Assembly (NCBI GenBank): GCA_035509615.1
Contig: DATJLK010000098.1
Coordinates: 5,314-69,313, forward strand
From: Stellaceae bacterium
GTDB taxonomy: Bacteria; Pseudomonadota; Alphaproteobacteria; ATCC43930; CGMCC-115725
DNA length: 64,000 bases
Reading direction: 5' to 3'
The translations under genes and the position numbers were made by a program. Below, piece after piece: positions 1 through 64,000 of the stretch; positions within the stretch are counted from its first letter, which is position 1, and every line of letters starts with the position of its first letter. Below the pieces are notes generated by a model, which saw only the letters and a list, made by a program, of their open reading frames with translations, had not been told where the DNA came from and ran no database searches.

Positions 1-1
1 A

Positions 2-88
2 AAGACCTTTGGCGTAAAGATCAGCATCCGCCAGATATTCGAAACGCACACGAATGTCGCCGCACTGGCTTCCTTCATCACCGAAACG
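2..88 (+). other. C-terminal fragment of an ACP/PCP carrier domain (rest lies upstream of the window)
   Basis: FGVKISIRQIFETHTNVAALASFI resembles the helix after the phosphopantetheine Ser of carrier domains. It is in frame with the downstream aminotransferase domain. Confidence 0.6.
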
Positions 89-3000
89 ATGCCCGACGAC
101 CGTTGGGCCCACCTTGCAGCGCGAACCCCGGCAGCGCGAACCCCGGCAGCGCGAACCCCGGCAGTTGAACCGAGCAGCCCGTCCCCGCCATCGCGTCGCG
201 CACCGGCGGAGTCGGCGCCTGCTTTGGTCCCGCCCGCGGCGCAAACATCGGCGGCGCTGATTTCGCACGCGCCGGCTGCTCCAGACGAAATGGCGGCTGC
301 CTCGTTGGCAGCACTCTGCCAGCAGCAGTTGCAAGTATATGAACAGATCGTCTCGAAGCAACTTGCCGCTTGTAATGGCGGTCTCGTCGGCAGTCCCCAG
401 ACCTTGCCGAGCGCGGTCCGGATCGGCCGTCACGGCTCGCTGTCGGATGGCATCGCCGATACCGCTGCCAAGCTCAGCGCGAACCATTCGGACGACCCGA
501 ACCACGTTTCCGCGGCAAATCATGGCGTGCCCGCCGCTTCCGGAAATCAACAGCCGGCAGACTCGGTACTCCCGCCCTGGAAAGTCGCGGAAGTTCGGGC
601 GCGCGGACTGACGCCGCCGCAAGCGGAGCATTTGGAGAAGCTGATCGAGCGATATACGCAGCGGACACGAGGTTCCAAGCAACTGGCACAAAGTTATCGC
701 CGCATGCTGGCCGATAATCGCGCCGCTGCCGGTTTTCGCTTTTCAACAAAAGAAATGCTCTACCCGATCGTCGCCGACCGGTCGCAGGGTTCGCGAATCT
801 GGGACGTCGATGGGAACGAGTATATCGACATTACGATGGGTTTCGGGGTCTATTTATTCGGGCACAATCCCGAGTTCATCACGAGGGCGCTCCGCGATCA
901 GTTGGACCATGGCATCCAGCTGGGGCCGCAAACGCCGCTGGCCGGCCCGGCGGCGCAACTGGTCTGCGATTTAACCGGAATGGAGCGCGCCTATTTCTGC
1001 AACACCGGGACCGAAGCCGTGTTCACCGCGATCCGCTTGGCGCGGGCCGTCACGCAGCGCAAGCGGATCGCGATATTCAACGGGTCGTACCACGGTCACT
1101 CTGACGGTGTGCTGGGCGAACCGATCGACGGCAATGACAACCCGCAGGCGCTACCGCTGGTAACCGGGATTCCGGATGGGGCATTGGCCGATGTGCTGGT
1201 GTTGAAGTATGGCGAGCCCGATTCCCTGCGAATCATCCGCGAATATGCCGGCGAGCTGGCGGCGGTACTGGTCGAGCCGGTGCAGAGCCGACGGCCGGAT
1301 TTTCATCCTCGGGAATTTTTGCACGAGCTGCGCACGCTGACGGCCGATGCCGGCATCGCATTGGTGTTTGACGAAATGATCACCGGATTTCGCATTCATC
1401 CCGGCGGCGCGCAGGCTTGGTTTGGCATTCGCGCCGACTTGGCGACCTATGGCAAAATCGCCGGCGGCGGTTTGCCCGTGGGCATTGTAGCCGGCTCGGC
1501 CCGTTTTCTGGATGCGATCGACGGCGGCTACTGGGACTACGGCGACGCGTCCTACCCACGCGCCGAAACGACCTTCGTGGCCGGAACATTCAATAAGAAC
1601 CCGTTGTCGATGGCCGCGATCCACGCGGTGCTCGCAGAGATTAAACAGCGTGGACCAGCCCTACAGCAGCGGCTCAATGCGCGGACAGCCGATCTGGTCC
1701 GGCGTCTCAACGACGTGCTCGAACGTGAAGGCGCGCCCATTCGTGTCGTGAATTTCGGCTCGCTGTTTCGTTTTAAGTTCGCCGGCAACATGGACGTGTT
1801 CTTTTTCCATTTGCTGGAACACGGGATCTACGTGTGGGAAGGACGAAACTGCATCCTATCGGACGCGCACAGCGATCAGGATATTGACGCGATCGTGCGG
1901 GCGGTCGCAGACAGCGCGCGCGCCTTGCGGGAGGGGGGATACTTCGACGACACGGGGCGCATGCCGGACCGAGCAGCGGATGCAGCAACGGGCGGCGGCG
2001 CAACCTCGGCCACGTCGGTCGCCTCGGCTGCACAGGGGACTGGCCGACGCGACCGCCTCGAGCGGCCGCTGCCACTCACACCCAGTGCCGCTGAGAATGG
2101 ATCCGGGGCGAACGCGGAACCAAAAAACTTCTGGCAGCGCGAACGGCACGCCGTGGGCTCGCCGTCAGTCGCAGCTGACGAGCGATCCGCGATCGCCGCT
2201 AGCGAGCGGCATGCCATACAGTTCAGCCTCTTTTTCTTCGGTATTTACGATCCCCACGACCGCGATAAATACCACCTGCTCTTCGAGAGTTCTCGCTATG
2301 CCGACGCGAACGGTTTCTCGGCCGTGTGGGTCCCCGAGCGTCACTTCCATGAATTCGGTGGTTTGTCTCCTAATCCGTCGGTGCTGTGCGCGGCACTAGC
2401 CCGGGAAACTCGCCATATTCATTTGCGTGCCGGCAGCGTCGTCCTGCCATTGCACAATCCGATCCGCGTCGCCGAAGAATGGTCGGTGGTCGACAACATC
2501 TCAGACGGGCGGGTCGGTGTCGCATTCGCATCCGGCTGGAATCCCGCCGACTTCGCGCTAGCGCTCAACAACTTCGGCAATCATCGCGACGCCATGTTCG
2601 CCGGCATCGATCAGGTCCATCGGCTCTGGAGTGGCGAGGCACTGACCACCACCAGTGGCAACGGAAAGGAAGTCGCCGTCAAGCTGTTTCCACTGCCCAG
2701 GCAAGCGAAATTACCAACGTGGCTGACGGTCGTCAACAACCCGGAGACATTTGCCAAAGCTGGAGAAATGGGCGTCGGCATTCTGACGAACTTGATGGCG
2801 CAGGACATCGATCGACTCGCCGAAAACCTCGGGATCTATCGCAAAGCATTGGCGCATCACGGCCACGACGCGTCGCGCGGACACGTAACCCTGCTCATGC
2901 ACACTTTCATGGGGAATGATTTCCAGTCGACGATCGAGACAGCCAGGCGGCCGTTCAAACAATATCTAACCTCGTCGGTCGGTCTGTTTCGCAGCATGGC

Positions 3001-6000
3001 CAAGAGCCAGGATCTTTCCGTCGACTTCGATACGCTGACTGACGACGACAAGGATGTGATGTTCGAACATGCTTACGGATCCTATGTGAAGTCTACAGCG
3101 CTCGTCGGCACCCCGGAATCGTGTTTGCCCCTGGTCGATAAACTCCAGGCCATCGGGGTAGACGAGATTGCCTGTCTGGTGGACTTTGGCGTAGAGCCCA
3201 CTGCAGTACTTAACAGCCTGCCGGTGCTGACCGAATTGAAGAACCTGTACGGCCGGCAGACGGCTTCTTATGCGCACACTGCCAGTTCGGCAACAGAACT
3301 CCGCGCGCAGAACTCCAATGACGCCGAGCTGAGAGTGCCGCTGACCGAAGCGCAGCAGCAACTCGTGCTGTTGTCCCAGATGAACCCGGAGGGCGCCGTC
3401 GCCTACAACGAGCCTGTCGTGCTCGAGCTCAGAGGACAGCTGTGCCTGTACGCGCTGCAACGCGCTGTCGAGTTGCTGGTAGACCGCCACCAGGCCCTGC
3501 GATCACGTATTAATGTCCGAGACAACGAACTCGTGATCGCTTCGCAATGGAAGATCGAGGTTCCGGTGACGGACTTTTCCGGTCTTCCCGACGGCGAAGC
3601 GCCAGCTCATATGGCACGCTGGTTCGCCACCCGGTCGCAGGCGGCATTCGATCTGGAACTGGGCCCGCTGCTGAAGGTCGAAGTCGCAAAACGGTCCGAT
3701 CAAATTTATTATCTTTATCTCTCGGCGCATCACACCATCATCGATGGTGCCGCAATCGGCATTTTATTAACGGAATTGAGCGCGCTGTACAACGCGGCGA
3801 TGCTGGACGCAGCACCGGCTTTGCCGGATACGCTTCAGATCAGCGATTACGCGCAGTGGCTCACGCGGTCCATCGAGACCAAGGAATGGCAACTCCAGAA
3901 GGATTTCTGGATCAACCGGATATCTGCGAGCAGTCCGGCACTGGAGTTTCCGACGGATCGTCCGCGTCCATTACGCAAGACATACCGCGGCCAACGCCTG
4001 ACGGCCACCCTCGATCCGCAGCTCTTGGCGGACATCAAACGAGTGAGTCGGCAGGAAAACTGCACGCTGCTCATGACGCTGTTTGCTGCATACACTGTGC
4101 TGGTGCACCGGCTGGCGGATCAACGCGAGATCGTCGTCGGCATTCCGGCGCTGGGCAGGTCGCTGCCAGGAGGTGACGGCCTGGTCGCTTACTGCGCCCA
4201 CATCATGCCGATCTGCAGCGATGTGCAGTGCCGCCCGCGATTTACGGAACATTTACGAGCCATCCGCTCGGCGTTGCTGGATGCTTACGAGAACCAGGAT
4301 TTTCCATTCGCCAGTTACCTGAACGAACTGAAAATCGTGCGTGATGCCAGTCGAGCGCCACTGGTCGATTACGTCTTCAATTTGGATGGCGAATTGCCCG
4401 CGCTGAAGATGGAGGGGCTGACCGTCGCCTATCATAATCAGCCAGTCTCCACCTCGCGCTTTGACATCAGCCTCAGCGGCGTCGAAATCGATAATCGGCT
4501 GATGCTTTACTGCGACTACAATACCGACCTGTTTGATCACGCAACGATCAACCGGCTGCTAGACTCCTTCCAGACACTTCTGCAAGCGATTGTTCGGTCG
4601 CCGAATGACAATGTCTTCGAGCTGCCACTGCTTTCGGCGAGCCACCGTGAGCGACTCCTAACCGACTTTAATGCGCCGAGCCATCCAGTGCCGGAATGTC
4701 GTCACCAGGCGATCCATCACTATTTCGAAGAGGCGGTCGACAAGGCGCCGGACGCAATTGCCGTCGTACTCCCCGCCACGGAAACCGCCGCTCGTCAAGA
4801 GCTTACGTATTCTCTGTTGAACGAGCAAGCAAATCAACTAGCACATTACTTGAAACAGCGCGGTCTTTCCACGGAAGAGTATGTCGGTATTTATCTCGAC
4901 CGATCGATGGAAGCGGTGGTTGCCGTTTTGGCAATCCTGAAAGCGGGAGGGGCGTATTTGCCGCTCGATCCGGACTACCCACGCGGCCGCATCGATTTTA
5001 TTCTCAAAGACGCCGCTGTGCGTTTCATCGTCACAAAGCAAGCATTGCAAAATGAATTAACGGGGATCGAGGCAGATATAATTTGTATCGACTCCTGCTT
5101 ATCCCAAGTTGTACGACAACCCAAGCACAATCCCGCACACTCTGCCACTGGGGATCAGTTGGCCTATGTCATGTATACATCCGGTTCGACAGGCGACCCA
5201 AAAGGAACCGCGATTACTCACAAGAACGTGACGCGCTTGTTTACCGCGACGGATGCATGGTTTGGCTTCAACTCAAACGACGTCTTGCCGCTATTTCATT
5301 CGCTAGCCTTTGATTTTTCGGTATGGGAGTTGTGGGGTGCATTGGGCCATGGCGGCAGGCTGATCATCGTGACTTACGAAACCAGCCGCACGCCTTCTGC
5401 GATTTACAAATTGTTGACGGACGAACATATGACGGTGCTCAACCAGACCCCGTCGGCCTTCCGCCAACTTATTCAATTCGAACAATCCCGGGCCGAGGCC
5501 AAGGAACTGTCTTTAAGACTGGTGATTTTGGGCGGCGAGGCGCTCGAACCGGCGATGCTGGAACCGTGGATCCGACGGCATGGGGATCAACAACCGCAGC
5601 TGGTCAATATGTATGGAATCACGGAAACAACCGTCCACGTATCGTATCGGCCGATCAGCAAAGCCGATCTCGGCGGCGGGCGCAGCGTGATCGGACGACC
5701 CATACCGGACCTGCAGATCTATATTCTCGATGATCGCGGAGAACCCGTTCCGATTGGCGTTCGTGGTGAAATCCATGTTGCCGGCCCCGGTGTGGCGCGG
5801 GGATATATCCAGCGCCCCGAGCTGACAAGGGAGCGTTTTCGTACGAATCCGTTCGGCAGGGATCCGCGGGATCGTTTGTACCGGACGGGCGATCTTGGGC
5901 GGTATTTGGCCAACGGCGACATCGAGTATTTGGGGCGTTGCGACCAGCAGGTGAAAGTGCGCGGTTTTCGCATCGAACCGGGCGAAATCGAAGCGGCACT

Positions 6001-6631
6001 GGCTGGTCATCCGGCGGTAGCAGAAACCGTGGTCATTGCGGCCGACGACCAACGCGGCGACAAGCGCCTGATCGCCTACATAGTTACACCGCCGGGCGAA
6101 GCGAAGGCGCCTGCCGCCGTCCTCCGGGCCCATCTGAAACACAATTTGCCCGGCTACATGATTCCGGCGGCTTTTGTTCATCTCGAAGCCATTCCGCTAA
6201 CCGCGCATGGCAAGATTGACCGCCAAGCGCTGCCCGCACCCGCGATGAGCGGCGACGGGCCCGACAAATACGTCGCGCCGGGCACCGCCACGGAAGAAGT
6301 CCTGGCGGGAATTTGGAGCGAAGTGTTGTCCATTGAGCGAGTTGGCATTGACGACAATTTTTTTGATCTGGGAGGCCATTCGCTGCTGGCGACCCAACTG
6401 CTGACACGAATACGTCAGGCGTTTCGCATGGATCTGTCCATCACACAACTGTTCGAGGCACAGACCGTGGCCGAACTCGCTCGGCAGCTGACCGCGCTCG
6501 AACCGACGACAGGACAAGTCGAACGGATCGCCAGATTGCGGCGACGGGTATTGGGCATGTCCGCGGACGAGCTCACGCACGCGATTTCCCGCCACAACAC
6601 CCAACGGCAAGCACAACGAGAATCGGCATGA
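2..6631 (+). CDS. Hybrid PKS/NRPS megasynthase, 5'-truncated by the window edge: (carrier)-aminotransferase-luciferase-like monooxygenase-C-A(Thr-like)-T
   Basis: The frame is open from nt 2. The first codons, KTFGVKISIRQIFETHTNVAALASFITET, look like the C-terminal helices of a carrier domain, so the ATG at 89 in the ORF track is internal. Motifs: class-III aminotransferase with PLP Lys in YGKIAGGGLP (codon 1454-1456); LLM motifs IQFSLFFFG...VWVPERHF; C-domain HHTIIDG (from 3728); A-domain YTSGSTGDPKG and NMYGITETTVH; T-domain LGGHSL (Ser codon 6380-6382). The stop overlaps the next start (ATGA at 6628-6631). Confidence 0.92.
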   Translation, partial: KTFGVKISIRQIFETHTNVAALASFITETMPDDRWAHLAARTPAARTPAARTPAVEPSSPSPPSRRAPAESAPALVPPAAQTSAALISHAPAAPDEMAAASLAALCQQQLQVYEQIVSKQLAACNGGLVGSPQTLPSAVRIGRHGSLSDGIADTAAKLSANHSDDPNHVSAANHGVPAASGNQQPADSVLPPWKVAEVRARGLTPPQAEHLEKLIERYTQRTRGSKQLAQSYRRMLADNRAAAGFRFSTKEMLYPIVADRSQGSRIWDVDGNEYIDITMGFGVYLFGHNPEFITRALRDQLDHGIQLGPQTPLAGPAAQLVCDLTGMERAYFCNTGTEAVFTAIRLARAVTQRKRIAIFNGSYHGHSDGVLGEPIDGNDNPQALPLVTGIPDGALADVLVLKYGEPDSLRIIREYAGELAAVLVEPVQSRRPDFHPREFLHELRTLTADAGIALVFDEMITGFRIHPGGAQAWFGIRADLATYGKIAGGGLPVGIVAGSARFLDAIDGGYWDYGDASYPRAETTFVAGTFNKNPLSMAAIHAVLAEIKQRGPALQQRLNARTADLVRRLNDVLEREGAPIRVVNFGSLFRFKFAGNMDVFFFHLLEHGIYVWEGRNCILSDAHSDQDIDAIVRAVADSARALREGGYFDDTGRMPDRAADAATGGGATSATSVASAAQGTGRRDRLERPLPLTPSAAENGSGANAEPKNFWQRERHAVGSPSVAADERSAIAASERHAIQFSLFFFGIYDPHDRDKYHLLFESSRYADANGFSAVWVPERHFHEFGGLSPNPSVLCAALARETRHIHLRAGSVVLPLHNPIRVAEEWSVVDNISDGRVGVAFASGWNPADFALALNNFGNHRDAMFAGIDQVHRLWSGEALTTTSGNGKEVAVKLFPLPRQAKLPTWLTVVNNPETFAKAGEMGVGILTNLMAQDIDRLAENLGIYRKALAHHGHDASRGHVTLLMHTFMGNDFQSTIETARRPFKQYLTSSVGLFRSMAKSQDLSVDFDTLTDDDKDVMFEHAYGSYVKSTALVGTPESCLPLVDKLQAIGVDEIACLVDFGVEPTAVLNSLPVLTELKNLYGRQTASYAHTASSATELRAQNSNDAELRVPLTEAQQQLVLLSQMNPEGAVAYNEPVVLELRGQLCLYALQRAVELLVDRHQALRSRINVRDNELVIASQWKIEVPVTDFSGLPDGEAPAHMARWFATRSQAAFDLELGPLLKVEVAKRSDQIYYLYLSAHHTIIDGAAIGILLTELSALYNAAMLDAAPALPDTLQISDYAQWLTRSIETKEWQLQKDFWINRISASSPALEFPTDRPRPLRKTYRGQRLTATLDPQLLADIKRVSRQENCTLLMTLFAAYTVLVHRLADQREIVVGIPALGRSLPGGDGLVAYCAHIMPICSDVQCRPRFTEHLRAIRSALLDAYENQDFPFASYLNELKIVRDASRAPLVDYVFNLDGELPALKMEGLTVAYHNQPVSTSRFDISLSGVEIDNRLMLYCDYNTDLFDHATINRLLDSFQTLLQAIVRSPNDNVFELPLLSASHRERLLTDFNAPSHPVPECRHQAIHHYFEEAVDKAPDAIAVVLPATETAARQELTYSLLNEQANQLAHYLKQRGLSTEEYVGIYLDRSMEAVVAVLAILKAGGAYLPLDPDYPRGRIDFILKDAAVRFIVTKQALQNELTGIEADIICIDSCLSQVVRQPKHNPAHSATGDQLAYVMYTSGSTGDPKGTAITHKNVTRLFTATDAWFGFNSNDVLPLFHSLAFDFSVWELWGALGHGGRLIIVTYETSRTPSAIYKLLTDEHMTVLNQTPSAFRQLIQFEQSRAEAKELSLRLVILGGEALEPAMLEPWIRRHGDQQPQLVNMYGITETTVHVSYRPISKADLGGGRSVIGRPIPDLQIYILDDRGEPVPIGVRGEIHVAGPGVARGYIQRPELTRERFRTNPFGRDPRDRLYRTGDLGRYLANGDIEYLGRCDQQVKVRGFRIEPGEIEAALAGHPAVAETVVIAADDQRGDKRLIAYIVTPPGEAKAPAAVLRAHLKHNLPGYMIPAAFVHLEAIPLTAHGKIDRQALPAPAMSGDGPDKYVAPGTATEEVLAGIWSEVLSIERVGIDDNFFDLGGHSLLATQLLTRIRQAFRMDLSITQLFEAQTVAELARQLTALEPTTGQVERIARLRRRVLGMSADELTHAISRHNTQRQAQRESA
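116..164 (+). repeat. Perfect 15-bp tandem repeat (gcagcgcgaaccccg x3 plus a 4-nt partial copy) encoding (AARTP)3 in an interdomain linker
   Basis: Read directly: units at 116-130, 131-145 and 146-160 are identical. The unit is 5 codons, so the repeat is in frame. Confidence 0.95.
600..1940 (+). other. In-line class-III (GSA-aminomutase-like) PLP aminotransferase domain (AMT)
   Basis: GSRIWDVDGNEYIDITMGFGVYLFGHNPEFI, CNTGTEAVFTAIRLAR, FDEMITGFR, YGKIAGGGLPVG. The same domain type sits in-line in MycA (mycosubtilin/iturin) and McyE. Borders approximate. Confidence 0.85.
2215..3250 (+). other. In-line luciferase-like (FMN-dependent) monooxygenase domain of the natural-product LLM type
   Basis: IQFSLFFFG..YHLLFESSRYADANGFSAVWVPERHFHEFGGLSPNPSVL..LRAGSVVLPLHNPIRVAEEWSVVDNISDGRVGVAFASGW. 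No carrier domain lies between it and the following C domain. Borders approximate. Confidence 0.8.
4720..6240 (+). other. A domain, module 1, Thr-like code
   Basis: Hand alignment to GrsA positions 235-331: FDFSVWE / VLNQTPS / VILGGEA / NMYGITETTVH gives D-F-W-N-I-G-M-V-H, which matches the classical Thr code DFWNIGMVHK. Confidence 0.6.
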
Positions 6632-9600
6632 GTGACAATGCCCCGCAGCAAGAAGAGCTGTTCGAGCTGCTGCTTCAACTGGAAGGTATCGATCTCAAAC
6701 CGGCGTCGACGATCGCTCGCCGCTCCGACCGCAACGAAGCGCCGCTGTCGTTCGCGCAGTCGCGCTTATGGTTCCTTGATCAGCTCGACGGCCCGACCCC
6801 CAACTACAACATGCCTGGCGCGCTTCGCCTGGATGGCGAGTTGGACGTTGATGCTCTACGCGTCAGCTTAGGTGAGATCCGCAACCGCCACGATATATTG
6901 CGCACCCGTTTCGTCAGGCGCGGTGACGAACCGGTGCAAGTGATCGACCCACCGGACAATTTCGCGCTGCCGGTCGTCGATCTAACCGACTTGAACGCGC
7001 GTGACCAGGCAACGAGCTTCCAGCATCTGGCGCGGCAAAACGCGGTGCAGCCTTTCGATCTCGCGCTGGGCCCGTTGCTTCGCCTCCAACTAGTACGGCT
7101 TGAGCCTCGTCGGCACGTGCTGCTGTTCGCGACACACCACATTATTTCCGACGGCTGGTCGATCGGGGTGCTGATCGGTGAGCTGACGGTGCTGTACAAA
7201 GCGCGGCGCGACCGCGTCATTCCCGAACTGCCCGAACTGGCGATTCAATACGCCGACTACGCGCAATGGCAACACGCGCATTTGACGCGCGAGTCGTTGG
7301 AACCGTCTCTGGCTTACTGGCGCGAACGCCTCGCCGGGGCGCCCGAAATACTGGGTCTACCCACGGATCGGCGTCGCCCGCCGGTACAAACCTACGACGG
7401 CGGCACGCATCGCTTTCAGATCGGGCCGGAGCTGACGGCACGCCTGCGACAGCTGAGCCGGCAATGCGATTGCACGCTGTTCATGGTCCTGCAGGCTGGG
7501 TTTGCCGCCCTATTGTCACGCTATAACGGTTCCGACGATATCGTCTTCGGGATGCCGGTGGCGAACCGGACCGTGGCCGGCATCGAACCGCTGATCGGAT
7601 TTTTCGCCAACACACTCGTCCTGCGCACGGATTTGTCGGGAGACCCGACCGTCGCCGAATTGATCGCGCGGGTGCGCAGCGCGTTGCTCGGGGACTTGGA
7701 ACATCAGGAGTTGCCATTCGAATTTCTCGTCGACGAGCTGCAGCCACGACGCAACCTGAGCTTCACGCCCCTAATTCAGGCAATGTTGACCCTGCAAAAC
7801 ACCCCCCAGCTTGATCTGGAACTACCCGGCTTGACCGTATCGATCGAAGAGTGCGCGACGAACATTGCCAAGTTCGATATTACGCTGGCGTTGCACGAGA
7901 CCAACTTGGGGCTGGCCGGCGAAATCGAATACAACACAGATCTGTTTGATGCAGAAACGATCCGACGGATGGCAGGGCACTTCCGAAATCTGCTCCGGGC
8001 GATGGCACGCGAGCCCGCCGCGCGGGTATCCGAAGTGGACTTTCTAAGCGCCGATGAAGTCGAATTGTTGCTGCACACCTGGATCGACACTGCGACCGAC
8101 TTTCCGCGCGACAAATGCATTCAACAACTGTTCGAGCAGCAGGCGGCCGAAACCCCTGACGTCACCGCATTGGTGTTCTGCGACCGGCAATTGACCTATG
8201 CCGAGTTGAACGCTCGCGCCAACCAGGTGGCTCGCCATTTGCGCACGCTCGGTGTTGGCCCAGAAGTCGCTGTCCCGATCATTTGCGAGCGTAGCATCGA
8301 GTTGATCGTCGGCATTTTGGGCATCCTCAAAGCCGGCGGTGCTTACGTGCCGCTGGACCCGAAGTATCCTGCCGACCGGCTCGAGTACATGTTCCGCGAA
8401 GTAAAGAGCCCGGTGGTGTTGACGCATCGAGCTTGCGCCGGTCACCTGCCACAAGACGCGGCGGCCCGGCTCTTGCTCGACGATGACTGGCCCGAATTTG
8501 CCCGGGAGAGCCGCGAAGACCTGGAGCATCACACGCAGCCGGACGGTCTAGCCTACATCATCTTCACCTCCGGTTCGACCGGCCGTCCCAAAGGGGTCCG
8601 CGTTGTCCACGACGGCGTCGTACGGTTGGTTAAGCACACGAACTACGTCAGTCTTTCCGCAGATGAAGTGATTCTGCAGTTGACGCCGATCTCCTTCGAC
8701 GTCTCGACATTCGAGATCTGGGGCAGTTTGCTCAATGGCGGCCGGCTAGTCGTGCCGCCGCCGGGGATCCCGTCGTCGCAAGAGATCGGTCGCCTCATCA
8801 AAGACTACGGCATCACGACGATGTGGCTGACCGCCGGGCTATTTCACCTGCTGGTGGACGAGAACCTCGAGGGGCTGCGACCGTTGCGGCAGCTTCTGGC
8901 CGGCGGCGACGTGCTCTCGGTGTCGCATTGCCGTCGCGTGTTGCGCGAGCTTCCCGAGCTACGGCTGATCAATGGCTACGGGCCGACAGAATGTACCACC
9001 TTTACCACCTGCTGCACGCTGACGGAAGCGACCATCGGCAGTTCGGTGTCGATCGGCCGCCCAATCTCGAACACCAAGGTTTACATCCTCGATGAACACC
9101 GCAAGCTCGTGCCGCCCGGATGCGCCGGCGAACTCTGCGCCGGTGGTTACGGATTGGCGCGCGACTATCTAAATGACCCGGAGCTAACGGCCGAAAAATT
9201 TATCCGCGACCCGTTCGACGACACCCCCGGCGCGCGGCTATATTGCATCGGCGATTTATGCCGTTACTTGCCCGACGGCAACATAGAATATCTGGGGCGT
9301 ATCGATCGGCAGGTCAAAATCCGCGGCTTCCGGATTGAACCGGGGGAAATCGAAACGGTGCTTGCATTGCACGATGCTGTGCGCGACTGCACCGTGACGG
9401 CACGCCCGGACCGGTTCGGCAACAAACGGTTGATTGCTTACGTCGTTCCGACCGACACGCACCACCCTCCAGACGAGGAAGATCTCCGCGCCTTTCTGTC
9501 TCAACGGCTGCCCGAGTTCATGGTCCCGGCGGCCTTTGTGACATTGGATAGGCTGCCGCTGAACCCCAGCGGCAAGATCGACCGCGATGTCTTGCCGGCT

Positions 9601-12600
9601 CCGAAAGCGTTTGTCGACGAACAGGAATTCATCGCACCGCGCACGGAAACCGAGCGCGCGCTGGCGGCGATCTGGTCGCGGCTGATGGGCGTCAGCCGCG
9701 TGGGCATTCACGATAACTTCTTCGCGGTCGGCGGACATTCGCTGATGGCCATCCGATTGGTCGCGCGCATCCGCGATCGCTTCGCTGCTGAACTGCCGGT
9801 TCGTCAAGTGTTCGAATTACCCACGATTGCTGGGCTGGCGGAGTATCTGGATGGCCAGGCTGACACCCGAGAGCCCCGTCTGCCGCCGATTTTCCGTCGG
9901 CCGCGAGAACGGGAGCCGCTGCTTTCGCTTGCGCAGCAGCGTCTCTGGTTTCTCTATCAACTGGACCCGCACAGCGCCGCCTACAATGTTTCGGTTGCGC
10001 TGCGACTGACCGGACGGCTGCGCATAGATCTGCTCGTGCGGTGTTTTCAGGAAATTGTTGGTCGGCATGAATCGCTGCGGACCAACTTTCTCCAACGCGA
10101 CGGCGGGGCCGTGCAGGTGGTGCATGAGCAGTGTCGCGTAGAGTTGGAATCGCGGGATCTGAGTGCGCTGCCAACGGACGAACGCGATTCTACCTGGCAG
10201 CAACTGGCGCAGGCCGAGGCCCTGCGACCGTTCGAGCTGGAAAGCGACTCCCTGCTTCGACTGTTCTTGATAGGGCTGGCGGAAAACGATCAGGTGCTGG
10301 TGGTGACGATGCATCACATCATCTCCGATGGCTGGTCACTTGGCGTTTTATTCGACGAATTCTCTCAGCTCTATCGCGCCTTCGCGGCCGGAGAGCCATC
10401 ACCGCTTGACGAGTTGCGGGTTCAATATGCTGATTTTGCTGCGTGGCAACGGTCTTGGTTGAACAGCGATATCCTGCAGCGGCAGTTGGCTTACTGGCGG
10501 GCGCAGCTCGACAGCGCCCCGACGCTGCTGGAATTGCCAACTGACCGGCCGCGGCCTGCCGTACAGACATATCCGGGACGGACCCATCTCTTCGAAATTG
10601 ACGCCGAGTTGACGGCAGGTCTGCGCCAGTTCAGTCGCGAGAGCGATAGCAGTCAGTTCATGACACTGCTCGCCGCGTACGCAGCCATCCTGTCCCGCTA
10701 TAGCGGCCAGGACGACATCGTCGTCGGTTCTCCGGTTGCTAATCGCAAACACAGCGACACGGAAGCTTTGATCGGCTTTTTCGCCAACACGCTGGCGCTA
10801 CGGGTCGATCTGTCGGGAGACCCGACGTTTCGCGAGCTTCTCGCGCGGGTCCGCGAGATGACATTGGACGCTTTTGCCCATGACGACCTGCCACTGGAAC
10901 AGCTTGTCGAGGAGTTGTCGCCGCAGCGGAATCTGGGGCAGTCGCCGATCTTTCAGACGCTCTTCGTCTTGCAGAACGCTCCGCTGCCGGACCTTGAGTT
11001 ACCGGACCTCGAACTGACAATCATCGACCAGCCGTTGCGGATCGCCAAGTTCGACCTGACGCTCACGTTGGAAGAAACGGACGGAAGACTGCGGGGGGAA
11101 TTCGAATACAATACGGATTTGTTCGAAGCCGATACAATCTCTCGCCTGGCGACGCACTTCGAGCGGTTTCTGCGTGATGCCGTTGCGCGTCCGGACCAAT
11201 ACGTCTCGCGACTGCAAATTCTATCCGTTGCGGAATGCGAGCGATTGTTAATCCATTGGAACCACGGTGAGATCGTCGATGACAGCGTACCGTGCGTCCC
11301 GCAATGGTTCGAGCGGCAAGCCGCCCTCACGCCCGACGCCACGGCACTGGTCTTCGACCACCAGAGCTGGACCTATCACGAGCTGAATGCAGGCGCGAAT
11401 CAACTCGCCCGCTTTCTCCGCCGCCGGCGCATAGACACAGATATTCCGGTCGGTCTTTGCCTGGAACGAAGCTACGAAATGGTCGTCGCACAACTGGGCG
11501 TGCTCAAGGCCGGCGGTGCTTATGTGCCGCTTGATCTAAGCTACCCGGAGGAGCGATTGGCTTTTATGATCCGTGACACGGGCATGTCGCTGCTGCTCAC
11601 GGAAGCAAAGTGGCTCGCTCGTCATCCGCAGGCTTCAGTGGAATCCGTCTGTTTGGATTCGGATCGGACGCCGATCGCCGGCGAAAGCGAGGCCAATCTC
11701 CCCACCTCGCCTGCGCCCGATGATCTGGCATACATCATCTACACTTCCGGATCCACCGGCGAGCCCAAGGGCGTCATGGTCCCTCACAGAGCGCTGGCCA
11801 ACCACATGCAATGGATGCAGCGGACGTTTGCCATCACCTCGGGGGACCGTGTGCTGCAAAAGACGCCGTTCAGCTTCGACGCGTCGGTGTGGGAATTTTA
11901 TCTGCCATTATTGACTGGAGGCGTCCTGGTTCTCGCAAAACCGGACGGGCATTTGGACAGCGAGTACCTTGTTGAAGCGATCCGCGAGCACCGGGTGACG
12001 GTGTTTCAGGGCGTGCCATCGTTGCTGCGGATGCTGGTCGAAACTGCCGGCTACCAGGATCTCGATTCACTGCGCTACGTGTTCAGTGGCGGCGAGCCGC
12101 TAACCGCCGACCTGCGCAACAAGCTGTTTGGGGCTTCGCGCACCGCGGTGTGCAATCTTTACGGTCCGACCGAGGCCTGCATCGACGCGACGTTCCAGGT
12201 GTGCTCGCGCGACGAAACAGTGCAGGCGGGTGCGCTCGCGGTTCCGATTGGGCGGCCGATCCAAAATGCGACCGCGTATGTTCTCGACGAACATCAGCAG
12301 CCGGTCCCCGCGGGCGTGGCCGGAGAACTTTTCCTAGGGGGCGCACCACTCGCCCGCGGCTATTGGAACCGGCCAGAACTGACCGCAGAGAAGTTTGTCG
12401 ACAACCCCGTCGGTGACGGGCGGCTGTTCAAGACAGGCGATCGAGTGCGCTGGTCCAGGGACGGCCACCTCGAGTTCCTGGGCCGCACCGACGATCAGAT
12501 CAAGCTGCGCGGCTTCCGCATCGAGCTCGGCGAAATCGAAGCGGCCTTGCGTACGCACGAGACGGTCCACGACGCCGCGGCGGTCGTCAGCACCGGCCGG

Positions 12601-15600
12601 CCCGAAGATCCGCGTCTGATCGCGTTTGTGCAGCCGGCCGGGGCGCAGAACGTGTCGATCTCCGAACTGCGTTCGCGCCTGAAGGATCAAATGCCCGAAT
12701 ACATGATCCCAAGCGCGTGGGCGGTGCTTGAGCGATTACCACGGCTGCCGAACGGCAAGATCAACAAAGCGGCGCTGCCTATCGAGGAAGCGGTCAGTCC
12801 TGCGGCGCAATCCAAGTTCGCGCCGGCGACCGGCACCGAGGATTTGCTGATATCGATTTGGACGAAGCTTCTCAACCTCCCGCACATCGGGCCGCGCGAT
12901 AATTTCTTTGACCTCGGTGGCCACTCGCTATTGGCGACACAACTAATATCTCGCTTGCGCCATACATTCTCGGTGGACCTTCCCCTCCGCTCGGTTTTCG
13001 AAGGCCCGACGGTCGTTCAACTCGCGCGGGCCGTTGACGACGCTGTGCGGCGCCGGAAGAACTTCGCCCCGTTGCCGCAGATCGCACCGACGCCGCGCGC
13101 GGCTAACCTGCCTTTGTCCTTCGCTCAGCAGCGATTGTGGTTTTTGCAGCAGATAGACGCGGGGAACCCGTTTTATAACATGCCGATGGCCTTAGAGGTC
13201 CGCGGCCCGCTCGACGTCGCGGTGCTGAAACGATCCATCAATAAGGTCGTACAGCGGCACGAGGCACTTCGCACTTCGTTCGCGACCATCGCCGGAGAAC
13301 CGGTTCAAATCGTTCGTTCAAATTTTGAGGTGCCATTCGCGATCGTTGATCTGGGAGATCTGTCTGCCGAGCGGCAGATGGCCGAAATCCGCCGCCATGC
13401 CGAAGCCGAAGCGCTCCAGGTGTTTGATCTGTCAAAGGATCTTCTTTTACGAACTGTTGTGCTGCGGCTCGATGATGATCACCGCGTCCTGTTGCTGACG
13501 ATGCACCACATCGTGTCTGATGGCTGGTCGATCGGGATCCTGGTCGACGAATTGGCGCGCCTTTACGCCGCGTTTGCCAACAACGAGGTGTCGCCACTCG
13601 CCGAGTTGCCGATTCAATACGCGGACTTTGCGGTGTGGCAACGCAAGCATTTGGCTAGTCACGTGCAGGACGTGCAGATGAGCTATTGGCAGCGGCAGCT
13701 TGCCGATGCCCCGTTCTTGCTGGAGCTGCCTGCGGACCACCGCAGACCGGCGGTGCATACTTTTCGCGGCGGACAGGTACCCCTGCGTTTCGATCCCGAT
13801 CTCTCCGAGCAGTTGCGGGTGTTTAGTCGCAACAACGGTGTCACACTCTTTATGACGCTGCTTGCGGGCTTCACAGCGCTGCTGGCGCGCTATACTCAGC
13901 AAGACGACATTCTAGTCGGAACGCCGATTGCCAACCGCAGCCGTGCGGAAATCGAACCGCTGATCGGTTTCTTTGTGAACATGCTGGTGCTGCGCACCGA
14001 CTTCTCGGACGATCCGGATTTCCGCGAACTGCTGCGCAGGACGCTGCGCACGACCCTCGATGCCTACGCACATCAAGACCTGCCGTTCGAACAGCTCGTG
14101 GAGGTGCTGCACACCGAGCGCGACATCAGTCGCAATCCAATCGTTCAAGTCTCGTTCGCGCTGCAGAACGCCCCGATGCCGCCGCTCGAGGTGGAAGGGC
14201 TGCGGCTGCAATCTCTCGAACTCGAGGCGCAGACGGTCCGCTTCGACATCGAGGTGCATCTGTGGGATGCGGCCGACGGGATCGAAGGATATCTGCTCTA
14301 CTACCGCGACATCTTCGAGACGGACACGGTCGCGCGGTTTGGGCGACATTTCGAAAACCTGCTCCGCGCCGCGCTCGTCAACCCGGACGCTCCGGTTTCA
14401 GCACTCCCGCTGCTCGATGCCGACGAACGGCAAGCACGGATCGCAGCGTGGGGTGTGAAACCTGAAGAAGCCGCACCTGCCCGCTGCCTGCATCGCTGGT
14501 TTGAAGATCAGGCGGAACGAACGCCCGACGCCGTTGCTGTCGTTGTTCCGGCTGTACAAGACGGCAGCCAAACCGACACGCGCCAAACGCTGACTTACAG
14601 AGAATTGAATGCGCTTGCGAACCAACTTGCCCACTGTCTGCGCGAGCGCGGGGCCGGACCGGAGGTGCTCGTTGGCCTCTGCATCGGCCGCTCGGTCAAT
14701 CTGATCATAGGCTTGCTCGGTATCTTGAAAGCTGGCTCCGCTTATGTCCCGCTTGATCCCGATTATCCGCGAGATCGGCTGGCATTCATGCTGGAAGACT
14801 CGCGAGCGCCGATCCTGGTCACCGAGAGCCGCTATCGCGATGCGCTCCCGGAAACTTCATGCCATGTTGTACAGATGGACGTGGACGCGGCAACGATCAC
14901 GGCCTATCCACGGCGCAACCCGGCCAGCAAAGCGGCGCCCGAAAACGTCGCTTATGTGATCTACACCTCCGGATCAACGGGCGAGCCGAAGGGTGTGATG
15001 GTTACGCACGCCAACGTTTCGCGCCTGTTTACGACAACTGAACCCTGGTTCACGTTTGACGCCAGCGATGTCTGGACGTTGTTCCATTCCTGCGCCTTCG
15101 ACTTCTCTGTCTGGGAACTTTGGGGAGCGCTGCTGTATGGCGGACAACTGGTAGTCGTGCCTTATTGGGTTAGCCGGTCGCCGGATGCGTTCCGCCAATT
15201 GCTGACTGCAGAAGGTGTTACCGTGCTGAATCAGACGCCATCTGCGTTTCGGCAACTGGTAGCAGCCGACGCGCTCGCGCGTCATCAACCGCTCTTGCTG
15301 CGACACATCATCCTCGGCGGCGAAGCGCTCGACCTTCAGAGCCTGCGACCCTGGTTCGATCGTCATGGCGATGCACGGCCGCAATTGACCAATATGTTCG
15401 GCATCACGGAAACCACAGTCCACGTGACCTACCGTCGGTTGGTGCGGGCGGATCTTGAATATAGCGGCAGTTTGATTGGCCGCCCGCTTCCGGACCTGCA
15501 GTTGTGGCTGCTCGACAAGCATCTGGAGCCGCTGCCTGTCGGGGTGGCCGGAGAGATCTTCGTCGGCGGTGCCGGTGTAGCGCGAGGGTATCTGGATCGC

Positions 15601-18600
15601 CCGGAATTGGATGCGGTACGTTTCATCGCCAACCCGTTTGATAGCGCCGACACTGGGCGGCTCTATCGGACAGGGGATTTGGCCCGTATATTGCCCGACG
15701 GTGACCTCGAATACCTGGGGCGGATCGACGATCAGGTGAAGATTCGCGGCTTCCGCATCGAACTGGGCGAAGTCGAGGCCGTTATCCGCAAGCATCCAGC
15801 GATAGACAACGCCGTCCTCGCTGTCCAGGAAGACGAGCCGGGAGACAAGCGGCTCGTGGCCTATCTGAAGGCGGACCCGTCCTATGCGCCTGAGATCTCG
15901 GGCGGCCATGATTATCTCGTCGAGTACGCCGCCCAATGGCAAAACGTCTTTGACGAGAGCTACGGCGGCGCCGAGGGCGAACTCGGTTTCAACATTACCG
16001 GCTGGAACAGCAGCTACACTGGCCAGCCGATTGCGGCTGAAGAGATGCGGGAATGGGTCACTTCGACTTGTGAGCGGATACTGACCCTCCACCCTAGCGA
16101 AGTGTTGGAAATCGGCTGTGGCACGGGGTTGTTGTTGTCGCGTCTCGCGCGGCATTGTGCTCGCTATTGCGGGGTGGATTTTTCGGCCGTCGCAGTCGAG
16201 CAGGTCAACCGGCTGAAGGCAAAAATGCCGGCGCTTGATCACGTGACGGTTCAGCAGCGCCCGGCACACGATTTCAGCGGAATCGAGACAGAATCGTTTG
16301 ATTTGGTCATTCTCAATTCGGTCGCCCAATACTTTCCGAATCTGGATTATCTCTTGCAGGTCTTGGACGGCGCCGTCCGGCTCGTTCGCCGCGGCGGCCA
16401 TGTGTTTCTCGGCGATTTGAGAAGTTTTCCGCTTCTGCAAGCGTATCATACCTCTGTTCAATTGTTTCAGGCCCCAGACGCTCTGCCGGCGGCGCAATTA
16501 CGGCAGCGGATCGCCCTGCGCATGGCCCAGGAGGATGAGCTGCTGCTCGATCCCTCGTTGTTCTTCGCGCTACAGCAACAGTTTCCGAAGATCGGTGGGA
16601 TTCGCGTGCTGGTCAAGCGTGGCCAGTACAAAAACGAAATGCTGTTGTTCCGGTATGACGTGGTGCTTTCGGTGGGCGCCGAAACGGGAGGTGTTAACGT
16701 CGACTGGATCAACTGGGAGGACGCTCGGCCATCTCTCGCCGACATGCAGAAAACTCTTCAGGGCAAACGGCCCGAGGTGCTGGCAATTTCGGCCGTCCCC
16801 AACGCCCGGGTGCAGACCGAACTGCGGATAGGGGCTTGGCTCGAAACCGCCGCTGACGATGAACCGGTCAAGAGTCTGCGCGGACAATTACAAGAGACGT
16901 CCGGCGCTCCCGATCCAGGGGCCCTCGATCCCGAAGCACTCTTCGAATTGGGCGACGCGCTCGGCTATAGTGTCGAAATCAGTTGGGCCGCGGCCAGTCC
17001 AGAGGGCCGTTTTGACGTCGTTTTCTATAACGGGTCGCGGCCAGACTGCAACCGGTCGGCCGGGCCGCTCGCGCTTCAGCCGCTATACGCCTACGCGACC
17101 AACCCGCTTCGCCGCAAGTTGGCATTGGAGTTGATTCCCAATCTTCGTCGCGCTTTGCAGCAACAACTTCCAGCCTACATGGTGCCCTCGGCATTTGTGA
17201 TGATCGACGAATTTCCGCTGACGGCGAACGGCAAGCTCGATCGCCGTGCTCTGCCGGCTCTGGACGCAACAACCCGCAGCATTGAAAAAAACTTCGTCGC
17301 CCCGCGGACAGACGCGGAACGCATCCTGGTGGAAATTTGGGCTGAGGTTCTTGGTCTCGACCAGGTCGGCGTTACGGAAAACTTCTTCGAATTAGGTGGT
17401 GATTCGATTCTCAGCATCCAGATTGTTTCACGCGCCGTTCAGGCGGGCCTGTCGTTGTCACCACGGCTATTGTTCCTGCATCAAACAATTGAAGAGCTGG
17501 CTGCCGTAATGGCCGATGAGTCACGGGCCCAAGGAGAAACGGATATCGCCTTTGGCGAAGCACCGTTGACGCCGATTCAACATTGGTTCTTTGAGGCTGA
17601 GCAGCCAGAGCCGCACTATTTCAACCAGGCTTTCCTGCTGGAAACGTCTCCGCACCTTGACAGCGAACGGTTGCGACAAGCGCTGCTTCATTTGCCGTCG
17701 CATCATTCCGGCCTGCGTCTGCGCTTCTTTCGTGATGGTGGCGTTTGGCGACAGATCTATGCGGAGGATGATAGTGCCGTAGAATTCACGATCGTCGACT
17801 GGTCGTCGCAGTCGCCGGATGAGCGACGTGCGACGCTGGAAAACATCGCGGCACATTTACACTCCAGTTTGCATCTTGGCGACGGACCACTGATGCGGGC
17901 TGCGCATTTTCAGGGAGCCGCGGGCGAGCCGGGGCGTTTACTGTGGATTGCACATCACTTGTTGGTCGATGGCGTCTCGTGGCGAATCCTGCTCGAGGAT
18001 TTGGAGACGGCCTGCCAACAATTGGAAGAGGGCAAGCCGATCACACTGCTCCCGGCGACAGCCTCATTCAAGAGTTGGGCGCAGCATCTGCAAGACTATG
18101 CCCGGTCTACCAAGCTGCGAGCGGAATTCGAATATTGGCAAAACGTGGCCGCCTCGCCGGTCCGATCGCTGCCATCCGATGGCGTTCCATCGGATGGCGC
18201 TGCGGCGAACGAAGCGTCTGCGCGTGACCACGTCACCCGTAATACCGTGTCGCAGTCGTCGTTTCAACTCTCCACGGAATTGACAGACTCGTTGCTGCAC
18301 GCCGTTCCGCCGGTCTATCGCACGAGAATCGACGAGATACTACTGACGGCACTAGTACAAACCTTTGCCGACTGGGGCGGCGAGCGTGCGTTGTTGTTGG
18401 ACCTGGAAGGTCACGGTCGCGAAGAATTGTTCCCTGACCTGGACGTCGCACGAACCATCGGTTGGTTCACCACTATTTTCCCGGTCCGCCTCAGCTTGCC
18501 AGACGACGAGTCACCCGGGGAAGCGATCAAGTCCATTAAAGAACAACTGAGGCGGGTTCCAAAACATGGAATCGGCTATGGCCTGCTGAGGTACCTGGCC

Positions 18601-19011
18601 GACGATTTGTCGATACGCGCTTCATTGAGTAACCAGCCGCAGCCCGAGGTCGTCTTCAATTACCTCGGACAGCTCGATGTCACGATCAGGAAATCACGCT
18701 ATTTCCGTCCCGCGGCCGAGCCAAGCGGGCCGCCGGTCAGCCCGCGGTACCGGCGACGACATCCACTCGCAATCGACGCTTCCATTATTTCGGGCAGGCT
18801 GCTCATTGAGTGGACCTTTATCGCCCGGCGTTTCGAGAGCAAAACGATCGGGCGATTGGGGAAAACATATTTGGACCGGTTAGCAGCTTTGATCGAACAT
18901 TGCCGCAATCCAGGCATCGGCGGTTTCACCCCCTCGGATTTCGCTGCGGCCCGGGTCGGCAAAGCAAATCTGGATCGATTACTGTCCAAACTACAGCAAC
19001 AGTCGCACTGA
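6628..19011 (+). CDS. NRPS, three modules: C-A(Val-like)-T-C-A(Gln)-T-C-A(Thr)+MT-T-E
   Basis: 4127-aa ORF. C domains start near 6745, 9915 and 13110 (LSFAQSRLWFL-type N-termini; HHIISDGWS, HHIVSDGWS). T domains have GGHSL near 9730 and 12915, and GGDSI at 17395-17409. The terminal epimerase carries HHLLVDGVSW (HH at 17953-17958). The start overlaps the upstream stop. Confidence 0.95.
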   Translation: MSDNAPQQEELFELLLQLEGIDLKPASTIARRSDRNEAPLSFAQSRLWFLDQLDGPTPNYNMPGALRLDGELDVDALRVSLGEIRNRHDILRTRFVRRGDEPVQVIDPPDNFALPVVDLTDLNARDQATSFQHLARQNAVQPFDLALGPLLRLQLVRLEPRRHVLLFATHHIISDGWSIGVLIGELTVLYKARRDRVIPELPELAIQYADYAQWQHAHLTRESLEPSLAYWRERLAGAPEILGLPTDRRRPPVQTYDGGTHRFQIGPELTARLRQLSRQCDCTLFMVLQAGFAALLSRYNGSDDIVFGMPVANRTVAGIEPLIGFFANTLVLRTDLSGDPTVAELIARVRSALLGDLEHQELPFEFLVDELQPRRNLSFTPLIQAMLTLQNTPQLDLELPGLTVSIEECATNIAKFDITLALHETNLGLAGEIEYNTDLFDAETIRRMAGHFRNLLRAMAREPAARVSEVDFLSADEVELLLHTWIDTATDFPRDKCIQQLFEQQAAETPDVTALVFCDRQLTYAELNARANQVARHLRTLGVGPEVAVPIICERSIELIVGILGILKAGGAYVPLDPKYPADRLEYMFREVKSPVVLTHRACAGHLPQDAAARLLLDDDWPEFARESREDLEHHTQPDGLAYIIFTSGSTGRPKGVRVVHDGVVRLVKHTNYVSLSADEVILQLTPISFDVSTFEIWGSLLNGGRLVVPPPGIPSSQEIGRLIKDYGITTMWLTAGLFHLLVDENLEGLRPLRQLLAGGDVLSVSHCRRVLRELPELRLINGYGPTECTTFTTCCTLTEATIGSSVSIGRPISNTKVYILDEHRKLVPPGCAGELCAGGYGLARDYLNDPELTAEKFIRDPFDDTPGARLYCIGDLCRYLPDGNIEYLGRIDRQVKIRGFRIEPGEIETVLALHDAVRDCTVTARPDRFGNKRLIAYVVPTDTHHPPDEEDLRAFLSQRLPEFMVPAAFVTLDRLPLNPSGKIDRDVLPAPKAFVDEQEFIAPRTETERALAAIWSRLMGVSRVGIHDNFFAVGGHSLMAIRLVARIRDRFAAELPVRQVFELPTIAGLAEYLDGQADTREPRLPPIFRRPREREPLLSLAQQRLWFLYQLDPHSAAYNVSVALRLTGRLRIDLLVRCFQEIVGRHESLRTNFLQRDGGAVQVVHEQCRVELESRDLSALPTDERDSTWQQLAQAEALRPFELESDSLLRLFLIGLAENDQVLVVTMHHIISDGWSLGVLFDEFSQLYRAFAAGEPSPLDELRVQYADFAAWQRSWLNSDILQRQLAYWRAQLDSAPTLLELPTDRPRPAVQTYPGRTHLFEIDAELTAGLRQFSRESDSSQFMTLLAAYAAILSRYSGQDDIVVGSPVANRKHSDTEALIGFFANTLALRVDLSGDPTFRELLARVREMTLDAFAHDDLPLEQLVEELSPQRNLGQSPIFQTLFVLQNAPLPDLELPDLELTIIDQPLRIAKFDLTLTLEETDGRLRGEFEYNTDLFEADTISRLATHFERFLRDAVARPDQYVSRLQILSVAECERLLIHWNHGEIVDDSVPCVPQWFERQAALTPDATALVFDHQSWTYHELNAGANQLARFLRRRRIDTDIPVGLCLERSYEMVVAQLGVLKAGGAYVPLDLSYPEERLAFMIRDTGMSLLLTEAKWLARHPQASVESVCLDSDRTPIAGESEANLPTSPAPDDLAYIIYTSGSTGEPKGVMVPHRALANHMQWMQRTFAITSGDRVLQKTPFSFDASVWEFYLPLLTGGVLVLAKPDGHLDSEYLVEAIREHRVTVFQGVPSLLRMLVETAGYQDLDSLRYVFSGGEPLTADLRNKLFGASRTAVCNLYGPTEACIDATFQVCSRDETVQAGALAVPIGRPIQNATAYVLDEHQQPVPAGVAGELFLGGAPLARGYWNRPELTAEKFVDNPVGDGRLFKTGDRVRWSRDGHLEFLGRTDDQIKLRGFRIELGEIEAALRTHETVHDAAAVVSTGRPEDPRLIAFVQPAGAQNVSISELRSRLKDQMPEYMIPSAWAVLERLPRLPNGKINKAALPIEEAVSPAAQSKFAPATGTEDLLISIWTKLLNLPHIGPRDNFFDLGGHSLLATQLISRLRHTFSVDLPLRSVFEGPTVVQLARAVDDAVRRRKNFAPLPQIAPTPRAANLPLSFAQQRLWFLQQIDAGNPFYNMPMALEVRGPLDVAVLKRSINKVVQRHEALRTSFATIAGEPVQIVRSNFEVPFAIVDLGDLSAERQMAEIRRHAEAEALQVFDLSKDLLLRTVVLRLDDDHRVLLLTMHHIVSDGWSIGILVDELARLYAAFANNEVSPLAELPIQYADFAVWQRKHLASHVQDVQMSYWQRQLADAPFLLELPADHRRPAVHTFRGGQVPLRFDPDLSEQLRVFSRNNGVTLFMTLLAGFTALLARYTQQDDILVGTPIANRSRAEIEPLIGFFVNMLVLRTDFSDDPDFRELLRRTLRTTLDAYAHQDLPFEQLVEVLHTERDISRNPIVQVSFALQNAPMPPLEVEGLRLQSLELEAQTVRFDIEVHLWDAADGIEGYLLYYRDIFETDTVARFGRHFENLLRAALVNPDAPVSALPLLDADERQARIAAWGVKPEEAAPARCLHRWFEDQAERTPDAVAVVVPAVQDGSQTDTRQTLTYRELNALANQLAHCLRERGAGPEVLVGLCIGRSVNLIIGLLGILKAGSAYVPLDPDYPRDRLAFMLEDSRAPILVTESRYRDALPETSCHVVQMDVDAATITAYPRRNPASKAAPENVAYVIYTSGSTGEPKGVMVTHANVSRLFTTTEPWFTFDASDVWTLFHSCAFDFSVWELWGALLYGGQLVVVPYWVSRSPDAFRQLLTAEGVTVLNQTPSAFRQLVAADALARHQPLLLRHIILGGEALDLQSLRPWFDRHGDARPQLTNMFGITETTVHVTYRRLVRADLEYSGSLIGRPLPDLQLWLLDKHLEPLPVGVAGEIFVGGAGVARGYLDRPELDAVRFIANPFDSADTGRLYRTGDLARILPDGDLEYLGRIDDQVKIRGFRIELGEVEAVIRKHPAIDNAVLAVQEDEPGDKRLVAYLKADPSYAPEISGGHDYLVEYAAQWQNVFDESYGGAEGELGFNITGWNSSYTGQPIAAEEMREWVTSTCERILTLHPSEVLEIGCGTGLLLSRLARHCARYCGVDFSAVAVEQVNRLKAKMPALDHVTVQQRPAHDFSGIETESFDLVILNSVAQYFPNLDYLLQVLDGAVRLVRRGGHVFLGDLRSFPLLQAYHTSVQLFQAPDALPAAQLRQRIALRMAQEDELLLDPSLFFALQQQFPKIGGIRVLVKRGQYKNEMLLFRYDVVLSVGAETGGVNVDWINWEDARPSLADMQKTLQGKRPEVLAISAVPNARVQTELRIGAWLETAADDEPVKSLRGQLQETSGAPDPGALDPEALFELGDALGYSVEISWAAASPEGRFDVVFYNGSRPDCNRSAGPLALQPLYAYATNPLRRKLALELIPNLRRALQQQLPAYMVPSAFVMIDEFPLTANGKLDRRALPALDATTRSIEKNFVAPRTDAERILVEIWAEVLGLDQVGVTENFFELGGDSILSIQIVSRAVQAGLSLSPRLLFLHQTIEELAAVMADESRAQGETDIAFGEAPLTPIQHWFFEAEQPEPHYFNQAFLLETSPHLDSERLRQALLHLPSHHSGLRLRFFRDGGVWRQIYAEDDSAVEFTIVDWSSQSPDERRATLENIAAHLHSSLHLGDGPLMRAAHFQGAAGEPGRLLWIAHHLLVDGVSWRILLEDLETACQQLEEGKPITLLPATASFKSWAQHLQDYARSTKLRAEFEYWQNVAASPVRSLPSDGVPSDGAAANEASARDHVTRNTVSQSSFQLSTELTDSLLHAVPPVYRTRIDEILLTALVQTFADWGGERALLLDLEGHGREELFPDLDVARTIGWFTTIFPVRLSLPDDESPGEAIKSIKEQLRRVPKHGIGYGLLRYLADDLSIRASLSNQPQPEVVFNYLGQLDVTIRKSRYFRPAAEPSGPPVSPRYRRRHPLAIDASIISGRLLIEWTFIARRFESKTIGRLGKTYLDRLAALIEHCRNPGIGGFTPSDFAAARVGKANLDRLLSKLQQQSH
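8110..9605 (+). other. A domain, module 2, Val-like (branched aliphatic) code
   Basis: FDVSTFE / TMWLTAG / LLAGGDV / NGYGPTECTTF gives D-V-F-W-L-G-G-T-F, close to the Val code DAFWLGGTFK. Confidence 0.5.
11300..12780 (+). other. A domain, module 3, Gln code
   Basis: FDASVWE / VFQGVPS / VFSGGEP / NLYGPTEACIDAT gives D-A-W-Q-F-G-L-I-D, the Gln code DAWQFGLIDK. Confidence 0.6.
14485..17255 (+). other. A domain, module 4, Thr-like code, interrupted by an embedded methyltransferase
   Basis: FDFSVWE / VLNQTPS / IILGGEA / NMFGITETTVH gives D-F-W-N-I-G-M-V-H. The A8-like GFRIELGEVE comes before the insertion. The A10-like LTANGKLDRRALP (about 17225-17260) comes after it. Confidence 0.6.
15920..17050 (+). 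other. SAM-dependent methyltransferase domain embedded in the module-4 A domain
   Basis: WQNVFDESY..FNITGWNSSYTGQPI..EMREWV..VLEIGCGTGLLL (16102-16128)..LNSVAQYFPNLDYL..GGHVFLGDLR. It is inserted between A8 and A9/A10, as in NRPS N- and O-methyltransferases. Confidence 0.8.
17560..18990 (+). other. Epimerization (E) domain ending gene 2
   Basis: APLTPIQHWFFE, HHLLVDGVSWRILLEDL, FNYLGQLD, GGFTPSDFAAARV. It is preceded by a GGDSI-type T domain, which is typical of carriers that feed E domains. Confidence 0.85.
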
Positions 19012-19037
19012 TAACCTTCCAGCGATAACCTTCCAGC
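19010..19037 (+). repeat. 14-bp tandem duplication (gataaccttccagc x2) at the stop codon of gene 2
   Basis: Read directly: 19010-19023 and 19024-19037 are identical. The repeat fills most of the 41-nt spacer before the ATG at 19053. Confidence 0.9.
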
Positions 19038-19052
19038 CGGCACACACTCATC

Positions 19053-22000
19053 ATGAATGACGATCGGCTTGTCGAGGACATTTATAATCTGACACCGCTG
19101 CAACAGGGAATGCTGTTTCACGGCTTGTACACGCCGGATTCAAGCGCGTACTGGGAGCAGTTGTGCCTAACGCTCTGCGGTGACCTTGACCCGGTCGCAT
19201 TCCGCTACAGCTGGCAGGATGTCGTCGCCCGTCATCCGGCGCTACGGACGCATTTTCATTGGGAGGAATTGGACGAGCCGTTGCAGGTCGTGCAGTCCGA
19301 AGTCAGATTGGCTTGGCACGAAGAGGATTGGCGGTCCCTTTCACCTTCCGCGTTCGACATTCGCTTGCGAGAGTTGCTTGATGCGGATCGCCAGTGCGGG
19401 TTTGACTTTGGTAAGCCACCATTGATGCGGTTCTATTTGATCCAGGGACCGGGTGACAGTTTCACCTTTATCTGGGGTCACCATCATATCCTGCTCGATG
19501 GCTGGAGTGGGGCGATTGTTTTTCTCGACTTGGCGGCTTTCTATGAAGCGCGCTGCCAAGGAGAGGTCGCTCGGCTACCGCGCCCCCGGCCGTTCCGAGA
19601 TTATATCCTATGGCTGCAGGATCAGGACGACCAGCCTTCCCGAACTTTTTGGCGCAGCCATCTGCAGCAAATACCCGGCCCCGCCAAGGTTCAGGTAGGC
19701 GAACTGATCAGCGGTGCTAAGCCAATACCGCAGCGATATCGCCAACAAGCGCGAACCTTATCGAAATCGGCGACCGACTGCTTGCAATCGTTCCTGCGGC
19801 GCAATCGGCTGACCTTGAACGCGGTTATTCAGGGCGCGTGGTCGCTGCTATTGAGTCATTACAGCGGCGAGTTCGACGTTGTATTCGGCACCGTGGTCTC
19901 CGGCCGGTCGCCGGACCTGCATGGCGCCGAACACATGGTTGGGTTGTTGATCAATACCATACCGGTTCGCGTCGTACTCGATCCCGCCGCAGAAGTGCAG
20001 CCATGGCTGCACAACCTGCAAGCGGCGCAAGTAGAGCGTGGCCGGCATGCCCATTTATCGCTGGCTGAAATCCTGTCCTGCAGTGGGCTTCCGCCGGACA
20101 TTCCCTTGTTCGAGACCATTCTGTCGGTCGAGAACTATCCGGTCGGCGCCTTGTCAGATCAATATCCATCGACGTTCCGCATCGAACGTCTGGAAGCCTT
20201 CGAGCAGACCAACTATCCGCTCGCCGTTGTCGTCTCGCCCGACGATGGCGGGATAGTGCTGAAAATCACCGCCGATGCAGACCGCTTTGCTAGAGAAACC
20301 GTGGAGCGGATGCTAATCCATTTTGCCAACTTGATAGTTGGGATCGCCGAACGGCCGGCGGCAAGGCTCGTCGATCTAGCACTTGAACCTGCCGTCAACC
20401 TCCCATTGCAACCGGGCACGTCGTACGCGCCGGAGCGGCGATCGGACGGCGCCGGCATTCATCGTTGTTTCGAATGGCAGGCGCAACAGACTCCTCAGGC
20501 GACAGCCGTTATCAGCGAAACGGGGAGTCTCTCGTATGGCGAACTGAATGAACGGGCCAATCGGCTGGCAAGATACCTGCAGGATCAGGGAACCGGTCCG
20601 GATGACTTGGTTGGCATCTGTGCCAATCGCTCTCTTGAGATGGTCGTGGCGCTGCTTGGTGTGCTGAAATCCGGGGGCGCCTACGTCCCTCTTGATCCCG
20701 GTTATCCCGTCGAGCGACTGCGCTTCATGCTAGCCGATGCTGGACTCTCGCTGGTGCTGACGGACCCTTCGCTTCCGGTAGCACTGGGCGAAGAATTGAC
20801 GACTGGGTCGCCATTGGCAACCCGCCTCGTGGACCTTAAACGCCATAAACACCTGTTCGCCGGTTATGCCGCGGATAACATTCGCGGCGATTCGACGACC
20901 GCCGAGGACCTGGCTTACGTAATTTACACATCGGGATCAACCGGCCGTCCCAAGGGGGTCATGATCACACATGGCGCCTTGTTGAATCATATGCACTGGA
21001 TGATCGGCGAGTTTTCCTTTCATGACCCGGTGCGCGTGTTGCAAAAGACTCCCTTCAGCTTCGATGCTTCCGTCTGGGAGTTCTTCCTGCCGCTGATGTG
21101 TGGCGGGACGCTGGTGCTGGCCAAGCCAGACGGACACCAGGATTTGGATTACTTGGTAGACATTATCCGCGCACGCCAGATCTCGGTGCTGCAAGGGGTC
21201 CCATCGTTTCTGGAATTGTTGGTTGCACACGAAGGGTTCGGCGCATGCACCTCCCTGACGCATGTCTTCAGCGGCGGAGAAATCCTGACCGAATCTCTGC
21301 GGCAGCGGTTACAGGCGCGCATCTCGGCCGTATTTTGTAATTTATATGGCCCAACGGAAACTTGTATCGACGCCACCTTTCATGTTTGTCCGGCCGATGG
21401 CAATCCGGCGACAAACGACCGCGTCCCGATTGGCCGACCGATCGCGAATGCATTCGTTAGTGTCCGTGACGCGTGGGGTCACATAGCGCCGCTGGATGTC
21501 GCCGGCGAACTGTGGATTGGCGGTCAGGGACTGGCTCGCGGCTATTGGAACCGACCCGAACTAACCGAAGAAAAATTCGTCCTGGACCCGGCCGGCAGTG
21601 GCCGCGTGTACCGGACAGGCGATTTGGTGCAACGCCGGTCCGACGGCACCCTGCAGTTTCTCGGGCGGCTCGACCAACAAGTGAAACTGCGGGGCTACCG
21701 GATCGAACTTGGTGAAATCGAAGCGGTTCTCGAACAGCATCCCGCTGTCGGCCGCGCCATTGTCGTGGTCGGTAAAGACCACTCGGACCGCTCGTATCTG
21801 GTGGCCTACATCATGCCGTCCGGCGACCGGGAGGGCATCGAGGCTAAGGTCTGCGAAACCATGAGGCAGATGCTGCCGAGCTACATGATCCCCGTCAATT
21901 GCGTGGTCGTGGACAATTTCCCGCAAACTCCAAACGGGAAGGTGGACCGTCGCCAATTGTCGACCTGGCAGCCTCCATCCGCGTTATCCAACGGCTACAT

Positions 22001-22298
22001 TGCACCGGGATCGGAGACAGAACAACAAGTCGCGGCGATTTGGGAGCAAGTCTTGAACCTGAAAGAGATCGGCGTCCACGACAACTTTTTCCAACTGGGC
22101 GGGCATTCTCTCACAGCCATGCAAGTGCTCTCGCGCATCCGCGATGTGTTCCAGATCAAGCTTTCACTGCGCATGTTGTTCGATCTGCCGACCGTGTCCG
22201 AGTTGGCCCGACGGATCGAAACGCATCAAACCGCGCATTTCGCCTCACACACCTCTGGCGCCGAGGATGGGGACGAAATTGAGGAAATATCGATATGA
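19053..22298 (+). CDS. NRPS, single module: C(DCL-type)-A(Gln)-T
   Basis: The N-terminus VEDIYNLTPLQQGMLFH and HHILLDGWS are typical of C domains that accept a D-configured donor after an E domain. A-domain motifs YTSGSTGRPKG and NLYGPTETCIDAT are present, with T-domain LGGHSL. The acidic C-terminal tail is GAEDGDEIEEISI. The stop overlaps the next start (ATGA at 22295-22298). Confidence 0.93.
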   Translation: MNDDRLVEDIYNLTPLQQGMLFHGLYTPDSSAYWEQLCLTLCGDLDPVAFRYSWQDVVARHPALRTHFHWEELDEPLQVVQSEVRLAWHEEDWRSLSPSAFDIRLRELLDADRQCGFDFGKPPLMRFYLIQGPGDSFTFIWGHHHILLDGWSGAIVFLDLAAFYEARCQGEVARLPRPRPFRDYILWLQDQDDQPSRTFWRSHLQQIPGPAKVQVGELISGAKPIPQRYRQQARTLSKSATDCLQSFLRRNRLTLNAVIQGAWSLLLSHYSGEFDVVFGTVVSGRSPDLHGAEHMVGLLINTIPVRVVLDPAAEVQPWLHNLQAAQVERGRHAHLSLAEILSCSGLPPDIPLFETILSVENYPVGALSDQYPSTFRIERLEAFEQTNYPLAVVVSPDDGGIVLKITADADRFARETVERMLIHFANLIVGIAERPAARLVDLALEPAVNLPLQPGTSYAPERRSDGAGIHRCFEWQAQQTPQATAVISETGSLSYGELNERANRLARYLQDQGTGPDDLVGICANRSLEMVVALLGVLKSGGAYVPLDPGYPVERLRFMLADAGLSLVLTDPSLPVALGEELTTGSPLATRLVDLKRHKHLFAGYAADNIRGDSTTAEDLAYVIYTSGSTGRPKGVMITHGALLNHMHWMIGEFSFHDPVRVLQKTPFSFDASVWEFFLPLMCGGTLVLAKPDGHQDLDYLVDIIRARQISVLQGVPSFLELLVAHEGFGACTSLTHVFSGGEILTESLRQRLQARISAVFCNLYGPTETCIDATFHVCPADGNPATNDRVPIGRPIANAFVSVRDAWGHIAPLDVAGELWIGGQGLARGYWNRPELTEEKFVLDPAGSGRVYRTGDLVQRRSDGTLQFLGRLDQQVKLRGYRIELGEIEAVLEQHPAVGRAIVVVGKDHSDRSYLVAYIMPSGDREGIEAKVCETMRQMLPSYMIPVNCVVVDNFPQTPNGKVDRRQLSTWQPPSALSNGYIAPGSETEQQVAAIWEQVLNLKEIGVHDNFFQLGGHSLTAMQVLSRIRDVFQIKLSLRMLFDLPTVSELARRIETHQTAHFASHTSGAEDGDEIEEISI
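20455..21960 (+). other. A domain, module 5, Gln code
   Basis: FDASVWE / VLQGVPS / VFSGGEI / NLYGPTETCIDAT gives D-A-W-Q-F-G-L-I-D, identical to the module-3 code. Confidence 0.6.
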
Positions 22299-22453
22299 AG
22301 TCAGTCGACGACTTTCTGGCGGAGCTAGGGGGCGCCGGTGTCCAGGTCTCGGTCGACGGCGACAACCTGCGGTGCCGCGCGCCAAAGGGACGACTCACAC
22401 CTGAACTGCGTCGCGAAATTACGCTGCGCAAAGCGGAAATTCTCCAGACCCTC
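22295..22453 (+). other. TubC-type N-terminal NRPS docking domain
   Basis: MKSVDDFLAELGGAGVQVSVDGDNLRCRAPKGRLTPELRREITLRKAEILQTL matches the pattern LxxLxxxGVxLxxxGdxLrxxAPkGxLTPELrxxixxxKaELLxxL of TubC-like docking domains. Confidence 0.7.
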
Positions 22454-25400
22454 GGATCGCCGAAGGCCGCATGGCCCGAACCCGACGGACACATCCGGCG
22501 GGCCGGTCGCGATTGCCACTTGCCTCTGTCTTCGGCGCAGCAGCGGCTGTGGTTTCTCGCCCAATACGAAGGCGAAAGCTCCGCCTATTCGATACCCACC
22601 GCCCTCCGTCTCAGGGGCGAATTGGAAATCAGCGCACTGCGCAAAAGCATCAACCAAATTGTCGAACGACACGAGGTCCTGCGAACGGTTTTTCCAGCCA
22701 AGGACGGTCTGCCACTGCAACGAATTCTTGCTGTCGCCCCGGTGGAAATTCCGGTTTACGATCTGCCGACGGCTGGCGGCGACCAGCAGCTCGATAAGAT
22801 TCAGCACTGGATCGCGGCAGAAACGGCCCGGGCTTTCGACCTTTTCGCCGGGCCATTGTTGCGCGTCAAGTTGTTCCGGCTCGCCGCTGACGATCATGTC
22901 CTGCTGGTGATCACCCATCACATTATCTCCGACGCTTGGTCAGTTGGCGTCTTCACCCGCGAGTTTTCTGAACTGTACAGCGCCGCATGTTTGCATCGTG
23001 CGCCGTCACTCCCTGCACTCGAGATCCAATACGCCGATTTTGCAGTCTGGCAGAGTGAACGTCTCGATAGCGGCGTCTACGACGAGCAGCTCAAATATTG
23101 GGAAAAGCAGCTGCGGGGAGCACCTCCGCTGCTGCAGCTTCCCTGGGACCGCCCGCGTCCCGCCACTCAAACGCACCGCGGGGGAACTCGGTTATTTCAA
23201 TTCGGCGAGACCCTGACCTCGAGGCTGAAGGAATTCAGCCGCCAGAACCGCTGCAGTATCTTTATGACGCTGCTGGCCGGGTTCTCGGCTCTGCTCGCGC
23301 GATACAGCGGTCAAGACCAAGTGGTCGTCGGGTCCCCGATCGCCAACCGAGGTCAGAGTCAGCTCGAGCCTTTGATCGGTTTTTTTGTCAATACCCTGGC
23401 GCTGCGCGTCGACCTGTCGGACGATCCTTCGTTCCTGGAGCTGGTGGCGCGAACAAAGCACCTGGCACTCGAGGCCTTTGCTAATCAAGACGCACCCTTT
23501 GAAGACCTGGTGGAGAAGCTGCAACCGGAGCGCAGCCTCAGCTATATGCCGCTCTTTCAGGTGATGTTTGTACTGCAGAATGCACCGATATCGGAACTGG
23601 CGCTGCCGGGGCTGACCGCGTCGTTGCTGGATATCTCCCGCGATACGACGAAATTCGATCTCACACTGGTCATCGACGATGATGGTAGTCGGCTGAGGGG
23701 ATCATTCGAATACAGCGCCGACCTATTTGACGCTTCAACGATCCAGCGGATGGCCGGACATTTCGAAAACCTGCTCGACCGGATGACGCGGGAGCCCGGC
23801 ATTCGTGTTTCTGAACTGGATTTTCTGAGTGGGGACGAAGTCGAACTGCTGCTGCACAGTTGGAATGACACTGCGATCGACTTTCCGTGCGACGCGTGCA
23901 TTCAACAACTGTTCGAATATAAAGCGGCCGAAACACCCGCGGCCATCGCATTGGTGTTCCAGGATCAACAGCTGACGTATGCTGAATTGAACAGCCGCGC
24001 CAACCGGTTGGCGGGTCATCTGATCGCGCTCGGGGTCAGGCCCGACGCCCGCGTCGCCGTCGCGGTGGAACGCAGTCTCGAGATGGTTGTAGCACTACTG
24101 GCCACGCTCAAGGCGGGTGGTGCCTATGTGCCGCTCGATCCTGCCTATCCAGCCGAACGCCTGGCCTTTATGATCGCCGACAGCGCTCCTCACGTGCTGC
24201 TCACCCAGCAAGCAGTGCTGCCCGGCCTCGGCGAACTGCCCGATACGCTGCCGGTTCTCGCCCTCGATGCCAGTGCGCCCGCCTGGGCCGCCTTACCGGA
24301 CACCAACCCGCAGCCCGCAACACTTGGGCTGACTTCCGCAAACCTCGCCTACGTTATCTACACCTCAGGCTCCACGGGCACGCCAAAAGGCGTCATGGTC
24401 GAGCACGCGAATGTCGTCCGCTTGTTTGCATCGACCGCATCGCTCTTTCAGTTCAATGCCGATGACGTTTGGACGCTATTTCACTCTTATGCGTTCGATT
24501 TCTCCGTCTGGGAACTCTGGGGAGCCTTGCTGTATGGCGGACGGCTCATCGTCATCCCCCATTTCCTCGCGCGCTCACCACGAGATTTCTATCACCTACT
24601 TTGTGAACAAGGCGTCAGCGTCCTCAATCAAACGCCGAGTGCGTTCCGGCAGCTCATGGCCGCGCAAGCCGAAACTCCGCAGGTTCAACACCGCTTGCGA
24701 CATGTCATTTTCGGCGGGGAAGCGCTTGAGATAGCTAGCCTGAAGGCCTGGTACGCCAGGAACGACGCGAGCAAGACCAATCTCGTCAACATGTACGGCA
24801 TTACCGAAACGACCGTTCATGCGACCTATCGTGTGCTTCAGCCGCATGACACCCAATCTCGTTATGGCAGCCCGATCGGTGTGCCTCTTGCCGATCTTCG
24901 CATCTATCTTTTGGATAAACATGGGGCGCCGGCGCCGCTGGGTGTTGCGGGGGAGATCTACGTCGCCGGCGCCGGTGTGGCGCGCGGTTATATGAACCGG
25001 CCTGAGTTGACGGCGGAGCGCTTTCTGACCGATCCGTTCGCGGTCGAGGCGGGCACTGCCGGAAGGCGGATGTATCGCACCGGCGATCTGGGACGCCGGC
25101 TTGCTGACGGCACGATCGAATTCCTCGGCCGTAACGACCATCAGGTCAAGATCCGCGGATTCCGCATCGAAGTCGGCGAGATCGAGGCCCGGCTGTTGGA
25201 CTATCCGGGGATGGACGAGGTCGTCGTGCTGGCGCGCGAGGACCATCCCGGCGAAAAACGGCTGGCAGCTTATTTCACCGGCGCGCCGGAGGTCACCGCC
25301 GCCGACCTGCGCCGCCACCTGGCGCTCGCGCTGCCGGACTACATGATGCCCGCCGCCTATGTCCGGCTCGATGCCCTGCCGCTCACCCCGAACGGCAAGC

Positions 25401-28400
25401 TCGACCGCGGCGCTCTTCCAGCACCTGGTGAGAGCGCCTTTGACAAACCCGGCTACGCGGCCCCGGAGGGACCGGTCGAGACCGCGCTCGCTGCCATCTG
25501 GGCCGGTCTGCTGCGTATCCAAGGCGTGGGGCGCCACGACAACTTTTTCGAACTCGGCGGGCATTCGCTAATGGCCATCCAAATGGTCTCGCGGATCCGC
25601 GACCGCTGTGGCTGCGAATTAACGGTTCGTGAAGTGTTCGAATCACCGACAATTGCCGGGATGGCTGCCCATCTCGACCTGCGTCAGAAGAACACCAAAT
25701 CGACATCCCGCCCTCCACCCATTTACCGCCTTGAGCATGACGGCCCGCTGCCGCTTTCACTGGCGCAAGAACGCCTGTGGTTTCTCGACCAGCTTGAGCC
25801 GGGAAATGCGTTCTACAACATTCCGTTCGCTTTTCGCTGCACGGGTCATCTCGACATCCCCGCGCTGGAACGGACGATCAACGAAGTAATCCGGCGGCAT
25901 GCGTCGCTGCGTACGACCTTTTCCGAGATCGACGGCAAGCCATTTCAGAAGATTCACGAAAACTTTGACATCGCACTTGCCCGCCAGACTCTGAGCCATC
26001 TTGAAGCAGACCGACGCGAAGCGGAAGCCCGGCGATTGGCTCTTGCAGAAGCGCTAAAACCATTCTGCCTCAAAAGCGGACCGTTGGTTCGCGCCACGTT
26101 GATCGAGATGGCGCCGCGCGACTATGCCTTGCTGCTGACGATCCATCACATCGTCGCCGACGGCTGGTCAATCGGCGTTCTGGTGCGCGAACTCTCGCAG
26201 ATCTATCCGGCCCTTGTCCGCGGTGAACCCTCACCATTGCCGGATCTAGCAATCCAGTTTGCCGATTTCGCCGTCTGGCAACGCGCGTGGCTCGATGGCG
26301 AGAAATTGCAAGCGGAAATAGATTACTGGATACGGCAGTTGCAGGGCGCGCCTCAGGTTGTTGAGATCCCCGCCGATTTTCCTCGGCCGGCGGTTCAGAC
26401 CTTTCGCGGTGATACCAGCTCCTTTCATTTGCCGCGCGCGGCGACGGACCGCCTGAAGCTGCTCAGCGAGGCAGCCGACGCCAGCTTGTTTATGATGTTG
26501 TTAGCCGGTTTTGCAGCATTGCTGCGCCGGTACACTGGCGAAGACGAGTTTCTGATCGGTTCGCCGATCGCCAATCGGAATCAGGACGCGATCGAGCCAT
26601 TGATTGGCTTCTTCGTCAATACCCTCGCGTTGCGCGCGGATCTGACAGGCGATCCGGAGTTTTTGGAGCTTCTCAGGCGCGTGCGCCAGACGGCGCTCGA
26701 TGCCTATGCCCATCCGAACGTCCCGTTCGAATATCTCGTCGAGCGATTGCAGCCTGCTCGCGATATGCGCCGTAACCCGCTCGTGCAGGTCTCCTTTGTC
26801 TTCCAAAATACACCGTTTTCGGTCCCTCAAATCGAGGGCCTGGAAATGCGGCAAATGCCAGCCAAGACCGGCACCGCGCGTTTCGATTTGGAAGTCTTTC
26901 TGTGGGAAGAAGATGGCGGCTTGCGCGGCGAATTCGCCTACGGCACGGACCTGTTCGAAGCGGCGACGATCGCGCGACTGGTTGGTCATTTCGAGACGCT
27001 GTTGAGGGGGGTCGCGGACGACCCGCACCGCCCTGTCTCCGCCTTGCCGCTGCTTACAAAGGAAGAGCGCCGCCTGCTGCTTGTCGACTGGAATGCGACG
27101 GCTGCGGACTTTCCGCGCGAGAAATGCGTTCACGAGTTATTTGAAGAACAGGCCGCCCGCCACCCAAACGAAATTGCGGTTGCCTGTGGGAGGCATGCCT
27201 TAACGTATGAGGACCTTGATGCCCGCGCGAACCAGTTGGCGCGGCACCTGTCGACGTTGGGCGCGGGTCCGGGTGTTTTGATCGGGATTTGCCTGGAGCG
27301 AAGCCTCGACTTGGTGGTCGGAATTCTCGGCGTCCTCAAAGCCGGCGCGGCGTACGTCCCGCTGGATCCCAGCTATCCGCATGATCGACTTGCCTTCATG
27401 ATCGACGACGCGCGACTGGCGCTCCTGTTGACCGAAAGCAAGTTGCAGCCACGGTTGGCGGATCATCGGGCGCAGACATTGCGTCTGGACAGCATCTTTG
27501 AGTTGATCGCTCGGCAAAAAGCCACGAAGCCGGCTTCGATGGTCGGTCCGCGGGACTTGGCCTATGTCATCTACACATCCGGTTCGACCGGACGCCCGAA
27601 GGGCACACTGCTTGAACATCGCAACGTCGTCAATTACCTGGCCTGGGCGCGCGCCCGCTATGCAGTGGCGGAAGGCGCCGGTGCGCCGGTCAATTCTTCG
27701 ATCAGCTTCGACGCGACAGTGACCAGTCTGATCACCCCGCTCGTTTCTGGACGTCGCGTCGAACTGCTGCCGGAACAAGACGAAATCGAACATCTTTGTG
27801 CTGCGCTGAGGTCGGAACGGGACTTCAGCCTGGTGAAGATCACGCCCGCCCATCTCGATATGCTCAGCCGTCTCCTAGGCGAGATTCCGTTCACTGGACG
27901 GACACGGGCGTTCATCCTCGGCGGCGAAGCGCTGACGGCGGACCATATCGCCTATTGGCGCAAATTCGCGCCAGACCTGTGCTTGATCAACGAATACGGA
28001 CCGACGGAGACGGCAGTCGGCTGCTGTGTGTACGAGGTTCCGCGGGAAGCGCCGATTTCCCAAACCGTCCCGATCGGGCGGCCGATCGCAAACACACAAC
28101 TTTACGTTCTCGACGAGCATCTTCAACCCGTCCCTGTCGGCGTTCCCGGGGAGCTTTTCATCGGGGGAGCCGGTGTTGGACGCGGCTATCTTCATCGCGA
28201 AGAGCTGACGGCCGAGCGTTTTATTGCTGATCCGTTTTCGCCGCAGCCGGACGCACGCCTCTACCGGACGGGCGATCGCGCTCGCTTCCTGGTCGACGGC
28301 AATCTCGAATTCCTCGGCCGCCTGGATTCACAAGTAAAACTGCGTGGCTACCGGATTGAAACTGGCGAAATCGAGCGCGTACTCGCGGACAACCCCTCGG

Positions 28401-31400
28401 TCGACAAGGTCATGGTGGTGGTGCGCCATGATCAGCCCGGTGACGCAAGGCTGGTCGCTTATTTGGTACCGAGGGTTGCGCCTGCCGATGCGGCCGTCGA
28501 CGCAACCGCCGCAACCGATGCCGTCGACCACGAGCAGGTGACGCAATGGCAACACGTGTTTGCCAACAGCTACGCCGGTTCACAAAGCGCCGACGATTTG
28601 ACGTTCGACATCGCCGGCTGGAACAGCAGTTATACCGGGGCACCGATCCCGGCTGATGAAATGCGCGAATGGGTCGAGCAAACAGTGCATCGCATTCGCT
28701 CCTATCGTCCGCGCCGCATTTGGGAAATTGGCTGTGGCACCGGCTTGTTGCTGTCACGGTTGGCGCCGTACGCCGCATCCTACTTGGGAACCGACTTCTC
28801 GGAGACCGCGCTTCGCCGCGTACGGCAGATGATCGAAGGGAACCCTGATTTTGCAACTGCGCGAGTATTGCATCGCGCCGCCGATGATTTCACGGACGTT
28901 GCAGGGCCGTTCGACACGATTGTTCTCAACTCGGTCATTCAATATTTCCCAGGCATCGACTACCTGCTGGCCGTACTGGACGAAGCCGCGAAACGGCTCG
29001 CGCCGGGGGGGCGAATATTTCTCGGAGATGTGCGCTGTTTGCCGCTGTTGGAAATGTTTCATGCCTCGGTAGAGGCCTATCGGGCTTCCGATACTTCGCC
29101 AGTGTCGGGGATCAGACAACGTATCCACGAACGCATGTCACGAGAAGAAGAACTGTTGCTGGATCCGCAATTCTTTTTCGCATTGAAATCACGATATCCA
29201 GGCCTGACCCACACTGAGGCGAACCTCAAGCGCGGAAAGCATTGCAATGAATTGCTGCGCTTCCGCTTTGATGCCACGTTGCATTTTGATCCGACCGCCT
29301 CCGCGCCAGCTGAGGTCACGTGGCACGACTGGAGCACCGGCGAATTTTCCCTGTCCGGGCTGCGCGAGCTTCTGGATGGGCAGAAGCCGGCAGTGTTCGC
29401 CCTGCGCGGTTTGCCGAACGCGCGTCTGAGTCACGACGTGATCTTTCTGCAGGAATTGCGCTCCGCGGCAGGCGCGCTCTCCTTAGGGCAATTGATGCGA
29501 CGGATGCACACAGCGCCCATGGCCGATGTGGATCCCGAGCATCTGTGGGCCCTCGGCGCGGAACTGGGCTATCACGTCGAAATTGCCGTCTCCGAGGAGC
29601 CGTCCCAATTTGATGTGATCTTTAAGCGGAAAGGCGCAGAAGCGGATGCGACGGTTTCACAGCCAATCTCGGTCCGCGCTTTCATTGAGCCGCCAAAACC
29701 TTGGCGGCGCTATGCCAACGATCCGCTCCGCTCGCGGCGCCATCAGCGCCTTGCGCAGGAGCTGCGCGTGCTGGCCGAGTCGAAACTTCCCGACTACATG
29801 GTCCCCTCCGCTTTTGTGATGCTGCGAGAATTCCCGCTGACGTCCAACGGGAAGGTCGACCGCGAAGCACTTCCGCCGCCGTCCGTCCGGCCGGCGGACG
29901 AAAAGCTGATTGCGCCCCTGACCCCGGACGAAGAAGTGTTGGCCGCCATTTGGGCGGACGTTCTGGGGCTCGATCGTGTCGGCACGCATGATGATTTCTT
30001 TGCATTGGGTGGCCATTCGCTGCTGGCCACGCAAGTGATCTCGCGAGTCCGCGAAGCCTTCGCTGTCGAACTGCAGGTCCGCACGATCTTCCAAGCGCCC
30101 ACGATTTCCGGCTTGGCGCAGCGCATCGTGGATCTGCGCGCGACGGCCGCCAACATGCCGCCCGCATCTCCCCTTGAACCCCAACCACGCGGCGATCACG
30201 TTCCGTGTTCTTTTGCCCAGGAGCGCCTTTGGCTTCTCGATCGCCTGGAGGAAAAATCTCCGGCCTACAATATCGCGTCAACGATCCGGCTTAGCGGAGC
30301 GCTGAACGTCGACGGGCTGCGGTGTAGTTTACAGATGCTGGTCGATCGTCACGAAGCGCTGCGAACCACTTTTCCGGCAACGCCCGACGGAGAGCCTCGG
30401 CAATACGTTGCCGCTCAGGTGGATTTCCAGTTGCCAGTGATTGATATTGAGCATTTTGCGGAAAATGCCCAGCTCGAACAACTGCAAACCGTGAGCGCGG
30501 AAGTGCATCAGTGTCGTTTCGACCTGCAGCGCGGCCCGCTGCTGCGCGCCGTCCTGGTGCGCCGGAACGAGCACGAGCACGTTCTTTTCATGTGCATGCA
30601 CCACATCATCTCGGATGGCTGGTCGATCGGGGTGCTGAACAGCGAACTCGCGGAATTGTACACGGCGTTTGTCGAGGCGCGCGCGCACCGCCTGAACCCG
30701 CTGCCCGTGCAATACGCCGATTATGCGATTTGGCAGCGCAATTGGCTGCATGGCGACGTACTGCAATCGCAGGTCGCCTACTGGAAAGCGCAATTGGCGG
30801 GGGCGCCACCCGTGTTGGAATTGCCAACCGATTTTCCGCGTCCGGCGGTGCAGAGTTTCCAAGGTGAGATGGAAACTTTCGAGTTGGATCGAGCGCTGAC
30901 CGATGGGTTGGACGCGCTCAGCCGCCGACACGGCGTCAGCCTTTACATGATACTGCTGTCGGTGTTTGCCGTGCTGCTTTCCCGATACAGCCGGCAAAAG
31001 AATTTAGTGATCGGTTCACCGATCGCTGGCCGCCGCAACCGTGAAATCGAGTCCGTGGTTGGCTTTTTTGTCAATACACTGGCGCTTCGCATTGATCTGG
31101 AGGGCGATCCGGGGTTCACGCAACTGCTCGCGCAAGTTCGCAAATCTGCGCTCGATGCCTACGCGCATCAGGACGTGCCCTTCGAACATCTGGTGCAAGA
31201 GCTTCACCCCGAGCGCAGCTTGAGTCATGCGCCGATTTTTCAAGTCATGCTGATCCTACTGAATACTCCCTTGTCTCAAATCCATGTCCCCGACCTCACA
31301 TTGGCTCCGATGGAATCGAACACGGCGACGGCCAAATTCGACCTGACGCTGTGCTTTGGACCGGGCGAAGGCGGAATGTGGGGCTGGTTCGAGTACCGCA

Positions 31401-38566: not shown

Positions 38567-38586
38567 GGCGGCGAAACCCCGCCGCC
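38567..38586. terminator. Candidate bidirectional hairpin between convergent metC and mprF-acvB
   Basis: GGCGGCG-aaaccc-CGCCGCC: 7-bp GC stem with a 6-nt loop. There is no clear U-tract. Confidence 0.3.
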
Positions 38587-38622
38587 GCTTGTCGCGGTCA
38601 TCGATCGGGGATCTCGGGATCT

Positions 38623-41600
38623 CTAACCGGCGCGACGGCGGAATCCCTTGAGGATGTCTTCGGCGAGCGCATCGTAGTCACCATCGAAATGGTGACCGCC
38701 CTGGGTCTCGATGACCTCGGCCTTGTCGGTCTTAGCGAGAGCAGGGCATAGGCTGTCGTCTTCGTCATGGCCATAGAAACATTGGATCATCGACGGATCG
38801 ATTGGCGCCAGTGCAGGTTTTATCGGCAGCGCATTCTTGGTCGGCGGCGCGCCGAGCCAGCCCATCATGCTGATCTCGAAGTCAGCCGCCGAGGCGAAGC
38901 CAAGCAATGACAGCTGGACGACATGCTGCTTTGCTTCGGGCGGCAGCCGATCATAGGCAAAGGGCAACACATCTGCGCCAAATGAATAGCCGACCAACGC
39001 CACCTTGGAGGCGCCCCAGCGCGCGGTATAGGTGTCGATGACGGCGCCGAGATCGCGTGCCGTCTGTGCCGGGGTCTTGCGGCTCCAGAAATAGCGCAGG
39101 CTGTCCCAGCCGATGACCGACACGCCTTGCGCCCGCAGCTTTTCGGCGATCTGCCGGTCGAGGTCGCGCCAGCCGCCATCGCCGGAAATCACGATAGCCA
39201 GCAACGGCCCGTGCGGCGTCGCCGGCAACTCGACCAGCGGCAGGCCCGCGATCGCCGGGCCGGAAATATCGCGCGATTTGCCGAGATGCGGGCGTATCAA
39301 TGCTGCCATCGCGGCAATCGTGCCGCCTGTCTTTGTGACGTTGTCGATCGTGACGGGGGTGCCCGCCGCTTTTAGCGCCTCGACCTGTCTGCGCCCGTCG
39401 GCGTCGGTGCTGTCGAAACCCGCCGCCCAGAAGCCGTTGAGCGACCGCCACGGGCCGTAGGAAAAACTGCTGCCGGCGCTGGCCGCCGATGAACCGCCCG
39501 AACATAGTGGCACCGGCGTCTTCAGGGATGCGGTCGGATCAAGCGAAACGGCGCCGGCGATTGTCGCTGGCGGCGATTGCGCCAATGTCGCCGCGGCAAA
39601 CGCGCCGCCTTCGCCGACCCCCGCCAAAATCGGCGTCCAATAGGTGGAATTGCCGCGCTGACGCTGGATCTCGCGGCTGATCAGTTCGATGGCGGCAACG
39701 GCATCGGAGCATCGCCCTTTTTCCCGGGCGCCAACCTGCCGAAAATAGGTGGAAAGGTCGACCCCGGCGACAAAAGCGCCATCATCGGCGAGAGTTGCGG
39801 CAATCTTGTCCGATACCGCATCCCAGCCGCTGGCGTCGGAAAACAATATGACGAGGCCATGCATCGCGCCGTCCGGTTGGACGATATGCAGTTTGCCGAA
39901 ATCGCCGGTGTCGATTGCCTTTGCCCTCGCCGTAACCGCCGACAGACTCGACACGGCCAGCGTCAGGGCGAGTATCGCGGCGCCGACCGGATGCCGCCGT
40001 CGCTTTGGCGCGAGCGAGCGTGAAGCTTTCGGCCGCCTTACGCCGCCACCGATCAGCACCGCGATGTCGGCAAGCGCCAGGTACGGTCCAAATACACCGG
40101 AGGCAGCCAGGTAACGCGGCTCCCAATCGGGCGCAAATTTGTCCTTGAAGGCGTGCAGGCCCTGGAAATTGTAAAACCGGCGACCGTGAGACCAGAGAAA
40201 ACGTGCCAGCCGGTGCCAGCGCGAGGCCAGCGGATGCGCGCCAAAGCCGGAGAGTGGCGTCATGCCGAGGCTGAGGCTGCGATACCCGGCGCAGCGGAAA
40301 TGCTCCAGCAACCGGACAAACAGGTAGTCCATCGCACAGCGCGACACCGCATCGGGCCGCAGACGCATCAGCCCGAGAGTCGCCCGGTCTTTGCGATCGG
40401 TGGTCATGATTGTGGCAAAGGCGATCGGGCGCCCGCGTTCGCGCAGAAGCGCCACGGTTTGCGCCATCACATAGTCGCGCCGGAAGGCCGCGACCGAAAA
40501 GCGCTTCTCGCCGGCGGCGGCGTGTCGTGCCAGCCAAGCGTCGGAAATCACTTGGAGTTCATCGATGATCTCGGCAACGCGCGCGGGCGGAACTATTTCA
40601 AGCGCCAAGCCATCGCGCTCGCCGCGCCGGAGGGAATAGCGAAGACCCGCGCTCCCGCTGCCCTCGAGGGTGAAGCGCGCCAACGGGACGCACGCCTCCT
40701 CGCCAATCTTCATGACGCGCAAGCCGGCATCGAGATAGAGCGGCAGGCTCGCTGGCGGCACCTGATAAAACGCCACTCGACCGCCATGCGCGTCAGCGAG
40801 TTCGATAAACCGCCAGACCAGTTCGACTCGTTCGTCGCTCGGACCGACCGGATCGCCGAGCGTCGCCCAGGTACGGCCATGCTTTGCAAACATCAGAAAC
40901 GATTTTCCGGTATCCGAGAACATCAGGCTCTTGTCGCCGATTAACGCCAGCAAGGCATCGGAGCGCTTTTGTACGGCGACAATGCGCCGCGCCTGGGCCA
41001 GGTGGTCCGGAGCCGGCCGACCGGGACTCCCGGCCGCCGGGCGCAGCAATTGCCACAAGCCGAGCGCCAGGCCAAACACGGCGATGCCGAGGACCGTGCG
41101 CAGCGCCCGCGACGCTGTGGCGTCAAGCTCGAATTGCCACCATAGCGGGTGGCTATATTCGACATGCCGAAACGCAAAGAACAGAATCCAGATCGTCGTG
41201 GCAATAACGCAACCGATAGCCGTCAGCCACCCGGCACTCAGCGGCTGCGACAACATCGAGGCGCGACGGCTGAACTGGGCGCGTCCGGCGATCAGGCCGA
41301 TCAGCAGCAACACCGCTGCGGTCGGTGCGATGACCGCGAGGCCCTTGATCAGACAAAACGGAATGCTGAGTACGGTCATCGACAAGGCGAGCCACCAGGC
41401 GCCGTCGAGGCGATGGAAAAGACCGCGTGCGGTAAAGAGGAGAACCAGGCCGGCCACGCTCGCCAGCAGATGCGCGGTTTCGATCGCCCAGAGCGGGACG
41501 TGCAGCGCCAGAAGCTGCAAGCGGTCGGTCAACGCCGGCATGGCTCCGGACGCGACCAGCGTCGCGCCGACAGCAAAGGTTGCCGCTGCAAGAAAAGGCG

Positions 41601-42654
41601 GCGTCATCCGTCCGGCGGCACGGCCGATGCGCGCGCTGGTGTTTGCACCGAGAGAACGGCGTGCCTCGAAGCCGGCCAGCAACACGGTTGAGAGGAATAG
41701 CGGCAGCAGATAATAGATCGCACGATAGGCAAGGAGAGCCGCGCCGACGGCGCTGACCGGGGCCTTGCTGCCAACGGCGTAAAGGATCGCGACCTCGAAC
41801 ACGCCAAGCCCGCCGGGAATGTGGCTCAGCACGCCGAGCCCGAGGGCTGCCGCATAGACGGCTGCGAAGGGGACAAAGCCGATGCCGGTTGGCGGCAGCA
41901 ACACCCAGAGAACGGCGGCGGCGGCAATGACGTCGGTCGTCGTCAGCGCGAGCTGAACTATGACAAGAGCTGGTCCGGGGGGATGGATCTCTATCCCGCC
42001 GATCGTCACGGGGCGGCGTCGAACCGCGCAAAACACCAAAGATCCTGCCGCCAAGGCCAGCAAGATCGCCGCCGCGGCGAATAATGGTTCGGGCGAGGTT
42101 CCCAGCATCCAACTGACCCGATGCGTGCACAAGACAAGCCCGAGCCCGGCAATCGCGGCAAGTCCGACCCCTAATGCTGCCGAGATGAACAGGATCACGC
42201 GCACGATCTGGTCGGACGACAAGCCGGCAGCGGTATAGATCCGATAGCGGACGGCCCCGCCGGAAAAGGCGCCAAACCCGACGGCATTGCCGATTGCGTA
42301 ACCGCAGAACGACGCGAGAAACACCGAGGAAAGCGCCGGACGGGCCCGGGCATAGCGCAGACCGGAAAAATCGTATCCGAGCAGCGCCGCGTAACTTACC
42401 GCGGTTGCGGCCAGCGCCAGCAACAGCGCCGACACCGGGGTTCCCCGCAGTGCGGCTTCGAGTGCGTGGAAGCTCAGTCCCTTAACCGCCTTGTCCAGGC
42501 TCCACAACACCAGAGCGGCGATGGCGAGTACCGAGAGACCAAGCACAAGCGGGCGATGCGAGGCCGGGGATCGCGACGGAGCACCGCTCGGCAGTCGGTC
42601 CACCGTGGTTGAGGTTATCTTTGAATGCGTTTGGCTTGCCTCGGGCTTCAGCAT
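38623..42654 (-). CDS. Fusion protein: MprF/LpiA-type lysyl-phosphatidylglycerol synthase/flippase (N-terminal, about 40060-42654) plus AcvB/VirJ-type domain (C-terminal, about 38623-39950)
   Basis: Single 1343-aa ORF. The N-terminal polytopic membrane region plus a DUF2156-like synthase region (FYQVPPASLPLYLDAGLRVMKIGEEA) are MprF-like. After an internal signal/TM-like segment (HPVGAAILALTLAVSSLSAVTARA) comes VirJ/AcvB-like sequence: ISGDGGWRDLD...IGWDSLRYFW...VGYSFGADVLP (38971-38991). Confidence 0.8.
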   Translation of the reverse strand: MLKPEASQTHSKITSTTVDRLPSGAPSRSPASHRPLVLGLSVLAIAALVLWSLDKAVKGLSFHALEAALRGTPVSALLLALAATAVSYAALLGYDFSGLRYARARPALSSVFLASFCGYAIGNAVGFGAFSGGAVRYRIYTAAGLSSDQIVRVILFISAALGVGLAAIAGLGLVLCTHRVSWMLGTSPEPLFAAAAILLALAAGSLVFCAVRRRPVTIGGIEIHPPGPALVIVQLALTTTDVIAAAAVLWVLLPPTGIGFVPFAAVYAAALGLGVLSHIPGGLGVFEVAILYAVGSKAPVSAVGAALLAYRAIYYLLPLFLSTVLLAGFEARRSLGANTSARIGRAAGRMTPPFLAAATFAVGATLVASGAMPALTDRLQLLALHVPLWAIETAHLLASVAGLVLLFTARGLFHRLDGAWWLALSMTVLSIPFCLIKGLAVIAPTAAVLLLIGLIAGRAQFSRRASMLSQPLSAGWLTAIGCVIATTIWILFFAFRHVEYSHPLWWQFELDATASRALRTVLGIAVFGLALGLWQLLRPAAGSPGRPAPDHLAQARRIVAVQKRSDALLALIGDKSLMFSDTGKSFLMFAKHGRTWATLGDPVGPSDERVELVWRFIELADAHGGRVAFYQVPPASLPLYLDAGLRVMKIGEEACVPLARFTLEGSGSAGLRYSLRRGERDGLALEIVPPARVAEIIDELQVISDAWLARHAAAGEKRFSVAAFRRDYVMAQTVALLRERGRPIAFATIMTTDRKDRATLGLMRLRPDAVSRCAMDYLFVRLLEHFRCAGYRSLSLGMTPLSGFGAHPLASRWHRLARFLWSHGRRFYNFQGLHAFKDKFAPDWEPRYLAASGVFGPYLALADIAVLIGGGVRRPKASRSLAPKRRRHPVGAAILALTLAVSSLSAVTARAKAIDTGDFGKLHIVQPDGAMHGLVILFSDASGWDAVSDKIAATLADDGAFVAGVDLSTYFRQVGAREKGRCSDAVAAIELISREIQRQRGNSTYWTPILAGVGEGGAFAAATLAQSPPATIAGAVSLDPTASLKTPVPLCSGGSSAASAGSSFSYGPWRSLNGFWAAGFDSTDADGRRQVEALKAAGTPVTIDNVTKTGGTIAAMAALIRPHLGKSRDISGPAIAGLPLVELPATPHGPLLAIVISGDGGWRDLDRQIAEKLRAQGVSVIGWDSLRYFWSRKTPAQTARDLGAVIDTYTARWGASKVALVGYSFGADVLPFAYDRLPPEAKQHVVQLSLLGFASAADFEISMMGWLGAPPTKNALPIKPALAPIDPSMIQCFYGHDEDDSLCPALAKTDKAEVIETQGGHHFDGDYDALAEDILKGFRRRAG

Positions 42655-43084
42655 GATCGCCTCATCGGGCGATCATGCGCGACAGGCCGATGCTTGTGCG
42701 CTTGCCCCCTTCCACTGGCAGCAGGCGCTCGGACGCGTTCGCCACATCCGTAAATCCGGGCCGCCCTTCGCAGATCACTCGCTCGTTGCAACCGCGCCAG
42801 CCCTCTCGACGACGTCTCTCTATAATCGATTCAGCGTCTCTCTTCCCTACTCAAATCACTTGACCCCCAGAGTCGAAGTCGTATTCGACCACGCTGTCGC
42901 GGCCCGCGAGGATCAATCATTGCGGAAGACGGACGGCGCACTTGATCATGAGCCGGAAACCAGCCGGCGTGAACTGGCAATCCATCGCACAATAGTCTTG
43001 CTGACGCGCTTGCGCGAGCGGATATCCGCGTCGTCGGGAGACCGATCCTCAAAGACCCGACCGATTGCCGGCCCCAGAACGGCC

Positions 43085-44121
43085 TCATGATTCCGGTGGT
43101 CGCCGGATCCTGCCAGGCCAGCGAACCACGCACGGCACGCGATAGGCGCCCACCCAATTCGAATTCTTCTCGTTACGAAATGGCGTCATGGCGCCATCGG
43201 GCCATGAATTCATGTGCGGACCATTGTCCGTGCTGTAAACCACAAAGGTATTGTCGGCGATGCCGGCCTGGTCGAGCGCCTGCAGCACGGTGCCGACGTT
43301 CTTGTCGTGATCGATCATCACATCGTGGTATTCGCTTTGCCAGCGGCCCGCCTGGCCCCGGCTCTCCGGCTTCACATGGGTGCGCAGGTGCATATGGGTG
43401 AAGTTCACCCATAAAAAGAAGGGCTTGCCGGCCGCGACCTGGCGCTTGATGTAGTCGGCGGCGCGGCTGGCGATATCGTCGTCGATCGATCGTTTCCATA
43501 CGCTTTTTTGTCAGCGGCCCGGTGTCGACAATGGTCTGCTTGCCGATCCTGCCGAAACGCGGGTCGACCGTCGGGTCGTCGGTCTCGGTCGCCTTGCAAT
43601 CCAAGACCCCGCGCAATCCAAGACCCCGCGCAATCCAAGACCCCGCGCGGACCGAATTTCTCGCGGAACGCCGGGTCCTTCGGGTAATCCGGCAGCTCCG
43701 GCTCTTCCTCCGCGTTAAGGTGTTACAAATTGCCGTAGAACTCGTCAAAGCCGTGCACGGTCGGCAGATATTCGTTGCGGTCGCCCAGATGGTTCTTGCC
43801 GTTCTGTGCGGTCGCATAGCCCAATGGCTTGAGCAGTTCGGCTATTGTCGGATCCTCTTTTTGCAGACCAACGGCGGCGGCCGGCAGACCGACCTTGGTC
43901 ATTCCGGTCCGCAACCCGTGCTGGCCGGTGATAAACGAGGCCCGTGCCGCGGTGCAGCTCTGCTCGGCATAGCAGTCGGTAAAGCGCATGCCCTCATCGG
44001 CTATGCGGTCGATATTGGGCGTGCGGTAGCCCATCAAGCCGTTGCTGTAGCAGCTGAGGTTGGTCGTGCCGATGTCGTCGCCCCAGATCACGACAATATT
44101 CGGCTTCGGGGTCTCCGCCAT
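43085..44121 (-). pseudogene. Arylsulfatase pseudogene (nonsense codon, 17-bp triplication, frameshift, probably decayed 3' part)
   Basis: The N-terminus [67 protein letters not shown] is sulfatase-like. An in-frame TAA at 43723-43725 interrupts [35 protein letters not shown]. The sulfatase-like sequence then continues in two further frames ([13 protein letters not shown]..., then [12 protein letters not shown]...YSTDNGPH...RWPG). Confidence 0.8.
43596..43646. repeat. 17-bp perfect tandem triplication (gcaatccaagaccccgc x3) inside the arylsulfatase pseudogene
   Basis: Read directly: 43596-43612, 43613-43629 and 43630-43646 are identical. Two extra copies add 34 nt, which shifts the reading frame. 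Confidence 0.95.
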
Positions 44122-44191
44122 TTACCGTCTCCGTTGACTAGATTAGCGATTTCATGCGGTCTCTTGCTCAAGGTCTGCCTGTCCCGTGCCG

Positions 44192-44440
44192 CTAGACAAG
44201 GCGCAGCAGCTCGGCGGAAAAGGCAAACACGCCGATGCCGACCAGCAGGACAGCGATCGCGGTCACCGGCGACTGCAATCCCTCCTTTGTCATCCCGGCC
44301 AAAGCGGCGAAGCTTTCGCCCCAGAGATAACGAATCGTCCACCAATATTGCCAAATCGAAATCAACAGCGCCAAGACGCCGCATGAGATCAGCGCCAATC
44401 CCAGATATCGCGCCGCCCTTGGATGCTCGGCGCGGTGCAC
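44192..44440 (-). CDS. Small integral membrane protein (82 aa, two hydrophobic helices), function unknown
   Basis: GTG start immediately after an in-frame stop. Hydrophobic segments: YLGLALISCGVLALLISIW and VTAIAVLLVGIGVFAF. Confidence 0.4.
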   Translation of the reverse strand: MHRAEHPRAARYLGLALISCGVLALLISIWQYWWTIRYLWGESFAALAGMTKEGLQSPVTAIAVLLVGIGVFAFSAELLRLV

Positions 44441-44649
44441 CCGGGCATCCGCGGCAGATGTTCAGAAAACTGGACGAATCGCGAACCCGAGGCCAATAGC
44501 GACGCCGCCGCGAGTACCCCGGACATCATCCCGGGTTCGAGGCTGAGACGAGCGCGCAGCCAAGTAAGATCGGCGTCTGCCTGCGGCTTACCGTGGACCT
44601 GCCGCAGTTGCGGCGGTATGCCATCTTGGCCCGCCTTTGATGCCTCGCG

Positions 44650-45465
44650 TTAAGTGATCGAAGGGTGCGGCCGTGGTTCCACCGCGAGCCGGCGCACGAT
44701 ATCGACCAGCTGGCCATGCGCGGCACTGGTCGGATCGCGGAATTCGTCGACCGAATGGGTATCGGCAAGCTTGCTCAGCCGGACAAGTTCGAGAATCCGT
44801 TGGCGCCGGTTTAGCGGGAATTCCGAGGGCCGACTGGTCAGCAGTATATGCCACAATTCGCCCTCGCCAAACAGGTGGTTGAGTTCGCTCGCCGTCACAT
44901 AAATCAGAAACAGGACAAATATCCAAAGCTGGACCGCGATAAACTGACTCCACGAGAAGCTCGCAATCATGTGCGGCAAAAAGGTGCCTAACGGATGGTG
45001 TGCGGCCAGGTACTTGATCCAATGTTCAAGCAGCCGGGCGATGAATACCATGGCCCAATAAAAACAAGACTTGAACAGGATGGGCCGGATCAATGGCGCG
45101 CGATCGAAGCGGCGGATCGTTCGCATCGCGTTGGCGACCAGTACTGCCTTTCCGACGACGAAAGCCGCGACCGTCGCCAGAAGATAGCTACTGAACTGCT
45201 CGCCATAATTGGTGAGAATCAGGTTTGTCGTCAGCAAAATCAGATTGAAGCCGATGACAAAGAAGATCGTCGGCGGCAGGATTTCGAGGAACTCGCGCAG
45301 CAAAAAAGCGCCGATGCGACGCGCAACGCCGTCCGACGATGGGGATGGCGTCGCGGGGACTTCGATTTCGGAAGTCTTTGGACCGCTCAGCGTGGGTGCG
45401 CCCCTGATTGGCTTTCTCCCGGTCAGGCCATCGCCAACCCGAACTCGACACTTCCTTGCTTCCAC
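44650..45465 (-). CDS. Membrane protein of unknown function (start uncertain)
   Basis: Several hydrophobic helices (LEILPPTIFFVIGFNLILLTTNLIL, LLATVAAFVVGKAVLV, FYWAMVFIARLL, FIAVQLWIFVLFLIYV). The proposed GTG at 45465-45463 overlaps the TAG of the upstream SDR gene by 1 nt. The longer 371-aa track ORF would overlap that gene. Confidence 0.5.
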   Translation of the reverse strand: MEARKCRVRVGDGLTGRKPIRGAPTLSGPKTSEIEVPATPSPSSDGVARRIGAFLLREFLEILPPTIFFVIGFNLILLTTNLILTNYGEQFSSYLLATVAAFVVGKAVLVANAMRTIRRFDRAPLIRPILFKSCFYWAMVFIARLLEHWIKYLAAHHPLGTFLPHMIASFSWSQFIAVQLWIFVLFLIYVTASELNHLFGEGELWHILLTSRPSEFPLNRRQRILELVRLSKLADTHSVDEFRDPTSAAHGQLVDIVRRLAVEPRPHPSIT

Positions 45466-46235
45466 TAGAGACCGACGCTGTTCTGCATGATGCCGCCATC
45501 GGCGAAGACGGTCGTCGCGGTGAGGTAGCTCGCACCTTCTCCGGCAACAAAGCCGACCACGCTGGCAATCTCCTCCGGGCGCGCCATGCGCCCCAGCGGT
45601 ATGGCCGCATCCACCTGTGCCAGCTTGGTTGCATCGCTCGTCGTGCCGAGGTTGATCGGCGTTGCCACTGCACCCGGTCCGACCCCGACGACAAGGATGT
45701 TGTGTCTGGCGAGTTCGACACCCGCTGTACGCGTCAGCATGCGCATACCGCCTTTGGAAAGGCAATACGGCGTGTTGCCGGGCATCGGCCAGTCCTCATG
45801 GACCGAGGTGATGTTGATAATACGGCCGCCGCCGCCCTGTTTGATCATCTGGCGGGCGGCGATCTGAGTGCCGAAGAAGGCGCTCTTGAGATTGATCGCC
45901 ATGACCCGGTCGTACTGGTCCTCGGTGGTGTCGAGGACCGAGGTGCGGGTTTCGATGCCGGCGTTGTTAACCATAATGTCGACCCGGCCGAATTTCTTCA
46001 CCGTCGCGTCGACAAGCCTCTGCAGGTCGGCGAGCCTGCTGACATCGGCTTCGACGCCAATAGATTGATCGCCAAGTGCGGCGACCTGGCGCTCCAGCGC
46101 CTCGGTCGCCTCCGAATGACACACATAATCGATCGCGATGTTGACGCCCTGTCGCGCCAATTCGAGAACGACGGCCTGACCTATCCCGCTATTGCCGCCG
46201 GTGACGATGGCGACCTTGCCCTGCAATGACATCAT
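45465..46235 (-). CDS. SDR-family oxidoreductase (glucose 1-dehydrogenase-like)
   Basis: VAIVTGGNSGIGQA, NNAGI, and the catalytic YCLSKGG (YxxxK). Length is 256 aa. Confidence 0.8.
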   Translation of the reverse strand: MMSLQGKVAIVTGGNSGIGQAVVLELARQGVNIAIDYVCHSEATEALERQVAALGDQSIGVEADVSRLADLQRLVDATVKKFGRVDIMVNNAGIETRTSVLDTTEDQYDRVMAINLKSAFFGTQIAARQMIKQGGGGRIINITSVHEDWPMPGNTPYCLSKGGMRMLTRTAGVELARHNILVVGVGPGAVATPINLGTTSDATKLAQVDAAIPLGRMARPEEIASVVGFVAGEGASYLTATTVFADGGIMQNSVGL

Positions 46236-46295
46236 AATCTCCTCGATGAGTATCTTTGGGCGCCTGCCAATTCGATGATGGCGATCTTCTGAGTT

Positions 46296-49019
46296 CTATT
46301 CGTGACGAAAGACGGCGGCGCGCCCGGCGTTGAGAAGGGTCCGGGCGTCGAGACGGCCAAAAAGCTCGATCAGCGGTGCCACGAGCCCGGTCCATCCGGT
46401 CTGATGACTGGCGCCGATGCCGGCGCCGTTGTCGCCGTGGAAATATTCGTAGAACAGCAGGTAATCGCGCCAGTGAGGATCGCTTTGAAACTTCTCGGCG
46501 CCGCCAAACACCGGCCGCCGGCCGGTCTCGTCGCGCAGGAAGATGCGGGTCAGCCGGTTGGCGATTTCGCGCGCGACCTCGAATAGGTTCATCAGCTTGC
46601 CGGAGCCGGTCGGGCACGCGATCTTGAAGTTGTCGCCGTAATACAAGTAATATTGCATCAACGCGCGGATCAGTAGCACATTGACCGGCATCCAGATCGG
46701 TCCGCGCCAGTTGGAATTGCCGCCGAACATGCCGGTGTCCGATTCCGCCGGCAGGTAGTTCACCCGATATTCCTCGCCGTAGACCGAAAAGACGTAAGGG
46801 TGGTCGGCGTGATAACGCGACAGGGCGCGGATGCCGTAGGGGCTGAGAAACTCGTTCTCGTCGAGCATCCGGGCGAGAATGCGGCGGAGCCGGTCGGTGT
46901 TGACCAGAGCCATCATTCCGCGTTCGGCGACGCCAAATTGCCCCGGCCCGGTGGCATGAATCGACTGGAGCAGCTCCGGCATGCGGCGCAAGCGTTCTAA
47001 AAACCCCGCCGTCAATGCCGGAACCCGCTCTCGCTGCCACCGCTCCACGACTGTGGTGGCGCAGAGCGGCAAGAGACCGACCATCGAGCGGACTTTGAGC
47101 CGGGTAGCGCTGCCGTCGGGCAGGCGGAGGACATCATAGTAGAAACCATCCTCCTCGTCCCACATGCCGTCCGGACCGATTGCGTTCATCGCGCGGGCGA
47201 TCAACAGAAACTGCATGCCCACATTGGTCGCCAGTTCCTCATAGGCTGAATCGTTGGCCGCCAGCTCGATCGCGATCTCGAGCATGTTTTGGGCATAGAG
47301 GGCGACCCATGCGGTGCCGTCGGCCTGCTCCAAATAGCCGCCGGTCGGCAGCGGCGCGCTGCGATCAAAGACGCCGATATTGTCGAGCCCGAGAAACCCG
47401 CCCTCGTAGAGGTTCCGGCCGTCGCGGTCTTTACGGTTCACCCACCAGCCGAAATTCGCACTCAGCTTGCCAAACACGCGCTTCAGGAAATCGAGATCGG
47501 TCTTGCCCCGCAGCGCCTGCTCCACGCGGTAGAGAAAGATCGTGGCCCAACCATGCACCGGCGGGTTGACGTCGCTGAAGTTCCATTCATAGGCCGGGAT
47601 CTGTCCGGTCGGATGCAGGTACAGCCCGAGAAGAAGCAGGTCGAGCTGCTGCTTGGCGAAATCGACATCGACAGTGGCCAAAGCCAGCGTGTGAAAAGCA
47701 AGGTCCCACGCCGCGAACCAGGGATATTCCCACTTGTCCGGCATCGAGATGACATGCTCACTGAGCATGTGGAACCACTCGCTGTTGCGTATCTGGCGGG
47801 TTGGCCGCATCGGCTCGACACCGTGTTCCAGCAGCCATTTATCGACATCGTAGAAAAAGAACTGCTTGCTCCACAGCATCCCGGCCAAGGCTTGCCGCAT
47901 TACATTGGCGGCATCCTCGCCCACCCCGTTGGGTGTGATCGCGCGATAGAAGTCATCGGCCTCGTCTCGGCGCATCTCGATGATTTGTGCGAAACGCGCG
48001 CCGAACGGCTCCCCAGTCCCGGCTGCGGCATTGCTCAGCCGCAATCTGACGACAGCGGTTGCACCGGCGCCGACGCTTAATCGGTAATGCGCAGCGGCTT
48101 TGGTGCCGGTGTGGTTCGGGTTGACCGCATTGTGCCGGCCGGCCACTACATAGTCGTTGATCCCGTCCTTGACGTAGGACGTCGGATTGGCGGTGCCGAA
48201 GAGACGCTCGTTGTTGGTCTCGTTTTCGGTGAACAGCAGATGCGCATCCCCCTCGCAATGCAGCAAGTAGCCGCCGAGCGTCGGGTGCGAGGCGGCAATC
48301 GCGCTGCCGCCGTTTTCACCGGCTGTCGCCCGAAGCGACGGTTTCGGTTCGCCCGGCCACCATGTCCAGCGATTGCGGAACCACAAGGTCGGCAGCACGT
48401 GCACCAGGCTTTCGTCCGGGCCGCGATTACTCATGCTGATCTGGATCAGCAGGTCGGTGGGTGTTGCCTTCGCGTATTCGACCAACACATCGAAATACCG
48501 GTCTTCGGTGAAAATGCCGGTATCAAGCAGCTCGTATTCGGGGTCCAACCGACCCCGATGTCTGTTCATTTCTATCAGGTTGCGGTAAGGGTATTCCGTC
48601 TGCGGATATTTATATAGATATTTCATGTATGAATGAGTCGGCGTGCTATCGAGGTAGAAATAATACTCCTTGACGTCTTCGCCGTGATTGGCTTCGCTGT
48701 TGGTCAGGCCGTACATCCGTTCTTTGAGGATCGGGTCTTTGCCATTCCACAGTGCGAGTGCAAAACACAGCAGCTGATGGTCGTCGCTGATACCGCCGAG
48801 ACCGTCCTCGCCCCAGTGATAAGCACGCGAACGGGCCTGGTCGTGGCTGAAATAATCCCAGGCATTGCCATCCTCGCTGTAATCCTCACGGACGGTCCCC
48901 CATTGCCGCTCGCTGAGGTATGGCCCCCACTGCCGCCACGGCACCTGCCGCTCCCGCGCCTCGTCCAGCCGCAATGCCTCGGCCGTTCTGGCCGGTGCGG
49001 TCGTCGGGTTATGGGCCAT
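46296..49019 (-). CDS. GH63-like glucosidase (MGH1-like glycoside hydrolase family)
   Basis: 907 aa. The N-terminal WRQWGPYLSERQWGTVREDYSEDGNAWDYF...AYHWGEDGL...ALWNGKDPILKERMYGL and the C-terminal (alpha/alpha)6-type region are as I recall for this family. Confidence 0.65.
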   Translation of the reverse strand: MAHNPTTAPARTAEALRLDEARERQVPWRQWGPYLSERQWGTVREDYSEDGNAWDYFSHDQARSRAYHWGEDGLGGISDDHQLLCFALALWNGKDPILKERMYGLTNSEANHGEDVKEYYFYLDSTPTHSYMKYLYKYPQTEYPYRNLIEMNRHRGRLDPEYELLDTGIFTEDRYFDVLVEYAKATPTDLLIQISMSNRGPDESLVHVLPTLWFRNRWTWWPGEPKPSLRATAGENGGSAIAASHPTLGGYLLHCEGDAHLLFTENETNNERLFGTANPTSYVKDGINDYVVAGRHNAVNPNHTGTKAAAHYRLSVGAGATAVVRLRLSNAAAGTGEPFGARFAQIIEMRRDEADDFYRAITPNGVGEDAANVMRQALAGMLWSKQFFFYDVDKWLLEHGVEPMRPTRQIRNSEWFHMLSEHVISMPDKWEYPWFAAWDLAFHTLALATVDVDFAKQQLDLLLLGLYLHPTGQIPAYEWNFSDVNPPVHGWATIFLYRVEQALRGKTDLDFLKRVFGKLSANFGWWVNRKDRDGRNLYEGGFLGLDNIGVFDRSAPLPTGGYLEQADGTAWVALYAQNMLEIAIELAANDSAYEELATNVGMQFLLIARAMNAIGPDGMWDEEDGFYYDVLRLPDGSATRLKVRSMVGLLPLCATTVVERWQRERVPALTAGFLERLRRMPELLQSIHATGPGQFGVAERGMMALVNTDRLRRILARMLDENEFLSPYGIRALSRYHADHPYVFSVYGEEYRVNYLPAESDTGMFGGNSNWRGPIWMPVNVLLIRALMQYYLYYGDNFKIACPTGSGKLMNLFEVAREIANRLTRIFLRDETGRRPVFGGAEKFQSDPHWRDYLLFYEYFHGDNGAGIGASHQTGWTGLVAPLIELFGRLDARTLLNAGRAAVFRHE

Positions 49020-49401
49020 GGCTAGCTCCCGTTTCAGCTGTTACATCGATCGATGCCGGTGGCCACCCGACCCCCCGAAAGATCGTCGGATCTGATCGCG
49101 ATGGACCGCCCACTGTCGGACATCGTCACTTGATAGTTCTTGGGTTGGCGAGCAACGTCAACAACTGAGGCCGGATCCGGTTTGCCGTTTTTCTTTAAAT
49201 TTTGATGTAAGCGGGCGAGCAAGCACCGCCGATAGTGGCGATCTCGCATTGATCAGGCAAATCGCGGCCGAGTGCGTCCGCTTCCTGATTGACCCCGGCG
49301 CGTTCGCGACAGCTGGGAGTGCATCGGGGCGCATCGACGATGGGACAGCAGGGATCACGTCGGGCTAGAAAACGCAGAACCTGCTGCAGCGAGAGAGAAA
49401 C

Positions 49402-50349
49402 ATGCAATGCTTGTCGAAATCGAGGGTTTCAAGTCTAGCCGCAGCGGCCGGCTTGCTGGTAGCGTTTTACGCGGAAGTCACGATCGCGCAGCAATATCCG
49501 GGTTCGAGCGGTCCGGTTGTCACCGCCCCGCCGCCTGCCACAGCCCCGGCGCCACGCCTGGCGCCGCCATCCACCCCGACATATCCGCTGCCGGCCGCGG
49601 CAGCGCCGGTGCTGGTGTCACCACCCGCGCCGCCGCCGGGGATGCCGAGCTTTCTCAGCGGATTGCAGGTGATCGCCTACCCCTATTTGTGGCTGGCCGG
49701 GCTCAATATGGCGATAGAAACGCCGCTCGCCCGCGCGCCGCAGGTCAATATCAGCGCTGGCGCCGGCACGATCCTCAGTAACATCAGCTACATGCCGTTT
49801 ATGGGCTCGGCCGAACTGCGTTACGGGCCGTTCGGCGTGCTGGCCGACGGGCTGCACGTGCCGCTCGTCGTGCCGATCACGACCCGCAACATATTCTTTA
49901 GGGGCGGCAGCAGCGCGGTCGGGCTGAGCGTCGCGACCGGCGACGCGTTCTATCGTCTGCTCGATCAGCCGGGGCAGACGGTCGATGCCGGTCTCGGTTT
50001 CCGGTTTTGGGATGCTTCGAGCGTAACGACACTGTACGGCCGGTTTCTGGTGCCGACGCTACAGGTCAGCGATTCGGGCAGTTGGACCGATCCGTTGATC
50101 GCGGCGCGGTATCATCGGGATCTTGCCGACGGGTTCGGACTGACGGCCTATGGCGATGTCGGCGGGTTCGGGATCGCAGCCCACTCCGATTGGGAGATCA
50201 CCGGCCTGCTCGATTATGTCTGGAACCCCCAATTAACGTTCCAAGTCGGCTATCGCAGCCTGAACCTCGCCTACTCGGCCGCGAGCAGACCGCTCGGTTT
50301 TAACGTCCACCTGAAAGGGCCGCTGCTCGGTTTGACGTTGCGCTTCTGA
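49402..50349 (+). CDS. Putative outer-membrane beta-barrel protein
   Basis: Signal peptide (LAAAAGLLVAFYAEVTIAQQ), a Pro/Ala-rich spacer, alternating beta-strand-like sequence, and a C-terminal LGLTLRF ending in Phe. Confidence 0.55.
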   Translation: MQCLSKSRVSSLAAAAGLLVAFYAEVTIAQQYPGSSGPVVTAPPPATAPAPRLAPPSTPTYPLPAAAAPVLVSPPAPPPGMPSFLSGLQVIAYPYLWLAGLNMAIETPLARAPQVNISAGAGTILSNISYMPFMGSAELRYGPFGVLADGLHVPLVVPITTRNIFFRGGSSAVGLSVATGDAFYRLLDQPGQTVDAGLGFRFWDASSVTTLYGRFLVPTLQVSDSGSWTDPLIAARYHRDLADGFGLTAYGDVGGFGIAAHSDWEITGLLDYVWNPQLTFQVGYRSLNLAYSAASRPLGFNVHLKGPLLGLTLRF

Positions 50350-50480
50350 CGCGGCCATCAGCCCGCCTTCGCGGGGCGACGGAGGCGGGACGGGTACCAT
50401 ATCTCCGGATCATATCACCAGGAGAACACGAGCCGGATGGATCATGGCGCCGTGCGCAGGCTTCGGTTACGAAAACGATA

Positions 50481-51461
50481 TCAAACGAAACTGACCACCG
50501 CGTGCGGGATGTAAGGTTCCTCAAGCGCAGCGATCTCCTCGGGGGTCAATTTCACGGCAACCGCTGCAAGCGCATCGTCGAGGTGGTGGAGCTTGGTGGC
50601 GCCGACGATGGGTGCGGTGATTGCCGGCTTTGCCAGCAGCCAGGCGAGCGCTACCTGGGCCCGCGCTATGCCGCGGGCACCGGCGACTTCGGCCACGCGA
50701 TCGACAACCTTTTTGTCGGCCTCCTGTGACCGGGCGAACAGGCGGGTGATCGCCGCATCGGTCTCGGTGCGCATGCTGGTGTAATCCCAGTCGCGGCTCA
50801 ATAGGCCGCGCGCCTGCGGGCTCCAGGGGATGACGCCGATGCCCTCGGCTTCGCACAGCGGCAGCATTTCGCGCTCCTCCTCGCGATAGAGCAGGTTGAC
50901 GAGGTTCTGCATGCTGACAAAGCGCGTCCAGCCGTGGCGTTCGGCGATCCCGAGGGCGCGGGCGAACTGCCAGGCGTGCATCGACGAGGCGCCGATATAC
51001 CGCGCCTTGCCGGACTTGACGACGTCGTGCAGCGCTTCAAGCGTCTCCTCGATCGGCGTGTCACGGTCGAAACGGTGGATCTGATAGAGGTCGACATAAT
51101 CCATGCCGAGCCGACACAGGCTGTTGTCGATCTCGGCGAAGATCGCTTTGCGTGACAGGCCGGCGCCATTGGGCCCCGGACGCATCCGGCCATAGACTTT
51201 GGTGGCAATGACGACCTCGTCGCGGTGAGCGAAATCCTTGATCGCGCGGCCGAGGATTTCTTCGCTGTTGCCGAGCGAATAGCGGTTGGCGGTATCGAAA
51301 AAGTTGATGCCGGCTTCGAGCGCTTTTTTGATGAATGGCCGACTCTCCTCTTCGGGAAGGCTCCACTCATGATTGCCTCGATTGCCGCCGCCATAGCTCA
51401 TGCAGCCAAGGCAGATGCGCGAGACCTCGAGGCCGGTGCGGCCGAGCTTCCTGTATTCCAT
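50481..51461 (-). CDS. Aldo/keto reductase
   Basis: MEYRKLGRTGLEVSRICLGCMSYG, INFFDTANRYSLGNSEEILG, VDLYQIHRFD. Confidence 0.85.
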   Translation of the reverse strand: MEYRKLGRTGLEVSRICLGCMSYGGGNRGNHEWSLPEEESRPFIKKALEAGINFFDTANRYSLGNSEEILGRAIKDFAHRDEVVIATKVYGRMRPGPNGAGLSRKAIFAEIDNSLCRLGMDYVDLYQIHRFDRDTPIEETLEALHDVVKSGKARYIGASSMHAWQFARALGIAERHGWTRFVSMQNLVNLLYREEEREMLPLCEAEGIGVIPWSPQARGLLSRDWDYTSMRTETDAAITRLFARSQEADKKVVDRVAEVAGARGIARAQVALAWLLAKPAITAPIVGATKLHHLDDALAAVAVKLTPEEIAALEEPYIPHAVVSFV

Positions 51462-51498
51462 CTCTTGTTCCTTTATGTGCGGGCTGCGAGCAGGCGGT

Positions 51499-52350
51499 TC
51501 AGCGCCGAAACGGCGCGTCGAGGGTCAGAAACCCGGCAAATTCGTCCTGGTAATCCGGGTGCCAGCGCGACAATGCCGGACGGTTGTGGATGATGTCCTC
51601 GGCCGCCCAGAGGATGCGCCGGTTGTCGATGTCGCGGGTCACGTCGTTGTCGGGACAGATGATGTAGAAATCGCCGGCCGACATTGCCGCCACCATGAAA
51701 TCGACAACCTGTTCCGGCGTCCAGGAGCCGGGCGGTTTCTCGGTGCGGCCGCGGGCGGTCATGCCGGTAAAGGTCGAGCCCGGCACCAGCAGATGCGCGC
51801 TGACCATGCAGCCCGCGATGTTGCGCAATGAATGCGCCAGCCCTTCCGTCAGCACCTTCACCCCGGCCTTGGTTACATTGTAGGCGGTGTTGCCTGGCGG
51901 GCAGGTGATTCCCTGCTTGGAGCCGGTATTGATGATGGCGGCGGGCGTGCCCTGGTCGATCATCGCCGGGGTGAAGGCGTGGACGCCGTTGATCACGCCC
52001 CACAGATTGACCCCGAGCACCCGTAGCCAGCCGTCATAATCGTCCCACGGACCGCCGCCTGCCGAGACGCCGGCGTTGTTCATCAACACCGCGATCTCGC
52101 CGAAATCGGCATAGACCCGTTCCTTGAGGCGGTGGACCTCCTCGATCTTGCTGACATCGGTCGGCACCGTGACGATGGTGGCGCCCGGCAGCTGCTCTGT
52201 CGCCCGGTCGAGCGCCTGCTGGTGCAGATCGGCGAGGCAAATCTTCATGCCAATGGCCGCGAAGCGCTTTGCCGCCGCAAGGCCGATCCCGCTGGCGCCC
52301 CCGGTGATGACCGCGGCGCGCCCGGCCGCCAATGCCGGATGTTGAGGCAT
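51499..52350 (-). CDS. SDR-family oxidoreductase
   Basis: AAVITGGASGIGLAAAKRF, NNAGV, YNVTKAG (YxxxK). Confidence 0.8.
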   Translation of the reverse strand: MPQHPALAAGRAAVITGGASGIGLAAAKRFAAIGMKICLADLHQQALDRATEQLPGATIVTVPTDVSKIEEVHRLKERVYADFGEIAVLMNNAGVSAGGGPWDDYDGWLRVLGVNLWGVINGVHAFTPAMIDQGTPAAIINTGSKQGITCPPGNTAYNVTKAGVKVLTEGLAHSLRNIAGCMVSAHLLVPGSTFTGMTARGRTEKPPGSWTPEQVVDFMVAAMSAGDFYIICPDNDVTRDIDNRRILWAAEDIIHNRPALSRWHPDYQDEFAGFLTLDAPFRR

Positions 52351-52361
52351 CGGAAGCCCTC

Positions 52362-53867
52362 CTACCGGCGCTGCGGGGTGTTGAGGTTGACGGTTACGTT
52401 TTTGCGCTGGGTAAAGCTGTCGAGCATCCCCTCAAGCGAGAACTCGCGGCCGATGCCGCTCTCCTTGTAACCGCCATAGGAATGGCCCGGTTGCTGGCCA
52501 AGCCCCTGATTGACCTGCACCCAGCCCGATTCGATCGCATGCGCCGTCCGCAGTCCGCTGCCGATGTCGTGGGTCCAGACATAGGCGGCGAGACCATAAT
52601 GGCTGTCATTGGCCATGCGGATCGCGTCGGCCTCGTCGCGCCACGGGATCGCCACCAGCACCGGGCCGAAGATTTCCTCCCGCGCCAGCCGCCAGTCGTT
52701 CGAGGCGTCGGCGAATACGGTCGGGATGGCGAAATATCCTTCGCTGAGCGGGCCCTCTTTCGGCGGCAGACCACCAAACACCAGCCGCGCATCCCGCCGC
52801 TTCAGCCCGTCCTCGACATAGCCGCACACCTTGGTGAACTGCTTATCGTTGATGATGCTGCCGATATCGGTTGCTTCGTCGAGTGGGTCGCCGAGCTTCA
52901 GCGTCGTCGTCTTGGCCCGCAATTTGTCAAGAAAGCTGTCGAAGATGTCGGCATGCAGGAACAGGCGCGAGCCGGCGGTGCAGGACTGGCTCTGCCGCGT
53001 AAAACGCATGCCGGCGATGACGCCGTCGACGACCCAATCCTCGTCGGCATCGGGATAGACGATCGCCGGGCTCTTGCCGCCCAGCTCCAGCGACACCGGG
53101 ACGATCCGGTCGGCCGCGGCTCGCATGATCAGCTTGCCGACCTCGGTCGACCCGGTAAAGGACAGTTTGCGGACCAGCGGGTGTTGCGCCAACGGGCCAC
53201 CACATTCCTCACCCAGGCCGGTCAGCACGTTCAGCACGCCCGCCGGCAGGAATTGCTGACAGATCTCGGCCATCATCAGGACGCCGAGCGGCGCATCCTC
53301 CGCCGCCTTTAGCACCAAAGTGTTGCCGGCGCACAAGGCTGGCGCGATCTTCAACGCGCCCAACAGCACCGGCGCATTCCACGGAATGATCGCACCGACA
53401 ACGCCGATCGGCTCCCGCCGGGTGTAGCTCAGCACCTGCTCGCTGAGCGGGATCGTCTCGCCCTTCAGCTCGCCGGCAAGGCCGCCGAAATAGCGAAAGA
53501 TGTCAGCGGCAAGTCGCGCCTCGGCGCGCGCCTGGGTGCGCAGCGCGTTGCCGGTTTCAAGCGCAATCGTCCGCGCCATCGCCTCGGTCTCGGTCTCCAT
53601 CTTGTCGGCGATGCGCAACAGGAGCCGGCCGCGGTCGCGCGGCGCGAGTTTGCTCCAGGCCGGGAATGCACGGGCGGCGGCTTTGACCGCGCGGTCGACG
53701 TCGGCCGCATCACCGCGCGGGACCGTCGCGATCGGCTGCCGCTTTGCCGGGTTTTCGACGGTCAGAAACGCGCCGCAGAGGCTGTCTGCCGAGGAGCCGT
53801 CGATCAGCATGCGCACATGACGGAGGTCGGCTTTGGTTTGTTGGCGGATATCTTCGGTGATCGACAT
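52362..53867 (-). CDS. NAD(P)-dependent aldehyde dehydrogenase family protein
   Basis: 501 aa. IIPWNAPV, FTGSTEVGK, ELGGKSP, and a catalytic Cys region QSQSCTAGSRL. It is the first gene of a minus-strand ALDH-SDR-AKR operon with 11-nt and 37-nt spacers. Confidence 0.85.
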   Translation of the reverse strand: MSITEDIRQQTKADLRHVRMLIDGSSADSLCGAFLTVENPAKRQPIATVPRGDAADVDRAVKAAARAFPAWSKLAPRDRGRLLLRIADKMETETEAMARTIALETGNALRTQARAEARLAADIFRYFGGLAGELKGETIPLSEQVLSYTRREPIGVVGAIIPWNAPVLLGALKIAPALCAGNTLVLKAAEDAPLGVLMMAEICQQFLPAGVLNVLTGLGEECGGPLAQHPLVRKLSFTGSTEVGKLIMRAAADRIVPVSLELGGKSPAIVYPDADEDWVVDGVIAGMRFTRQSQSCTAGSRLFLHADIFDSFLDKLRAKTTTLKLGDPLDEATDIGSIINDKQFTKVCGYVEDGLKRRDARLVFGGLPPKEGPLSEGYFAIPTVFADASNDWRLAREEIFGPVLVAIPWRDEADAIRMANDSHYGLAAYVWTHDIGSGLRTAHAIESGWVQVNQGLGQQPGHSYGGYKESGIGREFSLEGMLDSFTQRKNVTVNLNTPQRR

Positions 53868-54235
53868 GGGGGTGCCCTTTCGCTGAGCTTTATCGATGGC
53901 GGCTATGGCGCCGCTCCTCTATATAAGGCCGCTTCCCCTATATCTGTTTAAATATAGCGTTACCGAGGTGGCGGGCGTTAAGCAAGCCTCGGCGTCCACT
54001 CCGCAAGCGAGGAGAAGCGGAGGACATGCTCGAACGCAACGCGCAGCCGCATCATGCGACGACGTTTCCCGGGCGCGCCTAACCTAAAATGCTGATCGCG
54101 CCAACGATCGAGGGGAAACGGGGCGCAGCATTGGCCCCGGCGCCCGCATCTGCCGGACTTGTTGCTGTGGCATGAACGGGTTCGATCGCCGCGAGTTCAA
54201 AACATCGCGGATGCCGCCGCCAACCAGCCCATTTC

Positions 54236-55435
54236 TTAATTTGCGATCTCGAAGATGGTTGTCGTCGCGTAGGTCTGACCAGGCTTCAACACTGTTGATG
54301 GAAAGTTCGCCTGGTTTGGCGAATTAGGATAATGCTGGGTCTCCAAGGCGAGCCCGTCACTTTGACGGTAGGCGCGATCGCTACTCCCGTACTGCGACGC
54401 ATCAAGCGAATTCCCGCTGTAGAACTGAATGCCGGGCTGATCGGTCCATACTCGCAGCGTGCGCCCCGAATCCGGCTCGCTAACGATTGCCGCCAGGGTT
54501 AACTGATTGGGATGTCGAGGCGGGGTCACGACCCAATTGAGGTCGAAGCCGTCGCCGTAGGCGATCTGCGGATCATTCGACCGGATATCCTCGGAGACGG
54601 TCTTCGCACGCCGAAAGTCGAACACCGTTCCTGCCACCGGCTCGATGGTCCCGTTGGGGATCTGGCTATCATTGACCGGGGTAAAGCTGTTGGCATTGAG
54701 CGTCACCAAATGACCGTAGATCGTGCCGGTGCCCTCGCCTCTTAGATTCCAATACGAATGATTCGTCAGGTTGACGACCGTATCGGCATCTGTCGTGGCC
54801 TTGTACGCGATAACGATCTGGTTCCGATTGTTTACGGTATAAGTGACGTAAGTATCGAGATTGCCCGGAAAACCGTATACTGCATCGGCAGGGCAGTTTG
54901 GGTTCGGCGCGGCACCGGTCCAGCCGTCGCCTGCCGGACTTAGATAGTGGAGTTCGATGCCGACGCCACTCGCGTTATTAATGACCTTTGTGGCCGTCCA
55001 GACTTTTGTGTCGAACCCTTTGAAACCGCCGTGCAGAGTATTCGGGCCATTGTTGGGGTCAAGACAATAAGCGACCCCGTCCAATGTAAATACGCCGTTG
55101 GCGATGCGATTGGCGTATCGCCCAATAATTGCTCCGAAATGCGGCCCCGGGCTGTTCAAGGTCACATAATCGTTGAGGTTACTAAAGCCCAAAACGATAT
55201 TGGGAATGTCTTGTCTCTGATTGCGTATCGAGGTGATGATGCCGCCATAGGTGATGATCTTCACCTCCAACCCATGAGCATTTGTCAGGGTATATTGGTA
55301 GACCGGTGAGCCCGATGTCGTGCCGTACAGGGTTTTAACGATCGAACCGGCGGCATGCGCCGGCGCTGACAAGATCAACGTCACCAATGCTACTGAAGGA
55401 ACAACGAGCGTTATAAGCCGATCCAGCAGGTTCAT
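54236..55435 (-). CDS. Secreted aldose 1-epimerase (galactose mutarotase family)
   Basis: YGGIITSI, FGAIIGRYANRIANGVFTLDG..Y.L..NNGPNTLHGG..GFD..VW, and the C-terminal ALETQHYPNSPN. The second ATG (55435) has GGAGG 8 nt upstream and is followed by a signal peptide ending AHAAG. Confidence 0.8.
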   Translation of the reverse strand: MNLLDRLITLVVPSVALVTLILSAPAHAAGSIVKTLYGTTSGSPVYQYTLTNAHGLEVKIITYGGIITSIRNQRQDIPNIVLGFSNLNDYVTLNSPGPHFGAIIGRYANRIANGVFTLDGVAYCLDPNNGPNTLHGGFKGFDTKVWTATKVINNASGVGIELHYLSPAGDGWTGAAPNPNCPADAVYGFPGNLDTYVTYTVNNRNQIVIAYKATTDADTVVNLTNHSYWNLRGEGTGTIYGHLVTLNANSFTPVNDSQIPNGTIEPVAGTVFDFRRAKTVSEDIRSNDPQIAYGDGFDLNWVVTPPRHPNQLTLAAIVSEPDSGRTLRVWTDQPGIQFYSGNSLDASQYGSSDRAYRQSDGLALETQHYPNSPNQANFPSTVLKPGQTYATTTIFEIAN

Positions 55436-55724
55436 GACTGTCCCTCCCATTGATTTTCCTCAATGATGATTCCTACCGGTCATCCCCTTGTCACCACTGC
55501 GGCAGCGGGCTCCCGTGTCTACCCGGCGTGACCTGCCTCCTGGCATAAACCAGAGGCGGCAAGCGGTCCGCCTCGATGCCGCAACGCCATCGTCCATCAT
55601 GGACGGCCCGACCTCGGTATCAAGCTTGGTGGCGAGCCTTTCACGGTCGCCGCACTCGCCGTCAAGATACGAGATCTACTCGACAAGCCGTAACCGCACC
55701 AGGACACGAAAGGCTTTCCGATGT

Positions 55725-55772
55725 CGGAAGTTTACACGGGCGGAAGTTTACACGGGCGGAAGCTTACGCGGG
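55725..55772. repeat. 16-bp tandem direct repeat x3 (cggaagtttacacggg, cggaagtttacacggg, cggaagcttacgcggg)
   Basis: Read directly. It is intergenic, lying upstream of the mutarotase gene and downstream of the hydrolase gene. Confidence 0.9.
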
Positions 55773-55903
55773 CGGTCCGGCAGGGTATCAGCGACGCACG
55801 CCAGCCTCTCTGACCAGCCCCGTGGACGGGTCGACAGGCGCCGAGCCATTTTTGGCAACAGCGCCCGCTTTCGACCCGCTCCCTCGGAGCCACTCGTTAC
55901 ATT

Positions 55904-57046
55904 TCAGTCGCGCAGAAATCGGAGCAGCAATTCGGTGACTTTTTCAGGCTGCTCCTGTTGCACCCAATGCCCGGCGCCGTCCAGCAGGTGGACGCCGGTC
56001 ATCCGCGTGCAGGCGGTGCCGTTCATCTTTTCGACCGCCCCTGGGCGCTGGTAGACGCCCCAGTCGCTGCTGCCCGAGATAAAGATCGACGGTATGTCGA
56101 TGGTCTTGCCGGAATAAAGCTGCAGTTCGGCTTCGAACATGCCGCTGGTGCGCGAGCGGTACCAGTTGAGCCCGCCCTGAAACCCGTTGCGGCGGTATTC
56201 GCCAGCATAAACCGCAAGCGCATCATCGGGGAGCCATTGGCAAGCGGCAATCTCGGCTGGCGACGGCATCTCCTTGGCGACCGCGGTCGGCATGTCATCG
56301 GCGAGGTCCATTACGTAATAGGTCGGCATCTTGGCAAGCTCGGTCGCTGTCCAGCCGGCGAGCCGGTGCGGCTTGTTGCCTTTCCAGTCGGCGCTCTTGT
56401 GGTGGTAGTAGGCGCGCAGAAAATCGTGGACGCCCTGCTTGCAATACCACATCGCGGCATTGGCCGGGCGTGTCGAATACCACCATTGGTAATGCTTGCG
56501 TGGCCGCGGCAGTGCTGCCAGCGCTTCGTGAATGGTGGGGCTCTCCGGCACCTGCGGGACTTTGCCGTCGGTCTCGAATGGCAGGCTCGGCGGGCCCTCG
56601 AACGGCGCGCTCATCAGCGCCAACCGGCGGAACACATCAGGCCGCACGAGGGCGCACCAGGCCGCAACCCCGGCGCCGAAATCGTGCCCGATCACCGCCG
56701 CCGTTTCACGGTAGCCGAGCGCGGCGACGAGCCCGAGCGCATCGCGTACCGCGTTCAGATGGCGAAACGGGCGCAGATCGTCGTCGTAATGGGCGCTCCA
56801 CCCGGTGGTGCGGCCGTAGCCGCGCAGATCGGGGGCCACGACATGGTACCCGGCGGATGCCAGCGGCCCGATGATCCGGCGCCAGGAATAGGCGAGTTCA
56901 GGAAAACCATGCAGCAGCAACACGCAGGGACGGCCGGGCTCTCCGGCTTCGAGGATATGGACGCGCAGGCCGTTGACGCGCTCGACAAAGCGCGCGCGGG
57001 TGCCGGCGGGGAGAACCGATCCATCGAGCGGCTGCAGTTCGGTCAT
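55904..57046 (-). CDS. Alpha/beta hydrolase, epoxide-hydrolase-like
   Basis: LLLHGFPELAYSWR, DLRGYGRT, GHDFGAGVA. Start at MTELQ with AAGGAGAGG upstream. The track ORF extension to 57193 lacks an RBS. Confidence 0.75.
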   Translation of the reverse strand: MTELQPLDGSVLPAGTRARFVERVNGLRVHILEAGEPGRPCVLLLHGFPELAYSWRRIIGPLASAGYHVVAPDLRGYGRTTGWSAHYDDDLRPFRHLNAVRDALGLVAALGYRETAAVIGHDFGAGVAAWCALVRPDVFRRLALMSAPFEGPPSLPFETDGKVPQVPESPTIHEALAALPRPRKHYQWWYSTRPANAAMWYCKQGVHDFLRAYYHHKSADWKGNKPHRLAGWTATELAKMPTYYVMDLADDMPTAVAKEMPSPAEIAACQWLPDDALAVYAGEYRRNGFQGGLNWYRSRTSGMFEAELQLYSGKTIDIPSIFISGSSDWGVYQRPGAVEKMNGTACTRMTGVHLLDGAGHWVQQEQPEKVTELLLRFLRD

Positions 57047-57164
57047 TGGCCTCTCCTTTAAGCGTCGCCAGGCTGGGGGTTCTGTCGCCGCCAGGTCAAA
57101 CCGCGATACGATCCCCACCCCCACCGGTACATGCGGGGACAACGTAGAATGGCAGCGAGGATGC

Positions 57165-59507
57165 ATGAGTGTACAGAAGATCGGCGACCACATCCGGCGT
57201 GAGGAAGACCCGCGGCTGCTTCGCGGCCGCGGTCGTTATGCCGATGATGTGCGTCTGCCGCGCGAGGTGCGCGGTTATGTGCTGCGCTCGCCGCATGCGC
57301 ATGCGCAAATCCAGGCCATCGATACGGCTGCCGCGACGGTGTCGCCGGGGGTGTTGTGCGTCCTCACGGGCGAGGATCTGAAAGCGCGCGGGCTCGGCAC
57401 GCTGCGCCCGCTGATGCCGCGCAGGCGGCGCGACGGTTCACCGGCCTTTGTCTGTCCCCAGCCGATCCTCGCCGACGGGGTGGTGCGCTATGTCGGCGAC
57501 CCGGTCGCTTTCATCGTCGCTGAGACGCTGAATGAGGCCAAGGACGCCGCTGAGCTGATCGAGATCGATTACGCGATGCTGCCGGCGGTGATCACCGCCG
57601 AGGCGGCGCTCGCGCCGGGCGCGCCGGCACTGTGGCCGAACAACCCCGGCAACGAGGTCTTTCACCACGTCGCCGGCAACAAGGCGGCGGCCGATGCCGC
57701 GTTTGCCGGCGCGGCGCATATCGTCAAGCACCGCACGGTCAACAACCGCATCACCGCCAACAGCATGGAGCCGCGCGGCTGTCTCGCCGAGTACGACCCT
57801 GACGACCACAGATACACGATCCGCTGCACGATCCAGTCGGCGCACGGCACCAGGACAGCGCTCGCCGACCAGATCTTCAAGGTGCCGCAAAGCCGCGTGC
57901 GCGTATTGTGCGACAATATGGGCGGCGGGTTCGGCATGAAGGGCGGCTGCTATTCCGAATACGCGCTGTCGCTATGGGCAGCCGAGATTATCGGGCGGCC
58001 GGTGAGGTGGATCGCCGAACGTTCGGAAAGCATCATGAGCGACGAGCAGAGCCGTGGCAGCATCGTGGACAGCGAACTGGCGCTTGATGCCGACCTCAAA
58101 TTCCTCGGCTTGCGGGTCAGGTGGGTGAACCCGATCGGCGCCTATTATTCGACCGATCGGCCAACAATCCCGATCACCACCGGGCTCGGCTGCCTGGTGA
58201 ACACTTACGCGTTCCCGGCGGTGTATGTCGAAGTGACCGCGGTGCTAACCAATACGATGACCGTAGCACCCTATCGCGGCGGCGGCCGGCCCGAGCCGAT
58301 CTATGTTACCGAAAGCATTATCGAAAAGGCGGCGCGCCAGTTCGGCGTCGATCCGGCCGAGTTGCGGCGGCGCAACGCCATACCCGCAAGTGCTATGCCC
58401 TATCCGACGCCGATGCAGCAGGTCTACGACAGCGGCGATTTTGTCAAGAACCTCGACGACTGTCTGGCGCTCGGCGACCACGCCGGACAGGCGGCGCGCG
58501 CGGCCGCGGCAAGAGCCCGCGGCAAACTGTTCGGCATCGGCGTCGCCATGGTGACCGCGGCGACCGGCGGCCGCGACTACGAGCACGCCGAGATCCGCTT
58601 TGACGCGGCGGGCGGGGTCGTGCTGCTGACCGGCGCCATGGACCACGGCCAGGGCCATGCGACGACCTTCAAGCAGGTGCTGTCGGAAAAGCTCGGCATC
58701 GACGCGGCTCTGATCCGCTACCGTTATGGCGACAGCGATCTGGTGACGATGGGCATCGGCACCTTCGGCTCACGCTCGGCACAGCTCGCCGGGTCGGCGA
58801 TTGTCGTTGCCGCCGACAAGCTGATCGACAAGGGCCGCCATATCGCCGCGCATATGATGGAGGCGGCGTCGGACGATGTGAGCTTCCATGCCGGACACTT
58901 TGTGATCACCGGCACCGACCGCTCGGTCGGGCTCGCCGAGGTGGCGCGGCATTCGTTTCACGCGCAGCTGCTGCCAAACGACATCGAGACCGGGTTTACC
59001 GAGCGTGCCAATTTTGGCCCCAACGGCTCGGCGACCTTCCCCTCCGGCGCGCATCTGGCCGAGGTCGAGATCGACGCCGAGACCGGCCGGGTCGAACTGA
59101 CCCGCTACACCGCGGTCGACGATTGCGGCGTCGTGCTCAATCCGCTGCTTGCGGAGGGACAGATCCAGGGCGGCATCGTGCAGGGGATCGGCCAGGTGCT
59201 GATGGAGAACATCGTCTATGACGAGCGCGGCCAGCTTTTGTCCGGCTCGTTCCAGGATTACTGCATGCCGCGCGCCGGTGATTTCTGCCGTTTCGAGCTC
59301 GGCAGCAACGAGAGCCCGACCAACCGCAACCCGCTCGGGGTCAAGGGTGTGGGCGAGGCCGGCACGCTGGGGGCCATCCCGGCGGTGATGAACGCGGTCA
59401 ATGACGCGCTGGCACGGATCGGGGCGCCCGCGGTCGAGATGCCGGCAACGAGCGAGAAGGTGTGGCGGGCCATCCGCGCCGCAAACGGCAACGGGACGAG
59501 CGCATAA
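57165..59507 (+). CDS. Xanthine dehydrogenase/aldehyde oxidase-family molybdopterin-binding (large) subunit
   Basis: MSVQKIGDHIRREEDPRLLRGRGRYADDV, RITANSMEPRG, and the active-site loop APYRGGGRPEP. This loop is not the form-I CO-dehydrogenase VAYRCSFR motif. ATG at 57165 with GAGGA upstream. Confidence 0.8.
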   Translation: MSVQKIGDHIRREEDPRLLRGRGRYADDVRLPREVRGYVLRSPHAHAQIQAIDTAAATVSPGVLCVLTGEDLKARGLGTLRPLMPRRRRDGSPAFVCPQPILADGVVRYVGDPVAFIVAETLNEAKDAAELIEIDYAMLPAVITAEAALAPGAPALWPNNPGNEVFHHVAGNKAAADAAFAGAAHIVKHRTVNNRITANSMEPRGCLAEYDPDDHRYTIRCTIQSAHGTRTALADQIFKVPQSRVRVLCDNMGGGFGMKGGCYSEYALSLWAAEIIGRPVRWIAERSESIMSDEQSRGSIVDSELALDADLKFLGLRVRWVNPIGAYYSTDRPTIPITTGLGCLVNTYAFPAVYVEVTAVLTNTMTVAPYRGGGRPEPIYVTESIIEKAARQFGVDPAELRRRNAIPASAMPYPTPMQQVYDSGDFVKNLDDCLALGDHAGQAARAAAARARGKLFGIGVAMVTAATGGRDYEHAEIRFDAAGGVVLLTGAMDHGQGHATTFKQVLSEKLGIDAALIRYRYGDSDLVTMGIGTFGSRSAQLAGSAIVVAADKLIDKGRHIAAHMMEAASDDVSFHAGHFVITGTDRSVGLAEVARHSFHAQLLPNDIETGFTERANFGPNGSATFPSGAHLAEVEIDAETGRVELTRYTAVDDCGVVLNPLLAEGQIQGGIVQGIGQVLMENIVYDERGQLLSGSFQDYCMPRAGDFCRFELGSNESPTNRNPLGVKGVGEAGTLGAIPAVMNAVNDALARIGAPAVEMPATSEKVWRAIRAANGNGTSA

Positions 59508-59599
59508 AGCTCGCCGTCATTACGGCAGTTGGAACGCAAATTGTCGTCTTGTCGTCGCCGACCTGAACCCGCGGCGACCCGGCGACCGGGAGAACCGCG

Positions 59600-60814
59600 A
59601 TGAAGCCTTGGCTGACGATCGTCGGCATTGGCGAGGACGGGCTGGCCGGGCTCGGCAGCGCCGCCCGGGCGGCGATCGACGGCGCGAAAACCTTGTTCGG
59701 CAGCAAGCGGCATCTCGCCCTCGTGCCGTGCGGCGATCAGCAACGCATCGCTTGGCCAAGCCCGTTCGCCCAAGCATTCGACTTGCTGCTGGCACGTCGC
59801 GGCACGCCGGTTTGCGTGCTCGCCAGCGGCGATCCGATGTGGTTCGGGATTGGCGCGAGCCTCGCGCGCCATGTCCCGCCCGAGGAATGCGCCGTCTATC
59901 CGGCGCCGTCGTCGTTCAGCTTGGCGGCCGCCCGTCTCGGCTGGCCGGTCCAGGACGTGATACCGCTCTCGGTACACAGCCGACCGGTCGAGGCCTTGCA
60001 TCCGTACATCCAGCCGCAAGCCCGTTTGCTCATCCTGAGCAAAAACGGCCGCACCCCGGCTGCGATTGCGAAGCTGCTGAGCGAACGCGGGTTCGGCGCA
60101 AGCCGTCTCTCGGTGCTTGAGCATCTCGGCGGCTCGGCGGAACGGCGCATCGACGGCACCGCCGGCGAGTGGCCGGAGCAGCCGACGGCCGATTTTAACA
60201 TTGTCGCAGCCCGTTGCCTGGTCGGTGAGGGTGCAGCCGTCTTGTCGACGCTGGCGGGATTGCCGGATGACGCCTACACCCATGACGGCCAGCTGACCAA
60301 GCGTTCGGTGCGCGCCGTCACGCTCGCGCATCTCGCGCCGGCGCCGGGCGAACTCTTGTGGGATGTCGGGGCCGGGTGCGGTTCGATCGGCATCGAATGG
60401 ATGCGCCATCACCCCTCTTGCCAAACGATCGCGGTCGAGGTCGAGCCGACCCGATGCGACTTCATCAAGGAGAATTGCTTCCGGCTCGGCGTCCCCGGTC
60501 TGCGCCTCATCGAGGGCCGCGCGCCCGAAGCGCTGTCGAACCTCGGTCCGCCCGACGCGATCTTTATCGGCGGCGGCCTCTCCGATCCCGATGTCATCGA
60601 ACGCTGCTGGGAAGCGCTGCCGCCGGGAGGACGGCTGGTCGCGAATGCGGTCACCCTGCAGGGCGAGGCATTGCTGATCGAGTGGCGGGGCCGCACGCAA
60701 GGAGAATTGATTCGTATCTCGGTCGCCCGCGCCGAACCGCTCGGGCGCTTTGCGGGCTGGCGGACGGCAATGCCGGTGACCCTGCTGGCCGCGGTCAAGC
60801 GGCGGAAGAGGTGA
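59600..60814 (+). CDS. cobL: Precorrin-6Y C5,15-methyltransferase (decarboxylating), fused CbiE/CbiT type
   Basis: [31 protein letters not shown], and the C-terminal SAM-MT half [15 protein letters not shown]. Length is 404 aa. Confidence 0.8.
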
Positions 60815-61089
60815 GTACCCCCAGCGGGGACCGCGGGTCAGCCGGCGGTCGCGGTGATCGGTTTCGTCCGCTCGATCGGCCTGCCCGCTGACCCAACATG
60901 ATGGAGCGAGGTTTGTGTCGTGCTGATCGTTGCCGGTGCGAATTTGTGCTTTCGGCCTATTGTAAGCCGCGTGAATAGACAACGCTTGGTGCGCTGGAGG
61001 CCAAGACGCGTTATTCGGGGGCATTGCGGTGCGAAGGACCGGAGGAATCGCACATCTGCGCGCCATTGCTTCAATCGGCAGCGAGTGCC

Positions 61090-61332
61090 ATGAGTTCGGA
61101 GATCGGCGTTGATGGCGTTCTCGTCGTTGCGATCGACAAAGACATGCTGGCGACGAACAACGGGTGCACCCACTCTATGGTGGGCGATGATCTTGGTTGG
61201 AGCATTGCCAATCTGACCGGGCGCCGATCGGGACGTGACGGCATCCTGATCGAGATCATCGGCGGCCGCGATCCTGATCCCGGCGCGCGGCGCGACGGAC
61301 CGGTCGGCTGCGTCGCCGAGGTCTCGCGGTGA
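61090..61332 (+). CDS. Possible small hypothetical protein, translationally coupled to cobF
   Basis: The ORF ends in GTGA, overlapping the cobF GTG start (61329). Codon bias is plausible, but I recognise no motif and the start is unclear (ATG at 61090 or TTG at 61024). Confidence 0.25.
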   Translation: MSSEIGVDGVLVVAIDKDMLATNNGCTHSMVGDDLGWSIANLTGRRSGRDGILIEIIGGRDPDPGARRDGPVGCVAEVSR

Positions 61333-62096
61333 AAACCATCCTCATCATCGGGATTGGCGCGGGCGACCCCGACTATGTGACGATCCAGGCGATCAACGCC
61401 CTCAACCGCACCGATGTCTTCTTCATGCTTGATAAAGGCGCGAGCAAGCGGAAGCTCCTCACGCTGCGCGAGGAAATCTGCCGACGATACATCAAGCACC
61501 GGAACTACCGGTTTCTCGATGCGACCAGCCCGGAATGGGAACGCGGCGCCGCCGACTATCGCGCTACGATCGACGCGCTCAACGACGACAAGCGGGCGCT
61601 GTTCGAGCGGCTGATCGCCGACGGCATGGCGGACGGAGAGTGCGGCGCCTTTCTGGTTTTGGGCGATCCGGCCTTGTACGACAGTACGGTTCGCATCATT
61701 GCAGCAATCGCTACCAGCGGCGCGCGCGACATCGAGTACGAGGTCATCCCGGGGATCAGCGCCGTGCAGGCGCTGGCTGCCAAGCACAAGATCGCGCTCA
61801 ACCTTATCGGCGAACCGGTCGAGATAACCACTGGTCGCAAGCTGGCCGAGGGGTTGTCGGAAAATTCGGACAGCATTGTCGTCATGCTCGACGCCCACAA
61901 CACCTATCGGCAATTCGCCGATCAGGACATCGACATCTTCTGGGGCGCCTATATCGGCACGCCGGACGAAATCCTGATCGCGGGCAAGCTCAAGGTCGTG
62001 GCCGAACAAATCGAACGGGTCAGAACCGCAGCGCGCCAGGCGAATGGCTGGATCATGGATACCTATCTAATAAGGAGGAATCGCGGCAAAGGTTGA
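61329..62096 (+). CDS. cobF: Precorrin-6A synthase (deacetylating)
   Basis: ILIIGIGAGDPDYVTIQAINALNRTDVFF, LVLGDPALYDST, EVIPGISAVQALAA. Length is 255 aa. cobF is specific to the aerobic pathway. Confidence 0.75.
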   Translation: MKTILIIGIGAGDPDYVTIQAINALNRTDVFFMLDKGASKRKLLTLREEICRRYIKHRNYRFLDATSPEWERGAADYRATIDALNDDKRALFERLIADGMADGECGAFLVLGDPALYDSTVRIIAAIATSGARDIEYEVIPGISAVQALAAKHKIALNLIGEPVEITTGRKLAEGLSENSDSIVVMLDAHNTYRQFADQDIDIFWGAYIGTPDEILIAGKLKVVAEQIERVRTAARQANGWIMDTYLIRRNRGKG

Positions 62097-62379
62097 ACGC
62101 GCCGGCTTGGCCTGTTGCTATGGTGCCCTGTTGCTATGGTGCCGGTATGCCGAAAGCCGGTTGGGCACAGGGTTAGGGCCACACCTCGCTGATGGCGATA
62201 TCCGGGGTTAAGAGAGAATTCGGTGCGTCGTTTCGGGCTGTGTCGTCTCAGCAATTACGGCGCGCGCCCGATCGGTTGAGAAGCACCGCCTGCGAGCGAT
62301 GTCCGTGATCACTTCGAGCGAATTTCCCCGCGCCTGTCGGCCGCGCTCGTTCCGACGAGCTTGGCGGGGCGGTTGCCGC

Positions 62380-62658
62380 TTAGGCGTCGGTGGCGGTCGT
62401 GGGGTCGATCATGCGGCGGACTTCGGTGATTTTGTTGGCGGGAAAGCCGCTGCGCCGCGAGTGCTCGCGGATGATTTCCTCATTCTGGGCAAGATAGATG
62501 CAAAATGTCTTGTCGCCGGCGACATAACTTTCGACCCATTGGATATCGGGCCCCAGTTCCTTTAACACCGCGTTCGATTTCTGCGCGGCTTCTTTCAAGG
62601 CTTGGCGTTCGGCACTGCCAATCGCAGGCAATTCGCGTTCAATGATGTATTTGCGCAT
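62380..62658 (-). CDS. DUF4242-family small protein
   Basis: MRKYIIERELPAIGSAERQALKEAAQKSNAVLKELGPDIQWVESYVAGDKTFCIYLA is typical of DUF4242. Start with GGGGAG upstream. Confidence 0.65.
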   Translation of the reverse strand: MRKYIIERELPAIGSAERQALKEAAQKSNAVLKELGPDIQWVESYVAGDKTFCIYLAQNEEIIREHSRRSGFPANKITEVRRMIDPTTATDA

Positions 62659-62767
62659 CGCTCGCTCCCCGAATGCATGATGCGCGATCGTGTCAGATCG
62701 GGCGGCAGGCGTAAAGCATCCCGGGAAGGTGGGATTCGGGCGCACGCCTGCCGTGCGCGAGCGCCGG

Positions 62768-63484
62768 TCATCGGCGCGCGGCGCGCATCGCCGCCAGTAC
62801 TTTCGGATAATGAATGGGCGGGGTCATGTGGTAGTGGGCCCTGATCGCCGCGACCGGCTCGGCCAACAGGTTCTCCCAATCGGCGGCGTACAGCCATCCC
62901 GCGCGCCGACCACGGCGATAGGCTTCAAACACCGCGCGGCGTACCGGTTGACCGCGCAACCGGCGCGAAATCCGTTGCGCCACGAACATCGCAATCACCG
63001 CGAACCCCTTCAGCCCGGTCTGTGCGTATGAGAACGCGAGCAGACAGCCCTCGCCGAGCGGGTCGCGGCCATAGCCGGTGACGACATGCAGCAAATCGTG
63101 GATATCGCGTCCGCGCTCGCGGAAGAGGGTGTAACTATCGCCCGGTACCAGGGTGTCGCGAATTTGCGAGGCTTCGACCAGCCCCTCCGCCGTCAGGTTT
63201 TCGGTGGCCATAAATTCGTGATAAACGCGCCCGAGTGTTCCCGACGGAAAGGTGGCGAGACGTTCGCGGTCGCTTAGCCACTCGAGCAGCTGGCGGTGCT
63301 CAGCAAGCACGGCGCGGCCGGTCTCGGTCGCTTGAAACCGCGCAAATTGGCGCACCGAAGTCTTGCCGCGCAACGCATCGATCAGCATGACCGCCTGTTT
63401 TATGTCGCCGCGGTTGCGCTTTAGATTGCGCATCGCGCGCCATGCAACGATCGGCTGAAGGCGTGTGCTGATGGGTTGTGCCAT
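62768..63484 (-). CDS. Coq4-family (ubiquinone biosynthesis protein Coq4-like) protein
   Basis: The HDLLHVVTGYGRDPLGE motif (HDxxH-type Coq4 signature) and overall similarity. ATG at 63484 with GAGGA 8 nt upstream. Confidence 0.6.
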   Translation of the reverse strand: MAQPISTRLQPIVAWRAMRNLKRNRGDIKQAVMLIDALRGKTSVRQFARFQATETGRAVLAEHRQLLEWLSDRERLATFPSGTLGRVYHEFMATENLTAEGLVEASQIRDTLVPGDSYTLFRERGRDIHDLLHVVTGYGRDPLGEGCLLAFSYAQTGLKGFAVIAMFVAQRISRRLRGQPVRRAVFEAYRRGRRAGWLYAADWENLLAEPVAAIRAHYHMTPPIHYPKVLAAMRAARR

Positions 63485-63521
63485 GGCCCGATCCTCGTAA
63501 GCTCTCGCCGACAATCAGCAT

Positions 63522-63541
63522 TACTGACAATATTGTCAGTA
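63522..63541. promoter_or_regulatory. 20-bp perfect palindrome TACTGACAATATTGTCAGTA, candidate TetR operator
   Basis: Read directly. It is centred in the 88-nt divergent intergenic region between the Coq4-like and TetR genes. Confidence 0.6.
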
Positions 63542-63572
63542 TATATCCCGTCGTCAAGAGGCACTTTGCAAA

Positions 63573-64000
63573 ATGGCTGAGAGCGCAAAGCGGGTTCGCC
63601 GCACACCCGATCAGGCGCGCCGCCTCATTCTTGATGCGGCGCAGGCGGCAATCGCCCGCACCGGCCCCGAAGGGTTGCGGCTTCACGACATTGCCGCCGC
63701 TGCGGGCGTGTCGCACCCGCTGATCCTGCACCATTTCGGAAGCCGGGCCGGTCTCGTACGGGCGCTGACGCGCGAGGCGGTTGTCGAACTCAGGGACAAG
63801 CTGGTCGCGGCGATGAGCGAACCCGACAATACAACCGAGGAACAGCTCGCCCGTGTGTTTTATGCCTTTCGCGGCGGGCTCGGGCAGCGTTTGGCCTGGC
63901 TCGCCACGGTCGATCCTGATGGCGACGAGAGCGCTGCCGCAATGATCCAGCGCGACTTTGCCGATCGGCTGCACGGCCGCCGCGTTGCCGCGGCGCCGCC
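63573..64000 (+). CDS. TetR-family transcriptional regulator (3'-truncated by the window edge)
   Basis: MAESAKRVRRTPDQARRLILDAAQAAIARTGPEGLRLHDIAAAAGVSHPLILHHFGSRAGL is a TetR N-terminal helix-turn-helix. The frame is open to the window end. It is absent from the ORF track because no stop is reached. Confidence 0.8.
   Translation, partial: MAESAKRVRRTPDQARRLILDAAQAAIARTGPEGLRLHDIAAAAGVSHPLILHHFGSRAGLVRALTREAVVELRDKLVAAMSEPDNTTEEQLARVFYAFRGGLGQRLAWLATVDPDGDESAAAMIQRDFADRLHGRRVAAAP

Follow-up and report, generated by a model that had tools for sequence, protein, structure and literature searches.

PuwE, a part of the puwainaphycin/minutissamide synthetase of Cylindrospermum alatosporum, is described (PMC4219810) with the domain string KS-AT-ACP-AmT-Ox-C-A-PCP, and a 3-amino-2-hydroxy unit is proposed there; the same paper gives the β-amino fatty acid of iturins as unhydroxylated. 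Aminotransferase (AMT) and luciferase-like monooxygenase (LLM, or Ox) domains are also present in RmyA of the ralsolamycin/ralstonin synthetase of Ralstonia solanacearum (PMC4989320), and the ralstonins, made by RmyA/RmyB, contain 3-amino-2-hydroxyoctadecanoic acid (PMC9659194). Among the microginin genes, micD encodes an LLM domain; the microginins themselves contain Ahda (PMC9594780). MupA, an FMNH2-dependent class C flavin monooxygenase that requires added FMN reductase, α-hydroxylates an ACP-bound β-keto thioester, but not the β-hydroxy analogue (PMC10952193).

The locus described here is located at the start of a 64,000-nucleotide stretch of DNA from a Stellaceae bacterium, referred to below as the window. 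We consider it likely that the region represents the tailoring core of a PuwE-type KS-AT-ACP-AMT-Ox-C-A-T protein, in which the LLM followed by the AMT would give 3-amino-2-hydroxyacyl-S-ACP.

Domain organization of the hybrid PKS/NRPS protein

All features are located on the + strand, where an ORF scan of the window finds frame 2 open from nucleotide 2 to the stop at 6631. Since the frame is open at the window edge, the gene begins outside the window, which contains the 3′ part (2..6631, 2209 codons) of a hybrid PKS/NRPS gene, identified by its Pfam and NCBIfam domains. The N terminus absent from the window is provided by an overlapping metagenome contig, L085, identical to nucleotides 1–319 of the window except for one added 15-nt repeat unit and one SNP. 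The N-terminal KS-AT-ACP, which includes no KR or DH, was therefore read from the contig of a related strain, outside the window itself, and the two pieces together give a deduced full protein KS-AT-ACP-AMT-LLM-C-A-T. Reading the translation of L085 by eye, we found the KS motifs DTACSSS, EAHGTGT, and NFGHLE, as well as the AT motifs GHSLGE and HAFH, which mark this AT as malonyl-type. The preceding protein on L085 ends with ER-KR-ACP and runs off the contig end.

The PP-binding match on L085 (aa 967–1034 of the upstream piece, with the serine motif GADSL) continues into the window and reaches its aa 1–~28, identifying 2..85 as the C-terminal part of the ACP, the presumed carrier of a β-ketoacyl intermediate, where the original prediction had placed a carrier fragment. 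As the upstream KS-AT-ACP module has no KR, β-ketoacyl-ACP is expected as the substrate, as had been proposed from the window alone. The AMT (608..1951) and the LLM (2222..3241) that follow are correctly bracketed by the predicted limits of 600–3250. The AMT is placed after the non-reducing KS-AT-ACP and before the C domain that starts at aa 1112 and opens the first NRPS module, C-A-T (3335..6487), assigned from Pfam domains and motifs. This module comprises Condensation (aa 1112–1553, motif HHTIIDG), AMP-binding (1575–1935), AMP-binding_C (1995–2071), and PP-binding (2100–2162) matches, and its A domain has the Thr-like code DFWNIGMVHK. From the ACP fragment up to aa 2124, the Pfam search gave no PP-binding match and the motif scan no GxDS-type serine motif. 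In the string KS-AT-ACP-AMT-Ox-C-A-T, the AMT, Ox, and C domains follow one another without a carrier, which bears out the predicted absence of a carrier between the two tailoring domains and ahead of the C domain.

Both interdomain linkers are rich in small residues and proline, with A+P+S+G+T amounting to ~0.53–0.56 of each, compared to 0.36 in the whole protein. The ACP–AMT region (86..607, ~174 aa) is mostly predicted to be disordered, as judged from its composition and from AlphaFold pLDDT values <50 at aa 42–99 and 123–193. The AMT–LLM linker (1952..2221, 90 aa), which is Ala/Arg/Gly/Ser-rich and lacks a carrier motif, is predicted on the same grounds to be disordered, with pLDDT <50 at aa 652–734. 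The linkers were originally described as unusual, but both lie inside the ranges found in homologs, 39–189 aa (median 129) for the ACP–AMT spacer and 6–103 aa (median 33.5) for the AMT–LLM spacer. The first linker carries the perfect AARTP triplication noted previously, encoded by 3.3 copies of the 15-nt tandem repeat GCAGCGCGAACCCCG (116..164; TRF, 100% matches). On L085 the AARTP unit is present four times, exactly one unit more than in the window, and the copy number thus varies among related strains.

The ACP–AMT linker is nevertheless not featureless, since it includes a conserved helical "QQL" motif, SLAALCQQQLQVYEQIVSKQLAA (287..376). The pattern (L/M)(E/D)xI(M/V)xQQLxVMxQQLxxL could be aligned in each of 15 homolog linkers, whether the LLM is present or absent, and AlphaFold places a helix at aa 96–125 (pLDDT ~61–66), flanked by disordered stretches.

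Predicted active sites of the aminotransferase and the monooxygenase

The first tailoring domain is assigned as a class-III (GSA-aminomutase-like) PLP aminotransferase of the MycA-AMT type. The Pfam scan matches Aminotran_3 at aa 254–613 with 169 bits, and aa 203–649 align with the structures of the MycA AMT (6KFM, 6KFR, and 6KFU) with E = 1.8e-155. The predicted Schiff-base lysine for PLP, Lys485 (codon 1454..1456, motif YGKIAGGG), occupies a column that is invariant in alignments of 50 and 113 sequences and faces YGKIIGGG of MycA, so that the comparison with MycA originally suggested finds this residue in place. The cofactor-binding Asp457, also in an invariant column, is kept, as are 88 of the 89 columns conserved at a level of at least 95% in the family alignment. 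The AlphaFold model of the domain has pLDDT mostly 80–98.

The second domain is assigned as an FMN-dependent luciferase-like monooxygenase of the MupA/Atu3671 family and PuwE-Ox type. The NCBIfam model TIGR04020 is matched over its entire length (aa 741–1080, model positions 1–341 of 341) with 490.8 bits (cutoff 244.45), and Pfam Bac_luciferase with 139 bits. The PuwE chain of PDB 6KET is a full-length match (E = 3.4e-146), and LuxA (1BRL) can also be aligned along the full length. In the AlphaFold model, strands and helices alternate and pLDDT is mostly 80–97. Taken from the Bac_luciferase match, the alignments with 6KET and LuxA, and this model, the predicted fold is a luciferase-like (β/α)8 barrel. 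Both domains are thus folded confidently by AlphaFold and only the linkers are left disordered, and the order AMT then LLM is as originally assigned.

Residues Glu779, Arg780, and His781 of the LLM (codons 2336..2344, motif PERHFH) align with Glu43, His44, and His45 of the luciferase active site in LuxA (1BRL_A, 6KET), and at the sites mapped from LuxA, which also include Asp850, the residues are those of PuwE. Although 65 of the 69 conserved columns are kept, among them those of these four residues and of the stretch GSVVLPLH, position 855, near the active-site loop Asp850–Phe851, is a leucine in place of the proline found in all 66 other family members; three further departures (A796C, L833I, and P957A) are milder. 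The P855L substitution, as well as the lack of a flavin reductase in the visible flank, could be taken to mean that the LLM is catalytically silent or purely structural here, with a plain β-amino fatty acid made as in the iturins. The large ORFs scanned in the ~29 kb that follow the NRPS genes include no flavin reductase gene, and neither do the called genes of a contig, L081, that covers ~27–48 kb of the window. However, LLMs of the two-component kind commonly make use of a reductase from another locus, as was done with MupA, and the full-length TIGR04020 match together with the kept columns and active-site residues make a silent LLM very unlikely. In both domains the putative catalytic residues look intact, with the reservation of Leu855 in the LLM.

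It is more improbable still, to the point of being hardly credible, that the LLM carries out a different reaction, such as N-oxygenation of the amine, a Baeyer-Villiger-type or C–C cleavage, or an F420/FMN-dependent reduction of the β-keto group. The LLM superfamily does include F420-dependent reductases and other oxygenases, and structures of such types in the PDB are matched weakly (E = 6e-8 to 4e-4), but PuwE (E 3e-146) and the MupA family model are the nearest relatives by far. In addition, the products of AMT-LLM pathways, puwainaphycins and ralstonins, carry a 2-hydroxy-3-amino unit, and the chain must remain attached for transfer to the intact C domain.

Proposed chemistry and probable order of the two reactions

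The chemistry proposed here follows homologous pathways and their products. The upstream module ending in ER-KR-ACP would deliver a saturated fatty acyl chain, to which KS-AT-ACP would add one malonyl unit; with no KR, a β-ketoacyl-S-ACP would remain, and both AMT and LLM would work on this single ACP-bound intermediate. The LLM, with reduced FMN and O2, would hydroxylate the activated α-carbon, the reduced FMN probably being supplied by a flavin reductase encoded elsewhere, and the PLP-dependent AMT would convert the β-keto group to a β-amine. The resulting product would be 3-amino-2-hydroxyacyl-S-ACP, in agreement with the original prediction and, by analogy, with the proposal made for the same domain string of PuwE (PMC4219810); it would also correspond to the fatty acid of the ralstonins. 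The C domain would then hand the acyl group to the first, Thr-like, amino acid, and another seven NRPS modules together with a TE would finish the peptide. Judging from iturins and puwainaphycins, the TE probably cyclizes the chain through the β-amino group.

Because MupA hydroxylates only the β-keto thioester, analogy with it suggests that hydroxylation precedes transamination, and that the domain order is not the reaction order. The reverse sequence, in which the AMT first forms a β-aminoacyl-S-ACP and the LLM then hydroxylates C-2, would lead to the same product. The AMT is ahead of the LLM in all 82 single-protein homologs, which favors this sequence, and the puwainaphycin paper, in its available part, names both activities and leaves their order unfixed (PMC4219810). 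A β-amino thioester, however, would be poorly activated, and in Calothrix sp. HK-06 the physical order is the opposite, an ACP-LLM protein being followed by one that consists of AMT-C-A-T. This split arrangement indicates that the LLM can directly follow the carrier, ahead of the AMT, and that the physical order of the two domains is unconstrained. We regard the AMT-first sequence as unlikely and retain hydroxylation followed by transamination. In the literature searched, no in vitro work demonstrating the activity of an AMT-Ox pair as such was found.

Comparison with known systems

The AMT-LLM arrangement is, on the evidence of homologous sequences, already known, as seen in the match of the Ox domain to the PuwE chain in PDB 6KET and in no fewer than 82 protein clusters, spread over numerous phyla, that have the two domains in the same order. 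One proteobacterial metagenome-assembled genome has the identical string KS-AT-ACP-AMT-LLM-C-A-T. The closest match to the didomain in a collection of 5.8 billion proteins is only 56–60% identical. The locus adds a fairly divergent example (≤60% identity in that collection), from what is probably an uncultured soil alphaproteobacterium, and leaves the understanding of AMT-Ox chemistry unaltered; of interest to specialists are the order in which the two tailoring domains act and what the conserved helix of the ACP–AMT linker does.

The 3-amino-2-hydroxy acyl motif is a pharmacophore-like unit of microginins and bestatin-type protease inhibitors, and also occurs in the membrane-active puwainaphycins, so that new members of such pathways would be useful for genome mining and pathway engineering. 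We can tentatively entertain a joint reading, somewhat short of an even chance, in which the locus encodes an undescribed puwainaphycin-like cyclic lipo-octapeptide of an uncultured soil alphaproteobacterial producer, with a functional QQL helix. The predicted peptide would be 3-amino-2-hydroxy fatty acid-Thr-Val-Gln-(Me)Thr-Gln-Thr-NMeAsn-Pro. If true, it would imply that cyanobacteria and proteobacteria have exchanged this biosynthetic logic, the helix would be a docking or dimerization element, and one carrier would visit Ox first and AMT second.

Compared to the puwainaphycin system, the locus is similar in the reducing, PuwB-like PKS module (...ER-KR-ACP) that precedes, as well as in the downstream end of the NRPS, where a Pro-like module and a TE come after an Asn-like module that contains a methyltransferase, an end resembling the NMeAsn-Pro end of puwainaphycins. 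The latter are cyclic decapeptides, whereas the cluster here has eight A domains; a Thr-like residue stands in place of Val as the first amino acid, the linkers exceed those of PuwE in length, and the source of the locus has ~60% G+C and flanking genes that look alphaproteobacterial, not cyanobacterial. The domain string of PuwE (PMC4219810) is nevertheless identical to that of the window protein. RmyA, by its published description, has the same AMT and LLM domain types, but differs in a fused FAAL at its start and in four NRPS modules within the same protein (PMC4989320). The AMT of MycA (mycosubtilin/iturin) aligns over 447 aa with the PLP lysine conserved and likewise sits between KS-AT-ACP and C-A-T, although the MycA-type locus recovered from Bacillus siamensis shows no LLM, unlike the window. 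MupA of the mupirocin pathway, the namesake of TIGR04020, belongs to the same NCBIfam family as the LLM, but it is a free-standing, trans-acting enzyme of a trans-AT PKS and the keto group of its product is reduced, whereas the LLM described here is a cis-fused domain that has an AMT as its partner.

Domain organization and upstream sequence

Translation of frame 2 on the plus strand is uninterrupted from nt 2 until the stop at 6631 (2209 translated residues), and since it remains open right to the window edge, the start of the gene falls outside. Pfam and NCBIfam scans of these residues yielded one coherent domain order, consisting of Aminotran_3 (residues 254–613, 169 bits), the full model of the MupA/Atu3671 family of luciferase-like monooxygenases, TIGR04020 (741–1080, 490.8 bits against a cutoff of 244.45), Condensation (1112–1553, 268.6 bits), AMP-binding with AMP-binding_C (1575–2071, 304.6 and 53.8 bits), and PP-binding (2100–2162, 71 bits). 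Alignment to the solved aminotransferase domain of MycA widened the boundaries of the aminotransferase (AMT) to residues 203–649 (nt 608–1951), with the TIGR04020 match placing the luciferase-like monooxygenase (LLM) at nt 2222–3241. The aminotransferase and luciferase-type assignments of the original prediction are thus borne out by the profile scans. Neither a PP-binding match nor a GxDS-type motif was found before residue 2124 by the Pfam scan and motif check, so that AMT, LLM, and the C domain are consecutive, as had been proposed, and the idea of a carrier hidden within either linker was rejected. Two minus-strand open reading frames (1151–1624 and 2966–3490) were set aside as spurious, since, in our judgement, such frames often arise on the strand opposing a long gene where G+C content is high.

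The sequence preceding the window was retrieved from JGI metagenomes with an exact 34-nt pattern of the window start, which identified contig Ga0335075_10041020. This contig matches nt 1–319 of the window except for one additional 15-nt repeat unit and one SNP, and the window, itself part of a 96.5-kb contig, is 99.5–99.8% identical to ENA and JGI soil-metagenome contigs (the public contigs differ by 0.2–0.5%). On the upstream contig the reading frame begins approximately 1014 codons further upstream and encodes KS-AT-ACP, in which a domain scan found neither KR nor DH, whereas the preceding protein, which runs off the contig, ends with ER-KR-ACP. From this arrangement the full protein is deduced to be KS-AT-ACP-AMT-LLM-C-A-T, with a reducing PKS module supplying the chain. 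The AT carries a HAFH motif, which we take to be malonyl-type, and the expected cargo of the ACP at the window start is a β-ketoacyl thioester with an unsubstituted α-methylene. The upstream PKS protein (4053–6551 of the contig, minus strand) ends, after its ER-KR-ACP, with an acidic C-terminal tail, and the protein that follows has a coiled-coil-like N terminus; these two elements look like a docking pair of PuwB-like and PuwE-like subunits.

Integrity of the tailoring domains and their linkers

Both tailoring domains appear well preserved in their conserved positions. The AMT aligns with the crystal structures of the MycA aminotransferase (6KFM, 6KFR, and 6KFU) at an E value of 1.8e-155 and retains 88 of the 89 columns conserved at ≥95% in a 113-sequence alignment, among them D457, the GTEA motif, and K485 (within YGKIAGGG), the predicted PLP lysine. 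The LLM matches over its full domain the structure deposited as 'PuwE', a subunit of the puwainaphycin synthetase (6KET, E 3.4e-146), and keeps 65 of its 69 conserved columns. At the sites mapped from LuxA (E43/H44/H45, C106/R107, D113, R125, and T179), the aligned residues of the window are those of PuwE. Position 855 (nt 2564–2566), located just past the D850–F851 loop, is Leu in the window, whereas it is Pro in all 66 other members; the remaining three departures are A796C, L833I, and P957A. Assignment of this domain as an F420 reductase or another non-oxygenase was rejected, such matches being far weaker than that to PuwE. In AlphaFold models built with a 50-sequence alignment both domains were folded confidently, with residues 42–99, 123–193, and 652–734 disordered.

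The spacers on either side of the AMT had been described as unusual, a view that the homologues do not support, since both are long yet within the observed ranges. The AMT–LLM spacer comprises 90 residues (6–103 in homologues, median 33.5), and the ACP–AMT spacer approximately 174 residues (39–189, median 129, n = 62). The ACP–AMT linker contains the motif (L/M)(E/D)xI(M/V)xQQLxVMxQQLxxL, common to all 15 aligned homologue linkers, including those of AMT-only systems, and carried by AMT-only and AMT-LLM assembly lines of several phyla. In the window the motif corresponds to residues ~101–127, and AlphaFold places a helix of moderate confidence at residues 96–125 (nt 287–376). In an otherwise disordered linker, this modeled helix may possibly serve in docking or dimerization. 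The AARTP triplication is indeed present as a perfect 15-nt tandem repeat, found in three copies in the window (nt 116–164) versus four in the upstream contig (170–229, minus strand). This difference is a copy-number polymorphism in the disordered linker, of the kind that slippage within a tolerant segment would produce.

Probable substrate and order of reactions

In the best-supported reading, AMT and LLM would both work on a single ACP-bound β-ketoacyl intermediate, yielding 3-amino-2-hydroxyacyl-S-ACP, and the C domain would then condense the 3-amino-2-hydroxyacyl group with the first amino acid. This reading draws on four supporting pathways, RmyA and micD among them. The ralstonin synthetase RmyA of Ralstonia carries both aminotransferase and luciferase-like monooxygenase domains (PMC4989320), and its products, the ralstonins, contain 3-amino-2-hydroxyoctadecanoic acid (PMC9659194). 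The microginin gene micD bears an LLM domain, and Ahda is present in microginins (PMC9594780). Conversely, the MycA-type locus of Bacillus siamensis shows no LLM, and iturin-family lipopeptides are devoid of the 2-hydroxy group (PMC4219810).

Direct biochemistry on the order of the two reactions was found in the literature search for MupA only, the monooxygenase of the mupirocin pathway that gives TIGR04020 its name, which hydroxylates the α-carbon of an ACP-bound β-keto thioester and does not accept the β-hydroxy analogue (PMC10952193). By analogy with MupA, hydroxylation most likely comes before transamination in this protein, despite the physical order of AMT followed by LLM. That the physical order is variable is shown by the opposite, split arrangement in Calothrix sp. 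HK-06 (L002, 9449–17605), where FAAL-ACP-KS-AT is followed by a separate ACP-LLM protein and then by AMT-C-A-T-C on the next protein; this variant fits a hydroxylation-first order. MupA also requires an added FMN reductase (PMC10952193). No flavin reductase gene was found among the large open reading frames in the ~29 kb downstream of the NRPS genes, nor among the genes of a metagenome contig covering ~27–48 kb of the window, so that a housekeeping reductase is the likely source of electrons.

Downstream assembly line and comparison with known systems

Seven more NRPS modules are encoded in nt 6628–34210, giving eight A domains in the whole assembly line. The gene at nt 6628–19011 has three A domains, the third of which holds a methyltransferase, along with three T domains and four matches to the Condensation family; the last of these four may be an epimerization domain. 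It is followed by a C-A-T gene (nt 19053–22298) and by a gene (nt 22295–34210) encoding a TubC_N docking domain and then C-A-T-C-A(MT)-T-C-A-T-TE, such that methyltransferase inserts occur within the A domains of two of the seven further modules (4 and 7). A type II thioesterase (nt 34239–35039) comes next, and the remaining ~29 kb is devoted to unrelated metabolism. The specificity codes of the A domains were obtained by comparison with a GrsA reference. We take DFWNIGMVHK (modules 1, 4, and 6) to denote Thr, DVFWLGGTFK (module 2) a Val-like residue, DAWQFGLIDK (modules 3 and 5) Gln, DATKIGEVGK (module 7) Asn, and DVQFIAHLCK (module 8) a Pro-like residue. The peptide predicted from these codes is Thr, Val-like, Gln, (Me)Thr, Gln, Thr, (Me)Asn, Pro-like, followed by TE; its (Me)Asn-Pro-TE end resembles that of puwainaphycins, a likeness that is suggestive only.

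Within the downstream flank, a minus-strand gene (38623–42654) encodes a 1343-residue protein in which MprF-like lysyl-phosphatidylglycerol synthase domains are joined to a C-terminal VirJ/AcvB domain. Its relatives are numerous in soil metagenomes (60–85% identity), and named ones from Xanthobacteraceae (61%) and Aliidongia (~51%) place the source approximately, in Alphaproteobacteria. We can speculate that such a gene might help the cell withstand membrane-active lipopeptides. Nearby (~43085–44100, minus strand; 15810–16829 of the overlapping contig L081), two short neighboring gene calls of 102 and 132 residues both match the Sulfatase family, which suggests a fragmented, pseudogenized sulfatase gene.

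The original observation of the didomain is confirmed and its interpretation is essentially right. The closest relatives of the didomain in the protein collection search are only 56–60% identical to it, and the best match in a scan of GTDB species-representative genomes, from Calothrix, reaches 61%. The didomain is widespread. Both Pfam domains occur together in over 80 of the clusters listed in the protein collection search, with representatives from Streptomyces, Methylacidiphilales/Verrucomicrobiota, Acidobacteriota, Burkholderiales, Myxococcota, and cyanobacteria, and the AMT precedes the LLM in all 82 homologous proteins that contain both; a proteobacterial MAG carries an identical eight-domain string. 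Since an LLM adjoins the AMT in only four of the best 80 AMT-containing loci in species-representative genomes, the AMT-LLM form accounts for a minority of MycA-type AMT modules, although its members are numerous. The arrangement has been published before and is not novel.
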